In this document: positions 1-64,000 of the stretch, one piece after another
How the letters are laid out: each line of letters begins with the position of its first letter
How positions within the stretch are numbered: position 1 is the stretch's first letter
NCBI GenBank assembly: GCA_034437555.1
Contig: DAOTTQ010000060.1
Location: 21,073-85,072, forward strand
DNA from: Anaerolineae bacterium
Lineage (GTDB): Bacteria > Chloroflexota > Anaerolineae > Aggregatilineales > Phototrophicaceae
DNA: 64,000 nucleotides
Reading direction: 5' to 3'
The notes under the pieces: model-generated
Told to the model about the DNA's origin: nothing
Database searches by the model: none
Seen by the model: the letters and a program-made list of their open reading frames with translations, nothing else
Program-made: the position numbers and the translations under genes

Positions 1-2
1 CA

Positions 3-2894
3 CGCTATACCTCTGGGCTGGCGTATGGCTATGGTGCGCCCCTCTTTAATTATTTTTCGCCCGTATCGTACTATCTGCCTGTTGGCTTACACCGTTTGGG
101 GCTGTCGTTTACGCATGCATGGCTAATGAGCCTGTGCCTTTATCTATTCGTTGGCGCGTGCGGTGCATATCGTTTGGGTCGATTGTGGGCAGGCGAAAAG
201 GGTGGATTTTTAGCTAGTGTCGGCTATCTATATGCGCCCTATTTGCTGTTTGATGCGGTTACTAGAGGCACAATCACTGAAGTGGCGGGACTAGCACTCT
301 TGCCCCATGTGCTTGCCTCACTCACGATGCTCGCGCGCGGTGTGGGTTTGCGCTCATGGGCGTTAGCCACACTCACTTTTGCGCTCTTTGTGCCACTGCA
401 CAATATCGTAACGCTTCATGGGAGCTTGTTGATAGGCGCATACAGCCTGTTTTTGGTTGCCCAAAGTGAGGCTCGCTTGCGCCTGTTGATAGCTCTTGCC
501 AGTGTTGGCGCAATAGGCTTGGCGATGAGCGCGTTCTTTTGGTTGCCCTCTTTGGCAGAAGCACAGTTTGTAAAAATCGAAGCCATCAGCGAAGCCTTGC
601 CCTTTTTGGATGTAACGCGCTACTTGCGCCCCCTCGGAGAGTCTTTAGTGCTACTGCATACTGCCGACAACAGCCGCTTGCAATTGCCTGTGCCAATTAC
701 GTTTAGCGTCTCACAAGTTGTTATCGCCTTATTGGGTGGCGTAGTGGCATTAATCGTTGGGCGTGGCAGGCGTTTACCCACGCTCTTTTGGGGTGTCGCT
801 GTCGGCGTAGTTGCCTTTATGACCCTTAGAGTTTCAAAGCCCGTATGGGAAATTGTGCCATTGTTGGACTATACACAGTACGCATGGCGTATTTTGGGCG
901 TTGGCAGTTTGGCATTGGCAATCGCTACTGCGCTAGGGGGCGTTGCCCTCATTCACAGGCTTGCCTCTAAAACGCGCCAGAACGCGCTTTACGCGCTTTT
1001 TCTGTTCGTGATAGGGCTATCTAGCATGGCGTGGCTTTTTCGTCCTTCTGTCATGCTTGTGGCAGATGGCATTACGGATGCCCAAGACTATGAGCGTTCT
1101 ACGGGTGAAGTGGCGTTGTCGTCCTTTAGCGAATATTTGCCCATTTGGAACGAATCACCCGAGGCACTCTTGCCCGATGGCTTGCAAGAGGCTTGGACAG
1201 CCTCGCCTATCGTGGCACGCCTAAAGCCCCAAGACGGGGTAACAGTACAAGCAGAATCTTGGGGGGGCTTGTGGGGTGATGTGCTCGTTCAAACCGATAA
1301 CCCTGTGCGCCTTGAGTTCCAATGGCTATACACCCCCAATTGGCAAGCCACCCTTGACGGACAAGCCCTAGACATTAGCCCCACTTCACCAGAGGGCTTT
1401 ATTGGCGTGGATGTGCCAGCAGGTACTCATGACTTGCGCGTCTTTTGGACAGAAACGCCCCTCGAAAATACCGCAAACCTGGTCAGCATGGTGGCGTTGC
1501 TGATGGTGCTTGCTGTGTGGGTTTATGCCGCGCTTAAGCCTATTACCCCCCTTGTTTCTAGCCTGCCAGAAAGCCCCGATGTGGGCGCACGCTTAGGGGC
1601 AATCAGTGTGGGGCTAGCGTTGGTCTTGCTTAAGGTGCTGGTGCTAGATAACACAGACACACCCTTTCACACCCAACGTTTTCAAGATGGCGTATTGCTC
1701 GGAGAGTCTCGCCCCATTAACGCCGATTTTGGGCGCGAAATTATCCTCTTGGCTAGTGGTTTACCCGAAAGCGTAAAATCGGGCGTGTGGATGCCTTTTA
1801 GCGCGTTCTATAGCCTTTCGTCAGGACGCTTAAGCCGTGACTACGCCGCATCCTATTCGCTTAAAGATTCTGATGGCAATTTGGTTGTGAATACGGGGCG
1901 GTTTCTCATTGGTGACTTGCCCACCACCGAATGGCGCGAAGGCTTTTATCTGCAAGATAACACGGGGCTAGAGTTACCTCACTTTTTGCCACCCGACGAA
2001 TACAGCTTAAGCGTGAACATCTTTGACCCTCAAACGCAAGAACAATTGAGTGTTATTAACGCGGTAGGCAATCCTGAGGGTGTTACTGCCTCTTTGGGTG
2101 TTATTCGCGTGGAACGCCCGGAAGCATCAAAGCCGTATGAGGGCAATGGCAACCCCATTTTTGCCGATTTGCCTCTCGTTCTTGACGACACAATAGGGCT
2201 TCCTGCCAGTGCAACTACAGGTGATGAACTAAACTTTAGCTGGGTATGGCACACCACTGAAGCCCTACAAGAAAGCTATCTTGCCCGTTTGGTTTGGGGG
2301 GATGGCACTACGGTTATGGCGCAAACCCCTTTTGTGCCACTGGCACGCTATGGCACAGAAAACTGGCAAATGGGTGATACATGGCGCGGTTATCATCGCT
2401 TGTATGTGCCTGCCGAACTAGAAGCAGGACGCTATCAAATCGGTGTTCAAGTGGCGGATGCGCGCCAAAACTACCCGCCCGTTTGGATACACTTCATGAC
2501 CATCGAAGCGCCGTCACGCACGTTTGAAGCACCATCCCCCCAATACCCATTGCAAAATGCCGTGTGGGAAAATGGCGTGCGCTTACTCGGTTACGATGTG
2601 ATTCCAGAGGGGCTTATGCTGTATTGGACAACCGATGCACCCGTCACAACTTCGCTAAGGCGGTTTGTGCATCGCGTTCAGGATGGGCAAATTTTGGCAC
2701 AAACGGACGGCATCCCTAAAGATTGGACGCGCCCAACGACAGGCTGGCAAGTGGGCGAAGTGTTAGAGGATGTTACGATAATTTTGTTACCAGAGGGCGC
2801 GAATGGGGCTTGGAGTGTGGGGCTTTATGACCCTATTACAGGGCAACGAATCCCCGTTGGTGATGGCGACACGCTGACCTTGCCCGACAACTAA
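3..2894 (+). CDS. Polytopic membrane protein with a large extracytoplasmic C-terminal domain (GT-C/YfhO-like glycosyltransferase candidate); 5' end cut by the window edge
   Basis: The frame is open from nt 3 (RYTSGLAYGYGAPLFNYFSPVSYYLPVGLHRLGLSF...), so the TTG at 96 in the ORF track is internal. Many hydrophobic helices fill the first ~330 aa, with one more at VSMVALLMVLAVWVYAAL. A hydrophilic W/Y/G-rich domain of ~430 aa follows. The family call rests on architecture only. Confidence 0.5.
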   Translation, partial: RYTSGLAYGYGAPLFNYFSPVSYYLPVGLHRLGLSFTHAWLMSLCLYLFVGACGAYRLGRLWAGEKGGFLASVGYLYAPYLLFDAVTRGTITEVAGLALLPHVLASLTMLARGVGLRSWALATLTFALFVPLHNIVTLHGSLLIGAYSLFLVAQSEARLRLLIALASVGAIGLAMSAFFWLPSLAEAQFVKIEAISEALPFLDVTRYLRPLGESLVLLHTADNSRLQLPVPITFSVSQVVIALLGGVVALIVGRGRRLPTLFWGVAVGVVAFMTLRVSKPVWEIVPLLDYTQYAWRILGVGSLALAIATALGGVALIHRLASKTRQNALYALFLFVIGLSSMAWLFRPSVMLVADGITDAQDYERSTGEVALSSFSEYLPIWNESPEALLPDGLQEAWTASPIVARLKPQDGVTVQAESWGGLWGDVLVQTDNPVRLEFQWLYTPNWQATLDGQALDISPTSPEGFIGVDVPAGTHDLRVFWTETPLENTANLVSMVALLMVLAVWVYAALKPITPLVSSLPESPDVGARLGAISVGLALVLLKVLVLDNTDTPFHTQRFQDGVLLGESRPINADFGREIILLASGLPESVKSGVWMPFSAFYSLSSGRLSRDYAASYSLKDSDGNLVVNTGRFLIGDLPTTEWREGFYLQDNTGLELPHFLPPDEYSLSVNIFDPQTQEQLSVINAVGNPEGVTASLGVIRVERPEASKPYEGNGNPIFADLPLVLDDTIGLPASATTGDELNFSWVWHTTEALQESYLARLVWGDGTTVMAQTPFVPLARYGTENWQMGDTWRGYHRLYVPAELEAGRYQIGVQVADARQNYPPVWIHFMTIEAPSRTFEAPSPQYPLQNAVWENGVRLLGYDVIPEGLMLYWTTDAPVTTSLRRFVHRVQDGQILAQTDGIPKDWTRPTTGWQVGEVLEDVTIILLPEGANGAWSVGLYDPITGQRIPVGDGDTLTLPDN

Positions 2895-2950
2895 AGCCTA
2901 TTTTGGGGTGACTGATAGTGACTTTACCTCAAAATCATCCCCAAAATACC

Positions 2951-2975
2951 CCGTATTGAAAAGTAAATAATACGG
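2951..2975. promoter_or_regulatory. Inverted repeat CCGTATT-N11-AATACGG upstream of parA, next to a TATAAT box (2996-3001)
   Basis: Read directly: ccgtattgaaaagtaaataatacgg. TATAAT lies 21 nt downstream and 43 nt upstream of the parA ATG. The operator/centromere role is speculative. Confidence 0.25.
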
Positions 2976-3043
2976 TAAAAATCCTTAAGTGGCGGTATAA
3001 TAAAGGCATTACTAAACATCGTCACAGTAGGGGTTTTAACGCG

Positions 3044-3838
3044 ATGAAAGTCATTACATTGTTGAACGAAAAGGGCGGCGTAGGAAAAACCACGCTGTCC
3101 ACACACATTGCCGCAGGCTTGGCATTGCGCGGTCGGCGTGTAGTGCTGGTGGATGCCGACCCGCAAGGGAACGCCACAACCGCCGTTGGGCTAGACAAAC
3201 AGCCCATGTTTTATGATTTGTGTGTGCGTAACGCCGAATGGAAAACGGCATTACGCCATATCCACCCACAGGTATACAGCCCGCCAAACTTCCAAACGAA
3301 GGGCAGCCTATATGTGGTAACAAGCAACGCAGAAACGCGCAATATTGCCAATAGCATCCGTAGCAATGCGCTCATTCGCCAACGCTTTCAAGAACTATCA
3401 TCTGCCGTAGATTATATCATCGTAGATACATCACCTACACCATCTTTGCTGCACGAAGCCATCACGCTTGCCAGCGATTACATTGTGATTCCCACCGATT
3501 GCGAAGCCTTTAGCGCACTAGAAGGCTTGCCCGATAGCATCGCACATACCAGCGTTGCCCGTGATGCCGCCGCCCAAATTGGGGTAAAAGTGGCGCATTT
3601 GCTGTGCATCATCCCCAATAAATTTAGACCACGCACCGTAGGACACAATGAAATTCTTAAACACCTTAAACAGCAGTACGGCGACCTGGTTTGGGAACCG
3701 CTTCAGCAAGCCATTATTTTTAGTGATGCCCAGCTTGTAGGGCAATTTTTGTACGGAGTTGCACCAGAATCAATTGCCACACGGCAAATGATGGACATGA
3801 TAGACCGCCTAGAACGAGAGGTAAAAGCCCGTGGGTAA
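3044..3838 (+). CDS. parA: ParA/Soj-family partition ATPase (orphan context)
   Basis: Deviant Walker A NEKGGVGKTT, then VLVDADPQGNAT and IIVDTSPTPS motifs. The 264-aa size is typical of small ParA proteins. The stop overlaps the next gene's start. Confidence 0.85.
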   Translation: MKVITLLNEKGGVGKTTLSTHIAAGLALRGRRVVLVDADPQGNATTAVGLDKQPMFYDLCVRNAEWKTALRHIHPQVYSPPNFQTKGSLYVVTSNAETRNIANSIRSNALIRQRFQELSSAVDYIIVDTSPTPSLLHEAITLASDYIVIPTDCEAFSALEGLPDSIAHTSVARDAAAQIGVKVAHLLCIIPNKFRPRTVGHNEILKHLKQQYGDLVWEPLQQAIIFSDAQLVGQFLYGVAPESIATRQMMDMIDRLEREVKARG

Positions 3839-4637
3839 GCAAAAAAGGCTTCAAGACAGCATCAACCAACGCACGCAAGGCTCTATGTACGATGCAAATA
3901 ATGACTTTCAGCTTGGCGATGACTTCTTAGAAGCCATACAATCGCCGGGGGGCGCACTGCAAGAAGAAAATGCCAAACTGCAAGAAGAAAACCAGCAATT
4001 GCTTTCGGCAAATGTAGCCATCCAAGAAGAAATGGTGCGCCTAAAGACCAACGTAGAAAACGCACTTGTACCCACAGGTGACGGTGCAATTCAGTTTGGG
4101 GCGTTCTTTCTTACGCGGCGCGGGATTCAATCTGCCGAAAAAGTGGATGTAAACGAATGGACTCGTTTGGGAAGCGTCCTGTTTCGCCTAGAGCAATCCA
4201 TTCAATGGCTAATTGGTGACTGGATTTTGTATGGGGAATATGCCTATGGCAAAACCTATGAACAAATTGCCCAAGAAACTGGCTACGAAAAGACCTCACT
4301 ATATCAGTATAAATATGTCTCCGAAAAAGTGGACTTTTCAATACGTATTGAAAACTTGTCCTTCGGGCATCATCAGCTGGTCGCAGGCAAAAGCAAGCAA
4401 GAGCAAGCCACTTGGCTGCAACGTGCCGAAACTGAGAAGTGGTCGGTGGCACGCCTCCGCGCCGAAATTAACGCCATGCCTAGCTTACCCGCGACTTTAC
4501 GCCCTCTAACAGATAAAGCCAATAAACTACGTTTTAGCCGTGTGTGGCGTGCGCTAGAAAGTGGCAAGCCCGTTAATGCCGATGACGTGCGCCTCTTGCG
4601 TGATTGGTTGAATCGGATAGAGGATACGATGGGGTAA
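3831..4637 (+). CDS. ParA partner protein with a disordered/coiled-coil N-terminus and a ParB-like HTH C-terminal domain; no ParB/Srx CTPase domain recognisable
   Basis: GTG 3831 lies 9 nt after GAGAGG and overlaps the parA stop by 8 nt. There is a heptad-like stretch LQEENAKLQEENQQLLSANVAIQEEMVRLKTNVENA. The HTH-like region is YEQIAQETGYEKTSLYQYKYV ... LSFGHHQLVAG ... WSVARLRAEI, which resembles the Spo0J/ParB central HTH (LSxGHARAL ... LSVRxLE). Confidence 0.5.
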   Translation: MGKQKRLQDSINQRTQGSMYDANNDFQLGDDFLEAIQSPGGALQEENAKLQEENQQLLSANVAIQEEMVRLKTNVENALVPTGDGAIQFGAFFLTRRGIQSAEKVDVNEWTRLGSVLFRLEQSIQWLIGDWILYGEYAYGKTYEQIAQETGYEKTSLYQYKYVSEKVDFSIRIENLSFGHHQLVAGKSKQEQATWLQRAETEKWSVARLRAEINAMPSLPATLRPLTDKANKLRFSRVWRALESGKPVNADDVRLLRDWLNRIEDTMG

Positions 4638-4758
4638 TGCCTGCCATCTCCCCTCTTGTATCAGGGGCTTTGTGGTGCAGACACACAAGCCCTAGATAAA
4701 GCTAGTTTTTACAAGTTTTATACAAGATAGGGCAGTTTGAGTGAATTTTATGGGGTAT

Positions 4759-4776
4759 GTGACAATATTCTGTCAC
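4759..4776. promoter_or_regulatory. Perfect palindrome GTGACA-N6-TGTCAC about 70 nt upstream of glpD
   Basis: Read directly: gtgacaatattctgtcac. It could be a glpD operator or a binding site for the ParB-like protein. No functional evidence. Confidence 0.3.
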
Positions 4777-4845
4777 TTATCATGACTAATAAGTAAGACT
4801 TATACGGGCGCTTTTGCCCGCTTATCTTGGAGAAGGAAGAAAAAC

Positions 4846-6537
4846 GTGAACAGAGAGCAATCATTACAAAACCTTCGTGAACACCCCAATATTGACGTTC
4901 TTGTTATTGGTGGGGGTGTAAACGGCATTGGTACGTTTCGTGATTTAGCGTTACAAGGGGTGCGCGTGGCATTGGTTGAGAAGGCTGACTTTTGCAGTGG
5001 TGCAAGCGCAGGTTCATCACACATGCTTCATGGTGGTATCCGCTATTTAGAGAACGGCGAGTTTCGTTTGGTGCGTGAAGCTCTCCATGAGCGTAACCTA
5101 CTTCTAAAGAACGCCCCCCACTATGCCAAGCCTCTGCCAACAACCATTCCGGTGTTTCGCTGGTTTTCGGGCTTATTCAACGCCCCCCTTAAGTTCTTGG
5201 GCATCCTAGAAAAACCTAGTGAACGTGGCGCAATTGTTATTAAATTGGGGCTGATGATGTACGACTGGTTTACAGGCGCACAGCAAACCATGCCCTTTCA
5301 TGACTTTAATATGAAATCTAAATCGCTTAAACGCTATCCCAGCATGAACAAGGACATTGTTTGCACTGCCACCTACTATGATGCTTATATGCCTTATCCA
5401 GAACGCTTGTGCATAGAAATGCTCAACGATGCTACCCACGCCTCGCCCCAAGCCGTTGCGCTTAATTATTGTGGTGTGGTAGAGGGTAATCGTGAGCATG
5501 TGGTTGTCGAAGATGCGCTAACAGGTGAACGCATTACCCTAAAGCCGAATGTCGTCATTAACGCCGCCGGTCCTTGGATTGACTTTGTAAACCGCGCTAT
5601 AGGGGCAGAAACGGGCTTCATTGGCGGGACTAAAGGCTCACACATCATCGTAGACCACCCCGAATTGCACACTGCAACAGGGGGCGCGGAAATCTTCTTT
5701 GAAAACGAAGACGGGCGCATTGTCCTTATTTTCCCCTATATGGGAAAGGTGATGATTGGCACAACCGATATTCGCATTGAAAACCCTGAGGACGCACGCT
5801 GTACTGATGATGAAGTGGCATACATGATTGACCTTGTAAAGCGTGTGTTCCCAACCATTCATGTAGGGACAGAACACATTGTCTTTAAGTTTACAGGCGT
5901 GCGCCCATTACCCTCTACTAAAGACAATCGTACAGGCGCAATTAGCCGTGACCACAGCATTAGCACCCTAGAAGCCGGCGCACACTTTGATTACCCCGTT
6001 CATTCGCTCATTGGGGGCAAGTGGACAACGTTTAGGGCGTTTAGCGAGCAAGCCGCTGATATTTCCTTAATAAACATTAATAAATCTCGCAAAGTAGATA
6101 CTAGTGGGCTAAGCATTGGTGGGGGGCGAGATTATCCTAAAACCAGCGACCAACAACAGGTTTGGCTAGACCGCCTACAAAGCGAGACCGAACTAGAGCG
6201 CACACACTTGTTAATGCTTTTTGAGCGTTATGGCACACACGCCGAAGCTGTCGCCAAGTTTATGAGTGCAGGCAATGATGCACCCCTTAAAAACTTGCCT
6301 CATTACACCAAGCGCGAAATTATCTTCTTGGCACAAACAGAAGCCATTGTCCATATTGACGACTTTTTGCTACGGCGTTCATTGGTAGCTATGCTTGGTC
6401 AAGCTAAAGAGGGCGTTATGGATGAAGTGGGGCAAGCCTTATCAGAAGGGTTAGGCTGGACACCCGAACAGCAAGCGAGTGAAATTCAACATGCCAAAGC
6501 CGTCCTTAAAGAACGTCACGATGTATTGCTTGCATAA
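4846..6537 (+). CDS. glpD: FAD-dependent glycerol-3-phosphate dehydrogenase/oxidase
   Basis: N-terminal dinucleotide fold DVLVIGGGVNGIGTFRDLALQG and the SSHMLHGGIRYLE motif typical of GlpD/GlpO. The 563 aa include a C-terminal helical domain. The GTG start is preceded by GGAGAAGGAAG. Confidence 0.85.
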   Translation: MNREQSLQNLREHPNIDVLVIGGGVNGIGTFRDLALQGVRVALVEKADFCSGASAGSSHMLHGGIRYLENGEFRLVREALHERNLLLKNAPHYAKPLPTTIPVFRWFSGLFNAPLKFLGILEKPSERGAIVIKLGLMMYDWFTGAQQTMPFHDFNMKSKSLKRYPSMNKDIVCTATYYDAYMPYPERLCIEMLNDATHASPQAVALNYCGVVEGNREHVVVEDALTGERITLKPNVVINAAGPWIDFVNRAIGAETGFIGGTKGSHIIVDHPELHTATGGAEIFFENEDGRIVLIFPYMGKVMIGTTDIRIENPEDARCTDDEVAYMIDLVKRVFPTIHVGTEHIVFKFTGVRPLPSTKDNRTGAISRDHSISTLEAGAHFDYPVHSLIGGKWTTFRAFSEQAADISLININKSRKVDTSGLSIGGGRDYPKTSDQQQVWLDRLQSETELERTHLLMLFERYGTHAEAVAKFMSAGNDAPLKNLPHYTKREIIFLAQTEAIVHIDDFLLRRSLVAMLGQAKEGVMDEVGQALSEGLGWTPEQQASEIQHAKAVLKERHDVLLA

Positions 6538-6552
6538 AGTAAATTAACACTT

Positions 6553-6578
6553 GGGGACAAACACCACACTTTGTCCCC
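6553..6578 (+). terminator. Hairpin after glpD (9-bp stem GGGGACAAA/TTTGTCCCC, 8-nt loop)
   Basis: Read directly. There is no immediately adjacent U-tract; a T-run lies ~20 nt further on. Confidence 0.4.
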
Positions 6579-6719
6579 TGCTATTCCTCACTAAAACCCC
6601 TTTTTTTGCCCTATTTTCTTACCCCAGTTAGGAATGTCTAACAAACCTTAATTCTTCTCAGATTACATTAAGCTATACAATGAGTTTAATGTTGTCTCAA
6701 TTATTAAACGGGGTGAGGC

Positions 6720-9700
6720 ATGAATGCTTTACTACAATACTTCCAGTCAAGTTTACAACGCCAACTGTTGCTATTTCTTGTGCCGTTAGTGGTTATACCT
6801 ACAGTGCTAGTTGCAGTTATTCTAGGAACACAGTCCTTTAATGCGTCTTTGGAAACACTCAGAGAGGCAGAAGTGACGGAATTGAACCTTGATGTGTCTC
6901 GATTGAATGATGCTCTAGGCGTTCTTGTAAGTGACTTTCAATTCCTTAAAGACAGCCCTAACGTTACCAACTTTGCGCAAGCTGTTTCTGGAGGGGATGT
7001 CCTACAAGTTGCCGCAGCAAAAACAGATTTACAAAACCTTTATTTTTCCATGATGGTATCTAAGCCTGCCTATATCCAATTACGCTTTATCGACCTGCTA
7101 GGCAATGAACTTGTTCGCGTAGACAAAGACTTAGCTACGGGTAAGCCCTTCATCATAGTAGAACGTGATTTGCAAAATAAAGCCGATCGCGGGTATTTTA
7201 CAAGCACCATTTCTTTGCCCGAAGGTGAAATTTATGTTTCGCCTCTTGACCTTAATCGTGAAGGCACACCCCCAACGATTTCCGTTTTGGAAGATGGCAG
7301 TATTGTTCCAACCTTGCGCTACGCCACGCCTATTTTTACGACCAATACCGCAGGGCAACGTGAGCGTGCAGGGATGTTAATTACAAATGTGGACATCTCT
7401 GGAATTCTTGCTGATCTTGCCCCCAGTAACGAAGGTAACTATGCGTTCTTGGTGAATGGTGATGGCTACTTCTTGTATCACTCTGCTTCACCAGAAATCA
7501 CCTTTGGCTTTGAATCGGGCATTGAAGCCGTAGGGAATACCCCAAACACGCTCATTTCTGATGTCTTGCCTTTAACTGTGCAGGATTCTTCTTTCGAATT
7601 AGAAACCCAAGAAACAGAAAACGCGCAACTCTTGAATTATGTGCGTTATACCCCGCCCAGCGCGCCCGACAATTATTATTGGATGTTGGGTATTGCTAGT
7701 GATCAAAACCTGCTTCTTACGCCAGTTCGCAACACGGCATTTGCTACTACAGCAGGTGTAATCGTTTTGGGTCTTATCAGTGCGTTCGCTGTGTTGGTTA
7801 TCTCGCGTCAAATTACATCCCCACTGCTTAAACTTAGCAACCAAGCGGATTCCCTTGCTAAAGGACAATTTGATGTATTCTCTGACCTAGACGAAGAAGC
7901 ACGCCGTAAAGATGAACTAGGAACACTTGGACGAGCCTTTCAGGGCATGTCTTTACAACTACGTGAACTGCTGACAACACTAGAGCAACGGGTACAGGCG
8001 CGTACTGCTGACCTTGCAACTTCGGCAGAAATTGCTAGTGCCGCTAACCAAATTCGTGAACTAGACGACCTGATTAGCCTAACGGTGAACCTTGTCCGTG
8101 ACCGCTTTAACTTCTACTACGTTCAGGTCTATCTTATAAACGATGAAAAAACCCATGCTGTCCTTAAAGACGGTACAGGATATGTAGGACGACGACTTTT
8201 AAGCCAAGATCACCAATTGCCATTAGAGGGTCGTTCTTTGGTTTCTACAGCCATCCGCGAAAAGAATCAAGTGCTGGTAAAAGATACCAAAACAGATTCT
8301 CGCTTTCTCTCTAATGCGTTGTTGCCCGACACTCGCTCCGAACTAGTTGTTCCTTTGGTGGTGAGTGGTGTGGTGATTGGCGCGCTAGACATTCAGCACA
8401 GCGAATCTAACGCCTTTGAAGAAACTGAAACAACACTCTTTGCAACGCTTGCCGACCAGCTTGCCGTTACTTTTGACAACGTGAACCTTATCGAAACTTT
8501 GGCACACACTAAAGATGTGCTACAAGCCAGTACAGCCCGTATGAGCGCGATTACGCGCAATTTCCCCAACGGTGCTATTGTGATGTACGACCATGATTTC
8601 CGTTATCTCTTGGTAGATGGCGCGGGTCTTGCAGAAGCGGGCTTAAATAAAGAGGCAATGGAAGGCAAGACGCTTGACGAAGTATTCCCGCCAGAAACAG
8701 CAACTATTGTTAAAGCTGCTTATCAACGCGCCCTTAACGGCGATGAGGTCACAGAGGTTATTCCTTTTGGCGACCTTATTTACCAAACAATATCGCTTCC
8801 TGTGCGTGATGAAAATGATAACATCATTGCTGCTATGACGATCACACAAAACATCACAGAGCGTGTTCGTAGCGAAGAAACCATCAAACGTCGTGCGGTA
8901 CAGCTAGAAACAGTGGCAGCCGTGAGCGCACAAGCCAGCACAAACCTTGATGTTCCAACCCTCCTAAACACGGTCTCTACGCTAACCAAAGAACGCTTTG
9001 GACTGTACCATGCGCACATCTATTTGCTAGATAACGCCGAAAAGACCCTTGTCCTAAGTGGTGGTGCAGGCATGGCAGGGATGGAAATGGTGGCACGCAA
9101 GCATCATATCCCGCTTAGTCGTGAACACAGTTTGGTGGCACGCACTGCCCGTTCTTTGCAGGCGACAATCTCTAATGACATATCACAAGAACCCGACTTC
9201 TTATCCAATCCTTTGCTACCCGACACGCAATCAGAAATGGCTTTGCCCATGATTGTGGCGGGTGAGTTGGTAGGTGTGATGGACGTACAATCCGACCAAC
9301 TGGGGCGGTTTGATGAGGAGGACGTAATTACCTATGCCACGCTGGCTTCACAGGTGGCAGTCGCCGTAAAGAACGCACGTTTGTTTAAGGATATTTCTGA
9401 CATTCGTTCAGCGATTGATGAACACTCGATTGTGGCTATTACCGACCAAACAGGCAAAATTACTTACGCCAACCAGAAGTTTAGCGACATCTCCAAGTTC
9501 CCACTAGAAGAAGTGATCGGGCAAGACCACAGAATCATCAATTCGGGCTACCACAGCAAAGAGTTTATTCGTGACATCTGGGTAACGATTGCGAACGGGA
9601 AAACTTGGAAGGGGCAGATTAAGAACAAAGCCAAAGGCGGATCTTTCTACTGGGTAGATACCACCATCGTGCCATTCTTAAGTGATGATGGAAAACCGTA

Positions 9701-12410
9701 TCAATACATTGCCATTCGTACTGACATCACAGCGCAAAAATCAAACGAAGAGCAAATTACACGCCGTGCATCCGAGCTAGAAACGGTATCTGTGATTAGT
9801 ACGAATATCGCCCAACAACTGAACGTAGAAGATTTACTATGGACAGTTGCTGACCTTACAAAAGAGCAATTCCATCGCTACCATGCCCACATCTACATTT
9901 TAAATGAAGAAGGCACAGAACTGGTGTTGCGTGCAGGGGCAGGGCAAACAGGCAGGCGCATGGTGTATGAGGGATATAAAATTCGCCTAGACCATCCCGA
10001 TAGCATTGTGGCGGGTGTAGCAAGAGAACTCGAACCTCTTGTGGTGGGTGATGTGGCATTGGTAGACCATTACCTTCCAAATAAATACTTGCCAGAAACA
10101 CGCTCCGAAATGGCTGTGCCTATCGTTTACGGTGACAAGCTCATTGGTGTACTAGACATTCAAGACAGCATCCCCTATGCTTTTAATGATTTAGACATTC
10201 AGGTACAGCAAACGTTTGCAAACCAGGTAGCTACCGCTATTGAAAACGCGCGTGCATTTGAACAAACCCAGTTGCTCTTACGAGACATTACCACCGTCAA
10301 CCAAATCAACGAATACTTACGTGGTGACGAAGCAGTTGAGGTAGTAATTGAAAACGCCATGAAGGTTGCCATGGGGGTTTTGGGGGCAAATAGCGCTGTT
10401 TACTCGGAATATGATGTCCAAGCCCAACAATGGCAAGGGGTGGCAGGTACGGGCGGCACACTCACTAACGATGTAGCACAAACTTTCCGCGACCCCGCAA
10501 AAGCCTATCCCCATGGCATCATCGCCGTAGAAAAGCAACGGGTGGTCGTGGTAGACAACGCTCGATTCTACCCCGACTTTCCCCAAGATTATGTTGATGG
10601 ATTAGGGATTAAGAGTGTCCTGACCCTACCAGTAATTGCCGGGGATGTGCGTGGCGCTATCTTCTTGAACTATACCGACAGCTTACGCGCTTTCACCTCA
10701 GACGAGCTAGGACTAGCAGAAAACGTCGCTTCCCAAATTTCACTAGGCATTGGACGTAGAGTTGCCACCCAACAGGCAGACAAAGCGCGTCAAGAAACCG
10801 CCCGTATCTTTGAATCCTCGCTAGATATGCTAGGGTCGGCAACGTTTGAGGGTTTCTTTACCAACCTGAACCCGTCATGGGAAGCGACATTGGGTTACAC
10901 GATTGACGAACTAAGAGCAGAGCCGTTCTTGCACTTTGTCCATCCCGAAGATATTGATGAGACACTAAAAGCTGCCCAAGAACTCGCTACAGGGGTGCTT
11001 GCGCTAAACTTTATTAACCGCTACCGTTGTAAGGATGCGTCGTATCGTTGGGTCTCTTGGAACGCTAACCCAGATATGGAAAACGGCTTAATTCACTTTG
11101 TGGCGCGTGACATTACCTCTCAAAAAGAAAGCACCGAACTGGTTGTACGCCGCGCACGCGAGCTAGAAACAGTGTCACAATTAAGCGCAACCACGACCAC
11201 ATTGCTAGAACGTGATGAATTGCTCGACCAAGTGGTGTTGCTAACCCGTGACAACTTTAACTTGTATCATGCACAGGTTTATCTTCTTAGTGAAGATGGC
11301 ACACAACTGGTGCTGGCGGCTGGTGCGGGTGAAGTGGGGCAAAAGATGAAGGAACTCCATCATGCCATCTCGCTAAACAATCAAAATAGCCTTGTAGCAC
11401 GCGCTGCACGTACGCTTAAGGGTGTGATTTCGAATGATGTAACGTTAAACCCCGACTTCTTGCCAAACCCGTTATTGCCCCTTACACAATCCGAAATGGC
11501 TGTGCCTTTGGTGGTGGGTGGTGAACTCATTGGCGTGCTAGATGTGCAATCAGATGAAAGAAACCGCTTTGATGATGAGGACGTAAAAATTAAAACGATT
11601 CTCGCCGACCAAGTCGCTGTGGCGGTTCGTAATGCCGAAGCCTTTGACCGTGAACGCCGTACCATTGAACGCCTACGTGAGGTTGACCGCCTAAAGCAAG
11701 AGTTCCTTGCCAATATGAGCCATGAACTCCGCACACCTCTTAACTCCATTATTGGTTATAGTGAAGTGCTGATTGATGGGGTAGACGGTGAACTAAGCGA
11801 AGAAGCTATTGAGGACGTACAAGCCATTTACGGCAGTGGTAAGCACCTCTTAAATATCATCAATGAAATTCTTGACCTTGCCAAGATTGAAGCGGGGCAA
11901 ATGCAATTGCTTAGAAAGCCTATGCAACTCACCGACGTTCTTGAGGATATTGTTCACTCTAGCCAAATTTTGGCAAAGAAGAAGGGCGTTGACCTTCGCA
12001 TAGAGCAAAAATCATCATTAGGCTTAATAAGCGCAGACAAAGTGCGTATGAATCAAATTATGCTAAACCTTGTAAGCAATGCGGTTAAATTTACTGAACA
12101 AGGCGAGGTCGTGGTAAGCTATGGCACAGTAGAAAACAAGGCTTGTGTGTGGGTACAAGATACAGGCATTGGTATGAGTGCCGCCGATTTAGAAGTGATT
12201 TTTGAACGCTTCCGCCAAGCGGACGGCTCATCAACAAGACGTGCGGGCGGTACAGGTTTGGGGCTAACGATTACGCGCCAACTCATTGAAATGCACGGGG
12301 GTGAAATCTTCGTCCAAAGTGAACTTGACAAAGGCACAACCCTCTGGTTCTTACTACCCCTTATGGATGTGCCAGAAACCCGCCAAAGCGAACCCGCCAT
12401 AGGCGACTAA
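6720..12410 (+). CDS. Giant membrane sensor histidine kinase: Cache-like ectodomain, HAMP, 5 GAF and 3 PAS modules, HisKA, HATPase_c
   Basis: Two TM helices bracket a ~300-aa ectodomain, followed by a HAMP domain (ITSPLLKLSNQADSLAKGQFDV...). Four GAF modules end in LP(D/E/L)T(R/Q)SE(L/M).(V/L)P(L/M/I)....(L/V)(I/V)G(A/V)(L/M)D(I/V)Q, and a fifth is divergent. One PAS example is SIVAITDQTGKITYANQKFSDISKF. The H-box is FLANMSHELRTPLNSIIGYSE (His codon 11721-11723). ATPase boxes are LVSNAVKFT, QDTGIGM and GGTGLGLTI. Confidence 0.9.
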   Translation: MNALLQYFQSSLQRQLLLFLVPLVVIPTVLVAVILGTQSFNASLETLREAEVTELNLDVSRLNDALGVLVSDFQFLKDSPNVTNFAQAVSGGDVLQVAAAKTDLQNLYFSMMVSKPAYIQLRFIDLLGNELVRVDKDLATGKPFIIVERDLQNKADRGYFTSTISLPEGEIYVSPLDLNREGTPPTISVLEDGSIVPTLRYATPIFTTNTAGQRERAGMLITNVDISGILADLAPSNEGNYAFLVNGDGYFLYHSASPEITFGFESGIEAVGNTPNTLISDVLPLTVQDSSFELETQETENAQLLNYVRYTPPSAPDNYYWMLGIASDQNLLLTPVRNTAFATTAGVIVLGLISAFAVLVISRQITSPLLKLSNQADSLAKGQFDVFSDLDEEARRKDELGTLGRAFQGMSLQLRELLTTLEQRVQARTADLATSAEIASAANQIRELDDLISLTVNLVRDRFNFYYVQVYLINDEKTHAVLKDGTGYVGRRLLSQDHQLPLEGRSLVSTAIREKNQVLVKDTKTDSRFLSNALLPDTRSELVVPLVVSGVVIGALDIQHSESNAFEETETTLFATLADQLAVTFDNVNLIETLAHTKDVLQASTARMSAITRNFPNGAIVMYDHDFRYLLVDGAGLAEAGLNKEAMEGKTLDEVFPPETATIVKAAYQRALNGDEVTEVIPFGDLIYQTISLPVRDENDNIIAAMTITQNITERVRSEETIKRRAVQLETVAAVSAQASTNLDVPTLLNTVSTLTKERFGLYHAHIYLLDNAEKTLVLSGGAGMAGMEMVARKHHIPLSREHSLVARTARSLQATISNDISQEPDFLSNPLLPDTQSEMALPMIVAGELVGVMDVQSDQLGRFDEEDVITYATLASQVAVAVKNARLFKDISDIRSAIDEHSIVAITDQTGKITYANQKFSDISKFPLEEVIGQDHRIINSGYHSKEFIRDIWVTIANGKTWKGQIKNKAKGGSFYWVDTTIVPFLSDDGKPYQYIAIRTDITAQKSNEEQITRRASELETVSVISTNIAQQLNVEDLLWTVADLTKEQFHRYHAHIYILNEEGTELVLRAGAGQTGRRMVYEGYKIRLDHPDSIVAGVARELEPLVVGDVALVDHYLPNKYLPETRSEMAVPIVYGDKLIGVLDIQDSIPYAFNDLDIQVQQTFANQVATAIENARAFEQTQLLLRDITTVNQINEYLRGDEAVEVVIENAMKVAMGVLGANSAVYSEYDVQAQQWQGVAGTGGTLTNDVAQTFRDPAKAYPHGIIAVEKQRVVVVDNARFYPDFPQDYVDGLGIKSVLTLPVIAGDVRGAIFLNYTDSLRAFTSDELGLAENVASQISLGIGRRVATQQADKARQETARIFESSLDMLGSATFEGFFTNLNPSWEATLGYTIDELRAEPFLHFVHPEDIDETLKAAQELATGVLALNFINRYRCKDASYRWVSWNANPDMENGLIHFVARDITSQKESTELVVRRARELETVSQLSATTTTLLERDELLDQVVLLTRDNFNLYHAQVYLLSEDGTQLVLAAGAGEVGQKMKELHHAISLNNQNSLVARAARTLKGVISNDVTLNPDFLPNPLLPLTQSEMAVPLVVGGELIGVLDVQSDERNRFDDEDVKIKTILADQVAVAVRNAEAFDRERRTIERLREVDRLKQEFLANMSHELRTPLNSIIGYSEVLIDGVDGELSEEAIEDVQAIYGSGKHLLNIINEILDLAKIEAGQMQLLRKPMQLTDVLEDIVHSSQILAKKKGVDLRIEQKSSLGLISADKVRMNQIMLNLVSNAVKFTEQGEVVVSYGTVENKACVWVQDTGIGMSAADLEVIFERFRQADGSSTRRAGGTGLGLTITRQLIEMHGGEIFVQSELDKGTTLWFLLPLMDVPETRQSEPAIGD

Positions 12411-12427
12411 GATAGAAAGATTCATGT

Positions 12428-12455
12428 AGGGGCGCAGGTATCCACTTGCGCCCCT
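12428..12455 (+). terminator. GC-rich hairpin after the kinase gene (AGGGGCGCA/TGCGCCCCT), no U-tract
   Basis: Read directly. It may be an attenuator or RNA-stability element rather than a full terminator. Confidence 0.3.
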
Positions 12456-12479
12456 GCCTTATAGAAAGCGACGAGTCCT

Positions 12480-14165
12480 GTGATTTCCCCCTTTATGCTT
12501 GCCATTCGTTGTCTTGATTGCGGTCATGAACATTCCGCACAGGAAACGCTTCTCCCAAAGTGCGAGGCGTGTGGTTCTGGATGGCTAGATGCCATTTACG
12601 ATGAAAATGCTGTTTCTCCTCTTTGGCACTACGGTTTAGGAAACCGCGAACTCTCTCTTTGGCGATATGAAGAACTCCTCCCCATTCAGCGTACCCATCC
12701 TGAAAGTAGTATGGGCGAAGGCTGGACACCCCTCACGCGTCTATATTCCTATGAACAGATATACCAGCATCAAGGCATGATTTACGTTAAAGATGAACGC
12801 GCCCAACCTACAAATAGCTTCAAAGACCGCCAAGCCGCGCTTACAGTAATTGCCCTACAACAAAAGGGCATTAAAGAGATTGTGCTGGCAAGCACTGGCA
12901 ACGCGGGCGTAGCGTACGCGGCTTATTGTGCGCGTGCGGGCATTAAACTTTGGCTCTTTGTTACTAGCCTTGTGCCAGCCGAGAAAATGCGTGAGGCGGC
13001 ACTTTATGGCTGTAAGGTGGTCAAAGTATCGGGAACCTACGATGAAACCAAGCACGTTGCAGAAGAATTTGCCCAGCGCCAGGGAGTTCATTTAGATAGA
13101 GGCGCAAAAGCCGTTCCTGGCAAAGAAAGCATGAAAACACTCGCCTTTGAAATCGCCGAGCAGTTGGGGCTAAAGTCTGATAAGAAGGGTGGGTGGGTTG
13201 CCCCCGATTGGTACATTCAAGCCGTCAGTGGCGGTATTGGTCCCCTGGGTGTGTGGAAGGGCTTTAGCCAATTACAGCGTATGGGCTTTATTGATAAGAT
13301 GCCCAAATTAGGCATAGTACAAGCTGCCGGCTGTGCGCCAATGGTTAATGCTTTTTTAGCAAATGCCCCCAAAGCAACTCCTGTTACCCCAGAAACGCTT
13401 ATTACTGTTTTAGCCACAGGTGACCCCGGTAAGAGCTATGAACTGCTCTTAGAAGCCGTCAAGAGCAACGGTGGCACCATGTTGGCATTAGAAGATGGCG
13501 ATACCTTTGTTGCAATGCGCCAGCTTGCCAGCAAGGGCGGACTTTCGGTAGAGCCTGCCACGGCGGTGGCATTTGGTGGGCTAGAACGGATGCTTAAAGA
13601 AGGCACCATTCAGCCCCATGAAACCGTTGTGATTAACTGTAGTGGTCACACTTTCTTGGCAGAAGGGCATGTCTTGGGTGACCAATATGAGCAATATGTG
13701 CTAGAAGCCCAAAAGAACGCCGAAGGCAAGCCGATTATGCCCCAAGTCGGTGGGATAACAGGCGCAATTCAAAACCTAGACGGCAGAGTAAAGACGATTG
13801 TTTTGGTGGATGATAGTGGCAATGACCGCCGTTTAATTCGTAAGTTGCTTCGTAGCCACAAACGCTATGTCATTCATGAGGCGGATAACGGGCGTGACGG
13901 CATGAAGGCAATGTATAGCCACAACCCCGACCTCATCATCCTGGATTTAACGCTACCGGATATGGACGGGCTAACGATGTTGGAAACCATCCAACGCGAT
14001 AGCCAACTGCGTGACATACCACTTATTGTGTATTCTGCACGTGATTTAACCCACGCAGAGCGTGATAGAATAGAATCACTAAATCGCGTGTTTATGCCAA
14101 AAACAGGGCTAGACCGCGAAAAGCTCTTAAGCGCAATCGAAGATGAGTTATCCTCTGAGGGATAA
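12480..14165 (+). CDS. Threonine-synthase-like fold-type II PLP enzyme fused to a C-terminal response-regulator receiver (REC) domain
   Basis: N-terminal Cys4 ribbon CLDCGHEH...CEACGSG. The PLP-lysine motif is NSFKDRQA (Lys codon 12822-12824). Also present are STGNAGVAYAAY and a glycine loop AVSGGIGPLG. REC runs from KTIVLVDDSG, with DLIILDLTLPDMDG (Asp codon 13944-13946) and the conserved Lys in FMPK. The start is GTG 12480 or ATG 12495. Confidence 0.75.
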   Translation: MISPFMLAIRCLDCGHEHSAQETLLPKCEACGSGWLDAIYDENAVSPLWHYGLGNRELSLWRYEELLPIQRTHPESSMGEGWTPLTRLYSYEQIYQHQGMIYVKDERAQPTNSFKDRQAALTVIALQQKGIKEIVLASTGNAGVAYAAYCARAGIKLWLFVTSLVPAEKMREAALYGCKVVKVSGTYDETKHVAEEFAQRQGVHLDRGAKAVPGKESMKTLAFEIAEQLGLKSDKKGGWVAPDWYIQAVSGGIGPLGVWKGFSQLQRMGFIDKMPKLGIVQAAGCAPMVNAFLANAPKATPVTPETLITVLATGDPGKSYELLLEAVKSNGGTMLALEDGDTFVAMRQLASKGGLSVEPATAVAFGGLERMLKEGTIQPHETVVINCSGHTFLAEGHVLGDQYEQYVLEAQKNAEGKPIMPQVGGITGAIQNLDGRVKTIVLVDDSGNDRRLIRKLLRSHKRYVIHEADNGRDGMKAMYSHNPDLIILDLTLPDMDGLTMLETIQRDSQLRDIPLIVYSARDLTHAERDRIESLNRVFMPKTGLDREKLLSAIEDELSSEG

Positions 14166-14188
14166 TCCTAAAGTAGAAGGGCTTTCCA

Positions 14189-14566
14189 ATGAGCAGGATT
14201 GTAATTATCGAAGATAACCCTGATGTAGCTAGGCTTGCAGAAAAGCTACTTCGTAACGCGGGTCATATTGTTATTGTTGCGCCAGATGGCGAAACAGGCT
14301 TGACGACCACCTTTGAACAAATGCCCGACCTTGTGCTGATGGACTTGGGCTTGCCCGATATTGAAGGGCAAACAGTGGTAGGTTTGCTAAAGCAACAAGA
14401 AAGCACCTCTCATATTCCCGTCATTGCGTTCACCGCGTGGCCCCAAGAAACGGCGTATAGTATGGCGCAGGCTTATGGCTGTGACGGAGTGATTGTAAAA
14501 CCTATTGATACGCGGCTTTTTGCCAAACAGGTCGCTGAGTTTTTGGAAGCGCGCAATGAACGCTAA
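14189..14566 (+). CDS. Stand-alone CheY-like response-regulator receiver
   Basis: RIVIIEDNPD, DLVLMDLGLPDIEG, IPVIAFTA and VIVKP. It is 125 aa with no output domain. Confidence 0.85.
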   Translation: MSRIVIIEDNPDVARLAEKLLRNAGHIVIVAPDGETGLTTTFEQMPDLVLMDLGLPDIEGQTVVGLLKQQESTSHIPVIAFTAWPQETAYSMAQAYGCDGVIVKPIDTRLFAKQVAEFLEARNER

Positions 14567-15437
14567 TGATTCGACACATGCAGGCATGTCTAGTAATTTG
14601 GGTATGCTTTGTAGTGAATACAATTTTCAACAGCTTTCAGAACTTTATAATCAAGGGCGTGTGGATTATATTGTTCCCATGCCCATGAACGCAAAACGTA
14701 TGTCTGAATATATCACGGCGCATGACGTTAGCCTTACGCATTCGGTGGTTGCCATTGATAAGAATGACCATCAACCTAATGGCATGTGCATGTTAGGGGT
14801 AAGAGGGGAGAGAAGTTGGGTAACCCGTTTAGGGGTTATTCCAGAGCGCAGACGGCGCAAATCGGGCGAATTTTTAATGAATGAAGCCCTTCGTCTTTCT
14901 GGCGAAAGCGGGATTCGCCATGTGCAATTAGAAGTGATTCGTGGTAACGACCCTGCCCAAACTCTTTTTGAGAAACTGGGTTTCAAGGTTATACGTGACT
15001 TAGTGGTAATTCGCCGCCCCCCCACACCCTTGCAAGCAGGGCAAATGTCCTCTCATGTGCGCCAGTACGCCAACATTGAAGATAATCAAGAAATTTTGCG
15101 CTTGCTAAACACTCGTGATGATGCCCCCACATGGATTGAAGAAACCGCATCACTTATCAATGGTGGCGGTATGCGCGTCATCACGCTAACGCTAGACAGT
15201 GGCGAAGAGGGCTGGATTGCCTTTCAGCGTACACCATTTCAATTAACACACCTTGTTTTTAATCCCCAAGCCAGCCCCCAAATGATACGCACGCTTTTAA
15301 GGCTCCTGCATGAGTTGTATCCCTTGCAAGATACCAAAGTAGAAAACTTGCCCGAAAATCATCCCGCCTTGCCCCATTTTTACGCTATGGGCTATGTGAA
15401 TGCTTTCGAGCGCATTGAAATGGTTTTAACGCTCTAG
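14556..15437 (+). CDS. GNAT-family acetyltransferase (possibly two-lobed)
   Basis: The acetyl-CoA-binding region is VTRLGVIPERRRRKSGEFLMNEAL ... LFEKLGF. The likely start is ATG 14556 (MNANDS...), overlapping the receiver stop by 11 nt, rather than the track start of 14505. Confidence 0.7.
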   Translation: MNANDSTHAGMSSNLGMLCSEYNFQQLSELYNQGRVDYIVPMPMNAKRMSEYITAHDVSLTHSVVAIDKNDHQPNGMCMLGVRGERSWVTRLGVIPERRRRKSGEFLMNEALRLSGESGIRHVQLEVIRGNDPAQTLFEKLGFKVIRDLVVIRRPPTPLQAGQMSSHVRQYANIEDNQEILRLLNTRDDAPTWIEETASLINGGGMRVITLTLDSGEEGWIAFQRTPFQLTHLVFNPQASPQMIRTLLRLLHELYPLQDTKVENLPENHPALPHFYAMGYVNAFERIEMVLTL

Positions 15438-15486
15438 TGGGGTTTGTAATCTAATCTAACAAACTAATTGTTTTCTTTTGGTAACG

Positions 15487-15520
15487 GGCGGTTTATAATG
15501 AAACCGTCTTTTAGTTTTCT
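15487..15520 (+). terminator. Intrinsic terminator after the GNAT gene
   Basis: Stem GGCGGTTT / AAACCGTC with one G-U pair, loop ATAATG, followed by TTTTAGTTTT. Confidence 0.6.
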
Positions 15521-15561
15521 GGTTTTTGCGTGTATAAATTTTTTTAAGGAGTTTTTTCTCA

Positions 15562-17469
15562 ATGAGTGATGATGTTTTTTCACCCCCGACAGGGGAATGG
15601 TATCACCCTACCGAAGATGTTATCCATAATGCCCACATTCCCGATTACGAAGAAGTGTATCGTGAAGCGCTTCAAGACCCCCAAGCCTTTTGGGCAAAAC
15701 GTGCCGATACCCTAGAGTGGCATAAGCTATGGGACAAGGTGCTAGACGATAGCAACCCGCCATTTTATAAGTGGTTTGTGGGCGCAAAGACTAATATCAT
15801 ACACAATGCGGTAGACCGTCACGTTAAAACATGGCGAAAGAACAAGCTCGCTATCATCTGGGAAGGCGAGAACGGCGATAAAGTCACCATGTCTTATTGG
15901 CGGTTGCGGCAAGAAGTGAACAAATTCGCCAACGTCCTTAAAAGCATGGGCGTAAAGAAGGGCGATAGAGTCACAATTTACATGGGGCGCATCCCAGAAA
16001 TTATGATTGCGATGCTGGCGTGTGCCAAAATTGGCGCACCCCATAGTGTGGTGTATGGTGGCTTTAGTGAACAAGCCCTCGCCGACCGCATTGAAGATGC
16101 AAAAAGCCGTGTGCTAGTGACGTGCGATGGTGCATTTTTACGCGGTAAAATTATTCCGCTTAAAGAAGTGGCAGACGAAGCCGCTCGGCGTTCCCCCGTA
16201 GTAGAGCATATGATTGTGGTCAAGCGCACAGGGCAACCCGTTCAAATGGAAGAAGGGCGCGATTATTGGTATCACGACCTGATGAGCCTACCCATTGCCA
16301 GTCCATACTGCGAAACCGAAGTGTTGGACAGTGAAGACCCGCTCTTTATTCTGTATACCAGTGGCACAACTGGCAAACCAAAGGGCGTACTTCATACACA
16401 TGGGGGCTATCAGGTGTATGTGAGTACCACGCTAGAATGGTCATTTGACCTCAAAGATGATGACCGTTGGTGGTGCGCCGCCGACCCCGGCTGGATTACA
16501 GGACACAGTTATATTGTGTATGGGCCCCTCATTATTGGCGCAACGAGCATTATTTATGAGGGTGCGCCCAATTACCCTTATCCCGACCGTTGGTGGCGCA
16601 TTGTCGAAAGTTATGGGGTGACGGTGCTATATACAGCCCCAACCGCTATTCGGGGCTTGATGCGCTTTGGTGATGCTTGGCCCAATCGTCACGACTTAGG
16701 CAGTTTGCGCCTGTTAGGAAGCGTGGGTGAACCCATTAATCCAGAGGCTTGGCGTTGGTTTTATAACGTCATTGGGCAAGAGCAATGCCCCATTATTGAC
16801 ACATGGTGGCAAACCGAAACAGGTGGCTTTATGATTACGCCCATGCCTAGCGTTAGTCTAAAGCCCGGCAGTGCCACGCGCCCCTTCCCTGGCATTGTGG
16901 CGGATGTTGTCCGTGAGGATGGCTCATCGTGCAAGCCCGGTGAGGATGGCTTACTGGTCATTAAAACGCCTTGGCCCGCTATGCTTCGCACCGTCTGGGG
17001 CGATGACAACCGCTTTATAGAGCAGTATTGGTCACGCTTCAAAGAGCAGGGGTGGTACTTAACAGGGGATACGGCTCGCAAAGATGAGGACGGCTATTTC
17101 TGGATTATTGGGCGTAACGATGACGTGATTAAAGTCAGTGGCTATCGCCTAGGTACTGCCGAAGTAGAGAGCGGTTTGGTAAGCCATCGCTCTGTGGCAG
17201 AATCCGCCGTTGTGGCTATTCCCGATGAAGTAAAAGGCAACGTCATCTATGCGTATTGCATCCTGCGTCAAGGCTTTACAGGAAGCCAAGAGCTAGTTAC
17301 CGAACTTAAGGCGCATGTTCGCCACGAAGTAGGGGCAATTGCCGTTCCCGAAAAAATCGAATTTGTGGACACGCTACCCAAGACACGCAGCGGCAAAATT
17401 ATGAGGCGTGTGCTAAGGGCAAGGGCGCAAGGCTTGCCTTTGGGGGATTTAAGCACCCTAGAAGAATAA
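15562..17469 (+). CDS. acs: Acetyl-CoA synthetase (AMP-forming)
   Basis: YTSGTTGKPKGV, WWQTETGG, and the C-terminal PKTRSGKIMRR containing the conserved regulatory/catalytic Lys (codon 17395-17397). 635 aa. Confidence 0.92.
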   Translation: MSDDVFSPPTGEWYHPTEDVIHNAHIPDYEEVYREALQDPQAFWAKRADTLEWHKLWDKVLDDSNPPFYKWFVGAKTNIIHNAVDRHVKTWRKNKLAIIWEGENGDKVTMSYWRLRQEVNKFANVLKSMGVKKGDRVTIYMGRIPEIMIAMLACAKIGAPHSVVYGGFSEQALADRIEDAKSRVLVTCDGAFLRGKIIPLKEVADEAARRSPVVEHMIVVKRTGQPVQMEEGRDYWYHDLMSLPIASPYCETEVLDSEDPLFILYTSGTTGKPKGVLHTHGGYQVYVSTTLEWSFDLKDDDRWWCAADPGWITGHSYIVYGPLIIGATSIIYEGAPNYPYPDRWWRIVESYGVTVLYTAPTAIRGLMRFGDAWPNRHDLGSLRLLGSVGEPINPEAWRWFYNVIGQEQCPIIDTWWQTETGGFMITPMPSVSLKPGSATRPFPGIVADVVREDGSSCKPGEDGLLVIKTPWPAMLRTVWGDDNRFIEQYWSRFKEQGWYLTGDTARKDEDGYFWIIGRNDDVIKVSGYRLGTAEVESGLVSHRSVAESAVVAIPDEVKGNVIYAYCILRQGFTGSQELVTELKAHVRHEVGAIAVPEKIEFVDTLPKTRSGKIMRRVLRARAQGLPLGDLSTLEE

Positions 17470-17471
17470 AC

Positions 17472-17510
17472 AAAAAAGGGGCGATTCACACCGAATCGCC
17501 CCTTAAAAAA
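17472..17510. terminator. Bidirectional intrinsic terminator between the convergent acs and ABC operon
   Basis: Perfect stem AAGGGGCGATTC / GAATCGCCCCTT, loop ACACC, flanked by A6 on both sides (which gives a T-run on the minus strand). Confidence 0.85.
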
Positions 17511-17527
17511 TGCGTACAACATGCGGT

Positions 17528-18679
17528 TTATCCGCCCTTTACAGACCCCGAAAGAAGCCCACGTACAAAGTAACGTTGTAGCGAGAAGAACACTAGCAAC
17601 GGCACGGCAATCGAGATAAACGCGCTGCTGGTCAAAATTTCCCAGTCCTCCGCCCGTGACCCAATCAGCTCACGCAATGCCGATGTAAGAACGATTTGGT
17701 CGGGACGCTTGCCCAAGAAGACCAACGCCACCAAGAGGTCGTTCCACACCCACAAAAATTGGAAGATAGCAAACGATGCCAATGCAGGCACGCTTAAAGG
17801 CAATACGAGGCGCATGAACACTTGGAAGTGTGAGGCACCGTCAATCTTTGCGCTTTCAATAATTTCACGGGGTAGCCCGCCAATGTAGTTTCGTAGCAAG
17901 TAAATGGCTAACGGCAAGCCAAAGCCCGCGTGCGCCAGCCAAATGCCCGGATACGTTCTAGCAATGCCAATATCATTGTAGAAGCGTAGTAATGGAATGA
18001 GTGACATCTGCAATGGCACAACCAATAACGCCACCACGATGATGAACAAGAACCGTCGCCCCGGAAACTCCATCCAAGAAAACGCATACGCCGCAAAGGA
18101 TGCAATCGCAATGGGAATGATGGTTGCTGGCACAGTAACCGTCACCGTATTGATAAAGGCTTGCCCAATGCGCTCGCCATCCAGCACTCTTTCATAGTTT
18201 TCTAGGGTAAAGCGTGGGGGCTTGGTTGCTACGTAAAAGAAGCGTTCCCCGCGCGTAATCTCAAAAGGTTCTGTAGACGTTAGCAGATAGGACCCATCAG
18301 GATTTAGCTCGAAGGTGTAGCCACTTTCTAGCACCAAAGGTTGGTCGGGAACGTAGCTATCCAGAGTGCCTCCCAAGAATCCACCGCCATAAGTATCAAT
18401 GCGTTTGGTGTCTTCTTCTTCAATAACGCGCCCTTCAAGTACATATAAGCCGTCGCGCTCTTCTGCAACACCCGTTACAGTACGCCCTTGTTCTTGTACG
18501 GTGGTGGTTTGAAGTGCCATCCACCAGCCACTAATGCGCAGTTGGTCTTTATCGCGTAAAGAACTTACCAACAAGCCGAATGTGGGAATTGTCCACAAAA
18601 CCACAAAGAAGATAAGCAAAGAACGTGAAAGAAGCCCACCTAAAGATAGTTTTAGAATAGGAATCTGCCGACTCATCAT
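17528..18679 (-). CDS. Carbohydrate ABC transporter permease (MalG-like) with a ~110-aa extracytoplasmic insertion after TM1
   Basis: EAA loop IESAKIDGASHFQVFMRLVLP. The start is ATG 18679, 7 nt after AGGAGG, overlapping the upstream gene's TGA (ATGA). Confidence 0.85.
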   Translation of the reverse strand: MMSRQIPILKLSLGGLLSRSLLIFFVVLWTIPTFGLLVSSLRDKDQLRISGWWMALQTTTVQEQGRTVTGVAEERDGLYVLEGRVIEEEDTKRIDTYGGGFLGGTLDSYVPDQPLVLESGYTFELNPDGSYLLTSTEPFEITRGERFFYVATKPPRFTLENYERVLDGERIGQAFINTVTVTVPATIIPIAIASFAAYAFSWMEFPGRRFLFIIVVALLVVPLQMSLIPLLRFYNDIGIARTYPGIWLAHAGFGLPLAIYLLRNYIGGLPREIIESAKIDGASHFQVFMRLVLPLSVPALASFAIFQFLWVWNDLLVALVFLGKRPDQIVLTSALRELIGSRAEDWEILTSSAFISIAVPLLVFFSLQRYFVRGLLSGSVKGG

Positions 18680-19707
18680 CTTAGTGCCTCCTCTTGTTGG
18701 AAGCGACGAATGTTCCAAATCATCATGGGGACAACGGCAATCATGATAAACGTAGCAATCATACTCCCACGTCCAAAGTCGCCGCCCCCCCTAAACATCC
18801 AGTCGTACATTAGGTTTGCTAAAACTTGTGTGTCCCATTGCCCGTTGGTCATGGCTTGTACAATGTCGAACACCTTAAGCACGGTAATAGTAATGGTTGT
18901 CCATACCACCAAGATGGTTCCCATGACTTGGGGAATCATTATTTGGAAGAAGATTTGTAGCTCGCTTGCACCGTCAATGCGCGCGGCTTCCATTGTTTCT
19001 TCTGGTACACCGCGCAACGCAGCAGACATCAGCACCATGGCAAAGCCTGTTTGAATCCACACCAAAATAATCATCAAGAAGAAGTTGTTTAGCGTGGTTA
19101 CCGTAAGCCATGTTTGCGGTTGCCCGCCTAAAGAAACTACAAACGCATTTAGAATACCAATTTGTTCCTGTCCGATAGGGCGGAAGTCGTAGATAAACTT
19201 CCAAATGATGCTTGCGCCCACAAACGAAATCGCCATCGGCATAAAAATGAACGATTTTGCAATGGCTCCCCACCGCACCGTGTCTGCTAGAACGGCAATA
19301 ATTAGCCCAAGAGCGGTACTCAGTGTGGGTACAAAAAGTAACCATACAAGGTTATTTCCAATAGCTGTGCGAAACTCTCTGTCGCCAAGCGCCCATTCGT
19401 AGTTTGAAAACCCGATAAAGTTTCTGCCACTACCATCATAAAAACTGGCGATGACCGTTTGAATAGCGGGATAAACCAAATATACTGTTAAAAGAATGAG
19501 AGCGGGGGCAATAAACAACCAAGGACGAATGCTCTCACGAAGTCGGTCTCGGCTAATCTTAATTTGTCCATCGGGTGCAACAGAATCGGCAGCCACTATT
19601 TCTAGTAGCCAATTAGAGCCGAAGAAATACAGGAGCAATGCGCCCACCCCAAGCACAATTGCTACCAGTGCGCCTAAAAGCTGTTCCATAATCAACGCCT
19701 TTAACAA
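18676..19707 (-). CDS. Carbohydrate ABC transporter permease (MalF-like)
   Basis: Six or more TM helices and the EAA loop MEAARIDGASELQIFFQIMIPQ. The start is ambiguous (TTG 19707 or ATG 19689). Confidence 0.85.
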   Translation of the reverse strand: MLKALIMEQLLGALVAIVLGVGALLLYFFGSNWLLEIVAADSVAPDGQIKISRDRLRESIRPWLFIAPALILLTVYLVYPAIQTVIASFYDGSGRNFIGFSNYEWALGDREFRTAIGNNLVWLLFVPTLSTALGLIIAVLADTVRWGAIAKSFIFMPMAISFVGASIIWKFIYDFRPIGQEQIGILNAFVVSLGGQPQTWLTVTTLNNFFLMIILVWIQTGFAMVLMSAALRGVPEETMEAARIDGASELQIFFQIMIPQVMGTILVVWTTITITVLKVFDIVQAMTNGQWDTQVLANLMYDWMFRGGGDFGRGSMIATFIMIAVVPMMIWNIRRFQQEEALR

Positions 19708-19783
19708 GTATGAAAAACGGGGTGACGCAATGCCACCCCGTCCTTTGCCTAAATTAGAAATGCGGGTGCGTTAAACAAAATGC

Positions 19784-21157
19784 TTATGGATTGATGGCAT
19801 CCCATGCAGTTTGAATGTTGTCTGCAACAGTTTGTGCATCTTCACCACCAACAAAATCTACCATCCCGCGCCAGAATGCGCCTGCGCCAATAGCACCGGG
19901 CATAAGGTCAGAACCGTCAAAGCGGAAGGTAGTTGCATTTGTTAGGATTGCACCTTGCTTGCGCAGGGTATCATTGGCATAGAGGTCTGCGTTTACGCCC
20001 AGGTGGGGGGTAAGGAAGCCACTTTGTGCCATCCAAATTTCATGTGCCAAGGGGGTAGTCAAGAAGTCGAACAACACGCGGGTTGCATCGCTGTCTTCTG
20101 TAATTGCCCACATTGTGCCGGCGCCCAATACGGGGTTACCCAAGTCTTCGCTGGCGAAGGGTGGGAAGTAGAAGAAGTCTGCATCAACGCCTAATTCAGT
20201 GCCTTCTGGGAAGAAGGAAGGAATAAAGCTGGCTTGGTGATGCAAATAGCATTGAGGAGGAACACTGAACAAGCCTTGTGGGCTATCGCGGAAGTCCGTA
20301 GAAGCAACTGCACCAGCACCACCGACAACGTAAGCATCGTTCTTGGCAATGCTACCAAAGATTTCCAATGCGTTCACAATGCGTTCGTCATTGAAGGGGA
20401 TTTCGTTGGTGACCCATTGGTCATAAACTTCTGGCAATTCGGTGCGTAGCAAAATGTCTTCTACCCAGTCGGTTGCGGGCCAGCCTGTTGCATCACCACT
20501 ACCCAAACCGATACACCAAGGTGTGCCACCGTCGGCAACGATTTGCTCGCTTAGAGCAAGCAAGTCTTCCATGGTGGTAGGAACTTCATAGCCAGCATCG
20601 GTAAAGTTGTCTGGGGAGTACCATACAAGGCTCTTGAGGTCTACTTTGTAGGCAAATGCGAAGAATTCGGTTACGTCTTCAGCATTGGCATAAGAACCAA
20701 GGTCTACCCATGATTGACCCGCACCATAGTTTTCAACCATGAATTCGGCAAGTCCTTCACCTAAAGGCACAAGTTGTCCCTTAGAAGCAAGGTCTGCTGC
20801 CAAACCGGGTTGGGGGAAGATTGCAACATTGGGGGGGCTACCACCTTCAACGTCAATCACAATTTGTTGTTCAAAGCTATCGGAACCAGCATAAACAATG
20901 TCTGCACCAGTAGCGGCTTCAAAATAAGCAAAAACGCTTTCAACTAATTCTTGGTCTGGTCCCAACCAAGGACCGAACACTTCAATTTCTTGACCAGAAA
21001 GGTCAATTGCATTGAAAGCATCTAGGTCGCCCCATGTAAAGTCGCCTTCGCCGATGGCAAAAACAAAATCTTGGGCTTGTGTGGGCTTGCTAAACGAAAA
21101 TACAAACGTGGCTAGGAGAGCCCCAACCAATACTAGAGATGTGTAACGCTTTAACAT
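19784..21157 (-). CDS. Extracellular solute-binding protein of a CUT1-type sugar ABC transporter
   Basis: Signal peptide MLKRYTSLVLVGALLATFVFSFSKPTQAQ. ATG 21157 lies 7 nt after AGGAG; the track start of 21205 is unlikely. It sits in an operon with two permeases, and no ATPase gene is present in the operon. Confidence 0.8.
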   Translation of the reverse strand: MLKRYTSLVLVGALLATFVFSFSKPTQAQDFVFAIGEGDFTWGDLDAFNAIDLSGQEIEVFGPWLGPDQELVESVFAYFEAATGADIVYAGSDSFEQQIVIDVEGGSPPNVAIFPQPGLAADLASKGQLVPLGEGLAEFMVENYGAGQSWVDLGSYANAEDVTEFFAFAYKVDLKSLVWYSPDNFTDAGYEVPTTMEDLLALSEQIVADGGTPWCIGLGSGDATGWPATDWVEDILLRTELPEVYDQWVTNEIPFNDERIVNALEIFGSIAKNDAYVVGGAGAVASTDFRDSPQGLFSVPPQCYLHHQASFIPSFFPEGTELGVDADFFYFPPFASEDLGNPVLGAGTMWAITEDSDATRVLFDFLTTPLAHEIWMAQSGFLTPHLGVNADLYANDTLRKQGAILTNATTFRFDGSDLMPGAIGAGAFWRGMVDFVGGEDAQTVADNIQTAWDAINP

Positions 21158-21344
21158 GAAAAAACTCCTGTTATAAACTTTATAGTTCTTTGGTAACGTT
21201 CCCAAAAAGTATTTTGGTCACGAAACTCATTATTGACCATACTATGATTGGGGTTTTCCCGCAAGTCGTGAATTTGTGAATATTGCACAAACTCGGTTAA
21301 ACGGCTAGCATGATGAAACATAGGAGATAGGGAGTTTGTGAAAG

Positions 21345-22538
21345 ATGACTAACATTAAGTCCATGCCTTTAGCAGAGCGTTTGCGTCCACAATCGCTTTC
21401 GGATGTCGTGGGGCAGGCGCACCTTGTAGGCGAGGGGAAACCTCTTTATTTAGCTATTCAAAATCGCGCTGTGCCTTCTATGATTTTATGGGGACCTCCG
21501 GGCGTAGGTAAAACCACCCTCGCACGCCTTATTGCCAAACACACCGACCGACCTTTTTTTCAATTGTCTGCCGTGAGCGCAGGCAAAGCCGAACTGCGTG
21601 AGATTGTAGAAAAAACACAATTTAAGCAAGCCGATTTATTTACTCCTAAAAATGCCCAGATGGGTAGTGCTGTCCTATTCTTAGATGAAATTCATCGTTT
21701 TAATAAAGCCCAACAGGACTATCTTTTGCCGTATGTAGAAGATGGTACGCTAACACTCATTGGCGCAACCACCGAAAACCCCAGTTTTGAAGTTATCGGG
21801 GCGTTATTATCGCGGTTACAAGTGTTTGTACTTAAACCCCTAGATGCCGAAGATTTAGAGCGCATTGTTCGGCGTGGCGCAGAATCTCTGCAAGCGGTGG
21901 TTTCTCCCGATGCAACGTCATTTTTAACGCGCTATGCCAACGGTGACGCACGCGCCAGCCTAAACTTGCTAGAAAACGCGCATCGCTTGTATGGCGAAAA
22001 TATCGGCATAGAACAACTTAAAGAAACCTTGCAATCCAAGCACATTCGTTACGATAAAAGCGGTGAAGAACACTATAACACCGTCAGCGCGTTCATCAAA
22101 AGTATGCGAGCAGGGCAGGTGGACGCATCGCTATATTATCTTGCGCGGATGATTGACGGGGGCGAAGACCCCAAATTTATTGCGCGTCGTATGGTTATTT
22201 TTGCCAGTGAAGATGTGGGAATGGCAAACCCAACTGCGCTCTTAATTGCCAACGGAGTCTTTAGAGCCGTTGAAACCATAGGCTTACCTGAAGCGCAAAT
22301 TAACCTTGCACACGGGGTCGTTTATTTAGCCACATCGCCCAAAGACAGAAGCGCGTATGATGCTTACTTTGAAGCCCTTGATGATGTAAAGTCGCATGGC
22401 AATTTAGAAATCCCCATGTTCATTCGTAACGCGCCTACCCGCCTGATGAAAGAACTGGGATATGGTAAAGGTGACAATGCCAGTCACTTGCCCGTACCGC
22501 TTGCACAGAAGCGTTATTACAAGCCAAAATTAGAGTAA
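21345..22538 (+). CDS. rarA: Replication-associated recombination protein A (AAA+ ATPase)
   Basis: PLAERLRPQSLSDVVGQAHLVGEGKPL, MILWGPPGVGKTTLA, LFLDEIHRFNK, and the MgsA C-terminal helical domain. Confidence 0.9.
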   Translation: MTNIKSMPLAERLRPQSLSDVVGQAHLVGEGKPLYLAIQNRAVPSMILWGPPGVGKTTLARLIAKHTDRPFFQLSAVSAGKAELREIVEKTQFKQADLFTPKNAQMGSAVLFLDEIHRFNKAQQDYLLPYVEDGTLTLIGATTENPSFEVIGALLSRLQVFVLKPLDAEDLERIVRRGAESLQAVVSPDATSFLTRYANGDARASLNLLENAHRLYGENIGIEQLKETLQSKHIRYDKSGEEHYNTVSAFIKSMRAGQVDASLYYLARMIDGGEDPKFIARRMVIFASEDVGMANPTALLIANGVFRAVETIGLPEAQINLAHGVVYLATSPKDRSAYDAYFEALDDVKSHGNLEIPMFIRNAPTRLMKELGYGKGDNASHLPVPLAQKRYYKPKLE

Positions 22539-22608
22539 GTGCGCCGTCACGCCCTAAAATATCGTATAATGGGGTAGATGTGACCACAAAAAATAAGGAC
22601 ATTTTTTC

Positions 22609-23502
22609 ATGATGAACGACCCTAATCCTAAACAACATCGCCGCCGTTGGTGGCTTGTTTTGGCAGGCATGCTGGCATTTGCTTTGTTTGCACCACGCCT
22701 TGCCCCCCTTGCTGATGTCTCAACGTCTCAGATTGCCCCACCCATCGGGGATCAACAAGAGGGCATCTATGAGATGAACGCAGGCAATAGCACCGCCACT
22801 ATGGATATTACGAGTATGTGGGGAGGCGATTGGTTTACCAAGTCTCTTACATTTGCGCTTTTTGATGACCTTGCGCTTTTTGAAGGTGATATTGCCTTGC
22901 ACACAGACAGCCTTACTGTGGGTGGCTTGGGTGTCAATCGCACTAGCCTTCTGTGGAAAGATGGGCTTGTGCCGTATGAGATAGACCCCAAATTGCCCGC
23001 CCAAAACCGTGTGTTTGATGCTATCGCTCATTGGGAAGCCAACACTAGCATTCGTTTTGTGCAACGCACGCCCCAAAACGCCAATCAATACCCCAATTAT
23101 GTCTATTTTCAGCCCGCTTCGGGATGCTGGTCTTATGTGGGTATGGTAGGTGGCAAACAACCGTTGGGTTTAGCATTAGGGTGTGGCACGGGTAGCACCA
23201 TCCATGAGATAGGGCATGTGGTGGGCTTGTGGCATGAACAAAGTCGCGCAGACCGTGACAAGCACGTTCAAATTCACTTCGAGAACATTGTTTCTGGAAT
23301 GGAACACAATTTCACACAGCACATTGCTGATGGGCAAGACCTTGGCGCGTATGATTACGAAAGCATTATGCACTATCCACGCTGGGCTTTCTCTAAAAAT
23401 GGCAAAGATACCATCGTGCCGATTCAGGATATCGCTATTGGTCAACGAAGTGTCCTAAGCGAGGGTGATATTGCGGCTGTTGAATCCCTGTATAAGCGAT
23501 AA
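22609..23502 (+). CDS. Secreted astacin-family (M12A) zinc metalloprotease
   Basis: N-terminal hydrophobic anchor/signal. The zinc signature HEIGHVVGLWHEQSRADRD (23203-23259) matches HExxHxxGxxHExxRxDRD. The Met-turn is SIMHY. Confidence 0.8.
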   Translation: MMNDPNPKQHRRRWWLVLAGMLAFALFAPRLAPLADVSTSQIAPPIGDQQEGIYEMNAGNSTATMDITSMWGGDWFTKSLTFALFDDLALFEGDIALHTDSLTVGGLGVNRTSLLWKDGLVPYEIDPKLPAQNRVFDAIAHWEANTSIRFVQRTPQNANQYPNYVYFQPASGCWSYVGMVGGKQPLGLALGCGTGSTIHEIGHVVGLWHEQSRADRDKHVQIHFENIVSGMEHNFTQHIADGQDLGAYDYESIMHYPRWAFSKNGKDTIVPIQDIAIGQRSVLSEGDIAAVESLYKR

Positions 23503-23632
23503 AGCACACGCGCAAATCATGACAAACAACATCATTTGCTTGTCGCAATTCAGCTAAGATAAAGGTATTAAAAGGGGTGGGTGTCTTGCTTACCCCATCT
23601 TCACCCATTGTAAACAAGAGTGTTTATCCCCC

Positions 23633-25105
23633 ATGAAACGACCTAGCACCCATACTTTATTGCAAGAGCTACTAAAACTAAGAAAAGCGATCCTTAGCGA
23701 ATCTAAAACCACTTTTTCCCGTTGGCAACCGCACCTTCAACCCGCACGCCCACGCTTTGCGAAAAGCGCGCTCAACTTTGCCCATTATTTGGCATTACGT
23801 CACCATGATTTACGGGATGTTCAGGGAGAGTTGCGCCTGTGGGGCTTGTCCTCATTAGGGCGCATTGAAGCCCAAGTATTGCCCACGTTGGATAGTGTGA
23901 TTGCGTCATTGGCGGACATTGCCCACGAAAAATCACCCGTTGAACGCCCAACCCCACACGCCTTTCGGGGTGGGGAACGGCTCTTAGACCGCGAAACACG
24001 CGACGTTTTTGGCGCAAAGCCCCGTAAACGGCGTGTACGGATGATGGTTACACTGCCTTTAGAATCGGCGGACGACCCGTCTTATATTAAAGAACTGCTG
24101 ATGAACGGCATGAATATCGCCCGCATCAATTGCGCCCACGACACCCCCCATGAATGGGAAAAGATGATCATTCATCTACGCCAAGCCGAAGCCGAGACTG
24201 GGCTTTCGTGCCGTGTTTCGATGGACTTAGGGGGACCCAAGTCACGGACGGCGGATGTAGCATTTCCTGACGGCGGTAAAAAAGTTCGCACAGGCGACCT
24301 GATTTTGCTGTATAAAGACACACCCACGCCCTACGAGGGGATAAAAATGCAAGTGCGCTGTACACTCCCTGAAGCTGTTGACCAAGTAAAAGTGGGCGCA
24401 AGCATCTTTTTTGATGACGGCAAAATAGAGGCAGGCGTGCAGGAGCGCATAGACGGTGGCGTTATTTTGTGTGTGACACATGCCCACCCTGACGGCGATA
24501 AACTCAAAGACGACAAGGGCATTAACTTTCCAAATACGTCCCTTCAGCTCGTGCCATTAACGCCAAAAGACATTGAAGATTTGTCGTTTGTGGCGGCACA
24601 TGCCGATATGGTAAATTATTCATTTGTGCAAAGTGGCGATGATGTGCGCTTGCTCCAAGCCGAAATTGCGAAGCTAAAGCCCACACGCCCGATAGCCCTG
24701 ATTGCCAAAATAGAGACCGCTAAAGCAGTTAAGCATCTGCCCGAAATTATTATTGCTGCTGGTGGCACACAACCCTTTGGCGTGATGATTGCGCGGGGCG
24801 ACCTTGCCATAGAAATTGGGTTTGAGCGCATGGCAGAAATTCAAGAAGAGATTTTGTGGCTGTGCGAAGCCGCGCATGTGCCTGTTATTTGGGCAACCCA
24901 AGTGCTAGAAACATTGGCAAAAGAGGGCAGACCCTCTCGCGCAGAAGTGACCGATGCCGCCATGTCGGAGCGTGCCGAATGTGTGATGCTGAACAAAGGC
25001 GATTATATTTTGGACGCGATGCGCCTACTTAACGGCGTGCTAGAACGAATGGAAACACACCAAACGAAGAAGATTGCACAGTTACGCGCCTTAAAATCGT
25101 GGTGA
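23633..25105 (+). CDS. Pyruvate-kinase-like TIM-barrel protein with an N-terminal extension and no C-terminal regulatory domain
   Basis: VRMMVTLPLESADD...GMNIARINCAHD, KIETAKAV, VMIARGDLAIEIG, and RPSRAEVTDAAMSERAECVMLNKG. These align by eye to the PK motifs (MNVARLNFSHG, KIEN, MVARGDLGVE, RPTRAE..DVAN). The protein ends shortly after the barrel. Confidence 0.6.
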   Translation: MKRPSTHTLLQELLKLRKAILSESKTTFSRWQPHLQPARPRFAKSALNFAHYLALRHHDLRDVQGELRLWGLSSLGRIEAQVLPTLDSVIASLADIAHEKSPVERPTPHAFRGGERLLDRETRDVFGAKPRKRRVRMMVTLPLESADDPSYIKELLMNGMNIARINCAHDTPHEWEKMIIHLRQAEAETGLSCRVSMDLGGPKSRTADVAFPDGGKKVRTGDLILLYKDTPTPYEGIKMQVRCTLPEAVDQVKVGASIFFDDGKIEAGVQERIDGGVILCVTHAHPDGDKLKDDKGINFPNTSLQLVPLTPKDIEDLSFVAAHADMVNYSFVQSGDDVRLLQAEIAKLKPTRPIALIAKIETAKAVKHLPEIIIAAGGTQPFGVMIARGDLAIEIGFERMAEIQEEILWLCEAAHVPVIWATQVLETLAKEGRPSRAEVTDAAMSERAECVMLNKGDYILDAMRLLNGVLERMETHQTKKIAQLRALKSW

Positions 25106-25127
25106 TGGCAAAGACAGGGGGGACGAT

Positions 25128-25649
25128 ATGAAACCAAAAATAATGGGGCTGGTAGGTGGATTAGCATTAATTTTTGCGGTTGGCATGTCGCTTCTATTTA
25201 TCAATGCCACCCCAAACACCAGCGCACTTAGCACAGAAGATTTATCGGCAACTGCGCTTTGTGTGGAACTTACGGCAGACCGTGTGGCGTTACACAGCAT
25301 CTTTGGCACGCCCACACCAAACCCAAATGCCACACCCACACCCCTTCAGCCTTTGGGCAATGTGCAAGCAGGGCAGGGGGTGTTTACCGAAGTGGGCAAA
25401 TGCCACGTATGCCATGAAGTAAGTAGCATGGAAGAACTAATCGCGCCCTCATTGATGCACATTGCCAGTAATGCCATGTGGAAGCGTGAGGGCATTAGCG
25501 CAGAAGATTACGTGCGTGGGGCAATCTTGCGCCCCAATGAACTGATTGTGCCGTCGTTAAAGGCGGGTATTATGCCTACCAGCTATGAACAGCTTCTCAC
25601 CCAAGAACAACTCAATGACCTTGTTGCCTACCTGATGACGTTGGAATAA
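25128..25649 (+). CDS. Membrane-anchored mono-haem c-type cytochrome
   Basis: N-terminal TM helix, a single CHVCH haem-binding site, and a distal Met candidate in GIMPTSY. Confidence 0.7.
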   Translation: MKPKIMGLVGGLALIFAVGMSLLFINATPNTSALSTEDLSATALCVELTADRVALHSIFGTPTPNPNATPTPLQPLGNVQAGQGVFTEVGKCHVCHEVSSMEELIAPSLMHIASNAMWKREGISAEDYVRGAILRPNELIVPSLKAGIMPTSYEQLLTQEQLNDLVAYLMTLE

Positions 25650-25652
25650 GCG

Positions 25653-25661
25653 TGCTATAAT
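25653..25661 (+). promoter_or_regulatory. Extended -10-like element TGCTATAAT upstream of the Uma2/glycan cluster
   Basis: Read directly. It lies within the palindrome GTGCTATAATATGCAC, 35 nt upstream of ATG 25696. No good -35 element. Confidence 0.3.
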
Positions 25662-25695
25662 ATGCACATTGCAAAACGACAAAGGAGCGTGAGCG

Positions 25696-26271
25696 ATGGT
25701 TGCCCCAACACGCATCAGTACGGATATTGAAGCATTTGAGACGTTCATCAACTTGCCCGAAAATACCGATAAACGGTTTGAACTCTTGATGGGGGAGGCA
25801 CCAGAAACGCCGTCAAACATCTTTTCGTCTTTCTTGGCACCAAGTACTAGCATGTTTATTGCCTCTTTTCTTATACAAAACCGATTAGAAGGCTACCTTA
25901 CCGGTGAAGGTGGTGGTTATGTTGTTGAAGGGGAAGTTTTCGCGCCTGATGTGGCATACACCACACAGCCTGTAACGCGCAAAGGGTTTGCACCGCACCC
26001 GCCATTACTTGCCGTAGAAGTGCTACCCGACCCGCACAACAATAAAGAACAATCTGACCCTCGGCGTAAGCTGTCGGTGTATTTGCGTGCAGGGGTAGTG
26101 GTGTGGGTCGTAGATTATGAAGCCGAGCAAGTCGAGGTTCATGTGCCTGACCAAGATGTTTTGATTTTAGGGGTCAACGATACCCTAAAAGGTGGAGATG
26201 TACTGCCCAATTTTGCCTTACTTGTAAGAGACATTTTTCCCATCGGAGTAGAAGAAAGTGCTAAAGATTAG
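25696..26271 (+). CDS. Uma2-family (DUF820) restriction-endonuclease-like protein
   Basis: PDVAYTT ... PLLAVEVLPDP ... KLSVYLRAGVVVWVVDYEAEQVEVH matches the Uma2 PD-(D/E)xK pattern. Confidence 0.7.
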   Translation: MVAPTRISTDIEAFETFINLPENTDKRFELLMGEAPETPSNIFSSFLAPSTSMFIASFLIQNRLEGYLTGEGGGYVVEGEVFAPDVAYTTQPVTRKGFAPHPPLLAVEVLPDPHNNKEQSDPRRKLSVYLRAGVVVWVVDYEAEQVEVHVPDQDVLILGVNDTLKGGDVLPNFALLVRDIFPIGVEESAKD

Positions 26272-27136
26272 CATCGTTACCGTCACCTATAATAGTGAGC
26301 GATTCTTAGAAGCAACTATTCAATCCATACTCAGCCAAAACTACCCCAACTTAGAATATATCATTATTGACGGTGGCTCTACGGACGGCACACTAAATAT
26401 TATTCATAAGTACGAAAGCCAACTCGCCTATTGGATAAGCGAGCGTGATAATGGCATGTACGATGCCCTTAATAAAGGGTTTGCGCGTGCTACGGGGGAT
26501 ATTTTTGCATGGCTAAATTCTGATGATATGTACATGCCTTGGACATTACAGTATGTCAATGAGGTATTTCAATCTGCATCCGATATACTATGGCTCACAT
26601 CACTTCTGCCCGTTATTTGGAATGCTAAAGGTTTGCCGATAGATACCCTTCCAATATTAGGATATAGCAAAGAGGGGTTTTTTAAGGGTGAGCATCTTCC
26701 TTTTGGCTCAAGTTACAAGTTAGAAGCAATTCAGCAGGAATCTACTTTCTGGCGACGCAGCTTGTGGGAAAAAGCAGGGGAACGCTTAGAAGATTCGCTA
26801 AGGCTTGCAGGTGACTTTGAGCTGTGGGCGCGTTTTTACCAGCATGCTTTGCTCGTGGGCGTGCGTGTGCCTTTGGGTGGTTTTCGTCGGCATGGCAATC
26901 AACTTTCGGTTAAACAAGAAGAACAATACGCAAAAGAAGCCTCACTTGCACTAGAAAAACACGAAGGCAAACCTCACAGCGCTTGGAGTGCATTTCTTCG
27001 GCGGTACTTTGCCCCGTTATTTAGATTTCGCTTCCGCCGTTTAGGACAACGCTTGGGCATTGTTTATCCGATGCTTGTTTATCAAAGCGGTAAAAAAGAC
27101 CCCGATAAACGGTCTATAATTACGCGCTACATCTAA
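26258..27136 (+). CDS. Family-2 glycosyltransferase
   Basis: ISIVTVTYNSERFLEATIQSILSQNYPNLEYIIIDGGSTDGT and the DxD-like NSDD. Confidence 0.85.
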   Translation: MLKISIVTVTYNSERFLEATIQSILSQNYPNLEYIIIDGGSTDGTLNIIHKYESQLAYWISERDNGMYDALNKGFARATGDIFAWLNSDDMYMPWTLQYVNEVFQSASDILWLTSLLPVIWNAKGLPIDTLPILGYSKEGFFKGEHLPFGSSYKLEAIQQESTFWRRSLWEKAGERLEDSLRLAGDFELWARFYQHALLVGVRVPLGGFRRHGNQLSVKQEEQYAKEASLALEKHEGKPHSAWSAFLRRYFAPLFRFRFRRLGQRLGIVYPMLVYQSGKKDPDKRSIITRYI

Positions 27137-27224
27137 CCGAAACTTATTGGCGAAAACTAGCTCTCTTTACACCCCTCTCCAAATCCTGTAAGATGACGGC
27201 GCGTTATGCTTCCTGTTAAAGAGG

Positions 27225-28058
27225 TTGAATTTGTCTCCCAAACCGTTTAGAACCATTGCCCCGCCTTCGCGCTTCCCACTTCCTAACCTTAAAGAACTTT
27301 GGAACTTTCGCTATCTTGTGGTCTATATGGCGTGGCGTGATGTGAAGGTACGCTTTCAACAGACCATTTTGGGTCCTCTTTGGCCCCTTGTTGAACCTAT
27401 TATGTTTATGGTGGTGTTTACGTTTGTGTTCGGCACGATTGCCAATATGCCCTCAAATGATATTCCATATCCCATTTTTACGTTTACGGCACTGGTACCA
27501 TGGACGTTTTTTTCTAATGGTTTAACGCGCATGGCAACGTCTCTTACTTCCAATTCAAATATGATTACAAAAATTTATTTTCCCCGAATTTTGTTGCCTC
27601 TTTCATCTCAGGTGGCGAGCTTGCTAGAGCTTTTGGTGTCGTTGGTCATTGTTTTTGCGTTGATGGTTGGGTTTCAATTTGCGATTACATGGCGTATCCT
27701 TGCGCTTATTCCTTTGGTGTTGCTCATGATGTTTGCCACATTAGGCTTAGGGCTAATTCTTTCGGCAATGAATGCAAGGTTTCGTGATGTTGGAAACTCT
27801 GTAGGTATTTTGTTGCGCGTTATTATGTACCTTACCCCTGTTGCCTATACAAGCGATGTATTACCCGCTCCTTTGAACACGCTCTACATCATTAATCCCA
27901 TTGCAGGCGTGATAGATGGCTTTCGATGGGCATTACTAGGGGTAAATACCGACCCCTCACTCGCCATTATTTCTAGTGTTATTGTGTCTACCATGCTTTG
28001 TATATTTGGGGTGATCTTCTTTCAGCATAGCGATGCTACCTTTACGGATGTAATCTAA
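27225..28058 (+). CDS. wzm: ABC-2 type polysaccharide exporter permease
   Basis: Six TM helices and the ABC-2 signature region (LWPLVEPIMFMVVFTFVFG). It is adjacent and coupled to the Wzt-like ATPase. Confidence 0.8.
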   Translation: MNLSPKPFRTIAPPSRFPLPNLKELWNFRYLVVYMAWRDVKVRFQQTILGPLWPLVEPIMFMVVFTFVFGTIANMPSNDIPYPIFTFTALVPWTFFSNGLTRMATSLTSNSNMITKIYFPRILLPLSSQVASLLELLVSLVIVFALMVGFQFAITWRILALIPLVLLMMFATLGLGLILSAMNARFRDVGNSVGILLRVIMYLTPVAYTSDVLPAPLNTLYIINPIAGVIDGFRWALLGVNTDPSLAIISSVIVSTMLCIFGVIFFQHSDATFTDVI

Positions 28059-29350
28059 TGACAAACGCCATCGAAGTAAGCCACATTACCAAAAACTACT
28101 TTATTGGTAGGCAAGATAAACGCACCGTATTTGAACAAGTGAGGGGCATATTTACCGACCCCTTTAAGCGTATCGGCTTACTTTTACAGGGCAAGTCGCC
28201 CACATTCTCTGATGATAGTGTGACCGTGCTAAATGATATTTCCTTTGATGTGAAAACAGGGGAAGTGTTGGGCATTATTGGCGCAAATGGGGCAGGCAAA
28301 AGCACGCTTCTTAAAATCCTTAGTGGCATTACATACCCCACCAGTGGCACAGCCAAACTCTATGGGCGCGTGGGGTCACTTTTAGAAGTAGGAACAGGCT
28401 TCCATGCCGAATTGACGGGACGCGAGAATGTCTATTTGAATGGTTCCATTTTAGGAATGACACGCGCAGAAATATCAAAACGCTTTGATGAAATTGTGGC
28501 GTTCGCAGGGGTAGAAAAGTTTATTGATACTCCCGTAAAACGTTATTCTAGCGGTATGAAGGTTCGGCTTGCTTTTGGCGTGGCTGCTCATCTTGACCCA
28601 GAAATTTTGCTAATAGATGAAGTGTTGGCAGTGGGGGATGCGGTTTTTCAGCAACGTAGCCTAAATAAGATGTCCGAGATTACCATGCAATCACGCACGG
28701 TCATTTTTGTAAGCCATCAACTAGATATGATACGCGCCATTTGTACCCGTTGTATCTTTTTAGATAGCGGTCAGATTAAAGCGGATGGTAAACCCGAAGA
28801 AGTGATTGATGCATACCTTAATAGTTTGCGGATAGACCGTGGGATGCCAGAATTTGACCTTACCGACAAACGTAGCCCTGAACTTGAAATAGAGGTTTTT
28901 GCAGGGCGTGTGCTTAACACAGTAACAGAAAAGATTACAGGTCACTTTGATGTGTTTGACCCCATCAGCATTGAATTAGACTATGAAGTGCGTCGCCCCG
29001 TCGTTGGGTCAGTGATCAATTTTGAATTGTATCGCAATGGTGTTCCTTTGTTCACTTCGTTTGATACAGATACTGTTCCAGAACGGCATCAAGCGCGCTC
29101 CGTAGGGCGTTATACAGCACGAATAAACATTCCTTCGCCATTGCTAAAGGATGGGATTTATACTGTTGTGGTGAATGCAGGCTACGCTAATGTTCAGCGC
29201 ATCCAAAACATCGAAAATGCGCTCAAGTTTGAAGTAGAGCTTATCTCTGTGCCTAGTGCATTTGTAAGCTATGCGAATAAACGTTTTGGTGTGATTGCCA
29301 TGCCGCTGGATTGGCAAACGGTTTTAACTCCTACAGAGGTAAACTTATGA
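28058..29350 (+). CDS. wzt: Polysaccharide ABC exporter ATPase with a C-terminal Wzt_C-like carbohydrate-binding domain
   Basis: Walker A GANGAGKST, signature YSSGMKVRL, Walker B ILLIDE. A beta-rich C-terminal extension of ~170 aa follows the NBD. Confidence 0.85.
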   Translation: MTNAIEVSHITKNYFIGRQDKRTVFEQVRGIFTDPFKRIGLLLQGKSPTFSDDSVTVLNDISFDVKTGEVLGIIGANGAGKSTLLKILSGITYPTSGTAKLYGRVGSLLEVGTGFHAELTGRENVYLNGSILGMTRAEISKRFDEIVAFAGVEKFIDTPVKRYSSGMKVRLAFGVAAHLDPEILLIDEVLAVGDAVFQQRSLNKMSEITMQSRTVIFVSHQLDMIRAICTRCIFLDSGQIKADGKPEEVIDAYLNSLRIDRGMPEFDLTDKRSPELEIEVFAGRVLNTVTEKITGHFDVFDPISIELDYEVRRPVVGSVINFELYRNGVPLFTSFDTDTVPERHQARSVGRYTARINIPSPLLKDGIYTVVVNAGYANVQRIQNIENALKFEVELISVPSAFVSYANKRFGVIAMPLDWQTVLTPTEVNL

Positions 29351-30192
29351 GTCCTAATACATTAACTATACCCATTTATGTTAGTGACGGTGGACAAATT
29401 GTGCCAAACCTTCTCTTTCATCGCTCATGGGATAAGTTACACAGTCGCTGCATTGAATATCCTTTTGCTGCTTCACAAGTGGGTAGTGCAGAATCTTTAT
29501 TAGATGTTGGCACCGCCAAAAGTGATGTTATTTGGATGCAGTGGCTAGACCAACTGCCATTAAAAACAACAGTTACAGATTATGACCCCACAGATTATCC
29601 TTATAAACGTGCTGTATTTCAACAAGCGGACGTGCGCCACTTGCCATTTGAGGACGCTAGTTTTGAGGTTATTTTAGCTGTCTCGGTTATTGAGCATATT
29701 GGATTAAGCGACTCACAAGTATTAAGCTCGGATAAACCTCCAGAAGATACACTAGGCGATGTAGAAGCGGTGCGTGAGTTGATGCGTGTTCTTAAACCAG
29801 ATGGTCGTTTGGTGATGACATTTCCCTATGGTTTAATAGATGGTCTTATCTTAGGTGGTTCAGCACGAGGTTACACGGCTCATAGCCTTAAACGATTTGA
29901 GAGTGTGGCACGTCCTCTTGCACTAGATTATTATGAATACCAACGTATGGGCGTTCATGAGCTTTATGAAGAAGTAAAATCTAATCCTTCTGTCTTTTCC
30001 CATTTCAAACAACAAGTTCTAAATCGCGTGTTTAGATCTAAAAAAAGGGTTAAACAATCCCCATCTTTAGTCCCATCGACATCCATTATAGGGGCAGTAA
30101 CTTGGCGAAAAATTCCAATTGAACAAGCAAAAGCAACTCATAAGAGCCACGTTGATGGTGTTATCTGTGGTGTCTGGGGTAAATTAAAATGA
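29347..30192 (+). CDS. Class I SAM-dependent methyltransferase
   Basis: LLDVGTAKSD, FEDASFEVILAVSVIEHIG and LKPDGRLVMTFPYG. ATG 29347 overlaps the wzt stop (ATGA). Confidence 0.7.
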   Translation: MSPNTLTIPIYVSDGGQIVPNLLFHRSWDKLHSRCIEYPFAASQVGSAESLLDVGTAKSDVIWMQWLDQLPLKTTVTDYDPTDYPYKRAVFQQADVRHLPFEDASFEVILAVSVIEHIGLSDSQVLSSDKPPEDTLGDVEAVRELMRVLKPDGRLVMTFPYGLIDGLILGGSARGYTAHSLKRFESVARPLALDYYEYQRMGVHELYEEVKSNPSVFSHFKQQVLNRVFRSKKRVKQSPSLVPSTSIIGAVTWRKIPIEQAKATHKSHVDGVICGVWGKLK

Positions 30193-30968
30193 TAAAAAGA
30201 TTGAAGCGGTGGCTTTTAAGATTATTGCGACATAAAAAAAATGAGTCATTCCCTCAAACAATAAAGGTAACAGACCTAGTAAATTCTACGCTGACATTCA
30301 TTGCTTATAACGCAATGGAAAAATATCGTGTTGTTTCCTATGGTTCAGAGCGCGACGCACTAGATAAATTGCTAAGCGTCGTACGCCCTGATGATACTGT
30401 ATTTGACATCGGCGCAAGCGTTGGGTTGTACACTATGGCGTTACTAAGCCAATGCCCAAAAGGTGAGATTGTTGCATTTGAACCCGACCCCGAAACCGCA
30501 AAACGCTTAAAGCAAAACATTACACTTAACCCCTTTCCTAATGTTAGGGTTATAGAGTGGGGCGTAAGCCAAAGTGAAGGGGAGATGGAACTTTATACAG
30601 CAGGCTCTGGTGGGTTTGCCCCAACGCTGGCAAAGACCAATCGTTTCAAAGAAACAGTTAAAATTCCAACAAATTCGCTAGATAACGCCTTAGCATTAGG
30701 TAATCTGCCCATACCAGATGTACTAAAAGTAGATATCGAAGGGGCTGAAGTCTTATGTATTCGAGGTGCAAAACGCCTTCTTTTGGGAGAATTTTCTAAA
30801 AGACCACGTTTGCTCTTTATTGAGTTTCACCCCGAATGGATGATAGATTTTGGCGCAACAATTGAAATATTAACTGCTGAGATTGAATCTGCTGGTTATC
30901 ATGCGATTTGGCGAAGTGACCGCGACAAACAAACTCATATTTTGTATAGTATGGTAGAAAGTATCTAA
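30189..30968 (+). CDS. FkbM-family methyltransferase
   Basis: VFDIGASVGLYT and LKVDIEGAEV, both hallmarks of the FkbM family. The start overlaps the preceding stop. Confidence 0.75.
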   Translation: MIKRLKRWLLRLLRHKKNESFPQTIKVTDLVNSTLTFIAYNAMEKYRVVSYGSERDALDKLLSVVRPDDTVFDIGASVGLYTMALLSQCPKGEIVAFEPDPETAKRLKQNITLNPFPNVRVIEWGVSQSEGEMELYTAGSGGFAPTLAKTNRFKETVKIPTNSLDNALALGNLPIPDVLKVDIEGAEVLCIRGAKRLLLGEFSKRPRLLFIEFHPEWMIDFGATIEILTAEIESAGYHAIWRSDRDKQTHILYSMVESI

Positions 30969-30973
30969 GTTTC

Positions 30974-31654
30974 ATGCCAAAAATAGTTGCCATTGTGCCT
31001 ATGCGCCACAATAGTGAGCGTGTAAAGGGCAAAAACTATCGTATCTTCGGCGAGAAACCACTTTATCAGCACATTGTTCAAACATTGTTAGCGTGTGTTC
31101 ATGTTCAAGAAGTGGTCATTGATACCGATAGCCCGCTGATTATGGAACAGTCACAAGCCCAATTTGGCGAGCATGTGCGCCTCTTAGAACGCCCTGAACA
31201 TCTCAGAGATGGTAATACCCCGATGAATGATGTGTTGCTAAATACCATTACACACTTTGAAGCTGATTTTTATTTGCAAACACATTCTACCAACCCACTG
31301 CTTAAACCGAGTACGATTGATAACGCGCTAGGGGCTTTCTTAAAGCAATATCCCGCGTATGATTCTCTTTTTGGGGTGACCCGCTTACAAGTGCGCCTTT
31401 GGGATGAGCTGGCAAGAGCCATCAATCATAACCCCAATATCTTGCTTCGTACTCAAGATTTGCCTCCAATTTATGCCGAAAATTCGACACTCTATGTCTT
31501 TACACGCGAACAATTGCTTACACGTCACAATCGCATTGGCAATCGCCCTATGATGCACGAAATAGACCCACTAGAAGCATGGGATATTGACGGAGAAACC
31601 GACTTTCAGATAGCAGAAACTATTTACCGCACGCTTTATACAAGGAAAAACTAA
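30974..31654 (+). CDS. Acylneuraminate (NeuA/PseF/LegF-like) cytidylyltransferase family protein
   Basis: IVAIVPMRHNSERVKGKNYR N-terminal nucleotide-binding motif. 226 aa. Confidence 0.7.
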   Translation: MPKIVAIVPMRHNSERVKGKNYRIFGEKPLYQHIVQTLLACVHVQEVVIDTDSPLIMEQSQAQFGEHVRLLERPEHLRDGNTPMNDVLLNTITHFEADFYLQTHSTNPLLKPSTIDNALGAFLKQYPAYDSLFGVTRLQVRLWDELARAINHNPNILLRTQDLPPIYAENSTLYVFTREQLLTRHNRIGNRPMMHEIDPLEAWDIDGETDFQIAETIYRTLYTRKN

Positions 31655-31655
31655 T

Positions 31656-32597
31656 ATGCGATGGAAAGTGCTTCTCTCTGCGCCTTATATGCAACCCTTT
31701 ATTGAACGTTTTCGCCCTATCCTAGAAGAACGTGGCGCAGAAGTGGTTGTGCCTGTCGTTCATGAACGCCTAGAAGAAGCCGATTTATTGGCTATCATTG
31801 GTGATATTGATGGTGTAATTTGTGGCGATGACCGCTTTACAGAGCGTGTACTAGAGGCTGCCCCAAAACTAAAAGTGATTTCAAAGTGGGGAACAGGCAT
31901 CGATTCTATTGACCAAGTGGCTTGTGCCAAGCGTGGTATTGCCGTAAAAAACACGCCTAACGCCTTTAGCGAGCCTGTTGCGGATACGGTTTTGGGGTAT
32001 ATGCTGTGCTTTGTGCGTAACTTGCCCTTTATGGACACGCACATGAAGATGGGCGTTTGGCATAAAATTAACGGTCGCACGCTTGCCGAATGTACTTTAG
32101 GGGTTGTGGGGGTGGGCAATGTAGGTAAGGCGGTTATTCGCCGTGCCAGCGCATTTGGTATGAAAATTTTAGCTCACGACCCTATAATGCCACCCCATGA
32201 GTTCTTACAAATGCACGGTGTGCAAATGACAAGCCTAGAAACATTGCTTGCTGAATCTGATTTCATTAGCATCAATTGTGACCTAAACCCTACTAGCCAC
32301 CACTTGATGAACGAAGAACGATTTGCCCTGTGTAAATCCAACGCGGTGCTCATCAATACGGCACGGGGCCCCATTGTAAAAGAGGTCGCTCTCATTCAGG
32401 CTCTTAAAGAGGGGCGTATTGCTGGAACGGCTCTTGATGTGTTTGAACATGAGCCTTTGCCACAAGACAGCCCGTTGTTGCAAATGCCAAATGCCTTTCT
32501 TGCGCCCCACAACTCTAATAGTAGCCCTGTAGCATGGGAGCGCGTCCATCTTAACACCATCAAAAATCTGTTTGATGTTTTAGAACAATCACAATAA
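31656..32597 (+). CDS. D-isomer-specific 2-hydroxyacid dehydrogenase (PGDH-like)
   Basis: NAD fold GVVGVGNVGKAV, NTARGPIV, and a catalytic His in LAPHNS. Confidence 0.8.
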   Translation: MRWKVLLSAPYMQPFIERFRPILEERGAEVVVPVVHERLEEADLLAIIGDIDGVICGDDRFTERVLEAAPKLKVISKWGTGIDSIDQVACAKRGIAVKNTPNAFSEPVADTVLGYMLCFVRNLPFMDTHMKMGVWHKINGRTLAECTLGVVGVGNVGKAVIRRASAFGMKILAHDPIMPPHEFLQMHGVQMTSLETLLAESDFISINCDLNPTSHHLMNEERFALCKSNAVLINTARGPIVKEVALIQALKEGRIAGTALDVFEHEPLPQDSPLLQMPNAFLAPHNSNSSPVAWERVHLNTIKNLFDVLEQSQ

Positions 32598-32621
32598 CAC
32601 ATATTTTAGGGGGAACTGACC

Positions 32622-33365
32622 ATGAAAACCGTATTGATTACAGGGGTAGCAGGGGGTATCGGAAGTGCCATTGCGGATGTTTTTCATCAGGCAGGTTGGC
32701 ATGTCATTGGCGTTGACCGTCGCCAAGCCGAATTACCAAGCGTAACCGACTTTATCCTTGCGGATATTTCTGACCCTATTGCCAGCCAACACATCTTTGA
32801 CACCGTAAAAGAAAAAGTCGGAACACTAGATGCTTTGGTCAATAATGCGGCGGTTCAGGTTTGTAAGCCTCTTGTTGAAACCACTATTGAAGAGTGGGAC
32901 AGTGTGATGGATGCGAATCTTCGTGCTGTGTTCTTGGCAGTAAAATATGCGTTCCCATTGATGAAAGATAATGGGGGGGCAATCGTCAACATTGGGTCGG
33001 TTCATGCGGTGGCTACTTCTGCCAATATTGCCGCCTACGCTGCCAGTAAGGGAGCGTTGCTGGCGCTTACTCGTGCGCTTGCCATTGAGTTAACCACCCA
33101 GAACATTCGCGTAAATACGGTGCTTCCTGGTGCGGTAGATACGCCAATGCTTCATGCCGGTTTGTCGCGTGGGCATGTGGAAGGCGATAATACCTATGAA
33201 CTCGTGCGTGCGCTGGGTAAGAAGCATGTGATTGGGCGCGTGGGGCAACCCCATGAAATAGGGCAGGCGGTACTCTTTCTTGCTGATGAAGAACGCTCTT
33301 CATTTGTCACAGGGCAAGCCCTGGTGGTTGACGGCGGCGCAACAGCACGCCTGAGTACGGAGTAG
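32622..33365 (+). CDS. Short-chain dehydrogenase/reductase
   Basis: TGVAGGIGSAIA, NNAAV, and YAASKGAL (YxxxK). Confidence 0.85.
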   Translation: MKTVLITGVAGGIGSAIADVFHQAGWHVIGVDRRQAELPSVTDFILADISDPIASQHIFDTVKEKVGTLDALVNNAAVQVCKPLVETTIEEWDSVMDANLRAVFLAVKYAFPLMKDNGGAIVNIGSVHAVATSANIAAYAASKGALLALTRALAIELTTQNIRVNTVLPGAVDTPMLHAGLSRGHVEGDNTYELVRALGKKHVIGRVGQPHEIGQAVLFLADEERSSFVTGQALVVDGGATARLSTE

Positions 33366-33367
33366 TT

Positions 33368-34150
33368 ATGGAACGGGTACCCTCACCACTAGAGCGTTTT
33401 AGACGAATCTTTTTTCCCCGAAACCGCCAACGGTTCTATTGGCAATTGGATTATCGCCGTTGGGTAAGTGCTTATCGCATGGGGCAGTACCGTAATCGCT
33501 ATCAGGGGCAACGCTGTGTGATTATTGGCAACGGACCCAGCCTAAATAACATGGATTTAAGCGTCCTGAAGAATGAAACAACCTTTGCACTCAATAGGGG
33601 CTATTTACTCTTTGACCGCATTGGCGCATCTAGCACCTTTTTTGTCTGCATTAACCAATTGGTCTTAGAGCAATTTGGGCAAGAAATGTCGCAATTGCCT
33701 ATGCCAAAGTTCATCAGTTGGGCAGGGCGACGTGCTTTCCCTTTTACACGCAACACATCCTTTTTTCGCACATTTGCCCAAAATAAATTTTCTTTTGAGG
33801 CAAATCATTTGGTGAATGAGGGCAACACAGTCACGTTTGCTACACTCCAAATTGCATATTTTATGGGGTTTAGCAAAGTTATTCTGATTGGTGTCGACCA
33901 TAATTTCGTAGATAAGGGCGACCCCCACAAAACCGTAACCACTCAAGCAAGTGATGCCAATCACTTTGACCCCAATTATTTTGGTAAAGGGATAAAGTGG
34001 CAGTTACCCGACCTTGAAGGCTCTGAAAAAGCCTATCGTGTGGCAAAAGAAGCCTATGAAACCGATGGTCGCGTTGTTTTAGATGCGACACTAAACGGCA
34101 AACTACAAGTATTCCCCAAAATTAACCTATCGGATGCGCTTTCCTCATGA
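33368..34150 (+). CDS. DUF115/MptE-like, GT42 (Cst-II)-like putative ulosonic-acid transferase
   Basis: CVIIGNGPSLNNMDLSVLKNETTFALNRGYLLF and TFATLQIAYFMGFSKVILIGVDHNF align by eye to Cst-II VIIAGNGPSLKEIDYSRLPNDFDVFRCNQFYF and GVYMCAVAIALGYKEIYLSGIDFYQ. A His-containing segment DANHFDPNYFG lies downstream. Confidence 0.5.
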   Translation: MERVPSPLERFRRIFFPRNRQRFYWQLDYRRWVSAYRMGQYRNRYQGQRCVIIGNGPSLNNMDLSVLKNETTFALNRGYLLFDRIGASSTFFVCINQLVLEQFGQEMSQLPMPKFISWAGRRAFPFTRNTSFFRTFAQNKFSFEANHLVNEGNTVTFATLQIAYFMGFSKVILIGVDHNFVDKGDPHKTVTTQASDANHFDPNYFGKGIKWQLPDLEGSEKAYRVAKEAYETDGRVVLDATLNGKLQVFPKINLSDALSS

Positions 34151-35346
34151 CCCCTAAACGTCTTGCCGTACACATTAAGCCTCAAATTGAAAAGCGCATG
34201 TATGAAGGGCATCCGTGGCTCTTTGACCAAGCCATTACCAAGCAAAGTGACACAGGCAATGCGGGTGACTTCGCGGTTATCTATAATCGCCACAACAAAT
34301 TTTTGGGCATTGGCTTATATGACCCATCATCGCCGATTCGCGTTAAGATGCTTCATGTGGGCAAGCCTGTGACCATTGATGAGGCGTGGTTTCACGAACG
34401 CCTTACCCAAGTGGTTGCCAAACGTGCGCCCCTTACACAAACCAATACCACAGGCTATCGACTTGTTCATGGTGAAAATGACGGGTTTCCTTCACTAATT
34501 GTAGACCGTTATGCCGATACATTGGTGATTAAGCTCTATAGCCCCATTTGGTTGCCACAACTTCCCATTATCTTGCCTATTTTAGAGGCACTTGTGCCAT
34601 GTGAGCGAATGATTTTACGCCTAAGCCGTAACCTACAGGCGCAATCTAAACACGGCTACCATGATGGGCAAGCTCTTAAAGGGATGCTTCCAAATGCGCC
34701 GATTGCGTTTCAAGAAAACGGGCTAACGTTTACCGCCGATGTGGTGAAAGGGCATAAAACAGGCTTCTTCTTTGACCAGCGCGATAACCGCTATAAAGTA
34801 TACGAACGGGCAAAAGGGCGTACTGTGCTAGACGTTTTTGCTTACGTGGGGGCATTTAGTGTGTATAGTGCATGGGGCGGTGCAAAAAGCGTTACCAGCC
34901 TAGACATTAGCGCACAAGCATTAGAACTGGCGCAACACCACTTTGAACTCAATAAAGCCGTCACACAGAAGACCCAACATGAAGTGCTTGCCGAAGATGC
35001 CTTTGAAGGCTTAATACGACTTCATCGCCAACGCACTCGCTATGACATGCTCATCATCGATCCACCCAATTTTGCCAACGCCCAACACGAAGTGGATGGT
35101 GCGTTAAACTCTTATTATGAGCTTGCTCGTTTGGGAGTGGCTTTACTAGAGCCAAGAGGCGTGTTTGTAATGGCATCATGTACCAGCCGAGTGACCAGTG
35201 ATGCGTTCTTTAAGACAGTGCATGATGGGGTAAGTGATGCGGGAAAAAGGCTGTATGAGCAGGAGCGAACTTCCCACGCTATCGACCATCCTATCGGATT
35301 TGCCGAAGGTGCTTACCTAAAATGTATTTTTGGTAGTGTATCGTAA
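34147..35346 (+). CDS. RlmI-like PUA-domain SAM-dependent rRNA methyltransferase
   Basis: N-terminal PUA-like region (HPWLFDQAI), KTGFFFDQRDNR, VLDVFAYVGAFS and IIDPPNF. Confidence 0.7.
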   Translation: MTPKRLAVHIKPQIEKRMYEGHPWLFDQAITKQSDTGNAGDFAVIYNRHNKFLGIGLYDPSSPIRVKMLHVGKPVTIDEAWFHERLTQVVAKRAPLTQTNTTGYRLVHGENDGFPSLIVDRYADTLVIKLYSPIWLPQLPIILPILEALVPCERMILRLSRNLQAQSKHGYHDGQALKGMLPNAPIAFQENGLTFTADVVKGHKTGFFFDQRDNRYKVYERAKGRTVLDVFAYVGAFSVYSAWGGAKSVTSLDISAQALELAQHHFELNKAVTQKTQHEVLAEDAFEGLIRLHRQRTRYDMLIIDPPNFANAQHEVDGALNSYYELARLGVALLEPRGVFVMASCTSRVTSDAFFKTVHDGVSDAGKRLYEQERTSHAIDHPIGFAEGAYLKCIFGSVS

Positions 35347-35399
35347 CTTTTTGGAACTATAATAAGAGAAATAACATCACCCACTGAACGGCATATAGC

Positions 35400-36308
35400 A
35401 TGACCGACCCCCAAAGCATTGGTTTGTGGATTACTGCAACAGAAATACATACTGCCCTTGTTGATCAAAACGGATATTTTTCAGCGTCTCATAGCATTCC
35501 TATTGTTACAACGGCAGGTGTAAGTGGCATTTTAGATAGTGTCATTATGTCGTTAAAAGACGCACAAAAAACCGCCCAAGAGCAACAAATTACGCTTCAA
35601 GGGGTGGGGGTGAGTGTCATGGCGCACATCAATAACCATGAAGGAACACTCACCCAAGTGCCTCATTCCTTAAGTTCACTTGTGGATTTCCCTTTGCGCC
35701 AAGCCCTTGAGGATGCGCTTCAGTTACCTGTGGCATTAAGTAATGCGGTTCATGCCATGGCACGCTATGAATCACGGTTGGGCATTGGGCAAGATAAGCC
35801 AAATTTCTTCTATGTGCTGGTTGATGACGATGTGGACGGCGCATTATGGCACGAAGGGCAATTATGGCGTGGCGCACGCGGTGGGGCAGGGGACATTGGT
35901 TACTTGGTTGCCGATTGGCTAGGCGAAAAACCTATCACGGTTGCGCAACGCGCGTCTTCAAGTGGTATCATTGCACAGTACAGTATGCGATCTCGCAAAT
36001 TTGATAAGCCAAACATCAATGACCTCATGGCTTATGCCCAACATGATGACCAATTAGCGATGCGCGTTTTACGCGATGGTGGGCGCATTGTGGGCGCAAT
36101 TCTTAGCCCCATTGTTGCCGTTTTTGAACCACAAGCGGTCATTGTTGGCGGACGATTTGCCCACAACACGTTTTGGTGGAGTGCGTTTGAAATGGCATTT
36201 AGGCAAAGCAACACCCCCAATAGCGCACGCCTTCCGATATTCCCCGCGAAATGGCACGAAAAAGCCCCACTCATCGGAGCAGGGCTAATGGTGCTAGAAC
36301 CACAATAA
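35400..36308 (+). CDS. ROK/ASKHA-fold sugar-kinase-like protein without the canonical ROK zinc Cys motif
   Basis: The ATPase phosphate-1 region IGLWITATEIHTALVD, then GARGGAGDIGYL and AVIVGGRF. No CxCGxxGC motif was seen. Confidence 0.5.
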   Translation: MTDPQSIGLWITATEIHTALVDQNGYFSASHSIPIVTTAGVSGILDSVIMSLKDAQKTAQEQQITLQGVGVSVMAHINNHEGTLTQVPHSLSSLVDFPLRQALEDALQLPVALSNAVHAMARYESRLGIGQDKPNFFYVLVDDDVDGALWHEGQLWRGARGGAGDIGYLVADWLGEKPITVAQRASSSGIIAQYSMRSRKFDKPNINDLMAYAQHDDQLAMRVLRDGGRIVGAILSPIVAVFEPQAVIVGGRFAHNTFWWSAFEMAFRQSNTPNSARLPIFPAKWHEKAPLIGAGLMVLEPQ

Positions 36309-36315
36309 ACACATC

Positions 36316-36343
36316 AAAAACAAGGGGCTTGCGCCCCCTGTTT
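36316..36343. terminator. Bidirectional hairpin terminator between the convergent ROK-like and protease genes
   Basis: Stem GGGGC/GCCCC, loop TTGC, with an A-run on the left and TGTTTAT on the right. Confidence 0.55.
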
Positions 36344-36352
36344 ATGTGCCAT

Positions 36353-39300
36353 TTATTCGTAGAACGAGATGCTATCCACCATAATTTCGATTTGGTCTGT
36401 CATAATGGCGATAGAATCCGCGTCATCCAGCGTTTCTGTCCAAACCGTATACAGTTGTCCACCGCGTTCTTGTAAGTACACACGCCCACGCACTGCTTGA
36501 CTGTTACGAGTCGCGGTGTAAGTGATCGCATCCCACGCCGAAAGGTTTGTATAGGCGCGAACATCAGAGAGTACCACGTCACTTGTCCCTGATAGGGATT
36601 GGTTGGCAACATCATTTAACGCAGTGCCATTGGGTTCTGTGGCACGATAGGCGAAGAATGAAGTGCTTGCAGGGTCGCCCCCTTCGCTAAATACAATCCA
36701 ACCGTCACGTTCTGTTTCGTTCCATGTGGCAGGGCGCGCAAACACAAACGTATCTCTAACCGTCAGTCGCCACTCACGAGTGCGTGACTCTAGGAATGCA
36801 CCATTATCAAAGACGCGGATATTGTTTTGTAGCACGTCTAGGGTTGCATCTAAATCACCTGCCCCCACTTTTGCCTCTCCACTAAAGATAATGCCAATTT
36901 GGAAGTAGTCGTTATAGGTTACAAAGGCTTTACCGTCATACTCACCGTTGGCGGTGCTATAGCGATAGTTAAATTCTAGGGCGGGCTTGCCCCCGATAAT
37001 GGTGGGCGTAAACGCGCCATCTACCGTAAATTCTGCCAAAGACACCAGCAAATCTGCAATGAATTGCAGGTCATCAGGAACAGGTTCCATGTTGTTGTCA
37101 AACTCGGAAATATAGTAGATGCTGACGTTTTGTGTGCCGTCGGCGTTGGGTTGACCGCCTTCATTCAATGTGCCATCGGGGCTGGTGGTGCGGTTAAACT
37201 CTACAGCAAGTGGTTCTAGTTGCCCAAGTGAGTATGCGAATGGGAACGTCCATTGAGCAGGGCGAACAATAGTATAACCCAAGTCGGGCTTACTTAAGCC
37301 TCTTAGGGTTTCATCTACGCCGGTACTGTCTACTTGAACGCTATAATTGCCATACCCTGTTGTACCACCAAAGGCTGTTGCCAGTACACCATAGGTATAT
37401 GTGCCATTGGGTGCAGGATTCCAAGAGTAGGTAATGCCTTCGCTACCCCACTTCATATAATTGGGGCTAAGTTCAAGCGTTGTACCGCCGTCAGGCTTTA
37501 CACGCTGGCGGAAAGCAACAAAGTCCGAACCTTCTGGAATGGTAATGTTTGCGGCGGCTTCGCTATTGGTTGCACGGCTAATGACGCGCTGTACACGTCC
37601 CACTTCGCCCGCATAGCGCACTACATCAAATACCACAGTGACATCACGCCATTGGTCATTAGCGGATTGGCGATAGTAACCTTCCATGAAGGCAACATTT
37701 TCTGTGAAAATAAGCAATTCATTCACGCTGACATTGCCATCTGTGACCACAGGCAATGCCACGTCCCACGCCAATTCAATAGATCTTAAGCCTGGATTCC
37801 AGCTATTGAGGCGAACAGAATTGCCGTTTTCGTCTACCGAATCGAATAATAGGCGTTCTTTAGAGAGACGGATATACGTACCATCTGCCTGAAGCTGGTC
37901 AACTGTGCCGTCAACGTGGGCAATATTGCGCCCTACAATTTCAGTGTACGCAAGCACAGGAGACAAGACGCTGGCAGTGTCATTTTCTAAGGGGTATCGC
38001 CCTGCAATGTTTACCTTAGGCGCAACGGGGGCATGGAAGGCTTCGCTTGCGCTCCCCGCCCACACTTTGGGCGTAACCGCATTATAGTAATTACGAAGCA
38101 TCACAGCCCATTCATTGATGGGGGTTGCTCCAAAGTAAGCCGTTCCTCTAAAGAAGTCTACAGTTTCGGGGAAGTAGATGTTGTAGTAGCTGGCAGTTTC
38201 TAAACGCCCATCGCCACCGTTACGGCTATATAGGCGGGCAGCATCTAGGGTTTCTAGCAACTTTACGGCTGCCGTCCGTAGTTCTACATCAGAGGTTTCT
38301 GCCACCAAACGGCGCATCAGGTCGCCCAAGTCTACACGGGTTTGGCTACCTAAAAAGTGCGAATAGGTGTAGGTGTTCTTACGCGCATTGCCCAATGAAA
38401 CAGCATAGCGTTGGGGGTCTGCGTTAAACACTTCTGCAAAGCGTTCAATAGCATCAGTAACGGGGTCGAATGAGGTCAAATCCGTCACACTGTGGGTCAA
38501 ATAGACCAAGTCGGGGCTACTAACGCGCTGAATGTCAGTATCGATGTAGTTATCGATCAATATCTTGCCATAAGCACTGGTATCCCCGTTGGGGTCTGTG
38601 TTCAGCAGTTCAACGAAGCGCGTCATGCTAAGGGCGGGGTCAATCACCACTTCAGGCGATGCGAAAGACACATCAAAGAACTTCGACATAACCGAGAAGT
38701 ATTCTACGCTACTCATAGAACAAGCATCGTTGATAAGCGTGCTAAAGCGTTTACCTGCCTCAGCTGTGGCAAGAGAGAAGGCTTGGTCTAGTTCATCAAG
38801 GGAGAGCTTTTCTGGCTTAACATTGTCTACAATAGCATCGCCTAATTGGGGAGTGTCATCCTGAATCAAACCTTCCCATGCTGCGCCATGGCTACCGAAT
38901 GCCACCGCATAGTTTTTGGCGGGAAAGTGACGCACAGCCCAAACCAAGTATTGCGCCAGCAGGTTTCCATCGCTAGAGGAAAAATCGACCCCCAAATCCG
39001 CAATTTCCACGCTATCAATTTCATTGTCGTTGTTGCTATCACCCACTTCAAACACTTTAGACGAGTTCCAATTTCCGCTGGAGGTGTCTTGTCCGGGGTA
39101 TCTGTCCATCAGCATTACAACACGCACATTCTCGGTACTACCGCCTGCTTTCTCAAACTCCTTGAAGTCCTTCAGTAAGCCGGGTTCAAGGTCGGTGTCT
39201 GCCCCATAATAGGCAAAAACTGTCCAATCCGCTTCTGCTCGCACTTCAATATCGGGAAAACCACTGGCACGAATAGCTTCGGGTGATACATCGTAAGCGA

Positions 39301-39712
39301 TAGGTTCTTCTACTTTGGGGGGGGTGACAATGACTTTAAGGTCAAAGTCGCCACTGGTATCGCCGTTCTGTACGCCATAGCGCGTGGCAATCACGCGGTA
39401 TTGCCCAGAACGAGCTGAAGGGAACTCTATCAATGAAGAAACATCACCACGCACGCGGTCATCATTTTGGTCAATGATGTTACCCGTGTTATCAACGAGA
39501 TACAGTAGCGTGTCGAGGTCACCACTGGTGGGCAACATATCCACTGTAATTTGGCTTCCTGTTCTTGCAACGGAGAATGCCAATTCAAGATAAGGGGTTT
39601 CGTTGTCTATAAAACCACTTAAGTTACGCTCGGTTTGGGCAACAACGAGCGCGGGCATTAGACCCAATAGGAATAATAGGAGGGTGACTCCTGAAATCGT
39701 CGTTCTTCTCAT
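36353..39712 (-). CDS. Secreted multidomain protease: signal peptide, PPC (pre-peptidase C-terminal-type) domain, clostripain-like C11 cysteine peptidase, and a ~650-aa uncharacterised C-terminal region
   Basis: Signal peptide MRRTTISGVTLLLFLLGLMPALVVAQ. PPC-like GDLDTLLYLVDNTGNIIDQNDD...YRVIATRYG. C11 hallmarks are DWTVFAYYGADTDLE, the His in AFGSHGAAWEG (codon 38888-38890), and the Cys in INDACSMSSVE (codon 38720-38722). Confidence 0.65.
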   Translation of the reverse strand: MRRTTISGVTLLLFLLGLMPALVVAQTERNLSGFIDNETPYLELAFSVARTGSQITVDMLPTSGDLDTLLYLVDNTGNIIDQNDDRVRGDVSSLIEFPSARSGQYRVIATRYGVQNGDTSGDFDLKVIVTPPKVEEPIAYDVSPEAIRASGFPDIEVRAEADWTVFAYYGADTDLEPGLLKDFKEFEKAGGSTENVRVVMLMDRYPGQDTSSGNWNSSKVFEVGDSNNDNEIDSVEIADLGVDFSSSDGNLLAQYLVWAVRHFPAKNYAVAFGSHGAAWEGLIQDDTPQLGDAIVDNVKPEKLSLDELDQAFSLATAEAGKRFSTLINDACSMSSVEYFSVMSKFFDVSFASPEVVIDPALSMTRFVELLNTDPNGDTSAYGKILIDNYIDTDIQRVSSPDLVYLTHSVTDLTSFDPVTDAIERFAEVFNADPQRYAVSLGNARKNTYTYSHFLGSQTRVDLGDLMRRLVAETSDVELRTAAVKLLETLDAARLYSRNGGDGRLETASYYNIYFPETVDFFRGTAYFGATPINEWAVMLRNYYNAVTPKVWAGSASEAFHAPVAPKVNIAGRYPLENDTASVLSPVLAYTEIVGRNIAHVDGTVDQLQADGTYIRLSKERLLFDSVDENGNSVRLNSWNPGLRSIELAWDVALPVVTDGNVSVNELLIFTENVAFMEGYYRQSANDQWRDVTVVFDVVRYAGEVGRVQRVISRATNSEAAANITIPEGSDFVAFRQRVKPDGGTTLELSPNYMKWGSEGITYSWNPAPNGTYTYGVLATAFGGTTGYGNYSVQVDSTGVDETLRGLSKPDLGYTIVRPAQWTFPFAYSLGQLEPLAVEFNRTTSPDGTLNEGGQPNADGTQNVSIYYISEFDNNMEPVPDDLQFIADLLVSLAEFTVDGAFTPTIIGGKPALEFNYRYSTANGEYDGKAFVTYNDYFQIGIIFSGEAKVGAGDLDATLDVLQNNIRVFDNGAFLESRTREWRLTVRDTFVFARPATWNETERDGWIVFSEGGDPASTSFFAYRATEPNGTALNDVANQSLSGTSDVVLSDVRAYTNLSAWDAITYTATRNSQAVRGRVYLQERGGQLYTVWTETLDDADSIAIMTDQIEIMVDSISFYE

Positions 39713-39813
39713 CGTGTTTGCCTATAATAATGTTAATCACAACTTCCTTATGATAACACGGAATAGGGAGGGCATTAAAGGAACGGCTCGTATTTTTAAC
39801 ACTTTTTAGCAAC

Positions 39814-39846
39814 AAAAAAACGGGAGGCAAACTCCCGTCTTTTTTA
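39814..39846 (-). terminator. Intrinsic terminator of the 198-aa gene
   Basis: Minus strand reads AAAAAAGACGGGAGTTTGCCTCCCGTTTTTTT, a 7-bp GC-rich stem plus a U-tract. Confidence 0.85.
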
Positions 39847-39866
39847 CTGCACTAAAATAACGCAAA

Positions 39867-40463
39867 TTAACAAGCAGAACGTGGGTTGCAGCTCGTTACA
39901 GTAGTTACGCGACCATCGTCAGCACGTTTTTCGGCGGCGGCGAAGATAACATCTTGGAAAGCGCGGTCAAATACCACGTTCACAATGAATGCTGTGCCAG
40001 TACCTTCAAACACAGACTTGTCGTCTAATTGCCCTACAACATCGCTGTATTCCAACACGGTAAAGGACAGTACGCCCTCTTCACTGAGTACGGGAGCAGT
40101 AACCACCAGGGTTTGGTCGAATACTTCGGCGGTAGGTACGCCATCAACGGTGGTGACTACTTCTACTTCTACGGTAACGGTGGCATAGAAATCTTCTTCG
40201 GTAAGGTTGAGGTCGGCGATTTTTTCAATGCCGTATGCCCAGTCGTTCACAAAGTCTTGTGTACCGTAGAACGTGGAGACAATACCATCTTCGCCTGCAT
40301 ATACAGTAGGAAGTACGCTAGGCGCACCTTCGATAGTAACGGTTTCTTCGGTGACGGTAATGCTTGCGCCTGTAATGGCAATTACGCCACTGTCGGGAGT
40401 TTGAGCAATGATGGGGAGTGCCATCACAGTAATGAAAAGACCTGCCAAAATTTTACGAATCAT
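39867..40463 (-). CDS. Small secreted T/V/E-rich protein of unknown function
   Basis: Signal peptide MIRKILAGLFITVMALPIIAQTP, an SD-like GAGAGG upstream, and a C-terminal CNPRSAC. It has its own terminators on both sides. Confidence 0.6.
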   Translation of the reverse strand: MIRKILAGLFITVMALPIIAQTPDSGVIAITGASITVTEETVTIEGAPSVLPTVYAGEDGIVSTFYGTQDFVNDWAYGIEKIADLNLTEEDFYATVTVEVEVVTTVDGVPTAEVFDQTLVVTAPVLSEEGVLSFTVLEYSDVVGQLDDKSVFEGTGTAFIVNVVFDRAFQDVIFAAAEKRADDGRVTTVTSCNPRSAC

Positions 40464-40532
40464 AGGGTTTCCTCTCAGAAGCTATTTGAGTACACTTTTC
40501 TTAGTTATTATAACGGAGAAAAGAATGATTAT

Positions 40533-40558
40533 AAAAGGGGTGGAGCGAACTCCACCCC
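40533..40558 (-). terminator. Intrinsic terminator of the giant surface-protein gene
   Basis: Minus strand reads GGGGTGGAG-TTCG-CTCCACCCC followed by TTTTAT. Confidence 0.85.
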
Positions 40559-40571
40559 CAATTTATCTCAA

Positions 40572-43500
40572 TTATTGAGATTTTGGTGGTACCAAACCGT
40601 TACGGCTGGCATTTTCTTCCGCAGGTGCGTTTTGTGGGTCGCGGTCGTTGGCTTCGTCATTCGTCAGTTGGCTGGCTTCTTGGTCAACCTTAATGGGTGC
40701 GCCATCAATTGGGAGGGCGCTTACACTAAAGATTTCGTTGTTGCCAATCACATCGGATGCGAATACCACTGTGGTGCTTTCGCAAATCCATGTAGGCGCA
40801 GTGTTGATATTGCCTGCGTATTCTTCGGTGTTTTCTGTCAGTAGGCGTGTTGTGCCTGTTGCCACTTCATAGACGTAGATGTCGGGTGTATCGCCATCAG
40901 CATCGGATTGGTACGCAATGAGTGTGTCATCGGGTGACCAAGAGAAGTTACGGGCATCTGCGCCTTCAACGGAGACTTGGGTAATTTCTTGGGTTGCCAA
41001 GTCCATGATGTAGATGATGCTTTGGAGCGCACCATTGGCATCTAGGCTCTCGCCACGGAAGACGATGCGTGTGTTGTCGTTAGAGTATTGCGCATCATGA
41101 TAGTCTACACCTGCAACGGTGCTGGTTAGGCGTGTGACGACAGTGTTATTGAAGTCGGTCACGTCTAGTTCGTAAATTTGCCACAAGCCGTCCTCGCGGT
41201 CGCTTTGGAACAGGAGCTTGGTGCCATTGTCACCCCAGAATGGGTTGATGTCGTTGGCGGGGTTGTCGGTTAGGCGGTACTTTTCGCCCGTGAGCAAGTC
41301 TAGCAAGCGGATTTCCCAGTTGCCGTCCACGTTAGATTCGTATGCCAATTTCGTCCCGTCAGGTGACCATACTGGGTCAAGGTCAATTGCACTGTCGTTA
41401 TAGGTAACGCGTTGTTGGTCTTCTAGTGTACCGTCAACGGGTGAGACATAGATTTCCCAGTTGCCATCACGGTTGCTTGCAAAGGCAAGGAACTTAGCAT
41501 CTGGCGAGCGTGCGGGTCCAATGTCGGAGATACGTTCACCGTAACCCTTAGACATATTGACATCAGCATCTACGTTATAGCCAAAGCCTTCTGGGAACTC
41601 ACCAAGACGGAAGATTTCCCAGTCACCAGTGATGTTCGTGTGGTAGGCAAGCCAGTCCACGCAGATACCTTCGCCTGTAACCACAGGGCGCCAGTCAACA
41701 ACGGGGCGTTCTGTTTGAGGTGCGCAGAACCCGTTGGAGAGGTTAATCATCGGGAAGGTGATGTTCTTGCCACTTCCCATTACCAGTGTTTCACCGCAGA
41801 TACCGACTGTTGGGGGTTCTGTAGGTTCTGGTGTGGGTGTTTGTTCGGGTGTTACGGGTGGTTCATCGTAACAAGTGGGGTCTGTACAGACGGGTGGGGG
41901 AGGTAGCTCACCGCAGGTTAATGCGTGTACAGCATCTACGTCATAGCCATCGACTTCGGCTTCGCCAAAGAAGCCGGCATCCGTGATGTCTACAATCTTG
42001 ATGCGGTCGATATAGCTTAAGCCAGAAACTGCGATATCAAAGGAGCTGTCTAGGAAGGCTGTACCCACAGAGATATAAGCACCACCCTTATAAGCGACGA
42101 ATACTTCGATGCGTTCGGGATAGTTGCTAGGTGTGGGGAGTTGACCATTCACTAGCCACGTGGTTTCAAAGATTTGGAAGTCTGCGCCGGGTTCGTCATA
42201 AAGAACACCGTCGAAGCCAAGTTCGATACTGCCACCCAAGCCAAGCGCATAGAACGTACCTAGTGCATCGCCATCGGGTGTGCCAAGTGCGGCGGCGGGG
42301 TTAGAGCGAATGGGTGCGACTGGGTTACCCAAGTTGGTTAAACCTTGTGATGTTGCAATCACGCGGTTGGGGTAGCACAAGCCTGCTGGAGGAGGCGCAC
42401 ATTCAACGTCGGTTGTTAGTCGTGATTCGGTGTAAGAACCACCGTCAACAATGCCTTCGCTTTGTGCTTCAAAGGTTACGATGCTGTCATAGGCACTAGA
42501 CACAGAGATTTCAACACTTTCACCGCTTGCCAAGAAGAATTCATTGAAAACGGGAGTTAAGTTGACGTTCTTGCTGGTGCTAATGCTAAACGTATCGGGT
42601 TGTAGCATTTCGCCGGGACCCGTGTTTGTTACTGTGAACTTCGCCACGCCATCGCTCTCGCAGATGCCCGTTACCGTTAGGAGGTAAGGTTGTGGTGTAC
42701 ATTCTACAGGACGTTCTAGGCTGTAGATTTGGTTCAAAGGCAATGTACTGTCTTCGCCTGATTGCATTTCGCTCTGGAAGACAACGGTCTTATTCCATTG
42801 GTCGCTGATGCTGAAGCTCTCGCTACTTTCGCCAGCATTCAATTGGAAGCTACCACCGCTAAACAGTACTTCAAACGTGTTTGAATCTACGATAACCACA
42901 TTGTGAGGTAGGAGCATATCACCGTCACCGTTGTTTGTTACAACGAAGCTGGCAACGCCACTCTCGCACAATTCAACCACTACAAGTTCATAAGGTTGGG
43001 GTAGGCAGGTTACGCTGTCTGTTAGAGAGGCTTGTTGGTTGAGCGTGATGTTTGGCTCGCCTTCTGTGCCTTCGTCTAGCGTGCTGTTAAAGTTGGCTTC
43101 GGTATTAAAGACACCGCTTACCACAAACTCGCGCTTTTCACCCGCACTAAGGATGAAGCTACCCAAGTCCACTTCGCCAGCATCGGTTGTGATGCTGTAG
43201 TTATGGGGTGTAAGCATGTCGCCTTCGCCTTGATTGGTCACCAAGAAGCTCAGTTCGCCAGCTTCGCACAAGGATTCGATAGCCAGTGTGTAGGGTTGAG
43301 GTTCACAGTCTACACTACCATCAAGCAAGGTTACATCATAGATTTCACTATCGCCACCTGTGACGCTGAAGGCATATGTTGCGTTCCAAGCGTTAGGTAC
43401 ACTAAAGCTCTTCGATTCATCACTGTTCAATTGGAAGCTGTTGTCATCCAATGTTACAGGTTCGCCGTCTTTTGTGACGCTTACTGTAGCAGAGGAGAGC

Positions 43501-46500
43501 ATGTCGCCTGCACCGTTGTTAGTTACGGTGAGGGTGGCTGTGCCAGCTTCGCAGATGTACTTGGCTTGTAGTTCATAGCGTTCTGGATCGCAGTTAATGC
43601 TCTTATCTAGGTCAGTTACGTTCACAAATTCATCGCCACCCGTTACAGACACACTTACAACTTGGTTAAATGTGACCGTGTTGGCTTGGAAGCTCTTGTT
43701 TTCGCCCGCAGCCAATTGGAAGGCGTTGTCGGCTGGCGTAACGTCTGTGCCGTTTGCGGTAAATGTTACATAGGCTTCGGAGAGCATGTCGCCTGCACCG
43801 TTGTTTGTTACTGTAAACGTGGTTTGTCCTTCAATACATTGATATTCAGACACCAGTTCATAGTCTTGTGGGGCGCAGGTTACTTCTGCTACCAGTGTTT
43901 CATCAGACTTGTAGAAGTAAACCGTTTGGTTGTATTGGTTAGATACAGTAAAGGTTTTGCTTTCGCCAGCCTTTAGTTGATAGTCATTACCTTCGTTGGC
44001 GGTAAGTTCTTCGCCTTCTTCGTTGGTAATGAAGATGCTGTCGCTGTCGAGCATATCACCTGCTGTGCTGCTGTTGGTAATGGTCAATTTAGCCACACCA
44101 TCGCTCTCGCAGATGCTCTTAAAGGTAAGGGCAGGGTCTTTTGGCGGACATTCTGCACTAACGGGTAGCTCGATGCCTTCAACCGTCAGGACAAGCGTTT
44201 CACCCTTTTGGTTGTCGTAGGTGAGTTCTAGCTCGCCTTCACCTGCTAATGTAACGCTACTATTGACTAGTGTGCCAGTAGAGTTGGTTACAGTGTAGCT
44301 CTTGCTTTCCGTCATGGGGAACTTGCTAACATTGGTAATGACAAATGTCACAGAACCGTTAGCATCACAAACACCTGCTGCTGTCAAGCGAGGTTCAACA
44401 CCTTCGCATAAGTTTTCGTTGACTGCCTTCGTTTGTACCAATGTTCCACCTACAAACAAGCGCGTTGTATTTGCGCCGCCGTAAGTGCCGGTGATAGTGA
44501 AGAAGGTGTCGCTGTTGGCTGTGGCTGTGCCAGAACCGTTGGTGGTTGTGCCGAAGACATCCCATGTAAATGGAACATCGAAGTTATTACCGTTACTAAC
44601 ATGGAATTGATGTTCGTTGGGTGTTTGCCAGCAGATAGAAGTAAGCGTTAGGGCAGGGGTACAGCTTGTTGTGCTTGCCGTTACACTTGGGATACCGCCG
44701 CCTGTTGTGCTAAGGCTAAAGATGCCAAAGCCACTAGCATTAACGGTTGTTTCGCCATTCGCTGCAAGGCGAATCGTTTCGGTTGCTACCACATTGTCAC
44801 CAATTTTGATGGTTACGAACATATCTTCTAGCATGTCGCCACCACTATTGGTAAGGGTGAAGGATGCACCCCCATTGGCGCAGATACCTACTGCCCGAAC
44901 AATGGGTTTGGGGTCTTCACATTCCACAGAAGCGGTTAGGTTTCCACCATTGGCATCTGTGCTAAAGGTAATGCTCTTACCTTCTAAACCACTGGCTGTA
45001 AAGGACTTGGATTGTCCTGTGCCGAGTGTGAAGGTGTTGTCGGCAATGGTGACAGGTGCGCCGTCAGAAACTGCGGACACTGTGCCATTAACGGTCATGG
45101 GCCCGCCCACGTTGGCTACGGTAAAGGTTGCTGTGCCATTGGCATCGCAGACCAAACCGCGATTAAGGATGGGTTCGGCAGTAGAAAGGCTGCTGTCTAC
45201 GCGGATATTACGAGGAACAATGCCGTTTGTGCCATCTCTACTGATGAGCATTTGAACGTTGTATGTACCATCAGCATAGGTATGGCAGATTTCTGTTTGT
45301 CCTTCGCCTGTACTGCCATCACCAAAGTTCCAACCAGCGATATTTACACCAGAGGAAACCACGCCGGTGAAACAGACTTCGCCATTGCCACGAATGTCAA
45401 CGTTGAAGTAAGCGGAATCGTCAACGAGGGCAAAGAGTGTTACCTTATTGGTTGCACGACCGTTTAGAACGTCGTTAGCAACACCGAGTGTAACTTGCTT
45501 TTCGCCAACAGTTGGGAAGAAAATACAGGGGTTTTGTTCGTTGCTGGTTGCGGGTTCGCCACCTTCAAACGTCCATTCCCAGCTCGTAATGGGGTTACCC
45601 GTTACAGTGCTTTTGTCTGTAAAGCAGATGGTGCGTGGCGCTACAGCTTCCCATGGGTCAGCAACAAAGCTGGCGATGAGGGATGTTTCACCATAAACCA
45701 CCACGACTACGCTGGCTTCTTGGGTACGTAAAGGACCCACACCTGTAACGCGGATGGTGTATGTACCTGGTTCTGTAAAGACATAGCGACCTTGTTCTGC
45801 GACTTCGCTAGAACCGTCAGGGTAGAACCACTTAAGGGTGCTACGGTTGATATTGACTGTGATTGCATCAAACACAGACACTAAGCCGACAAGCCCACTG
45901 TTGGGGTTGGCTGTTGCGCTAATGCTTTGTGCAGCTTCTACGCGAACATTGGCAGAAACCTCGCACGTTCCGCTACCGTCTACAGTGACACCCACCAAGC
46001 GCAGGTCGATGGAGTTGTTTTCACCGTTGTAAATGGTAGAGAAGTTCGCGTTGTCTTCGCCCACTTGTTCACCATTCAGGTACCAAGTGTAGTTCATTTG
46101 GCGACCGTTGGCGTTGCCTACGTTCACACGGAAGCTCGCATTTTCGCCATTATAGATAGCATCGGGTGCCACGATGGTGCAGGAGAAATTATCTGCGCCA
46201 ATGCTAATGATCTTAGTTTCGGCGCAATAAACTTGCTCGCCAATTTTCACTTCATAGCCAAGGCTAAAAGTAGTGTTGGGTTGTGACATTACATCTGCGG
46301 GGAAATCGAAACGTGAGGCGGTGCTATTTTGTACCGACTCGCCGTTGACTGTCCAGTTGAATGTAAAGCCTGCCAATTCGTAGGCGGTCACATTGACATT
46401 AGCAAAGCCAGAGGTGAAAGGCGCGAAGCTAGAATTGCCACTAAGCGAGCAAACTACTTCTGTTACGCTGACATTCACTGTCTTTGTTAGCACGCAGGCT

Positions 46501-49500
46501 GGGGTTTCAGCACCATCAAGGTAAACTTCAACCTTGGCGGTTTGTGAGCCGTCGATTGTCCATTTGTGGGCAACAGAACCGCCACTATAGCTTTCTTGTC
46601 CTACTTCGTTGATGTACCACTTGTAGGTTGCTACACGTTGTCCCAAATTCTTAAAGGTAACGTTGAAGCTGGTCGTTTGGTTTAGCAACGCCTCAACAAC
46701 GTTTGCGTTTAGTGTACATTCAAGGGCTTTACCCCCTACACCTACTGTTTTGCTTGGGGTACAGACATCGTTACCTCTAGTAATGGTTACTGTAACGTCA
46801 GTGCTACCACTCTCTGGGAAGTAAATGCGCACGTCCCTTGCTGTGGTGCTGTTGAATGTAACACCGTTGGAGCCTGTCCACGAATAGGTAATCCCACCAC
46901 TACCGCCTGAAACATTGGCTCTGTAGTTCTTTGAGCCAAATTGGCTGGCAGAGTTATCCCCACTAATATTACAGGAAAGTGCGCTTGCACCTACTGTAAT
47001 GGTGATGGTTCTTTCGCAGAATGTGCCATCGCTGACGAACAACTTCATCGCAAGGTCAAACACACTGCCAGGTTCTGCAAAGTTGTAGCTAAATGTACTG
47101 CTCGTACCAGAGGCGATGCTTCCTCCACCTTGGCTGCTCAGAGTCCATTCCTTGCTAGTTACAGTACGACCGTTAAGGTTATTTACATTTTGGCTATCAT
47201 AGGTATTGTTACCCAAGAGAGCCGAGATATTGCCCTTAACCGCGCAAGTTACTTGATTGAGCGTCAGGCTTGCAGCACGGCTGATGGAGCAACTTTCTGT
47301 GCCATCAATGAACACCTTTAGCGCAATGCTGTAAGCACCTGCTACAGGGTAGCTGGCAGTGAAGGAACTTGCAGCACCTGTTTGAACGTCACTGGGTGTT
47401 GTAAACGTCCATTCATAGGTGGGTGTGCGTCCTTGTAGGTTACCGATGTTTACCCCGTAGCTCACACTTTGGTTAAATGAGGGGGTTGCACTAAAGCCAG
47501 TAATGCTACAAGAGATATTTCTGTATGCTACCTCGATATTGACGGCTGCGGCTTCTGCCGTACCACCGGGACCTTCAACGCGCAAGTTCACTACAAAAGT
47601 ACCTGCTTGGTTAAAGGTAATGGATGGATTTGCTTGATCAGAAGAGCCAAATTCACCAAACGTCCACGCATAGGTACGAATTGCACCTGTGGTAACCGCT
47701 TGGAAATTGACTGTTTGACCCACGTTTACGCTCGTGTTGCTTGCAGTGATACGCACTGTTGGGGGTTGAATCCCTTCAATGACCTGAAGCAAACGGCTGG
47801 ATGTAGACAAAGAACCACCTGGAATGATGATGGCAAGTTCTACGGTGTAGGTGCCGCCTGCATATTCTTGGCAGACTTCTAAGTCCATCGTGTCTAAGGT
47901 TACGCCGTTACCAAAGTTCCATGAGGCACTGTCATAATCGCCCGCTGTGGTATTGGTAAAGCATACACGGAACAAGTTATCACCGATTTTTTCGGTACGG
48001 GCATCAAATGATGCGCGTGCTGCTTCGCGTTGACCCAAAATGACCACGCTTTGGCTGGCATTTGCCCCGCCACCGGGTCCTTCTACGGTTACGCTAACAT
48101 TAAACGATTGCCCAGAGGTTCCTGTAAAGCGAACAACAAAGGGCCCAGAGGTGCTAGTGTCGCCACTCATCAGTTCGCCACCACCAAAGTTCCAGGCGTA
48201 GCTTGTGATCTCGCCACCACTGTTGTTCACACTAATGGTTGCTTCAAAAGGAGATTGTCCTTCACGAGGACTAATCGTGAGTGAAATGTTTGGACGTGCG
48301 ACTTGTTCAATCACTTGAACAGTACCTGTTGCACGGGCAGTAATCGTGCCATTTGTGGCTTCGAGTGTAATGCTGTAATCGCCAATACCACCATCAAGTA
48401 CAAAGCTGGCTGTTTCTGCCAGTGTAGAGGTGGTGCGTGTTTGGCTATAGCCACCGGGACCCGTTACACTCCAATTATAGGTAAGGGCAGTGCCAGCGGG
48501 GTTGGTGCTGGTGACGTTGGTTAGCACCAAAGTGAAACCATTTTCACCCGAACCGCGATTGGCATTAAAGCCCGCTACGATGATGAGTGAGGTCGCTTCG
48601 CTGGCTGTAACATTGACAGAACCAGTTAGAACGTAGTCTGCACCATTAGCACCACCGCTACCGAGTACGCCATCAGCGACCGCGCAGGTAAGGGTGTAAT
48701 CGTAATTGCCTTCGCCTGTGTAGGTGAATTCGGCATTTTGACCGCTAACGACGTTGCCACCGCCAAAGTCCCATGAGTAGCTTTCGATGTTGTCGCCAGT
48801 TGCGCTAAAGGACACCGTGAAGCTATTCCCACTTTGGGTATAAGAGGGAGCGTTGATAGCGCAAGAGGAGCCAGGGGCTGCCACGACAACACCAACGTCA
48901 ATAGGGGTTGTAGCCGTTGGGTTTTCACCTTCGCTAAAAAGCACTGTCAGGCTGATGGTATAAATACCGGCGCTGGCATAGGTGTGTGTGGGGTTTTGTT
49001 CGGTGCTGGTTGTGCCATCACCAAATGACCAACTGTAGCCTGTAATGCCTTCACCCGTACCAGAACCGCTAAAGCTCACGGTTAAGCCGTTGATAGAAGC
49101 ATCAATGCTGGCAGTTCTCGCTTCAGCAATAAGTTCGAGTTCAGCTTGAACCACGGGTTCAGCTACAGGTTCACTGACACTGAATGTGTTAGAAGCCATG
49201 GGGCGTGCGCCATTGCTAAAAATGACCGTGAGGCTAACAGAGTAATCGCCCGCACTGCCATAAGTGTGGGTGGGGTTTTGTTCGGTGCTGGTTGCGCCAT
49301 CACCAAATGACCACTCATAACCTGTAATGTCACCACCTGCGCCAGAACCGCTAAAGCTCACGGTTAAGCCGTCAGTGTTACCGTTGAGGGTAGCAACTTT
49401 GTTGGGGCAACCAAATTGGTCTACACCCGTACCAAAGGCATCGCCTAAAGAGGGGCAGAGGTCACTATAAACGCCGTCACCGTCATCATCAGGGGGACAG

Positions 49501-49988
49501 CCCGGTTGTTCAGCAGAGTTACCTGCAATGCTAGGACACAAATCTTGGTCGTTAAGAACGCCATCGCCGTCATCGTCGGGCCCGCTTGGTGGGGGAGGAA
49601 GTTCGCCACCATCAACGGGAGGGGCTTCACCACCATCAGGTGGGGGAGGAAGTTCGCCACCATCAGGTGGGGGAGGAAGTTCACCACCATCAACGGGAGG
49701 GGGTGTCACTTCACCGCCATCAGGGGGGGGAGGAAGTTCGCCACCATCAGGGGGAGTTTCACCACCGTCAACGGGAGGCTTGTCTGCGTCAGGGGCTGGT
49801 GTTTCTTCGCCACCATCGCGGAAAACAGCTGTCGCAACTTCAGATGCCTGCGTTGCTTCAGGAGTAATTGCGCTGGCGACTTGTCGTCCATCTTCTCCAC
49901 CTTGATTGTTGGAGACAATGAACAACGCACCGAGCAACACCACAAAGGCGACTGCGCCTACTATGATATATTGCGTGCTACGCTTCAT
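40572..49988 (-). CDS. Giant (3138 aa) N-terminally anchored surface protein: Pro-rich stalk, TSP3-like Ca-binding repeats, 16 PKD-like modules, 10 Cys-bracketed CARDB/DUF11-like modules, an unassigned domain, and a TolB-like PD40 beta-propeller
   Basis: TM anchor YIIVGAVAFVVLLGALFIV, then the DGGELPPPP repeats, then DDDGDGVLNDQDLCP and DDDGDGVYSDLCP. A PKD consensus example is WSFGDGTTSTEQNPTHTYASAGIYTISLTV. PD40 blades include FASNRDGNWEIYV, YESNVDGNWEIRLLDL and FQSDREDGLWQIYEL. Confidence 0.9.
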   Translation of the reverse strand: MKRSTQYIIVGAVAFVVLLGALFIVSNNQGGEDGRQVASAITPEATQASEVATAVFRDGGEETPAPDADKPPVDGGETPPDGGELPPPPDGGEVTPPPVDGGELPPPPDGGELPPPPDGGEAPPVDGGELPPPPSGPDDDGDGVLNDQDLCPSIAGNSAEQPGCPPDDDGDGVYSDLCPSLGDAFGTGVDQFGCPNKVATLNGNTDGLTVSFSGSGAGGDITGYEWSFGDGATSTEQNPTHTYGSAGDYSVSLTVIFSNGARPMASNTFSVSEPVAEPVVQAELELIAEARTASIDASINGLTVSFSGSGTGEGITGYSWSFGDGTTSTEQNPTHTYASAGIYTISLTVLFSEGENPTATTPIDVGVVVAAPGSSCAINAPSYTQSGNSFTVSFSATGDNIESYSWDFGGGNVVSGQNAEFTYTGEGNYDYTLTCAVADGVLGSGGANGADYVLTGSVNVTASEATSLIIVAGFNANRGSGENGFTLVLTNVTSTNPAGTALTYNWSVTGPGGYSQTRTTSTLAETASFVLDGGIGDYSITLEATNGTITARATGTVQVIEQVARPNISLTISPREGQSPFEATISVNNSGGEITSYAWNFGGGELMSGDTSTSGPFVVRFTGTSGQSFNVSVTVEGPGGGANASQSVVILGQREAARASFDARTEKIGDNLFRVCFTNTTAGDYDSASWNFGNGVTLDTMDLEVCQEYAGGTYTVELAIIIPGGSLSTSSRLLQVIEGIQPPTVRITASNTSVNVGQTVNFQAVTTGAIRTYAWTFGEFGSSDQANPSITFNQAGTFVVNLRVEGPGGTAEAAAVNIEVAYRNISCSITGFSATPSFNQSVSYGVNIGNLQGRTPTYEWTFTTPSDVQTGAASSFTASYPVAGAYSIALKVFIDGTESCSISRAASLTLNQVTCAVKGNISALLGNNTYDSQNVNNLNGRTVTSKEWTLSSQGGGSIASGTSSTFSYNFAEPGSVFDLAMKLFVSDGTFCERTITITVGASALSCNISGDNSASQFGSKNYRANVSGGSGGITYSWTGSNGVTFNSTTARDVRIYFPESGSTDVTVTITRGNDVCTPSKTVGVGGKALECTLNANVVEALLNQTTSFNVTFKNLGQRVATYKWYINEVGQESYSGGSVAHKWTIDGSQTAKVEVYLDGAETPACVLTKTVNVSVTEVVCSLSGNSSFAPFTSGFANVNVTAYELAGFTFNWTVNGESVQNSTASRFDFPADVMSQPNTTFSLGYEVKIGEQVYCAETKIISIGADNFSCTIVAPDAIYNGENASFRVNVGNANGRQMNYTWYLNGEQVGEDNANFSTIYNGENNSIDLRLVGVTVDGSGTCEVSANVRVEAAQSISATANPNSGLVGLVSVFDAITVNINRSTLKWFYPDGSSEVAEQGRYVFTEPGTYTIRVTGVGPLRTQEASVVVVVYGETSLIASFVADPWEAVAPRTICFTDKSTVTGNPITSWEWTFEGGEPATSNEQNPCIFFPTVGEKQVTLGVANDVLNGRATNKVTLFALVDDSAYFNVDIRGNGEVCFTGVVSSGVNIAGWNFGDGSTGEGQTEICHTYADGTYNVQMLISRDGTNGIVPRNIRVDSSLSTAEPILNRGLVCDANGTATFTVANVGGPMTVNGTVSAVSDGAPVTIADNTFTLGTGQSKSFTASGLEGKSITFSTDANGGNLTASVECEDPKPIVRAVGICANGGASFTLTNSGGDMLEDMFVTIKIGDNVVATETIRLAANGETTVNASGFGIFSLSTTGGGIPSVTASTTSCTPALTLTSICWQTPNEHQFHVSNGNNFDVPFTWDVFGTTTNGSGTATANSDTFFTITGTYGGANTTRLFVGGTLVQTKAVNENLCEGVEPRLTAAGVCDANGSVTFVITNVSKFPMTESKSYTVTNSTGTLVNSSVTLAGEGELELTYDNQKGETLVLTVEGIELPVSAECPPKDPALTFKSICESDGVAKLTITNSSTAGDMLDSDSIFITNEEGEELTANEGNDYQLKAGESKTFTVSNQYNQTVYFYKSDETLVAEVTCAPQDYELVSEYQCIEGQTTFTVTNNGAGDMLSEAYVTFTANGTDVTPADNAFQLAAGENKSFQANTVTFNQVVSVSVTGGDEFVNVTDLDKSINCDPERYELQAKYICEAGTATLTVTNNGAGDMLSSATVSVTKDGEPVTLDDNSFQLNSDESKSFSVPNAWNATYAFSVTGGDSEIYDVTLLDGSVDCEPQPYTLAIESLCEAGELSFLVTNQGEGDMLTPHNYSITTDAGEVDLGSFILSAGEKREFVVSGVFNTEANFNSTLDEGTEGEPNITLNQQASLTDSVTCLPQPYELVVVELCESGVASFVVTNNGDGDMLLPHNVVIVDSNTFEVLFSGGSFQLNAGESSESFSISDQWNKTVVFQSEMQSGEDSTLPLNQIYSLERPVECTPQPYLLTVTGICESDGVAKFTVTNTGPGEMLQPDTFSISTSKNVNLTPVFNEFFLASGESVEISVSSAYDSIVTFEAQSEGIVDGGSYTESRLTTDVECAPPPAGLCYPNRVIATSQGLTNLGNPVAPIRSNPAAALGTPDGDALGTFYALGLGGSIELGFDGVLYDEPGADFQIFETTWLVNGQLPTPSNYPERIEVFVAYKGGAYISVGTAFLDSSFDIAVSGLSYIDRIKIVDITDAGFFGEAEVDGYDVDAVHALTCGELPPPPVCTDPTCYDEPPVTPEQTPTPEPTEPPTVGICGETLVMGSGKNITFPMINLSNGFCAPQTERPVVDWRPVVTGEGICVDWLAYHTNITGDWEIFRLGEFPEGFGYNVDADVNMSKGYGERISDIGPARSPDAKFLAFASNRDGNWEIYVSPVDGTLEDQQRVTYNDSAIDLDPVWSPDGTKLAYESNVDGNWEIRLLDLLTGEKYRLTDNPANDINPFWGDNGTKLLFQSDREDGLWQIYELDVTDFNNTVVTRLTSTVAGVDYHDAQYSNDNTRIVFRGESLDANGALQSIIYIMDLATQEITQVSVEGADARNFSWSPDDTLIAYQSDADGDTPDIYVYEVATGTTRLLTENTEEYAGNINTAPTWICESTTVVFASDVIGNNEIFSVSALPIDGAPIKVDQEASQLTNDEANDRDPQNAPAEENASRNGLVPPKSQ
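40659..41681 (-). other. TolB-like PD40 beta-propeller region of the giant protein (about aa 2770-3110)
   Basis: At least six (F/Y)xS(N/D)xDGxxEI(Y/F)-type blades were read in the translation. Confidence 0.7.
42399..45155 (-). repeat. Ten tandem ~92-aa Cys-bracketed protein modules (aa ~1612-2530)
   Basis: Each module starts with C(E/D/A)xxG.(A/T).(F/L)T(V/I/L)TN.G.GDML and ends with ..(V/I/S).C.P(Q/K/E)(P/D)Y/A. Module 3 is divergent. Confidence 0.8.
45156..49391 (-). repeat. Array of 16 PKD-like Ig-fold modules (aa ~200-1611)
   Basis: Counted by the recurring (Y/W)xW(S/T/N)(F/V)G.G cores: YEWSFGDG, YSWSFGDG, YSWDFGGG, YNWSVTGPG, YAWNFGGG, ASWNFGNG, YAWTFGEFG, and so on. Confidence 0.75.
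49588..49769 (-). repeat. In-frame tandem nucleotide repeat (27-nt unit with 21-30-nt variants) encoding (V)DGGE(L/V/A/T)PPP(P)
   Basis: Plus strand reads ggtgggggaggaagttcgccaccatc, reiterated four times near-identically, with interspersed aacgggagg... variants. Confidence 0.85.
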
Positions 49989-50080
49989 TTTTTATACCTT
50001 TCATTCATAAATACACTTTTTCCTGCTTCACACGGCATGGGCTTTGAAATGAGCCACTGATGCTGTGTGACAGGCATTAA

Positions 50081-50107
50081 ACGCCGTAACGAATTTCGCC
50101 ACGGCGT
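50081..50107 (-). terminator. Hairpin after the 217-aa membrane protein gene (ACGCCGT/ACGGCGT, 13-nt loop), weak U-tract
   Basis: Read directly. It separates that gene from the giant gene's promoter region. Confidence 0.4.
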
Positions 50108-50121
50108 ATAGCCACAAAGTT

Positions 50122-50775
50122 TTAGCTGCCGCTGGTTTCGGCAGAGTCGGGGGTGAGAGCCGTATCTGGCTCCACACATTCAGAGAACCATGTTTGCGTG
50201 TTGGGAAGTGGGCTATCTAGGCGTTTCCAAACGTCTTCAGCAACCGTATCAAAACCCATCGCCTTTTCAGACTCGCTAGGCACTTGTAGATAGAGGTATT
50301 GCAGAGTTCCTGTATAGAAGTCGTTTTCAAGAGCAAAGCACACAGAAACAGGGGAATCATTTTCGCCACGCTTCTCTAGCAATTGGTCATAGATGAATTG
50401 CAGTGTCACGAATAAATCGCTTTCTTGGTCTGCGAATTGTTCGGAGAGAGTAGCTTCATCCATAATTTCGCTGGTGATGCTTTCGAGGGCTTCTTTTTGC
50501 TCGTCGGTCAGTTCCAACTCAAGCGTTTCCTCAATCCATTTCACTGTTTCTTCAAAGCCAACCAAGTAAAAGTCACTGGTGGCAGCGGCTTCGTTTACAG
50601 TGCGAAAGACGGGAGTAGGGGCAGCCGCTACTTGATTTTGTAGCTCGCTAATTTGTGATTGAAGGCTGGTGATTTCTGCGGATTGGTCGGGACGAGTGCC
50701 AATAATGGCGAATGCGCCAATGAGCGCACCAACTACAATCCCACCGATGAGTAAAAGCAAGTCTTTGGTTTTCAT
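50122..50775 (-). CDS. Single-pass membrane protein with a coiled-coil segment and an acidic ectodomain, function unknown
   Basis: The likely start is ATG 50775 (MKTKDLLLLIGGIVVGALIGAFAIIG). A coiled-coil follows (SAEITSLQSQISELQNQV). Confidence 0.6.
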   Translation of the reverse strand: MKTKDLLLLIGGIVVGALIGAFAIIGTRPDQSAEITSLQSQISELQNQVAAAPTPVFRTVNEAAATSDFYLVGFEETVKWIEETLELELTDEQKEALESITSEIMDEATLSEQFADQESDLFVTLQFIYDQLLEKRGENDSPVSVCFALENDFYTGTLQYLYLQVPSESEKAMGFDTVAEDVWKRLDSPLPNTQTWFSECVEPDTALTPDSAETSGS

Positions 50776-51044
50776 TGGGGTGCAACCTTTCTCTTTTATC
50801 CAAGTCCGCCACAACGTCTGACGGGTTTGCTTATGCGATTTAATACCAGTATAGAGGGCTTTTTTCTATCTTCAATCAGTGTGTAGATTACTTTTAGAAC
50901 TTTTTACAGTCTACTTTTCATTACAAAGTATAATGTTTAGAAGCAACAATAGGTCATAAAAACTTGAAAAAATTCTGTAAACCTAGAAAAAGTGTTCACT
51001 ATCGGCTACTATTTAACAGGAAATTTAGGGAGATGGGTATAAAA

Positions 51045-51950
51045 ATGCGTTTTTGGGCAGTAATTCTCGTCATTTTAGGCGTAATGGGAGCATCTTTATT
51101 TGCACAAACAGACCTTGCGGCAACGCTAGAAGTGCTAGAAGGGGACGTTAGTGTACAGCGTGTAAACACAAGCACCTTTATTCCTATTACTATAGAAGCC
51201 ATTGTCGGGGTGGGGGATGTTATTCAAACAGGCAATAGTGGGCGTGCGCGAATTACTTTTTTTGCAGATGGCACAGATACAGAACTATTGCCAAATACCA
51301 CGTATCGCATTGAAGCATTCAGTGGCAACGCAACCACATTTCAGCTCAGTGTTGAAGTGATTTTGGGGCAAACATCTCAACGTCTTGGGCGTGTTTTGGA
51401 TGCAAACTCTTCTTATAACGTCAATACGCAGGGCATGACGATGGCAGCACGTGGCACAGTGTTCTCTGTGCGTGTAGAAGAAAGCGGACGTGCGGGCATG
51501 TTGGTGCAAGAGGGTGTTGTAGAAGCCGACAAAGATGATGACCTCGCGCAAGTGCCTCCACAATTTGGGGTACGTGCAGAAGCTGAAGGCGCGTTGAGTG
51601 ATGTGGTACGAGCGACAACGTTTGATGAATTAGATGCTGCGCTAGACGGTTGTAGTGTAACCGTTACGACCTCTGATGATGTTAGTATCAATGTCCGTGT
51701 TAGCCCTAATACCACCGCAGAACAATTGGGTATTGTAGAGGCGTTTGAAATTAGCACACTCTTCGGTAAAAGCGAAACAGGGAACTGGTATCGTATCACC
51801 TTTGAGGACAGCTACGGCTGGATTTTATCTTCTACAACAACTTTTGATGACACCTGTGCGGGCTTACGTATTTTCCCTAGTGATTATATTGAAGGGCAAG
51901 ACCTTACACCCAGTATTGAACCCGAAGCAACCCCCGATACAGGGTCTTAA
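51045..51950 (+). CDS. Secreted/anchored FecR-domain protein with a C-terminal SH3b-like domain
   Basis: Start ATG 51045 after AGGGAG, with signal MRFWAVILVILGVMGASLFA. FecR-like region LEGDVSVQRVNTSTFIPI...VGVGDVIQTGNSGRARITFFADGT...LPNTTYRI. SH3b-like region GNWYRITFEDSYGWILSS. Confidence 0.65.
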   Translation: MRFWAVILVILGVMGASLFAQTDLAATLEVLEGDVSVQRVNTSTFIPITIEAIVGVGDVIQTGNSGRARITFFADGTDTELLPNTTYRIEAFSGNATTFQLSVEVILGQTSQRLGRVLDANSSYNVNTQGMTMAARGTVFSVRVEESGRAGMLVQEGVVEADKDDDLAQVPPQFGVRAEAEGALSDVVRATTFDELDAALDGCSVTVTTSDDVSINVRVSPNTTAEQLGIVEAFEISTLFGKSETGNWYRITFEDSYGWILSSTTTFDDTCAGLRIFPSDYIEGQDLTPSIEPEATPDTGS

Positions 51951-51953
51951 AAC

Positions 51954-53978
51954 GTGGCGCGGTTATGGGCTTCGCTACTCATTGGCATTGTGCTTGCTTT
52001 AGGGGTGCTAGGGCTGTGGGGAGCGCGTGCTTTCTCACAGCTCGATTTGCGCCTAAGTGACCTTTACTTCGTTCCCTCTTCGGTAAGGGGGGATGTGGTG
52101 ATTGTTGCATTAGACGACCCTAGTTTTGCTCGGTTTGGGCGTTCTCCTGCGGAATGGTCTCGGACGGTATACGCTGACCTTGTGCGCACTCTGAGCGATA
52201 GTGGGGCGCGTGTGGTGGCGTTTGATTTGCTCTTTAGTGAACCTAGCCCCGATGACGAAGCCTTCGCCGAAGCCTTACGTGAAGCCCGACAAAGCGAAAG
52301 TAGAACACGAATTGTCATGGCAAGTGCAGGTATCCAAGCCCCCACTCGCCCACAAAATACCCCATTTTTGAACGGAATCAGCTATCAATCTTCACTGGTT
52401 CCCGTAGAAGTCATTGCAAATGTCGCCGATTATCAGGGGTTAGTGAATGCGTTCCCTGATATTGATAGCCGAGTGCGTCGTCAAATTTCGGTGGGGCAAG
52501 TGGGGGATGACGTGGTGCTGTCGTTTAGCCTTGCCACCTATTTAGCTTATTTGCGTGTGCCTGCTATGGCAATGGAGCAAGTAGTTCTACCCCTTCCTAA
52601 CGCGCTACAAGTTACAAATGAGCGACAATTGCCGGTGGATGAAAATGGTCTATGGCGACAAAACTACTTTGGTGAGCCTTTAACCGCGCAAAAAACAACG
52701 TTTAGCACCTTTTCTTTGGTGGATGTGTTGGATGGCGAGGTAGATACACAAGTCTTTCAAAACAGAGTAGTTTTGGTGGGCGTTGCTAATAGTACGGGTT
52801 CAGTTGACCAATATCTTGTGCCATCCTCGCAAAGTGGGCAATTGATGGCGGGGGTAGAAATTCAAGCCAATGCCCTAGAAACGCTCTTACAAAACGTCTT
52901 TGTGTATACGTTGCCGTATCCCTTGGAAGGGCTATTGCTGGCACTATCCACACTGGGCGCAACACTAATTTATACTTACGGAAGTGTGCGCTGGAAATTG
53001 TTTGTGGTGGTGGTTGTCTCTATTGGGGGCTTAGTGCTGGCACTCGCTTTATTTAGCGTTACCCGCCAGCTTTACCCCATTTTTTACTTCTTAGTGGCTA
53101 TTACCCTACCGCTCCCCATTACCGTCGTGTGGGAGCTTAACCGCGAATTTAGATTACGGGTAGAATCCGAAGCCCAAAAGCGTGTTTTAGAAGCCACCAA
53201 CCAACGCATAGAAGAGGAGAAGCGTTATCTCGAGGTTATTCACGAGAAAGAAACCGTCGAAATTGAAACGTTACAAGCGTTAAATAAGTTAAAAACGCAC
53301 ATGATACGCATGGCATCGCATGACTTAAAGAACCCTTTGGGGCGTGTGGTGGGTTATTCAGAATTGATGCTGATGAAATCATTGCCATCCGACCAAGAAC
53401 GCTTTATCAAAAGCATCTTAAAAGCCAGCGAAGAAATGAACACACTCATCACCGACATTCTCAACTTGGAGCAGTTACGCTCGGCACAAACCACACAAGA
53501 GAACTTGTCGTTAAATAAGCTGGTCAATGAAATTGTCATTCGGCATGAACCCGAATTTGAGCAAAAAGAACAAGCATTTGAAGCAAACATTACCCCCGAA
53601 ACACTAACGGTATACGGTGACTTGTTGCAACTATCGCAAGCTATCTCTAACCTCATTGGTAACGCCTCTAAATACACCCCCAACGGGGGAAAAATCAGCG
53701 TACGTTTGGCGCGTGATGAAACACCGCACAATGCGCGATTTGAAATTAAAGATACGGGCTATGGCATCCCCGAAAGAGCGATAGAGAGTTTGTTCACAGA
53801 GTTTTACAGGGTAAAAATGGTTGAAACTTCAAGCATTGCCGGCTCTGGTTTGGGCTTAAGCCTCGTCAAAACCGTGGTTACTTCGCACGGCGGGCAAGTG
53901 TGGGTAGAAAGTAAAGAGGGAGAGGGTAGCACGTTCTTTGTTTTGTTGCCCCTTGCCCAAACAAAGGATGACTTATGA
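51954..53978 (+). CDS. CHASE2-domain sensor histidine kinase
   Basis: CHASE2 region DVVIVALDDPSFARFGRSPAEWSRTVYADLVRTLSDSGARVVAFDLLFSEPS, followed by three TM helices. H-box MASHDLKNPL; ATPase boxes LIGNASKYT, KDTGYGI and GSGLGLSL. Confidence 0.85.
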   Translation: MARLWASLLIGIVLALGVLGLWGARAFSQLDLRLSDLYFVPSSVRGDVVIVALDDPSFARFGRSPAEWSRTVYADLVRTLSDSGARVVAFDLLFSEPSPDDEAFAEALREARQSESRTRIVMASAGIQAPTRPQNTPFLNGISYQSSLVPVEVIANVADYQGLVNAFPDIDSRVRRQISVGQVGDDVVLSFSLATYLAYLRVPAMAMEQVVLPLPNALQVTNERQLPVDENGLWRQNYFGEPLTAQKTTFSTFSLVDVLDGEVDTQVFQNRVVLVGVANSTGSVDQYLVPSSQSGQLMAGVEIQANALETLLQNVFVYTLPYPLEGLLLALSTLGATLIYTYGSVRWKLFVVVVVSIGGLVLALALFSVTRQLYPIFYFLVAITLPLPITVVWELNREFRLRVESEAQKRVLEATNQRIEEEKRYLEVIHEKETVEIETLQALNKLKTHMIRMASHDLKNPLGRVVGYSELMLMKSLPSDQERFIKSILKASEEMNTLITDILNLEQLRSAQTTQENLSLNKLVNEIVIRHEPEFEQKEQAFEANITPETLTVYGDLLQLSQAISNLIGNASKYTPNGGKISVRLARDETPHNARFEIKDTGYGIPERAIESLFTEFYRVKMVETSSIAGSGLGLSLVKTVVTSHGGQVWVESKEGEGSTFFVLLPLAQTKDDL

Positions 53979-54931
53979 ACAAGTGGGTGATCGTAATTTT
54001 AACCCTCTTTATCTTGGGTGGCGTTGCCCAAACACAAGAGCGTTACAGCGGTATTTTAACGGTTCGCTATGGTTTGGTGCAGTTTGTCCGAGAGAACACA
54101 GTGCAAGCGTTTCCCTTAACACAACAAGCGGTCATGCCTTTTGGTGAAGGTGATACTTTAACAACGGGTGATGAGGGACGTGCGCTAATTGCGCTTCCGA
54201 TGGGGGAGTGGATGTTGCTTCCCAATTCATCGCTGACACTAACGCGCTTAGAGCGCATTGAAGAGGTTTGGTATATTGACGCAACAATAGACGGTGTTCT
54301 TGTACAAGTGGCACGTTCAGAAACCAACGCAGAAGTAAACATTCAGGCGGGGAATTTAGTCATTCGCGGGCGAGGCTTACAGATGGCTGTATGGCATTAC
54401 CCACAAACACTAGCCTCTGTCGCGCTGGCAGAAGGCGCATTGCTGGTACTAAACACATTGACAGAAGAAACCTTTGCCATGAGTACAGGGGACGCGCTGT
54501 GGTCAGATGTACGCAGCACACAGCTTATTCAAGCGCTAGGGTTTCCCTTAAATGCGTCACGGTTTGAAGCACATCTTTTTGGTTGTGAAGGTGTGGTTGA
54601 TACAATTGGCGACATTGGCGTTTTGGTAAGGCGTGGCATTGGACAACGCCACGAACGGCTAGGGCTTATTCCAGATGGGGCAAAAGTAAGTGTGCTGGCT
54701 ATTAATGACGCTGGCTATTGGCTACGCATCCAGTATTTAAGCGGTTTTAGCTGGATTATTGAAGAAGCCGTCAACCATGATTGCAACAACCTAACACGCT
54801 TACCCGATAATTCGCTCCTAGAACGCATCATGCGTATCGTAAATCCTAGTGACCGCGAGATTGAGTTTCTAAAGCCGTACTACCAAACACCCTTAGAGGA
54901 CACCTTTTTTTACCAGTACCGTGGAAACTAG
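53975..54931 (+). CDS. Second FecR-domain protein with a C-terminal SH3b-like domain
   Basis: The ATG overlaps the kinase stop (ATGA). Signal MNKWVIVILTLFILGGVAQ. FecR-like region GLVQFVRENTVQAFPL...FGEGDTLTTGDEGRALIALPMGEWMLLPNSSLTL. SH3b-like region GYWLRIQYLSGFSWIIEE. Confidence 0.65.
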   Translation: MNKWVIVILTLFILGGVAQTQERYSGILTVRYGLVQFVRENTVQAFPLTQQAVMPFGEGDTLTTGDEGRALIALPMGEWMLLPNSSLTLTRLERIEEVWYIDATIDGVLVQVARSETNAEVNIQAGNLVIRGRGLQMAVWHYPQTLASVALAEGALLVLNTLTEETFAMSTGDALWSDVRSTQLIQALGFPLNASRFEAHLFGCEGVVDTIGDIGVLVRRGIGQRHERLGLIPDGAKVSVLAINDAGYWLRIQYLSGFSWIIEEAVNHDCNNLTRLPDNSLLERIMRIVNPSDREIEFLKPYYQTPLEDTFFYQYRGN

Positions 54932-56160
54932 GCATGGCGTTTGTAATACTCTAAGATGCTAAAGCAAATGACAATCCCTAGTACGCCATACAATGCGAGC
55001 GCGGCGGGTGTGCCAATGAACTGTGCAACAATGCCCAGAAGCAACGCCCCAAACGGGGTAAACCCAGTGAATGACAGCGTATAGAGCGATAAAATTCGCC
55101 CCCTAAATTCATTTGGGACAACTGTTTGAATTTGTGTATTAATGCTTACAAATTGTAGAATCATGAACAATCCAGAGAAAAAGCACGCTATCATTGCCGG
55201 TATTGTGGCGATTTGGACAGCTAATAAAATTGTAGATAAGCCCGACCCCACAATTGCCCAATTCATCGTTACCGTGTAACCAAAGCGTGTGGTAACCATA
55301 CCAAGCAATAGACCCGCAATGACAGAACCAAACCCCTGTGACGCACTCAAGAGGGCATAGCCTTCTCGCGGTGAATTTAGCACAAGGTCTGCAAAAGCAG
55401 GCAATAATTGCAACAAAGGCACAACAAAAACACCGCCCGCTAAAGAAGTCATCAAAAGGGGTGCAATGAGCTTGCTATGGCGTGCATACGATAAACCCTC
55501 ACGAAGCTGTTTTAAGGGGTTTTCTGTGCGTGATGTGGTAATGGGGTAGGGAACAGTAATGAGGTACAATGCTACCAATGACCCCATAAAACTAAGCGCG
55601 TTTAAGAAGAAACACCATGCAGCCCCAACGGTTAAGAGTGCAATCCCCGCTATTGAGGGGCCCAATACCCTAGAACTACTGTTGACGATGGCTGTAAGTG
55701 CAATGCCACTTTTAAGATGATGACTGCCCACCACTTCTAAAACAAAGGTTTGGCGCGCTGGAAAGTCTATGGCATTGGTAGACCCCAGTAAAAATGCCAT
55801 CATAACAATGTGCCATACCTGAATCGTTTCGGTATATGCCAGCGCAAATAGCACCAGTGCCAGGCACATCTGAATAAACTGCGTTATCATCATCAGGCGT
55901 TTACGAGGAATACGGTCTACAATCACCCCAGAAATGGGCGAAAGCAAGATAACCGATAATCCTGATGCACATGCAACAATACCCAGCCACGCTTCAGATT
56001 TTGTAAGCTGAAAAACAAGATAGCCTTGTGCTAGATTTTGCATCCACGTGCCAGAAACAGAAACTAATTGTCCAAGGAAATAAAGCCGAAAACTGGGGCT
56101 TTCAAACGCCGAAAAAGTACCAATACGCTCGCTAGTGGTCGATGACATTCTAAGACTCAT
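54928..56160 (-). CDS. MFS transporter
   Basis: Twelve predicted TM helices and the MFS loop motif GVIVDRIPRKR. The start is uncertain (ATG 56160 preferred; the ORF is open to TTG 56220). Confidence 0.8.
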   Translation of the reverse strand: MSLRMSSTTSERIGTFSAFESPSFRLYFLGQLVSVSGTWMQNLAQGYLVFQLTKSEAWLGIVACASGLSVILLSPISGVIVDRIPRKRLMMITQFIQMCLALVLFALAYTETIQVWHIVMMAFLLGSTNAIDFPARQTFVLEVVGSHHLKSGIALTAIVNSSSRVLGPSIAGIALLTVGAAWCFFLNALSFMGSLVALYLITVPYPITTSRTENPLKQLREGLSYARHSKLIAPLLMTSLAGGVFVVPLLQLLPAFADLVLNSPREGYALLSASQGFGSVIAGLLLGMVTTRFGYTVTMNWAIVGSGLSTILLAVQIATIPAMIACFFSGLFMILQFVSINTQIQTVVPNEFRGRILSLYTLSFTGFTPFGALLLGIVAQFIGTPAALALYGVLGIVICFSILEYYKRHA

Positions 56161-56288
56161 TGTTTTAGGGGCGGTTATGTGTGAATAGTGTAGCATGCCG
56201 TATAAGACCAACGGTGACAAATTGGTTATAATGAAAGAGATGTATCATTCTTATAGTCAATAGACTAACCACGGATAAAGAGAACCCC

Positions 56289-56705
56289 ATGATTACAAAA
56301 AAACAAATTAGCTTAAAAGAAGCCCAACAACTCATTTATAGTGTGCAATCACAACTTGAAATTGAACAAAAGGGAGCTGCCATTGCCATTGTTGACGAAC
56401 ACGGCGAATTGATTGCTTTTGCCCGTACAGATACTTGTCCACTGCCTTCTGTTACCATTGCTATCAATAAAGCCTACACTGCCTCTCGTGAACGTAAGTC
56501 CAGCAGAGAACTCGGTGACGCTTCACGAACCTATGGCTTTCCGTTAACCAACTTTGGCGAATTACGCTATGTCGGCTGGGGCGGTGGGTTTCCTATTTGG
56601 CATGATGGCACAATCATCGGTGCTATTGGCGTAAGTGGCTTGCCAGAAGAAGAAGACATGGCACTTGCGACCCAAGCCATTAACGAACTAAAATTTGAGC
56701 AATAA
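56289..56705 (+). CDS. GlcG/HbpS-like (DUF336) haem-binding protein
   Basis: AAIAIVDEHGELIAFARTD, AINKAYTA and GGGFPIWHDGTIIGAIGVSG. Confidence 0.75.
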   Translation: MITKKQISLKEAQQLIYSVQSQLEIEQKGAAIAIVDEHGELIAFARTDTCPLPSVTIAINKAYTASRERKSSRELGDASRTYGFPLTNFGELRYVGWGGGFPIWHDGTIIGAIGVSGLPEEEDMALATQAINELKFEQ

Positions 56706-56722
56706 GCTAACACAGTGTTAGC
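56706..56722. promoter_or_regulatory. Perfect 8-1-8 palindrome GCTAACAC-A-GTGTTAGC between glcG and the RR operon
   Basis: Read directly. It starts 1 nt after the glcG stop and lies 52 nt upstream of the RR start. No U-tract follows. Confidence 0.3.
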
Positions 56723-56773
56723 CTATAGAAATGTCAATTTTCACAGATAACGGCTTTTAAGGACAAGTGACGC

Positions 56774-57493
56774 ATGAAACTCAGTATTTTGATTGTGGAT
56801 GATGAAAAAACCATCCGCGAAGTGATTAAGCGTTACCTTGATATTGAAGGCTTTAATGTGCTCGAAGCAGAAAGTGGACTTCAGGCAATTAATTTACTGC
56901 TACACCAAAAAGTTGACCTTGTGGTGTTAGACATTATGCTTCCTGAACTAGACGGGTATGGAGTTGCGCGACGACTGCGCGACCCCAACGAAAACGCCGA
57001 CATGACGTTAAACAGCGATGTTCCCATTATCTTTTTAACGGCACGCAAAGAAGAACATGACCGCTTGCATGGCTTTGAACTTGGGGGCGATGATTACTTA
57101 GTAAAACCGTTTAGTACCCGCGAGCTGGTTGCCAGAGTAAAAGCGGTCATTAGGCGCAGTAACCCCAACATTGACGAAACCGAAGCACCCATTACCCTTA
57201 ACACGCTCTCATTAGACCCCAGAAGTCGAACTGTTGTACAAAATGGCAAAAACGTTAGCTTAACCGCAAAAGAATTTGATTTACTGTGGTTTTTGGCACG
57301 TCATCCGCGCCAAGTATTTAGCCGAACTCAACTGCTAGATAATGTGTGGGGCTATGATTTCTTTGGTGATGATAGTACGGTAACCGTTCATGTAAGGCGA
57401 TTGCGTGAGAAAATAGAACCCGACGCAACCAAACCCACCTATATACAAACTGTTTGGGGAATTGGCTATAAGCTAGATACGCCAGAAACCTAA
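56774..57493 (+). CDS. OmpR-family response regulator
   Basis: REC motifs ILIVDDE, DLVVLDIMLPELDG and YLVKPF. Winged helix: LTAKEFDLLWFLARHPRQVFSRTQLL...VHVRRLREKIE...TVWGIGYKL. Confidence 0.9.
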   Translation: MKLSILIVDDEKTIREVIKRYLDIEGFNVLEAESGLQAINLLLHQKVDLVVLDIMLPELDGYGVARRLRDPNENADMTLNSDVPIIFLTARKEEHDRLHGFELGGDDYLVKPFSTRELVARVKAVIRRSNPNIDETEAPITLNTLSLDPRSRTVVQNGKNVSLTAKEFDLLWFLARHPRQVFSRTQLLDNVWGYDFFGDDSTVTVHVRRLREKIEPDATKPTYIQTVWGIGYKLDTPET

Positions 57494-57513
57494 CGCCAAA
57501 AAGGATGTTCACT

Positions 57514-58386
57514 ATGAAGCGAGTGCTATTTGCGGTTGGGATGTTATTAAGCGGTTGGCGATGGTTGCTTACACGCCACAAACGCAATACCCCACCCCAA
57601 CCTAAAAGCCTCATCACAGAACCGGATGACCAAAACCGCTTTTTGCCCTTTGAGAGCATTGCAAATTTACGTGATATTGGTGGCTATAAAACGGTTGAGG
57701 GCAAAACAGTAAAGTGGAAGCAGGTTTACCGTGGTGCATCACTGGCGTATGTAAATGAAGATGAGCAAGAGCAATTAAATGTCCTTAATTTACAAGTGGT
57801 TTGTGATTTGCGCCGTCACGATGAAATTTCACACGCTCCCGACAATGTGCCAGAGGGAGCGCGTTATCTCAATATCCCGTCTATGGACAGCATTAACAAA
57901 ATAGGGCAAATTAGAAATTTGCTCTTTAAGCCTCGATATATTGAGCAAATGATGGGTGAGATTTATATTGAAGCTATCCTAGAAAACAATCCGGAAATGT
58001 TTGGTATTGTGTATCGCCAAATTATTGAAGGCAATTTACCTCTGCTGATACACTGTACCGCAGGCAAGGATAGAACAGGTTTAGCGATTGCCTTACTTTT
58101 GCGTGTGTTAGGTGTAAATGAAGAAACGGTACTAAACGATTATTCGCTGTCCAACCATTACTACGACTACTTTAAGCGAATATCAGGACGATTGGTAAAG
58201 CGACTTCAACAGGTGGGGTTTTCAGAAGATGATGTGTCTCCCCTACTGATGGCAGATAAGCGCAATCTAAAAATGGCGATAGAACACATTGAACACAAGT
58301 ATGGCTCAATAGAAGCGTATTTATCGCAACGGGCAAACATTAGCACCCAAGATATTGAACTACTCAAAGCTCGTTTACTAGAATAA
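57514..58386 (+). CDS. Membrane-anchored protein tyrosine/serine phosphatase (Y_phosphatase3-like, CX5R)
   Basis: NLRDIGGYKTVEGKTVKWKQVYRGASL, and the active site HCTAGKDRTG (Cys codon 58054-58056). N-terminal helix VLFAVGMLLSGWRWLL. The start is ATG 57514 (9 nt after AAGG) or 57505. Confidence 0.8.
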   Translation: MKRVLFAVGMLLSGWRWLLTRHKRNTPPQPKSLITEPDDQNRFLPFESIANLRDIGGYKTVEGKTVKWKQVYRGASLAYVNEDEQEQLNVLNLQVVCDLRRHDEISHAPDNVPEGARYLNIPSMDSINKIGQIRNLLFKPRYIEQMMGEIYIEAILENNPEMFGIVYRQIIEGNLPLLIHCTAGKDRTGLAIALLLRVLGVNEETVLNDYSLSNHYYDYFKRISGRLVKRLQQVGFSEDDVSPLLMADKRNLKMAIEHIEHKYGSIEAYLSQRANISTQDIELLKARLLE

Positions 58387-58395
58387 GCGAGACAC

Positions 58396-59637
58396 ATGGT
58401 GAAACTTTCTACCCCCCCTACTGGCTTAATGATATTTATCATCATCTTGAGTATTTCACTAGGAAGTACACTGCTCTTTAGCCAAGTTGCGCTCCTATGG
58501 CAAGGAACAGTGATTGAACAACTAGCAATAAGCATGTCCGGAACAGGCATCCTCACTACTGTCATCTCTTATGTGCTGTATAGAACGCATACCTTAAGCA
58601 GGCTAGGAAGCATTCAATGGGCATTTGGAACAATGATTGCTTTTACAGTCGGTTTAGTTATGGTCAACCTGTGGATCATCTCACAACGGATGTTCTTTAG
58701 CACAGTTTACTTGTCTATGATGTTAAGTGTTCTTGTGTTTGCCACACTAACAGCACTTACGTTTGGCTACTTTATTGCAAAAGCAATGACCGACCGCCTA
58801 AAAGAGCTATCTACTGGGGCTAATGAACTGTCCAAAGGAAACCTACAGCATCAACTTGCAGTGAATGGCAATGACGAGATTGCAAAACTTACAGAACACT
58901 TTAACCACATGGCAAAAGAGTTGGCGACTGTTGATGAGGAAAAACAAAAGTTAGAACAAGCTCGACGTGACCTTATTGCATGGGTAAGCCATGATTTACG
59001 CACACCCCTAACAACTATGCGTGTGATGCTAGAAGCACTAACAGACGGCATCATCAGCGACGAAAAAACACAAAAACGCTATCTCAACACCAGTTTGGGC
59101 GAGATAGAACATCTTAGCCACCTCATTGATGATTTATTTGAGCTAGTACAGCTAGATGTAAAAGGGATTTCGCTTGATATTACCCCAACGTCCCTAAGAG
59201 ACCTCATCTCAGACACGGTGAGTGCCTTCCACGCAAAAGCAGAGAATAAAGCTCAACGCATTAGCGCAAATTTACGTCATACACAGGAAACCATACGCCT
59301 TGCCCCCGATAAAATTCAGCGTGTCCTGTCTAACTTGCTAGACAATGCCATTAAATACAGCCCACCTGAAGCTGAAATAAATATCAGCACAACATCAGAA
59401 AATGGCTATGTAAGCGTGTGTATTCGCAATTACGGTGTAAGCCTAAGCAAAGAAAGCACACACAAAGTATTTGATAGCTTCTATAGAGGCGAAACATCAC
59501 GGATGACCCAAAACGGAGAAAGAGGTGTTGGGCTAGGATTAGCTATTGCTAAGGGCTTTGTAGAGGCACACCAAGGCGTGATTTGGGCAGAAAGTGATAA
59601 TCAATCTACATCATTTGTGTTCACCCTCCCCTGCTAG
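58396..59637 (+). CDS. Membrane sensor histidine kinase (multi-TM, HAMP, HisKA, HATPase_c)
   Basis: H-box WVSHDLRTPLT. ATPase boxes LLDNAIKYS, RNYGVSL and GVGLGLAI. Confidence 0.9.
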   Translation: MVKLSTPPTGLMIFIIILSISLGSTLLFSQVALLWQGTVIEQLAISMSGTGILTTVISYVLYRTHTLSRLGSIQWAFGTMIAFTVGLVMVNLWIISQRMFFSTVYLSMMLSVLVFATLTALTFGYFIAKAMTDRLKELSTGANELSKGNLQHQLAVNGNDEIAKLTEHFNHMAKELATVDEEKQKLEQARRDLIAWVSHDLRTPLTTMRVMLEALTDGIISDEKTQKRYLNTSLGEIEHLSHLIDDLFELVQLDVKGISLDITPTSLRDLISDTVSAFHAKAENKAQRISANLRHTQETIRLAPDKIQRVLSNLLDNAIKYSPPEAEINISTTSENGYVSVCIRNYGVSLSKESTHKVFDSFYRGETSRMTQNGERGVGLGLAIAKGFVEAHQGVIWAESDNQSTSFVFTLPC

Positions 59638-59751
59638 TTACAATCCCTTTCTTGTGAATATACAAAGAAGAATTGTTTTTGGATACACTAGATACTTTGA
59701 CCAAGGGGGGACTTCATTCAGTGTATCCATTCCCAATTATCCGTATCTATG

Positions 59752-59777
59752 AAAGCCGTGTTTTGGCTTTTTTGTTT
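59752..59777 (+). terminator. Intrinsic terminator after the RR-phosphatase-HK operon
   Basis: Stem AAAGCC/GGCTTT, 7-nt loop, followed by TTTGTTTG. Confidence 0.6.
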
Positions 59778-59833
59778 GTCGATGTAGGCGTATGATAGAG
59801 GCTTGGTTTAATGCTCTAATACTAGAGGTTAAT

Positions 59834-61369
59834 ATGTCTAAGAAACCTGTTATGCTCATCATCTTGGATGGTTTGGGCATCCGCGAGATGGAAGAAGGCA
59901 ATGCCGTAAAATTGGCTAATATGCCCCATTACAACCAATGGATGAAAACACTAGAACGCTCTATTTTAGATGCTAGTGAAGAAGCTGTTGGTTTGATTGC
60001 AGGTCAAATGGGAAATTCAGAGGTGGGTCATCTTAATTTAGGTGCCGGTCGTGTGGTATATCAAGATATTTCGCGTATAGATGTTGCTGTCCGTGACCGT
60101 GAGCTATATACACACCCACAGCTTTTAGAGGCTTTTGCCTATGCTGAACAACATAGTTCTAAAGTCCACGTTATCGGCTTGCTAAGTGATGGCGGTGTAC
60201 ATAGTCATGAACGCCATTTGTATGCCCTTTTAGACGTGCTTAAAGGGGTTAAGATACGCCCAATTTTGCATGTGATTACAGATGGTCGTGACACGCCTAC
60301 AACAAGCGGTATGGGCTTTGTAGAGCGTTTAGAGGGGCATATATCACAAGACCAAAGTGCCATTATTGCTAGTGTTTCTGGTCGTTATTATGCGATGGAC
60401 AGAGACAATCGCTGGGAGCGTGTTTCACAAGCCTATGATGCGATGGTATGGCATCAATCACCTACTGTTGCCGAAACTGCTACCGAAGCCGTACGCCAAT
60501 CCTATGCCGAAAATGTAATGGACGAGTTCATCCACCCTACAATAATTAAACAACAAGAAGATGTGCGTATTTCGCCCCATGACGTAGTGATTTTCTTCAA
60601 CTATCGTTCAGACAGAATGCGTGAGTTAGTAAAAACGCTGATTTACCCAGAGATTGATGGCTTTACGGGTAATTTTGTGCCAAATATAGACATAGTTACT
60701 TTCACATCCTACGACGATACTTACCCCGTAAACGTGCTATTTCGCAAAGATTCTTTAGAGTACGTTTTGGCTCAAGTGGTTAGTGAATCGGGTCTAACAC
60801 AGTACCACAGTGCAGAAACTGAAAAATACCCTCATGTAACTTTCTTTTTTAATGGGGGACGCGAGGAAAGTTTTCAGGGTGAAGACCGTCGTATTATTCC
60901 CTCACCTAAAGTTGCAACCTATGACCTTCAGCCAGAAATGAGTGCGTATGAACTAGCAGAAGCTACTTTAGAACGCCTTCAATCTTATGATGATGGTTTT
61001 CTACTCATTAACTTTGCTAACCCTGATATGGTAGGACACACAGGTTCACTTTCTGCTGCTATTAAAGCTGTGGAGACCGTTGACACTTGTGCGGCTCGTT
61101 TGGTAGATGCAGTGTTAGCAAAAGGCGGTGTTGCCCTTGTAACTGCTGACCATGGCAATTGTGAGCGTATGGTAGAGCTTTCTACGGGTGAATCTCATAC
61201 TTACCACACAACCAACCCTGTTTCTTTTTTCGTTATTGGTGAGGGCTATTATCAGCTCTGCGCGCGTGGCAAACTCGCTGATGTTGCTCCTACCGTGTTA
61301 GACTTATTAGGGCTAGAGAAACCTAAGCAAATGACAGGTGACTCTTTGATACTATCTCATCGTCAATAA
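59834..61369 (+). CDS. gpmI: 2,3-bisphosphoglycerate-independent phosphoglycerate mutase
   Basis: MSKKPVMLIILDGLGI, NSEVGHLNLGAGR, LLSDGGVHSH, ITDGRDT and TADHGN. ATG 59834 is preferred over the track start of 59792. Confidence 0.9.
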   Translation: MSKKPVMLIILDGLGIREMEEGNAVKLANMPHYNQWMKTLERSILDASEEAVGLIAGQMGNSEVGHLNLGAGRVVYQDISRIDVAVRDRELYTHPQLLEAFAYAEQHSSKVHVIGLLSDGGVHSHERHLYALLDVLKGVKIRPILHVITDGRDTPTTSGMGFVERLEGHISQDQSAIIASVSGRYYAMDRDNRWERVSQAYDAMVWHQSPTVAETATEAVRQSYAENVMDEFIHPTIIKQQEDVRISPHDVVIFFNYRSDRMRELVKTLIYPEIDGFTGNFVPNIDIVTFTSYDDTYPVNVLFRKDSLEYVLAQVVSESGLTQYHSAETEKYPHVTFFFNGGREESFQGEDRRIIPSPKVATYDLQPEMSAYELAEATLERLQSYDDGFLLINFANPDMVGHTGSLSAAIKAVETVDTCAARLVDAVLAKGGVALVTADHGNCERMVELSTGESHTYHTTNPVSFFVIGEGYYQLCARGKLADVAPTVLDLLGLEKPKQMTGDSLILSHRQ

Positions 61370-61388
61370 TGTTTCGTAGGAGGGTACT

Positions 61389-61877
61389 GTGAAGCGCATT
61401 CAGCCTAAAGAAGGTCAAGAATCTGTATGGGATTATCCACGCCCACCGCGTGTTGAAGCTGTTAAAAGCCGCTTGCGTGTTATTTTTAATGGCATCACTT
61501 TGGCTGATACAGTCAATGGTTTTCGTGTGCTAGAAACAAGCCATCCTCCTGCGTACTACCTTCCTCAGGACGATATTCAGATGCAATATCTGGTGCGTGT
61601 GCCGCGTCAAACTTTTTGTGAGTTTAAAGGAATGGCAAATTATTGGACGCTTCGTGTGGGCAATCAAGAAGTACCTGACGTGGCGTGGATGTATGCCTCA
61701 CCCAATAAAGGCTTTCAGCAAATTGCCAATCATTTGTGCTTTTATGCTAGCCGTGTAGAGGCGTGTTTTGTTGGTGACGAGCAGGTAACACCCCAAGATG
61801 GTGACTTTTATGGCGGATGGATTACGTCTTCTGTGGTGGGTCCTTTTAAGGGAGGCGTGCGAACTTGGGGTTGGTAG
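61389..61877 (+). CDS. DUF427-domain protein
   Basis: WDYPRPPRVE, ETSHPPAYYLPQDDI and CEFKGMANYW match the DUF427 pattern. GTG start. Confidence 0.7.
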   Translation: MKRIQPKEGQESVWDYPRPPRVEAVKSRLRVIFNGITLADTVNGFRVLETSHPPAYYLPQDDIQMQYLVRVPRQTFCEFKGMANYWTLRVGNQEVPDVAWMYASPNKGFQQIANHLCFYASRVEACFVGDEQVTPQDGDFYGGWITSSVVGPFKGGVRTWGW

Positions 61878-64000
61878 AAGCTATTTTTAGGTTTTGTTAG
61901 GAGACTTTGCCGAAAATGCTTGCGTGATTGGGTTAATTCGTGTTATTCTATTTCAAGTGTTGCTTTCGCAGTTCTATTTTACGGATTTCCTTTCTCTTTT
62001 CGCTGTCTGTTATCTAATAGCTCTTTGGTGTTTTCGTTTAAGAGTTTTGCAGTTTAGTTAACAAACAGAATGGTACTCGGCGTATGGATAAAAAAATGTC
62101 CATGTTGCACCCCGTTTAACATGGACATCCATTCGTTTGGTCGCCTTTTGGGCAACGAAAAGAGAAACAAAAAAGATTGAAGCAGATTCAGTCACTATTA
62201 TATCTTAGAGAGGGGGGTTGTTACAAGTGATTTTAGTACAGATAATGCGCCTAAACCAAAATAATCACGCTATTGCTCTCCAAAATATGGGAGAAAAAGA
62301 GAGCAATGATTATTTTGGTGCGCTTGGGGAAAGCGCATCGTCTCTGTACAAGCAAGGTTTTAACGTCTTTCCGCAACCGTTCAAGAGAAAATCGGGGTAC
62401 TCTTGGCAACCTTTGCAGATTGTAAGACTTTCGAATAAGTCATACCCACACTTTACAGACATTATCAGTGGGTATGTTAATTTAGCGGTGATGTGTGGTC
62501 GCACAAGCAATAATCTTTTTGTTTTGGACTGCGAATCACCAGAATCTTTGAACTATCATATGGAACAGCTACGCGCCCGCAAAATACCGCTTTATGTGTC
62601 AAAAACAGCGCGTGGTGGTCATATTTATCTTTTTTGCGCATCAGGTGAAGTCCATAACATCAAGTCGGGGGTAATTAAAGATATTGAAGTACGTGGGCGT
62701 AATCTATACGTACTCGCCCCACCCTCTTTACACCCTTCGGGCGCACCGTATGAATGGCTTATTCGCCAGTCGGATAAACCGCCCACTGTGAGCGTACAAG
62801 ATATTGATTGGTTGATGGATAAAAGAGGCAACTCTGTTCCGCTACAAGCCAACGCTCGTGGAAAGCATGGCTCTGTTCCACATTTATCACTTATTTCACC
62901 TTACTCGTCGCTTTCTAATACGACCCGTGATTACATTAAAAACGGGCATCTTATCCCAGAGGGCTACCGCAACAACGCGCTCTTTAGCGCAGCCTGCGAT
63001 ATGGTAGGTAATCACTATACCTATTCAGAAGTTTCTTCGATGCTTTGTACGCCTGCTCAACTAAGCGGGCTATTGCTTGATGAAATAGAAGCCACTATTC
63101 AAAGCGCGTTTAGCCGTCCGCGCGAGCCTGCTCGTAAGATAAACCCGCGCCTTAAAGAACAACAAAATAACGAAACGACATGGCAGCTAGCGATGGCGTT
63201 TGCTTCAAAATACGATTGGTCTTTTTCGTATGGCAATAATTTCCGAGCGTTGTTTCTTGCCTTAGTAGAACGTTGCCGTTTAGGAAGCAACTCTAAGGGT
63301 ATTTTTAGGGCGAGTATTCGTGAACTAGCAGAATTAGCACGCATGGGCATTAACACGGTTCAGCGACTGCTTAAAAAGTTTATAAAACTTAATCTGATTC
63401 TTTCTAGCGGTACTGATAAAGTCAGTAGCGCAAACCTTTGGATGTTCACAGATGACGTGCTTGCTAAGGCAAAAAAGCTAGTTTTGGCTGATAAAGCCTT
63501 CCGTTTGCCCTCCCATTGGCTAGATTTTACGCAAGCGATGAAACAAAGTGATGCGTCCGAAAGTGGTGCAATGGGCAGGGGCGCAATGTTCCTTTATCAG
63601 TTTATGAAGGCAACTAAACGTGCAATGTTACCTAGTGCGTTGTCTGTTGCTTCTGGTATGACGCTGAATCAGGTGAACTATGCATTGTCTAAACTTCGTG
63701 AGTTGGGACTTGTAACACGCCATATTTTAGGCTGGTATCCTGTTTGCTATTCGCTAGATGAGTTAACACAGCATGTTTTATACCAACGCCCACGCATTAA
63801 AGGGCGCGGTGAACGCCGTAAACAACGGTTTTTGAACGCACGTCAGGCGTTTGTGTCGCGTGTTATTTATATTGCGCGTCAAGTTTCTGATGGCATAAAG
63901 AATCCTTATATGGTAAGACCGAACCTTTTGCGTGTGGATGAGGCAGATGAGGATATAAAAGCTTTGTTTAGGTCACATCAGGTACAAAAAGAATTGCAAA
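61878..64000 (+). mobile_element. Probable edge of an integrated mobile element or plasmid-like replication module (AT-rich leader plus PrimPol gene); extends beyond the window
   Basis: There is an abrupt switch from housekeeping genes to an AT-rich ~350-nt non-coding stretch and a PrimPol/PriCT-1 replication gene. No integrase or att repeat is visible within the window. Confidence 0.4.
62227..64000 (+). CDS. Bifunctional DNA primase/polymerase (AEP PrimPol) N-terminal domain + PriCT-1-like domain + wHTH-like C-terminal region; 3' end beyond the window
   Basis: This ORF is not in the supplied track. I translated it by hand and found 591 sense codons from GTG 62227 (stop TAG at 62206-62208 upstream, GAGAGGGGGG 9 nt upstream) to nt 64000. 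Motifs: NLFVLDCES (Asp 62527-62529, Glu 62533-62535), TARGGHIYLF (His 62620-62622), IEVRGRNLYVLAPPSLHPSGAPYEW, and PriCT-1-like GYRNNALFSAACDM. Confidence 0.75.
   Translation, partial: MILVQIMRLNQNNHAIALQNMGEKESNDYFGALGESASSLYKQGFNVFPQPFKRKSGYSWQPLQIVRLSNKSYPHFTDIISGYVNLAVMCGRTSNNLFVLDCESPESLNYHMEQLRARKIPLYVSKTARGGHIYLFCASGEVHNIKSGVIKDIEVRGRNLYVLAPPSLHPSGAPYEWLIRQSDKPPTVSVQDIDWLMDKRGNSVPLQANARGKHGSVPHLSLISPYSSLSNTTRDYIKNGHLIPEGYRNNALFSAACDMVGNHYTYSEVSSMLCTPAQLSGLLLDEIEATIQSAFSRPREPARKINPRLKEQQNNETTWQLAMAFASKYDWSFSYGNNFRALFLALVERCRLGSNSKGIFRASIRELAELARMGINTVQRLLKKFIKLNLILSSGTDKVSSANLWMFTDDVLAKAKKLVLADKAFRLPSHWLDFTQAMKQSDASESGAMGRGAMFLYQFMKATKRAMLPSALSVASGMTLNQVNYALSKLRELGLVTRHILGWYPVCYSLDELTQHVLYQRPRIKGRGERRKQRFLNARQAFVSRVIYIARQVSDGIKNPYMVRPNLLRVDEADEDIKALFRSHQVQKELQ

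What the first reader, a model, noticed from the sequence alone, without database searches (positions are those of the whole stretch)
12480..14165. Threonine-synthase-like PLP enzyme fused to a phospho-receiver domain
Seen: one uninterrupted 561-codon ORF. Residues 1-~430 carry a Cys4 ribbon, the PLP-lysine motif SFKDR, STGNAG and a Gly loop typical of ThrC-type fold-II PLP enzymes. Residues ~437-555 form a complete REC domain (DD pair, DLIILDLTLPDMDG, S/T, K). Established knowledge: the commonly catalogued enzymatic outputs of response regulators are CheB, GGDEF, EAL, HD-GYP, PP2C, cyclases and kinases. To my knowledge a ThrC-like PLP enzyme is not among them. Inference: phosphorylation by the adjacent giant kinase may directly switch an amino-acid beta/gamma-replacement or elimination activity. 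That would be metabolic control by a two-component system without transcription.
Basis: partly seen in the sequence, partly recalled or inferred. Interest (0 to 1): 0.7.

Follow-up and report, generated by a model that had tools for sequence, protein, structure and literature searches.

The report
Receiver-fused threonine-synthase-like PLP enzyme
One gene joins a threonine-synthase-like vitamin-B6 enzyme to a two-component "receiver" switch; the fusion is real, is inherited with its neighbouring sensor kinase in hundreds of Anaerolineae (Chloroflexota) genomes, is unstudied, and probably lets a kinase switch an amino-acid-converting enzyme directly.

Summary
ORF 12480-14165 (+) encodes 561 aa: a Cys4 ribbon, a fold-II PLP domain (Pfam PALP, 1.6e-60; Lys115 in SFKDR) and a complete receiver (Response_reg, 3e-17; D444/D445, D489, S519, K541).

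It is not a one-off. At least 581 stretches in GTDB species genomes encode relatives. The best 80 are all Chloroflexota, mostly labelled Anaerolineae. A 44-67 % identical histidine-kinase core lies just upstream on the same strand in 61 of 69 evaluable loci. Stand-alone receiver(s) and, in closer relatives, a GNAT acetyltransferase follow.

The window protein is a derived in-frame deletion whose single receiver is a REC1/REC2 hybrid.

The PLP domain scores below every curated threonine-synthase and cysteate-synthase cut-off. Four of the five residues that bind the substrate phosphate in canonical ThrC are replaced, so its substrate is unknown.

Best reading (about 0.5): a kinase-gated accessory PLP enzyme in a non-transcriptional signalling operon. 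Rivals are the genuine threonine synthase under kinase control, or a PLP domain acting as ligand sensor.

I found no paper on this fusion. Receiver fusions to metabolic enzymes are a known trend, so this is a new variant of a known kind.

The parts
6720..12410 (+). Giant sensor histidine kinase (1896 aa): TM, Cache-like extracytoplasmic sensor, TM, HAMP, PAS and 5 GAF domains, HisKA, HATPase_c. It has no receiver and no HPt domain. It is the presumed phosphodonor.
   Evidence: Pfam and the N-terminal sequence. An orthologous kinase core (44-67 % identity, 212-327 bits) ends a median of about 80 nt upstream of the PLP-REC gene on the same strand in 61 of 69 evaluable loci. Most other kinase-core hits in the same loci score only 49-156 bits at 25-38 %.
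12480..14165 (+). The fusion gene: Zn ribbon, ThrC-like fold-II PLP domain, conserved linker and hybrid receiver (561 aa; alternative ATG start at 12495).
12510..12572 (+). Cys4 zinc-ribbon (C11, C14, C28, C31).
   Evidence: Read from the sequence. C28 and C31 are invariant and C11 and C14 are at least 90 % conserved in 90 relatives. The same N-terminal ribbon occurs in the PRK08197-type ThrC-like proteins, whose model aligns from residue 5.
12708..13646 (+). PLP-dependent (PALP, fold type II) domain, residues 77-389. The PLP lysine K115 is the codon at 12822-12824.
   Evidence: Pfam 1.6e-60. Threonine synthases 1UIM and 2ZSJ are the best PDB sequence hits and the best structural matches. K115 is K in 79 of 79. 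The pocket differs from canonical ThrC.
13647..13787 (+). Sequence-conserved linker (residues 390-436; HTFxAExHxLGDQY ... GLxxAxxxLD) between the PLP domain and the receiver.
   Evidence: Mean pairwise identity is 60 % among 73 two-receiver relatives, against 23 % for the REC1-REC2 spacer. AlphaFold2 confidence is low at 395-397 and 415-434.
13788..14153 (+). Hybrid receiver domain (residues 437-558). Strand 1, helix 1 and strand 2 (to about residue 468) come from ancestral REC1. The rest comes from ancestral REC2, including phospho-acceptor D489 (codon 13944-13946), S519 and K541. The deletion junction lies at about nt 13881-13886.
   Evidence: Alignment to 700-aa relatives shows one ~145-residue in-frame gap. 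The N part is 19-23 of 33 identical to REC1 against 9-14 of 21-34 to REC2. The C part is 42-51 of 81-93 identical to REC2 against 27-33 of 84-91 to REC1. The deletion is shared with P0006 (80 % identical; listed with its own 3.6-kb contig). The hybrid is predicted to fold as an intact receiver with pLDDT 85-96 over residues 441-560.
14189..14566 (+). Stand-alone receiver (125 aa) with a complete phospho-acceptor set, 23 nt after the fusion gene. It is a separate conserved gene, not a split-off REC2.
   Evidence: Pfam 2.8e-20. Orthologues at 53-69 % identity follow the two-receiver genes in other loci, while it is only about 38 % identical to REC1 or REC2. It is present in at least 49 of 65 evaluable loci.
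14586..15437 (+). GNAT-family acetyltransferase. The likely start is ATG 14586 (283 aa). The mechanical ORF starts at TTG 14505 and overlaps the receiver gene.
   Evidence: Pfam Acetyltransf_1 at 2.8e-10. Orthologues of 283-338 aa at 39-58 % identity occupy the same position in 37 of 65 evaluable loci. There is no close solved structure.
15486..15509 (+). Terminator-like hairpin followed by a T-rich tail, after the GNAT gene and before the acetyl-CoA synthetase gene. It is a possible operon end.
   Evidence: This is weak evidence, because the number of such sites in the region is not above the shuffled expectation.

Best explanation
The gene encodes a signal-gated accessory PLP enzyme. It belongs to an Anaerolineae-wide signalling operon: sensor kinase, then ThrC-like PLP enzyme with C-terminal receiver(s), then stand-alone receiver(s), then often a GNAT acetyltransferase.

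The proposed mechanism is as follows. The upstream kinase autophosphorylates in response to its Cache, PAS and GAF inputs. It transfers the phosphoryl group to the receiver aspartate, D489 here, and to both REC1 and REC2 in the ancestral form. Phosphorylation then changes the activity of the attached fold-II PLP domain. This would most likely happen through receiver dimerisation or release of an autoinhibitory contact, transmitted by the conserved linker. The enzyme performs a beta- or gamma-elimination or replacement on an amino-acid substrate that is probably not recognised in the way canonical threonine synthase recognises O-phosphohomoserine. The output would be metabolic or post-translational, not transcriptional.

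Shown here: the domain composition, the intact catalytic and phospho-acceptor residues, the family, the synteny, the two-receiver ancestry and the remodelled pocket. Inferred: kinase-to-receiver phosphotransfer, the direction of control (receiver to enzyme), and the chemistry.
For: 1. Both modules are intact and under strong constraint. K115 is K in 79 of 79 relatives. REC1 and REC2 keep DD, D, S/T and K in 72-73 of 73. Mean pairwise identity among 73 two-receiver relatives is 71 % for the PLP domain, 60 % for the linker and 68 % for REC1, against 23 % for the inter-receiver spacer.
2. The kinase is a co-inherited neighbour: 61 of 69 loci, same strand, median gap about 80 nt.
3. No DNA-binding regulator is present in the conserved gene set.
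4. The domain order, catalytic domain first and regulatory module at the C-terminus, is the standard design of regulated fold-II PLP enzymes. Examples from established knowledge are IlvA with ACT-like domains and cystathionine beta-synthase with a Bateman module. Remote relatives found here carry a C-terminal LeuA allosteric domain in the same position.
5. The protein scores below all curated ThrC and cysteate-synthase cut-offs: 240.7 against 303, 141.1 against 167.1, and 120.8 against 324.9. T88, N154, S155 and N188 of T. thermophilus ThrC are replaced, and R160 is displaced by one position. This argues for an accessory rather than housekeeping role.
6. Some genomes hold two copies: L059 and L067 come from the same MAG.
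7. Reduction from two receivers to one happened at least twice, in the window/P0006 hybrid and in P0121, which lost REC1. One receiver therefore seems to be enough.
Against: - No biochemical data exist for any member.
- A conserved PLP lysine does not prove turnover. GabR/MocR-type regulators keep theirs yet act as sensors (established knowledge).
- AlphaFold2 gives low confidence for the linker, and no inter-domain contacts could be inspected. The coupling mechanism is therefore conjecture.
- With two to four receivers per kinase, the fused receivers could be phosphate sinks rather than switches.
- Basic residues R207, K210 and K215 remain in the remodelled loop, so a phospho-ester substrate, even O-phosphohomoserine, is not excluded.
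- I could not test whether the same genomes also hold a canonical thrC.
- The roles assigned to the T. thermophilus pocket residues rest on my recollection of Omi et al. 2003. That paper could not be retrieved here.
Confidence: 0.5

Rival explanations
1. It is the organism's genuine threonine synthase (O-phosphohomoserine to threonine) placed under two-component control. The kinase would then gate threonine biosynthesis directly.
For: - Threonine synthases are the best sequence and structural matches.
- JGI and some NCBI records name members 'threonine synthase'.
- The lysine, the S-T-G-N carboxylate loop and the PLP-phosphate glycine loop are kept.
- A basic residue (K215, or R in relatives) sits one position after the R160 equivalent and could still bind phosphate.
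- The gene is very widely kept across Anaerolineae orders.
- Plant ThrC is likewise allosterically controlled through an added domain (2C2B).
Against: - It scores below the curated cut-offs of every ThrC model. Unfused Zn-ribbon relatives P0148, P0152 and P0158 pass them.
- T88 becomes A, N154 becomes R, S155 becomes G and N188 becomes G, and these changes are family-wide.
- No ThrC-family gene other than the fusion (plus a non-canonical paralogue in L072 and L080) was found in the flanks of the 80 loci, and no amino-acid-biosynthesis gene is among the conserved neighbours.
- NCBI's pipeline mostly names members only 'pyridoxal-phosphate dependent enzyme'.
- Two copies occur in at least one MAG.
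Confidence: 0.2
2. The PLP domain is a ligand sensor rather than an output. It would bind an amino acid as an external aldimine, in the way GabR/MocR regulators do, and thereby change how well the attached receiver(s) accept or lose phosphate. The fusion would then act as a ligand-gated phosphate sink or relay. It would tune the signal reaching the stand-alone receivers, the GNAT or a downstream REC-kinase.
For: - Each kinase faces several receivers: two in the fusion plus one or two stand-alone.
- Some loci have a REC-HisKA-HATPase gene directly downstream, for example L083. This fits multi-step or branched signalling in which sinks are common.
- The receiver lies C-terminal to the other domain, which is the position that input domains normally occupy relative to a transmitter or receiver.
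- The strongly conserved PLP-linker-REC1 unit fits coupling in either direction.
Against: - The PLP domain is the most conserved part of the protein at 71 %. Its whole catalytic apparatus is retained, and nothing marks it as a pseudo-enzyme.
- Known PLP sensor domains are fold type I and are fused to DNA-binding domains, not fold type II (established knowledge).
- No HPt protein that would define a relay was seen in the loci.
Confidence: 0.2
3. The single-receiver protein in this window is a damaged or decaying copy, or an assembly artefact, of the two-receiver gene and has no function of its own.
For: It lacks about 145 residues present in its closest relatives.
Against: - The deletion is in frame and joins equivalent positions of two receivers.
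- The resulting domain keeps all five functional residues and is predicted to fold with pLDDT 85-96.
- P0006, which is 80 % identical and is listed with its own contig, shares the deletion and pairs with the window protein inside the two-receiver clade. The deletion is therefore probably inherited and has persisted through 20 % sequence divergence.
- REC1 and REC2 are only about 35-40 % identical, so assembly collapse is implausible.
Confidence: 0.02

Closest known systems
Threonine synthase: class II ThrC (T. thermophilus 1UIM/1V7C, A. aeolicus 2ZSJ) and the Zn-ribbon PRK08197/NF006050 type
   Same: It has the same fold-II PLP fold (Foldseek TM-score 0.84-0.86 on the target). It keeps the SFKDR lysine, the S-T-G-N loop and the N-terminal Cys4 ribbon. 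It nests inside the Zn-ribbon ThrC-like radiation in a neighbour-joining tree.
   Different: It scores below all curated cut-offs. The residues that hold the O-phosphohomoserine phosphate are replaced: T88A, N154R, S155G, N188G, with R160 displaced and GNAGN changed to SGGIGP. It has a C-terminal linker and receiver(s), and it sits in a signalling operon rather than an amino-acid biosynthesis operon.
Response regulators with enzymatic outputs (CheB, PleD-type GGDEF, RpfG-type HD-GYP, PP2C) and receiver fusions to 'standard metabolic enzymes' noted by Galperin et al. (PMC5847659)
   Same: It has a receiver with a complete phospho-acceptor site, fused to an enzyme and encoded beside a histidine kinase. 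The logic of direct, non-transcriptional control is the same.
   Different: The output is a PLP-dependent amino-acid enzyme, which I did not find described in any paper searched. The receiver is C-terminal, not N-terminal. The ancestral form has two tandem receivers. Unlike the narrowly distributed archaeal fusions described in that paper, this one spans several Anaerolineae lineages and at least 581 genomic matches.
Fold-II PLP enzymes with C-terminal regulatory modules: IlvA threonine deaminase (ACT-like domains), cystathionine beta-synthase (Bateman/CBS pair), and plant ThrC (SAM-activated)
   Same: The design is the same, with the catalytic PALP domain first and the regulatory module after it. 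Remote relatives found here carry a LeuA allosteric domain at that position. This is what the protein most plausibly works like.
   Different: Those modules bind small-molecule effectors, whereas here the module is a phosphorylation switch fed by a kinase. No homology of the regulatory parts is implied.
GabR/MocR PLP-dependent regulators
   Same: They are a precedent for a PLP domain with an intact lysine that senses an amino acid instead of turning it over. This is the analogue for the sensor rival.
   Different: They are fold type I, aminotransferase-like, and fused to a winged-helix DNA-binding domain. No receiver is present, and the fold and family are unrelated.
Cysteate synthase (TIGR03844; CapA2, 9K3C)
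   Same: It is a ThrC-derived enzyme that changed substrate, to O-phosphoserine plus sulfite. It is a structural match.
   Different: The protein scores 120.8 bits against a cut-off of 324.9 and is only 20 % identical to 9K3C. It is not a member.

Membership tests
Threonine synthase (EC 4.2.3.1; NCBIfam TIGR00260, NF006050 and other equivalogs) | Fold-type II PLP domain with the Schiff-base lysine in the S-F-K-D-R context | tested here: met
   PALP at 1.6e-60. K115 aligns with K61 of T. thermophilus ThrC and is K in 79 of 79 fused relatives.
Threonine synthase (EC 4.2.3.1; NCBIfam TIGR00260, NF006050 and other equivalogs) | Whole-protein score at or above the curated equivalog cut-off | tested here: not met
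   NF006050 scores 240.7 against 303. TIGR00260 scores 141.1 against 167.1. NF004170 scores 183.2 against 421. Unfused relatives P0148, P0152 and P0158 pass both NF006050 and TIGR00260.
Threonine synthase (EC 4.2.3.1; NCBIfam TIGR00260, NF006050 and other equivalogs) | Residues that bind the phosphate of O-phosphohomoserine (T88, N154, S155, R160, N188 in T. thermophilus ThrC; the roles are from my own recollection of Omi et al. 2003) | tested here: not met
   These positions are A142, R207, G208, G214 (with K215 next) and G251, and the changes are consistent across the fused clade. The four representatives that keep STGNT, NSxNPxR and GNxGN (P0204, P0205, P0222, P0235) belong to a group whose few organism-named members are archaeal.
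Threonine synthase (EC 4.2.3.1; NCBIfam TIGR00260, NF006050 and other equivalogs) | Genomic association with the threonine pathway (hom, thrB), or being the sole ThrC of the genome | tested here: inconclusive
   No amino-acid-biosynthesis gene is among the conserved neighbours in the 80 loci or the three contexts. Whether a canonical thrC exists elsewhere in the same genomes could not be examined.
Threonine synthase (EC 4.2.3.1; NCBIfam TIGR00260, NF006050 and other equivalogs) | Conversion of O-phosphohomoserine to threonine | not testable with these tools
   This needs an enzyme assay.
Cysteate synthase (TIGR03844) | Score at or above the curated cut-off | tested here: not met
   The score is 120.8 bits against 324.9.
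Two-component response regulator (receiver domain protein) | Receiver (CheY-like) domain above the Pfam gathering score | tested here: met
   Response_reg scores 63.2 bits against 30.2. The predicted (beta-alpha)5 fold has pLDDT 85-96 over residues 441-560.
Two-component response regulator (receiver domain protein) | Complete phosphorylation site: acidic pair, phospho-acceptor Asp, Ser/Thr and Lys | tested here: met
   D444, D445, D489, S519 and K541 are each conserved in 76-78 of 79 relatives. REC1 of the two-receiver forms is likewise complete in 72-73 of 73.
Two-component response regulator (receiver domain protein) | Cognate histidine kinase encoded alongside | tested here: met
   A kinase with HisKA and HATPase_c domains ends 69 nt upstream. 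Orthologous kinases hold the same position in 61 of 69 loci.
Two-component response regulator (receiver domain protein) | Phosphorylation of the Asp by the kinase, and a resulting change in output | not testable with these tools
   This needs phosphotransfer and activity assays.
MocR/GabR-type PLP sensor regulators | Fold-type I aminotransferase-like domain fused to a winged-helix DNA-binding domain | tested here: not met
   The domain is fold type II (PALP), and no DNA-binding domain is present.

The most novel reading that the evidence does not exclude
The conserved Anaerolineae operon may be a complete two-component pathway whose output is chemistry rather than transcription. In this reading, phosphorylation of the fused receiver(s) switches a ThrC-derived PLP enzyme with a new substrate specificity. 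The enzyme makes or destroys an amino-acid-derived small molecule. The co-inherited GNAT acetyltransferase may then modify that molecule, or modify a protein target. This would be the first PLP-dependent response-regulator output and a lineage-wide metabolic signalling module.
Probability: 0.3. Interest if true: 0.75.

Novelty: new variant of a known kind. Interest (0 to 1): 0.55.

Why it matters
If phosphorylation does gate the PLP domain, this adds a new chemical class to the outputs of two-component systems: PLP-dependent amino-acid transformation. It would also show direct kinase control of amino-acid metabolism in Anaerolineae, a bacterial class abundant in sludge, sediments and digesters, whose members found here are almost all metagenome-assembled genomes.

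The family is also practical to study. It offers hundreds of natural sequence variants, natural one-receiver and two-receiver forms, and a natural REC1/REC2 chimera (this window). The chimera keeps helix 1 of REC1, which by established knowledge carries most kinase-docking specificity, together with the phospho-acceptor half of REC2. It is in effect a ready-made domain-swap experiment.

For annotation, these proteins are called 'threonine synthase' in JGI records. Metabolic reconstructions of Anaerolineae MAGs may therefore credit them with a threonine-synthesis step that the pocket residues do not support.

Tried and rejected
1. Stand-alone receiver as a split-off REC2. I first suspected that the receiver at 14189-14566 was the second receiver of the 700-aa relatives, cut off by a stop codon. 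This is rejected. The alignment shows an internal in-frame deletion instead. The stand-alone receiver is only about 38 % identical to REC1 or REC2, while its orthologues at 53-69 % identity follow the two-receiver genes elsewhere.

2. Literature. Seven full-text searches found no paper on a ThrC- or PLP-receiver fusion. Neither did term searches within two Galperin census papers. Omi et al. 2003 and Galperin 2006 are not held.

3. Co-occurrence of a canonical thrC in the same genomes.
 - tblastn of T. thermophilus ThrC against the window and the 80 loci found only the fusion itself, plus a non-canonical SFKARG-type paralogue in L072 and L080.
 - I then picked the four representatives with a canonical motif, looked up their clusters, which carried no taxonomy, and spent the last homologue search on them. 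I hoped to match contig lengths with those of the fused proteins.
 - The few hits with organism names were archaeal (Thermoplasmata, Thermoplasmatota, Bathyarchaeia), so the attempt failed.

4. Rfam found no RNA family anywhere in the window.

5. Promoter and terminator scans gave counts not above the shuffled expectation. Only the hairpin after the GNAT gene is worth noting.

6. Composition shows no compositional island at the locus.

8. GNAT function. There is no informative solved relative, and the only NCBIfam match is generic.

9. An amino-acid-binding motif in the kinase's Cache-like sensor could not be recognised by eye.
Full report
**1. The observation**

The ORF at 12480-14165 (+) is uninterrupted and 561 codons long. 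Pfam finds PALP at residues 77-389 (E 1.6e-60) and Response_reg at 440-550 (E 3.1e-17), both far above the gathering scores. The Cys4 ribbon (C11, C14, C28, C31), SFKDR with K115, STGNAG (138-143), the SGGIGPLG loop (250-257) and the receiver residues D444/D445, D489, S519 and K541 are all present and conserved in relatives. AlphaFold2 with a 90-sequence alignment gives mean pLDDT 90.8, and only the linker (395-397, 415-434) is uncertain. Foldseek and phmmer against the PDB both put threonine synthases first, with TM-score 0.84-0.86 on the target and E about 1e-42. The neighbouring 1896-aa protein (6720-12410) is a membrane histidine kinase with a Cache-like sensor, HAMP, PAS, five GAF, HisKA and HATPase_c domains.

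**2. It is a large family, not a one-off**

A search of 5.8 billion proteins returned 7,885 hits at E <= 1e-10. All 120 best hits carry PALP plus Response_reg. They are named 'threonine synthase' (JGI) or 'pyridoxal-phosphate dependent enzyme' (NCBI), and come from Anaerolineae and Chloroflexota MAGs. Of these, 581 encode a relative. The 80 best are all Chloroflexota, labelled Anaerolineae, Anaerolineales, Caldilineaceae, Ardenticatenales, Thermoflexales/Thermoflexus or Aggregatilineales.

Among 234 cluster representatives collected in two searches, 136 are PLP-REC-REC (median 707 aa), 92 are PLP-REC (median 551 aa) and 6 lack a receiver; of these six, the one that carries a source name is marked partial. 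In a neighbour-joining tree of the PLP core, the fused proteins form one clade, which also holds five shorter representatives (374-492 aa). This clade nests within the Zn-ribbon ThrC-like radiation.

**3. The window protein is a derived deletion form**

Aligned with its closest relatives (59-68 % identical, about 683-726 aa), the window protein shows a single in-frame gap of about 145 residues. The gap runs from just after strand 2 of REC1 to the equivalent point of REC2.

- Residues 435-468 are 19-23 of 33 identical to REC1, against 9-14 of 21-34 to REC2.
- Residues 469-561 are 42-51 of 81-93 identical to REC2, against 27-33 of 84-91 to REC1.

The receiver is therefore a REC1/REC2 hybrid. It keeps helix 1 of REC1 and takes the phospho-acceptor half from REC2. 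P0006, which is 80 % identical and is listed with its own contig, has the same junction. The two form a pair nested among two-receiver proteins. The deletion is therefore probably inherited and has been tolerated, and is not an artefact. The hybrid is predicted to fold well.

The abundant single-receiver subfamily has a REC1-like receiver. P0121 lost REC1 altogether. The likely history is PLP-REC1, then PLP-REC1-REC2, then at least two independent reductions. The stand-alone receiver at 14189-14566 is a separate conserved gene.

**4. A conserved signalling operon**

In 61 of 69 loci with enough upstream sequence, a kinase whose HisKA-HATPase core is 44-67 % identical to the window's ends just upstream on the same strand. 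The median distance is about 80 nt. Most other kinase-core hits in the same loci score much lower.

Downstream lie one or two stand-alone receivers (at least 49 of 65 loci). In the closer relatives a GNAT acetyltransferase of about 295 aa follows (37 of 65). More distant loci replace the GNAT with a REC-HisKA-HATPase gene. Others have HAMP-GAF proteins and a ParA-like ATPase before the kinase and an EamA transporter after the fusion.

No DNA-binding regulator belongs to the conserved set. In the window the gaps between genes are 69, 23 and 19 nt, and a terminator-like hairpin follows the GNAT gene. The acetyl-CoA synthetase gene after that is specific to this window, with no hits in the 80 loci.

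**5. What the PLP domain is and is not**

It scores below the curated cut-off of every NCBIfam threonine-synthase model and of cysteate synthase. More distant unfused Zn-ribbon relatives pass both NF006050 and TIGR00260.

Mapped onto T. thermophilus ThrC, the lysine (K61 to K115) and the S84-T85-G86-N87 loop are kept. The residues I recall as holding the substrate phosphate are not kept:

- T88 becomes A142.
- N154 becomes R207.
- S155 becomes G208.
- R160 becomes G214, with K215 one position later.
- N188 becomes G251, and GNAGN becomes SGGIGP.

These changes are consistent across the fused clade. The replaced loop (D206-R-G-A-K210 ... K215-E-S-M-K-T) is itself nearly invariant. A specific but different anionic substrate or ligand is therefore likely, and a phospho-ester is not excluded. 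I do not file the protein as a threonine synthase.

**6. How it most likely works**

- Constraint. The PLP domain (71 % mean pairwise identity), the linker (60 %) and REC1 (68 %) form a tightly constrained unit. The REC1-REC2 spacer is free to vary at 23 %.
- Design. Regulated fold-II PLP enzymes normally carry their regulatory module at the C-terminus, as in IlvA and cystathionine beta-synthase (established knowledge). Remote relatives found here carry a LeuA allosteric domain there.
- Proposal. I therefore favour, at about 0.5, a kinase-gated enzyme. The kinase phosphorylates D489, and phosphorylation changes catalysis through receiver dimerisation or relief of autoinhibition.
- Rivals. The protein may be the genuine threonine synthase under such control (0.2). 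Alternatively, the PLP domain may act as a ligand sensor that gates a phosphate sink or relay (0.2). The second reading is encouraged by the many receivers per kinase and by the REC-kinase genes in some loci.
- Rejected. Decay or artefact is essentially excluded (0.02).

**7. Comparison with what is known, and novelty**

No paper on this fusion was found. Galperin et al. 2018 (PMC5847659) note that receivers attached to standard metabolic enzymes occur in multiple instances, usually with a narrow distribution. This case is therefore a new variant of a known kind. Three features set it apart: a PLP-dependent output, C-terminal tandem receivers, and an unusually broad and syntenic distribution across several Anaerolineae lineages. 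It also raises an annotation caveat for 'threonine synthase' calls in Anaerolineae MAGs.

**8. Limits**

- I could not determine whether the same genomes hold a canonical thrC.
- I could not inspect model coordinates.
- I could not infer the substrate.
- All mechanistic steps beyond domain content and synteny are inference.

Noticed in passing
P0175, P0199, P0224 (611-620 aa) and P0256 (718 aa), remote relatives: Other ThrC-like PLP enzymes carry different added modules: a C-terminal LeuA allosteric/dimerisation domain (three representatives) or an N-terminal inositol-monophosphatase-family domain. ThrC-like enzymes seem to recruit regulatory or partner domains repeatedly.
   Followed up: partly
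window 12429-12454: An 8-bp G+C-rich hairpin (GGGGCGCA, 10-nt loop, TGCGCCCC) sits in the 69-nt gap between the kinase stop and the PLP-REC start. No T-run follows it. It was seen in the sequence and not flagged by the terminator scan, because the loop exceeds 8 nt. It could be an RNA processing or attenuation element, or nothing.
   Followed up: no
L080 12057-13223; L072 4151-5312: In two Anaerolineales loci, a second, unfused Zn-ribbon PLP paralogue of a different type (SFKARG, PTAGNAG, PTGGGTG motifs) lies just after the stand-alone receiver. In L072 it is split into two overlapping ORFs, which suggests a frameshift or sequencing error.
   Followed up: partly
L050, L071, L073, L076, L078, L079, L083: In more distant loci, the PLP-REC gene (560-600 aa) is followed by a 412-437-aa kinase gene instead of a receiver plus GNAT. 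In L083 this gene reads REC-HisKA-HATPase by Pfam. This suggests a kinase cascade or branched pathway.
   Followed up: partly
window 3044-3838; L081 6576-7352: A ParA/MinD-like ATPase is encoded near the kinase, both in the window (two genes upstream, followed by a 268-aa protein with no Pfam match at E <= 1e-5) and in L081 (between a HAMP-GAF protein and the kinase). In several other loci ORFs of about 270-300 aa sit in a similar position between kinase genes, but these were not annotated.
   Followed up: no
L081 11704-12675: In this 2.09-Mb contig, an EamA-family (drug/metabolite exporter) gene directly follows the PLP-REC gene, and alanine dehydrogenase and acetyl-CoA hydrolase genes come next. 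This is a possible hint of an exported amino-acid-like product, but it is a single case.
   Followed up: no
window 14505-15437 and 15562-17469: The mechanical ORF of the GNAT gene starts at TTG 14505 inside the receiver gene, whereas ATG 14586 gives the length seen in orthologues. An acetyl-CoA synthetase gene follows the GNAT only in this window, with no hits in the 80 loci. GNAT-mediated acetylation of Acs is a known regulatory theme, so the adjacency may or may not be meaningful.
   Followed up: partly
L059 and L067 (both from MAG DAOUGD01, isolate R24_97): Two different contigs of one MAG each carry a member of the family, so some genomes have two paralogous copies.
   Followed up: no
P0127 (562 aa): One divergent representative has a degraded acidic pocket (HS in place of the DD pair) and a weak Response_reg score of 27.4 bits, below the cut-off. 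It may be a pseudo-receiver variant.
   Followed up: no
window 40572-49988 (-) and 22609-23502 (+): The window also encodes a 3138-aa protein with multiple PKD domains and PD40/DPPIV-N beta-propeller repeats, and an astacin (M12A) metallopeptidase, a family better known from animals.
   Followed up: no
P0204, P0205, P0222, P0235 and their relatives: In one search, the ~410-aa ThrC proteins most similar to these four representatives (which keep STGNT, NSxNPxR and GNxGN) include only four with an organism name. All four are archaeal: Thermoplasmata, Thermoplasmatota and Bathyarchaeia.
   Followed up: partly

Follow-up and report, generated by a model that had tools for sequence, protein, structure and literature searches.

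A chromosomal plasmid-style PrimPol gene of Anaerolineae bacteria and a predicted antisense RNA over its 5' end

Bacterial archaeo-eukaryotic primases (AEPs) with a PriCT-1 domain and the HTH architecture of initiators are considered almost exclusively mobile-element genes; the arrangement AEP, PriCT-1 and HTH without a helicase is that of ColE2, RepE/RepS and PrimHYQ, while RSF1010 RepB' comprises an AEP and a PriCT-1 domain (PMC5862659). In ColE2 replicons, the Rep primase is accompanied by an upstream antisense RNA directed against the 5' UTR of rep (PMC5304414). The pSYSA replicon of Synechocystis, whose Rep protein CyRepA1 (Slr7037) has a primase domain, is controlled by asRNA1, an abundant RNA of ~150 nt with three stem-loops (PMC9978351). 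The primase-polymerase ORF904, encoded by the archaeal plasmid pRN1 of Sulfolobus, has an SF3 helicase at its C-terminus and no tandem wHTH domains. The rep genes of the Inc18 plasmids (pAMbeta1, pIP501 and pSM19035) are also under counter-transcribed RNA control.

We analysed a PrimPol gene at the right edge of a 64-kb stretch of Anaerolineae (Chloroflexota) DNA, hereafter the window. By analogy, the layout of the locus matches that of a ColE2-type Rep primase with an antisense RNA for copy control, in this case fixed in a chromosome. Like the Rep proteins of ColE2/ColE3 (class C theta), which are AEP-type primases with PriCT-1 and HTH, the PrimPol combines these parts on one polypeptide without a helicase, and the predicted RNA resembles RNAI in size and in its multi-stem-loop shape. 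Unlike those genes, it has a syntenic chromosomal location, and its product, at 613-619 aa, is roughly double the length, having two wHTH domains and an extended C-terminus; no ColE2-type plasmid occurred among its tblastn matches. The uniform AEP, PriCT-1 and HTH arrangement, with no helicase in the protein or element, is also shared with RepE/RepS of Inc18 and with PrimHYQ (PMC5862659), but those families are borne by plasmids and other mobile elements, and the Pfam matches of our PrimPol are only to the generic Prim-Pol and PriCT_1 models. A tblastn search of 72,556 plasmids gave seven matches, all confined to the AEP domain at no more than 32% identity and none from a ColE2 or Inc18 plasmid, so that no homology to ColE2 Rep or RepE was detected in this set beyond the generic AEP domain. 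ORF904 is the best structural match of the N-terminal half and has the same catalytic motifs, but differs in its helicase and its wHTH content and shares 14-20% identity. CyRepA1 is similar in being a primase-domain Rep of an antisense-controlled replicon, but it has a helicase domain and is plasmid-borne, and asRNA1 acts on a distinct small ORF/primer transcript upstream, not on the rep 5' UTR.

The plus-strand frame is open without a break from 62209 to nt 64000, immediately after a TAG at 62206-62208, and our translation of 62206-64000 gave 597 codons when counted from 62209 and 591 when counted from 62227. An earlier sequence-only reading had noticed this long sense ORF, with 591 codons following that TAG, as missing from the list of ORFs, in which short antisense ORFs are the sole entries over the region, and had explained the omission by the lack of a stop inside the window; it was correct in each respect. 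The full-length protein is present in a public collection as two exact matches, P0001 and P0121, and the complete gene is carried by contig L047, which is 99.93% identical to window positions 61025-64000. Candidate starts are the GTG at 62227 (619 aa, P0121), the ATG at 62245 (613 aa, P0001) and a TTG at 62218. The stop lies 86 nt beyond the window, and because only 28 codons remain outside, no helicase/NTPase or other domain is fused to the PrimPol. The ORF is thus a real, intact, plasmid-style replication primase gene. The window's copy has lost the ancestral ATG, and the TAG interrupts the old N-terminus.

Table 1. Features of the PrimPol locus, in nucleotide positions of the window
Feature	Position	Strand	Basis
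PrimPol-PriCT-1-wHTH-wHTH gene	62227..64000, cut by window edge; true stop at window-equivalent 64086	+	Open frame, exact-match proteins, L047
Prim-Pol catalytic domain (archaeo-eukaryotic primase)	62344..62766	+	Pfam PF09250, motifs, Foldseek, PHROGs
PriCT-1 helical bundle	62953..63117	+	Pfam PF08708, AF2 model, 3m1m match
wHTH 1, replication-initiator type	63295..63402	+	Pfam HTH_Crp_2 and HTH_24 (sub-threshold), PHROGs, AF2
wHTH 2, MarR-like	63610..63720	+	Pfam MarR_2, HTH_20 and IclR (sub-threshold), PDB profiles, Foldseek
Antisense promoter	62197..62226; -35 TTGTAA 62226-62221, 18-nt spacer, -10 TATAAT 62202-62197	-	Promoter scan, alignment
Predicted cis-antisense small RNA, ~102 nt	62089..62190	-	Promoter and terminator geometry; complementary to PrimPol 5' UTR
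Terminator-type hairpin	62096..62128; 11-bp stem (62128-62118 with 62106-62096), loop 62117-62107	-	Covariation, CM
Tentative PrimPol mRNA promoter (TTGCGT, 17 nt, TTATTC/TATTCT)	61920..61949	+	Weak

The domain order proposed from the letters alone, with PrimPol motifs followed by PriCT-1 and two wHTH segments, agrees with Pfam and with a confident structure model, and all the motifs quoted were found (GFNVFPQP, NLFVLDCES, TARGGHIYLFC, IEVRGRNLYVLAPPSLHPSGAPYEW, GYRNNALFSAACDM, IRELAELARMGINTVQRLLKKF and LSVASGMTLNQVNYALSKLRELGLV). The profile check suggested with that proposal placed both domains above their cut-offs, with PF09250 scoring 56.8 bits where 22.8 are required, over positions 4-148 of the 158 in the profile, and PF08708 (PriCT_1) scoring 26.1 bits where 21.1 are required. 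Numbered as in P0001, motif I is D95-x-E97 (VLD95-C-E97, nt 62527-62535), motif II is H126 (GGH126, nt 62620-62622) and motif III is E148 (IE148, nt 62686-62688), in agreement with the published AEP definitions hhhDhD/E, sxH and hD/E (PMC5862659), and none of D95, E97, H126 and E148 varies among 44 family members. PHROGs labelled the catalytic domain as a DNA primase. The best Foldseek matches of the AF2 model (pLDDT 85) were the pRN1 ORF904 primase-polymerase structures 1rni and 3m1m (probability 1.00), with an rmsd of 3.6 A over 191 columns for 1rni, supporting an AEP fold; the match to 3m1m spans both the primase and the helix bundle, which in the model is a four-helix region (residues 225-289) directly following the AEP domain.

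Sub-threshold Pfam wHTH matches are located at residues 352-387 and 457-493. For the first wHTH, PHROGs returned 'replication initiation O-like' and 'DnaD-like helicase loader' on residues 308-393, and the model has a helix-helix-strand-strand wing with pLDDT >90; for the second, a PDB profile search matched residues 446-506 to MarR-type wHTH proteins, and Foldseek matched MarR and ZitR structures. The protein ends in a basic tail. An NCBIfam search of the PrimPol gave no model, and membership in a defence system was rejected, PADLOC giving only a chance-level wHTH match and NCBIfam none.

A promoter directed against the gene overlaps the PrimPol start region, within the first dozen codons, and scored 10 of 12 consensus matches in the promoter scan. 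The arrangement TTGTnn, exactly 18 nt and TATAAT/TATACT is present in all 26 aligned loci, and also in L028, L030 and L033, and synonymous-site conservation in this region is 0.73-0.76, compared with a mean of 0.47. The window keeps the boxes and their spacing despite its lost ATG and broken N-terminus, and the constraint therefore acts on the DNA, not on the protein. The tentative promoter of the PrimPol mRNA is conserved only between the window and L001/L005 (alignment A2) and was missed by the consensus scan.

At a variable distance of 60-150 nt from the antisense promoter, a hairpin is found whose loop, 8-31 nt in length, contains an invariant GGGGUG, followed on the minus strand by a T(U)-run. 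This is the only strong instance in the window; in the loci compared, the hairpin occurs upstream of PrimPol in 26 and nowhere else in 627 kb searched. All 28 complete loci at 41% identity or more have an opposite-strand promoter reading across the 5' UTR towards a covarying hairpin and a U-run. Double changes were observed in 10 of the 11 stem pairs, 96.9% of the cells were paired (28-44% in slid controls), and the covariation score was reached by none of 500 shuffles. For this analysis the loci were aligned by motif-anchored extraction, as MAFFT alignment of whole intergenic regions misplaced the hairpin. The CM gave 28 matches of 34-63 bits, one per orthologous locus and two of them untrained (window, 54.1 bits), and no match in ~1.1 Mb of other DNA. 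The element is thus strictly linked to the PrimPol gene.

Several features assign the hairpin to the minus strand. Non-Watson-Crick stem positions are minus-strand wobbles 21 times and a plus-strand wobble once, and in 24 of the 26 loci the hairpin folds more stably on the minus strand (p ~1e-5; minus-strand mean -18.4 kcal/mol). The stable stem-loop, the T-rich run after it in the alignment consensus and the promoter upstream agree with an intrinsic terminator. A plus-strand role, either as terminator of DUF427 or as a 5'-UTR structure, was rejected, since on that strand the homopolymer run precedes the hairpin and 21 of the 26 non-canonical positions are A-C. The analysis thus predicts a conserved and previously undescribed antisense small RNA over the PrimPol 5' end, with an inferred transcription start at ~62190, a 3' end in the U-run at 62095-62089, a length across loci of ~100-190 nt and, in the window, a fold of three stem-loops (-25.9 kcal/mol). 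No Rfam 15 family was matched, the sole hit being a chance-level fragment of GOLLD (13.9 bits; gathering score 150). As a pure cis-antisense RNA would have no obvious need for an invariant loop, the conservation suggests recognition of the hairpin by some partner, such as a protein.

The gene lies in the Anaerolineae chromosome between DUF427 and a Bmp/PnrA substrate-binding gene and has been inherited with these neighbours over long evolutionary distances. The order iPGM, DUF427, PrimPol, Bmp is kept in relatives whose PrimPol proteins are only 51-52% identical, and PrimPol divergence correlates with that of the adjacent iPGM (r=0.78) and of DUF427 (r=0.82). The sequence-only reading had described the architecture as typical of initiators of plasmids and mobile elements, in agreement with PMC5862659, and the chromosomal residence is therefore notable. 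It had also proposed an integrated mobile element starting at ~61.9 kb, with cargo beyond the window, neither of which is supported. The right flank, available from contigs 99.9% identical to the window, contains the end of PrimPol, a terminator after its stop, the convergent Bmp/PnrA gene (minus strand), a gene for a 520-aa hypothetical protein and a response-regulator-like gene. No integrase or recombinase was found beside PrimPol in the window organism, L001 or L005, no tRNA in the window or in seven loci, no flanking direct repeat around PrimPol in L047, and no composition shift at PrimPol (GC 0.40-0.46, equal to the neighbours). No full-length PrimPol relative was found in the 72,556 plasmids, in 50,697 phages or in IMG/VR viral contigs. 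Conserved synteny without integrase or boundaries, which had been named beforehand as evidence against a mobile element, is what the relatives display.

Some observations do fit an integrated ICE, prophage or satellite that starts on the left with PrimPol as its replication module and has its remaining genes to the right. Besides the nearly exclusive mobile-element origin reported for bacterial AEPs (PMC5862659) and the initiator architecture, distant paralogs (L039-L045, 28-33% identity) lie amid many small unique ORFs, with cluster-17 Phage_integrase-type genes near L044 and L045, the latter confirmed by Pfam, and a Pfam-confirmed tyrosine recombinase is located ~2.8 kb downstream of PrimPol in one of 28 orthologous loci (L030). 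In L133, whose iPGM is 66% identical, iPGM and DUF427 are present and PrimPol is missing after DUF427. However, with the right flank syntenic at 51% PrimPol identity, divergence following that of the housekeeping neighbours, and integrase, tRNA, att-like repeat, GC shift and full-length mobile relatives missing from the data sets above, a mobile element is highly improbable, the reading being already largely refuted: PrimPol has long resided in the chromosomes of Anaerolineae bacteria and does not mark the edge of such an element. Its occurrence was further surveyed. PrimPol is present in every syntenic relative found through the protein search, L132 and L134 have no PrimPol within 10 kb of iPGM, and a single MAG has two copies (L031 and L033). 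Among 80 metagenome loci anchored on DUF427, none had PrimPol, iPGM or Bmp nearby, and that scan is therefore uninformative on the presence or absence of PrimPol. A functional pairing of DUF427 with PrimPol was rejected, DUF427 being adjacent in only about one-third of the loci.

We consider it fairly probable that the locus encodes an initiator-style chromosomal primase-polymerase throttled by a cis-encoded antisense RNA; the production of the RNA, the repression, the DNA target and the cellular role are what we infer here. The minus-strand promoter in the first PrimPol codons would give rise to an RNA that spans the start region together with the entire 5' UTR and ends at a factor-independent terminator, the hairpin with the GGGGUG loop. 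By analogy with ColE2 RNAI and plasmid counter-transcripts, this loop would contact its complement in the mRNA leader, a CACCCC loop, and nucleate a duplex, which would block translation initiation, cause mRNA decay, or both, with possible further interference from convergent transcription. The protein would most likely act like ColE2 Rep and RepE-type proteins, the wHTH domains binding a specific DNA site, with PriCT-1 helping to melt the bound site before the PrimPol domain lays the primer.

Alternatively, the hairpin may primarily be a DNA-level cis site, namely an operator bound by protein or a single-strand-initiation (ssi) or origin hairpin formed by minus-strand DNA. PrimPol would then read the GGGGTG loop and prime beside it, and antisense transcription would open or activate the site instead of yielding a regulatory RNA. 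This would account for why the stem base (GTCC/GGAC) and the loop (GGGGTG) are invariant across very divergent loci, which pure antisense action does not require, and why non-coding conservation at the locus is confined to the hairpin and promoter region; the G-T wobble asymmetry would suit single-stranded minus-strand DNA as well as RNA. The primase of pRN1, the closest structural relative, uses its helix bundle to read a GTG motif in the template, and RSF1010 RepB' primes at ssi hairpins. We nevertheless regard a DNA site as rather unlikely, as a promoter of the sigma-70 type whose spacer is always 18 nt, followed at a variable distance by a hairpin with a T-run, bears the signature of a discrete transcription unit, the loop varies widely in length, and GC skew is ambiguous. 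In the origin test based on GC skew and gene orientation, the mean shift was from -0.019 to +0.020 (p=0.015 without phylogenetic correction), skew followed gene orientation, and in the window's own clade (L001 and L005) it runs the opposite way. A domesticated repair or damage-tolerance PrimPol, comparable to eukaryotic PrimPol and bacterial LigD-type AEPs, would reprime or fill gaps anywhere without site-specific initiation, and the antisense RNA would keep a potentially mutagenic enzyme at low levels. A chromosomal, vertically inherited and catalytically intact enzyme fits such a role, as does the lack of conserved origin-like DNA downstream of PrimPol, and repair roles of PrimPols are documented (PMC4538821, PMC11724360). 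It is unlikely, however, given that two wHTH domains (one of O/DnaD initiator type) with PriCT-1 are a hallmark of site-specific initiators (PMC5862659), that the neighbourhood lacks a conserved ligase, Ku or nuclease partner, and that PrimPol is patchily distributed among relatives. The candidate cis sites for PrimPol are the upstream hairpin and an internal block of synonymous conservation near 63500-63560; that a domesticated plasmid-type initiator module uses one of these to fire a DnaA-independent origin on the host replicon, or to replicate a large chromid whose housekeeping genes include iPGM, appears improbable.

With its intact catalytic centre and predicted plasmid-style antisense RNA retained, and inherited with housekeeping neighbours across deep divergence, the PrimPol subfamily looks like a domesticated replication module. 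As a practical warning, a PrimPol, PriCT and wHTH gene at a contig edge does not on its own constitute evidence of an integrated element. The promoter embedded in the coding sequence constrains the PrimPol N-terminus more than protein function does, and the predicted antisense RNA would represent a new small-RNA family, readily open to testing, from a phylum that has received little study. The PrimPol itself is a candidate for DnaA-independent or auxiliary initiation, or for regulated repriming, in Chloroflexota.

Translation of 62206-64000 gave a plus-strand frame that, after an in-frame TAG, remained open up to the window edge and contained all the motifs quoted by a sequence-only reading, which had proposed an unlisted gene for a replication protein (PrimPol) at this position. 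As that reading presumed, the mechanical ORF list skips PrimPol because it has no stop inside the window; contigs 99.9% identical to the window (L047-L050) supply the stop and show that 28 codons lie beyond the edge, with no further domain fused. The proposed domains, Prim-Pol, PriCT-1 and two winged helix-turn-helices (wHTH), also proved correct, given the Pfam matches to Prim-Pol (56.8 bits; cut-off, 22.8) and PriCT_1 (26.1 bits; cut-off, 21.1) and a confident AlphaFold model (pLDDT 85, pTM 0.72); two winged-helix matches, at residues 352-387 and 457-493, were sub-threshold. The model was built from an alignment of 44 family members (37-49% identity to the window protein), in which D95, E97, H126 and E148, representing AEP motifs I, II and III, were invariant. 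Structure comparison showed that its N-terminal half resembles the pRN1 ORF904 primase-polymerase, including the helix bundle, and its C-terminal half a tandem of winged helices of the MarR type, while residues 308-393 were similar to phage 'replication initiation O-like' and DnaD-like initiator domains in PHROGs. No NCBIfam model covers the protein, and PADLOC gave nothing meaningful for it. That it belongs to the AEP/Prim-Pol superfamily and has PriCT-1 is established, and it shares its helicase-free architecture, AEP, PriCT-1 and HTH, with the ColE2 Rep, RepE/RepS and PrimHYQ initiators (Kazlauskas et al., PMC5862659). The ancestral start codon, which aligns with the ATG of the related loci L001 and L005, reads ACT in the window, where the TAG also breaks the old reading frame, and the start has accordingly shifted downstream. 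The protein appears in the public collection as 613 aa (P0001, from the ATG) or 619 aa (P0121, from the GTG), depending on the pipeline; its first 21 residues had low confidence in the structure model.

We found the same hairpin upstream of PrimPol in the window and in relatives whose intergenic DNA otherwise fails to align. On the plus strand its loop is GCACCCCGTTT and an A-run lies 5' of it; on the minus strand, GGGGTG is invariant within the loop and a T-run follows directly 3'. A structure-aware scan of both strands of 627 kb located strong instances only upstream of PrimPol (26 loci), with a single one in the 64-kb window and none alongside distant paralogs. Likewise, a covariance model gave 28 matches of 34-63 bits, one per orthologous locus and two of them outside the training set, with no other match in 696 kb and none in 493 kb of additional loci that lack PrimPol. 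In an unfitted MAFFT alignment of the minus strand, double changes occurred in 10 of the 11 pairs and 96.9% of cells were paired, compared with 28-44% in slid controls, and the observed score was reached in 0 of 500 shuffles. Among the non-Watson-Crick stem positions (n = 26), 21 were A-C on the coding strand, equivalent to G-U wobbles on the opposite strand, and 1 was the reverse; the hairpin was more stable as the minus strand in 24 of 26 loci (-18.4 vs -14.4 kcal/mol, p about 1e-5). The hairpin is flanked by a 20-nt inverted repeat, 85% complementary with pyrimidine-rich and purine-rich arms. These arms could pair over a long distance within the leader of the PrimPol mRNA, giving a helix that the antisense RNA would disrupt; the repeat shows no obvious conservation in L001 and L005 and may be due to chance.

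In all 26 loci, the minus strand carries a promoter 60-150 nt upstream of the hairpin, composed of TTGTnn, a spacer of exactly 18 nt and TATAAT or TATACT, which is present too in the loci L028, L030 and L033. It overlaps the first dozen codons of PrimPol, and what looks like a conserved start of the protein, IIPH.....QV, is the reverse complement of this promoter; in the window, both boxes and their spacing are intact despite the ACT and the interrupting TAG. Both boxes were outliers in a synonymous-site scan. The hairpin and promoter constitute a predicted conserved antisense transcription unit, whose putative transcripts across loci are 94-188 nt long and fold into 2-4 stem-loops. Rfam contains no family matching this predicted RNA, which is a new family. 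Separately, a block between the two wHTH domains showed excess synonymous-site conservation (0.77 vs mean 0.47), as strong as that of the embedded promoter and at orthologous positions in L007-L035, with the consensus ...CCC CCC CAC TGG TTA AGn TnT AGT GnG TCT nTT TTC AAT..., a C-run of 6-8 and rare codons that are fixed. Most orthologs show the block strongly, the clade of the window, L001 and L005 more weakly, and it could serve as a cis site within the gene, as an RNA signal or as a slippery run. ColE2 relatives can have the origin inside rep.

Features at and around the PrimPol locus (window positions)
Feature	Position	Strand	Remarks
GlpD-like oxidase	4846-6537		
Sensor kinase, 1896 aa	6720-12410	+	five GAF, several PAS domains
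Acetyl-CoA synthetase	15562-17469		
3138-aa protein	40572-49988	-	PKD repeats, PD40/beta-propeller domains
HbpS-like haem-degrading protein	56289-56705		between MFS_3 and response regulator
20-nt inverted repeat	61986-62005/62153-62172		
Predicted antisense RNA	~62190 to 62089	-	~102 nt
Hairpin	62096-62128		perfect 11-bp stem, ~100 nt upstream of start codon
Antisense promoter	62226-62197	-	also flagged by promoter scan
In-frame TAG	62206-62208	+	
Possible PrimPol starts	TTG 62218, GTG 62227 or ATG 62245	+	region 62194-62247
Internal conserved block	~63500-63560		
PrimPol stop	64086 (window-equivalent)	+	
Perfect 14-bp inverted repeat	64182-64213 (window-equivalent; L047:3158-3189)		AAAAAACGGGTGCA/TGCACCCGTTTTTT, between PrimPol stop and convergent Bmp
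Shared order up to PrimPol			CHASE2 kinase, hypothetical, MFS_3(-), response regulator, Y_phosphatase3, histidine kinase, iPGM, DUF427, PrimPol
Shared order after PrimPol			Bmp(-), ~515-aa hypothetical, two-component genes, amylases

Because the locus is organised like a rep gene under the control of a counter-transcribed RNA, as in ColE2 and pSYSA, we infer that the most likely workings are antisense control of an initiator: the minus-strand RNA would pair with the leader and start region of PrimPol, nucleated through a GGGGUG/CACCCC loop contact, and would limit translation or mRNA stability, and the protein would serve as a site-specific initiator primase. In ColE2 replicons, Rep is a primase that also unwinds DNA and is repressed post-transcriptionally by a small antisense RNA, encoded upstream, that is complementary to the rep mRNA 5' UTR (PMC5304414); in Synechocystis, pSYSA has a primase-domain Rep together with a ~150-nt antisense RNA of three stem-loops (PMC9978351). 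The main rival explanation is that the hairpin acts at the DNA level, as an 'ssi/origin hairpin'. It is retained because the loop and the base of the stem are invariant, which suggests that another partner, possibly the PrimPol protein itself, recognises the hairpin. Origin-activity tests were negative or ambiguous, with no conserved origin-like DNA found downstream of PrimPol and an equivocal GC skew around the gene that runs in the opposite direction in the window's clade. With its predicted antisense RNA, PrimPol resembles a ColE2 or Inc18-type Rep and ctRNA module but, unlike those families, is not plasmid- or MGE-borne and shares no sequence-level homology with them past generic domains.

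The suggestion that an integrated mobile element with cargo begins at about 61.9 kb was unsupported. The closest PrimPol relatives share only 51-52% protein identity, yet have the same gene order as the window, and the window's own right flank (L047-L050) continues with the 14-bp inverted repeat, which is a classic bidirectional intrinsic terminator, followed by a Bmp/PnrA substrate-binding gene in convergent orientation and a hypothetical gene of 520 aa. tRNAs were absent from the window and from seven related loci, and neither direct repeats bracketing PrimPol nor a GC shift at the gene was found. Synteny fades gradually over the 35 named genome loci, almost all of which come from MAGs of Anaerolineae or other Chloroflexota, with iPGM within 10 kb of PrimPol in about half, DUF427 adjoining it in about one-third, and Bmp with its ABC transporter downstream in 11; pairwise identities of PrimPol correlate with those of its neighbours iPGM (r=0.78) and DUF427 (r=0.82). 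Full-length relatives were absent from 72,556 plasmid and 50,697 phage records, and IMG/VR gave one distant AEP-domain match. PrimPol is not universal, and its distribution among relatives is patchy: with iPGM as anchor, L133 (iPGM 66% identical) was found to keep iPGM and DUF427 with PrimPol absent from the slot, and two further relatives had no PrimPol within 10 kb of iPGM. In addition, a recombinase with a Pfam-confirmed Phage_integrase domain lies ~2.8 kb from PrimPol in the orthologous locus L030, and one MAG (JACAER01) has two orthologous-subfamily copies, L031 and L033, both with the antisense promoter, reflecting either duplication or a mixed bin.

Several other observations concern the neighbourhood. 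In the window, 45-57 kb separate PrimPol from the genes for the GlpD-like oxidase and acetyl-CoA synthetase, and homologues of these (clusters 9 and 22) are within a few genes of it elsewhere (L013, L024, L027, L031 and L032), which hints at a wider ancestral neighbourhood. L001 and L005, syntenic in other respects, have no HbpS-like gene between MFS_3 and the response regulator. A TIR_2 and FGE-sulfatase gene (~510-540 aa) is directly downstream of PrimPol in L007 and L009 and one gene further in L015 and L019, with ThsA_Macro, TIR and TIR-WD40 genes upstream in L009; this recurrence probably represents lineage synteny or a defence island. The 3138-aa and 1896-aa proteins are typical large Chloroflexota surface or signalling proteins.

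Distant paralogs (L039-L045; 28-33% identity) are surrounded by many small unique ORFs and carry neither hairpin nor antisense promoter; cluster-17 tyrosine-recombinase genes lie near L044 and L045, the latter with a Pfam-confirmed Phage_integrase domain. Both PrimPol types occur within one MAG (L032 and L041). These paralogs are likely mobile-element cousins and, based on their small unique ORFs and nearby recombinases, the chromosomal subfamily is suggested to descend from such cousins. Since bacterial AEPs of this kind are reported to be nearly exclusively MGE-borne (PMC5862659), a syntenic chromosomal subfamily keeping putative antisense control would be a new variant, for which auxiliary or primary origin firing, chromid replication and regulated repriming are candidate roles. 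The conserved predicted antisense RNA and apparent domestication make the PrimPol locus of greater interest than an ordinary prophage edge.
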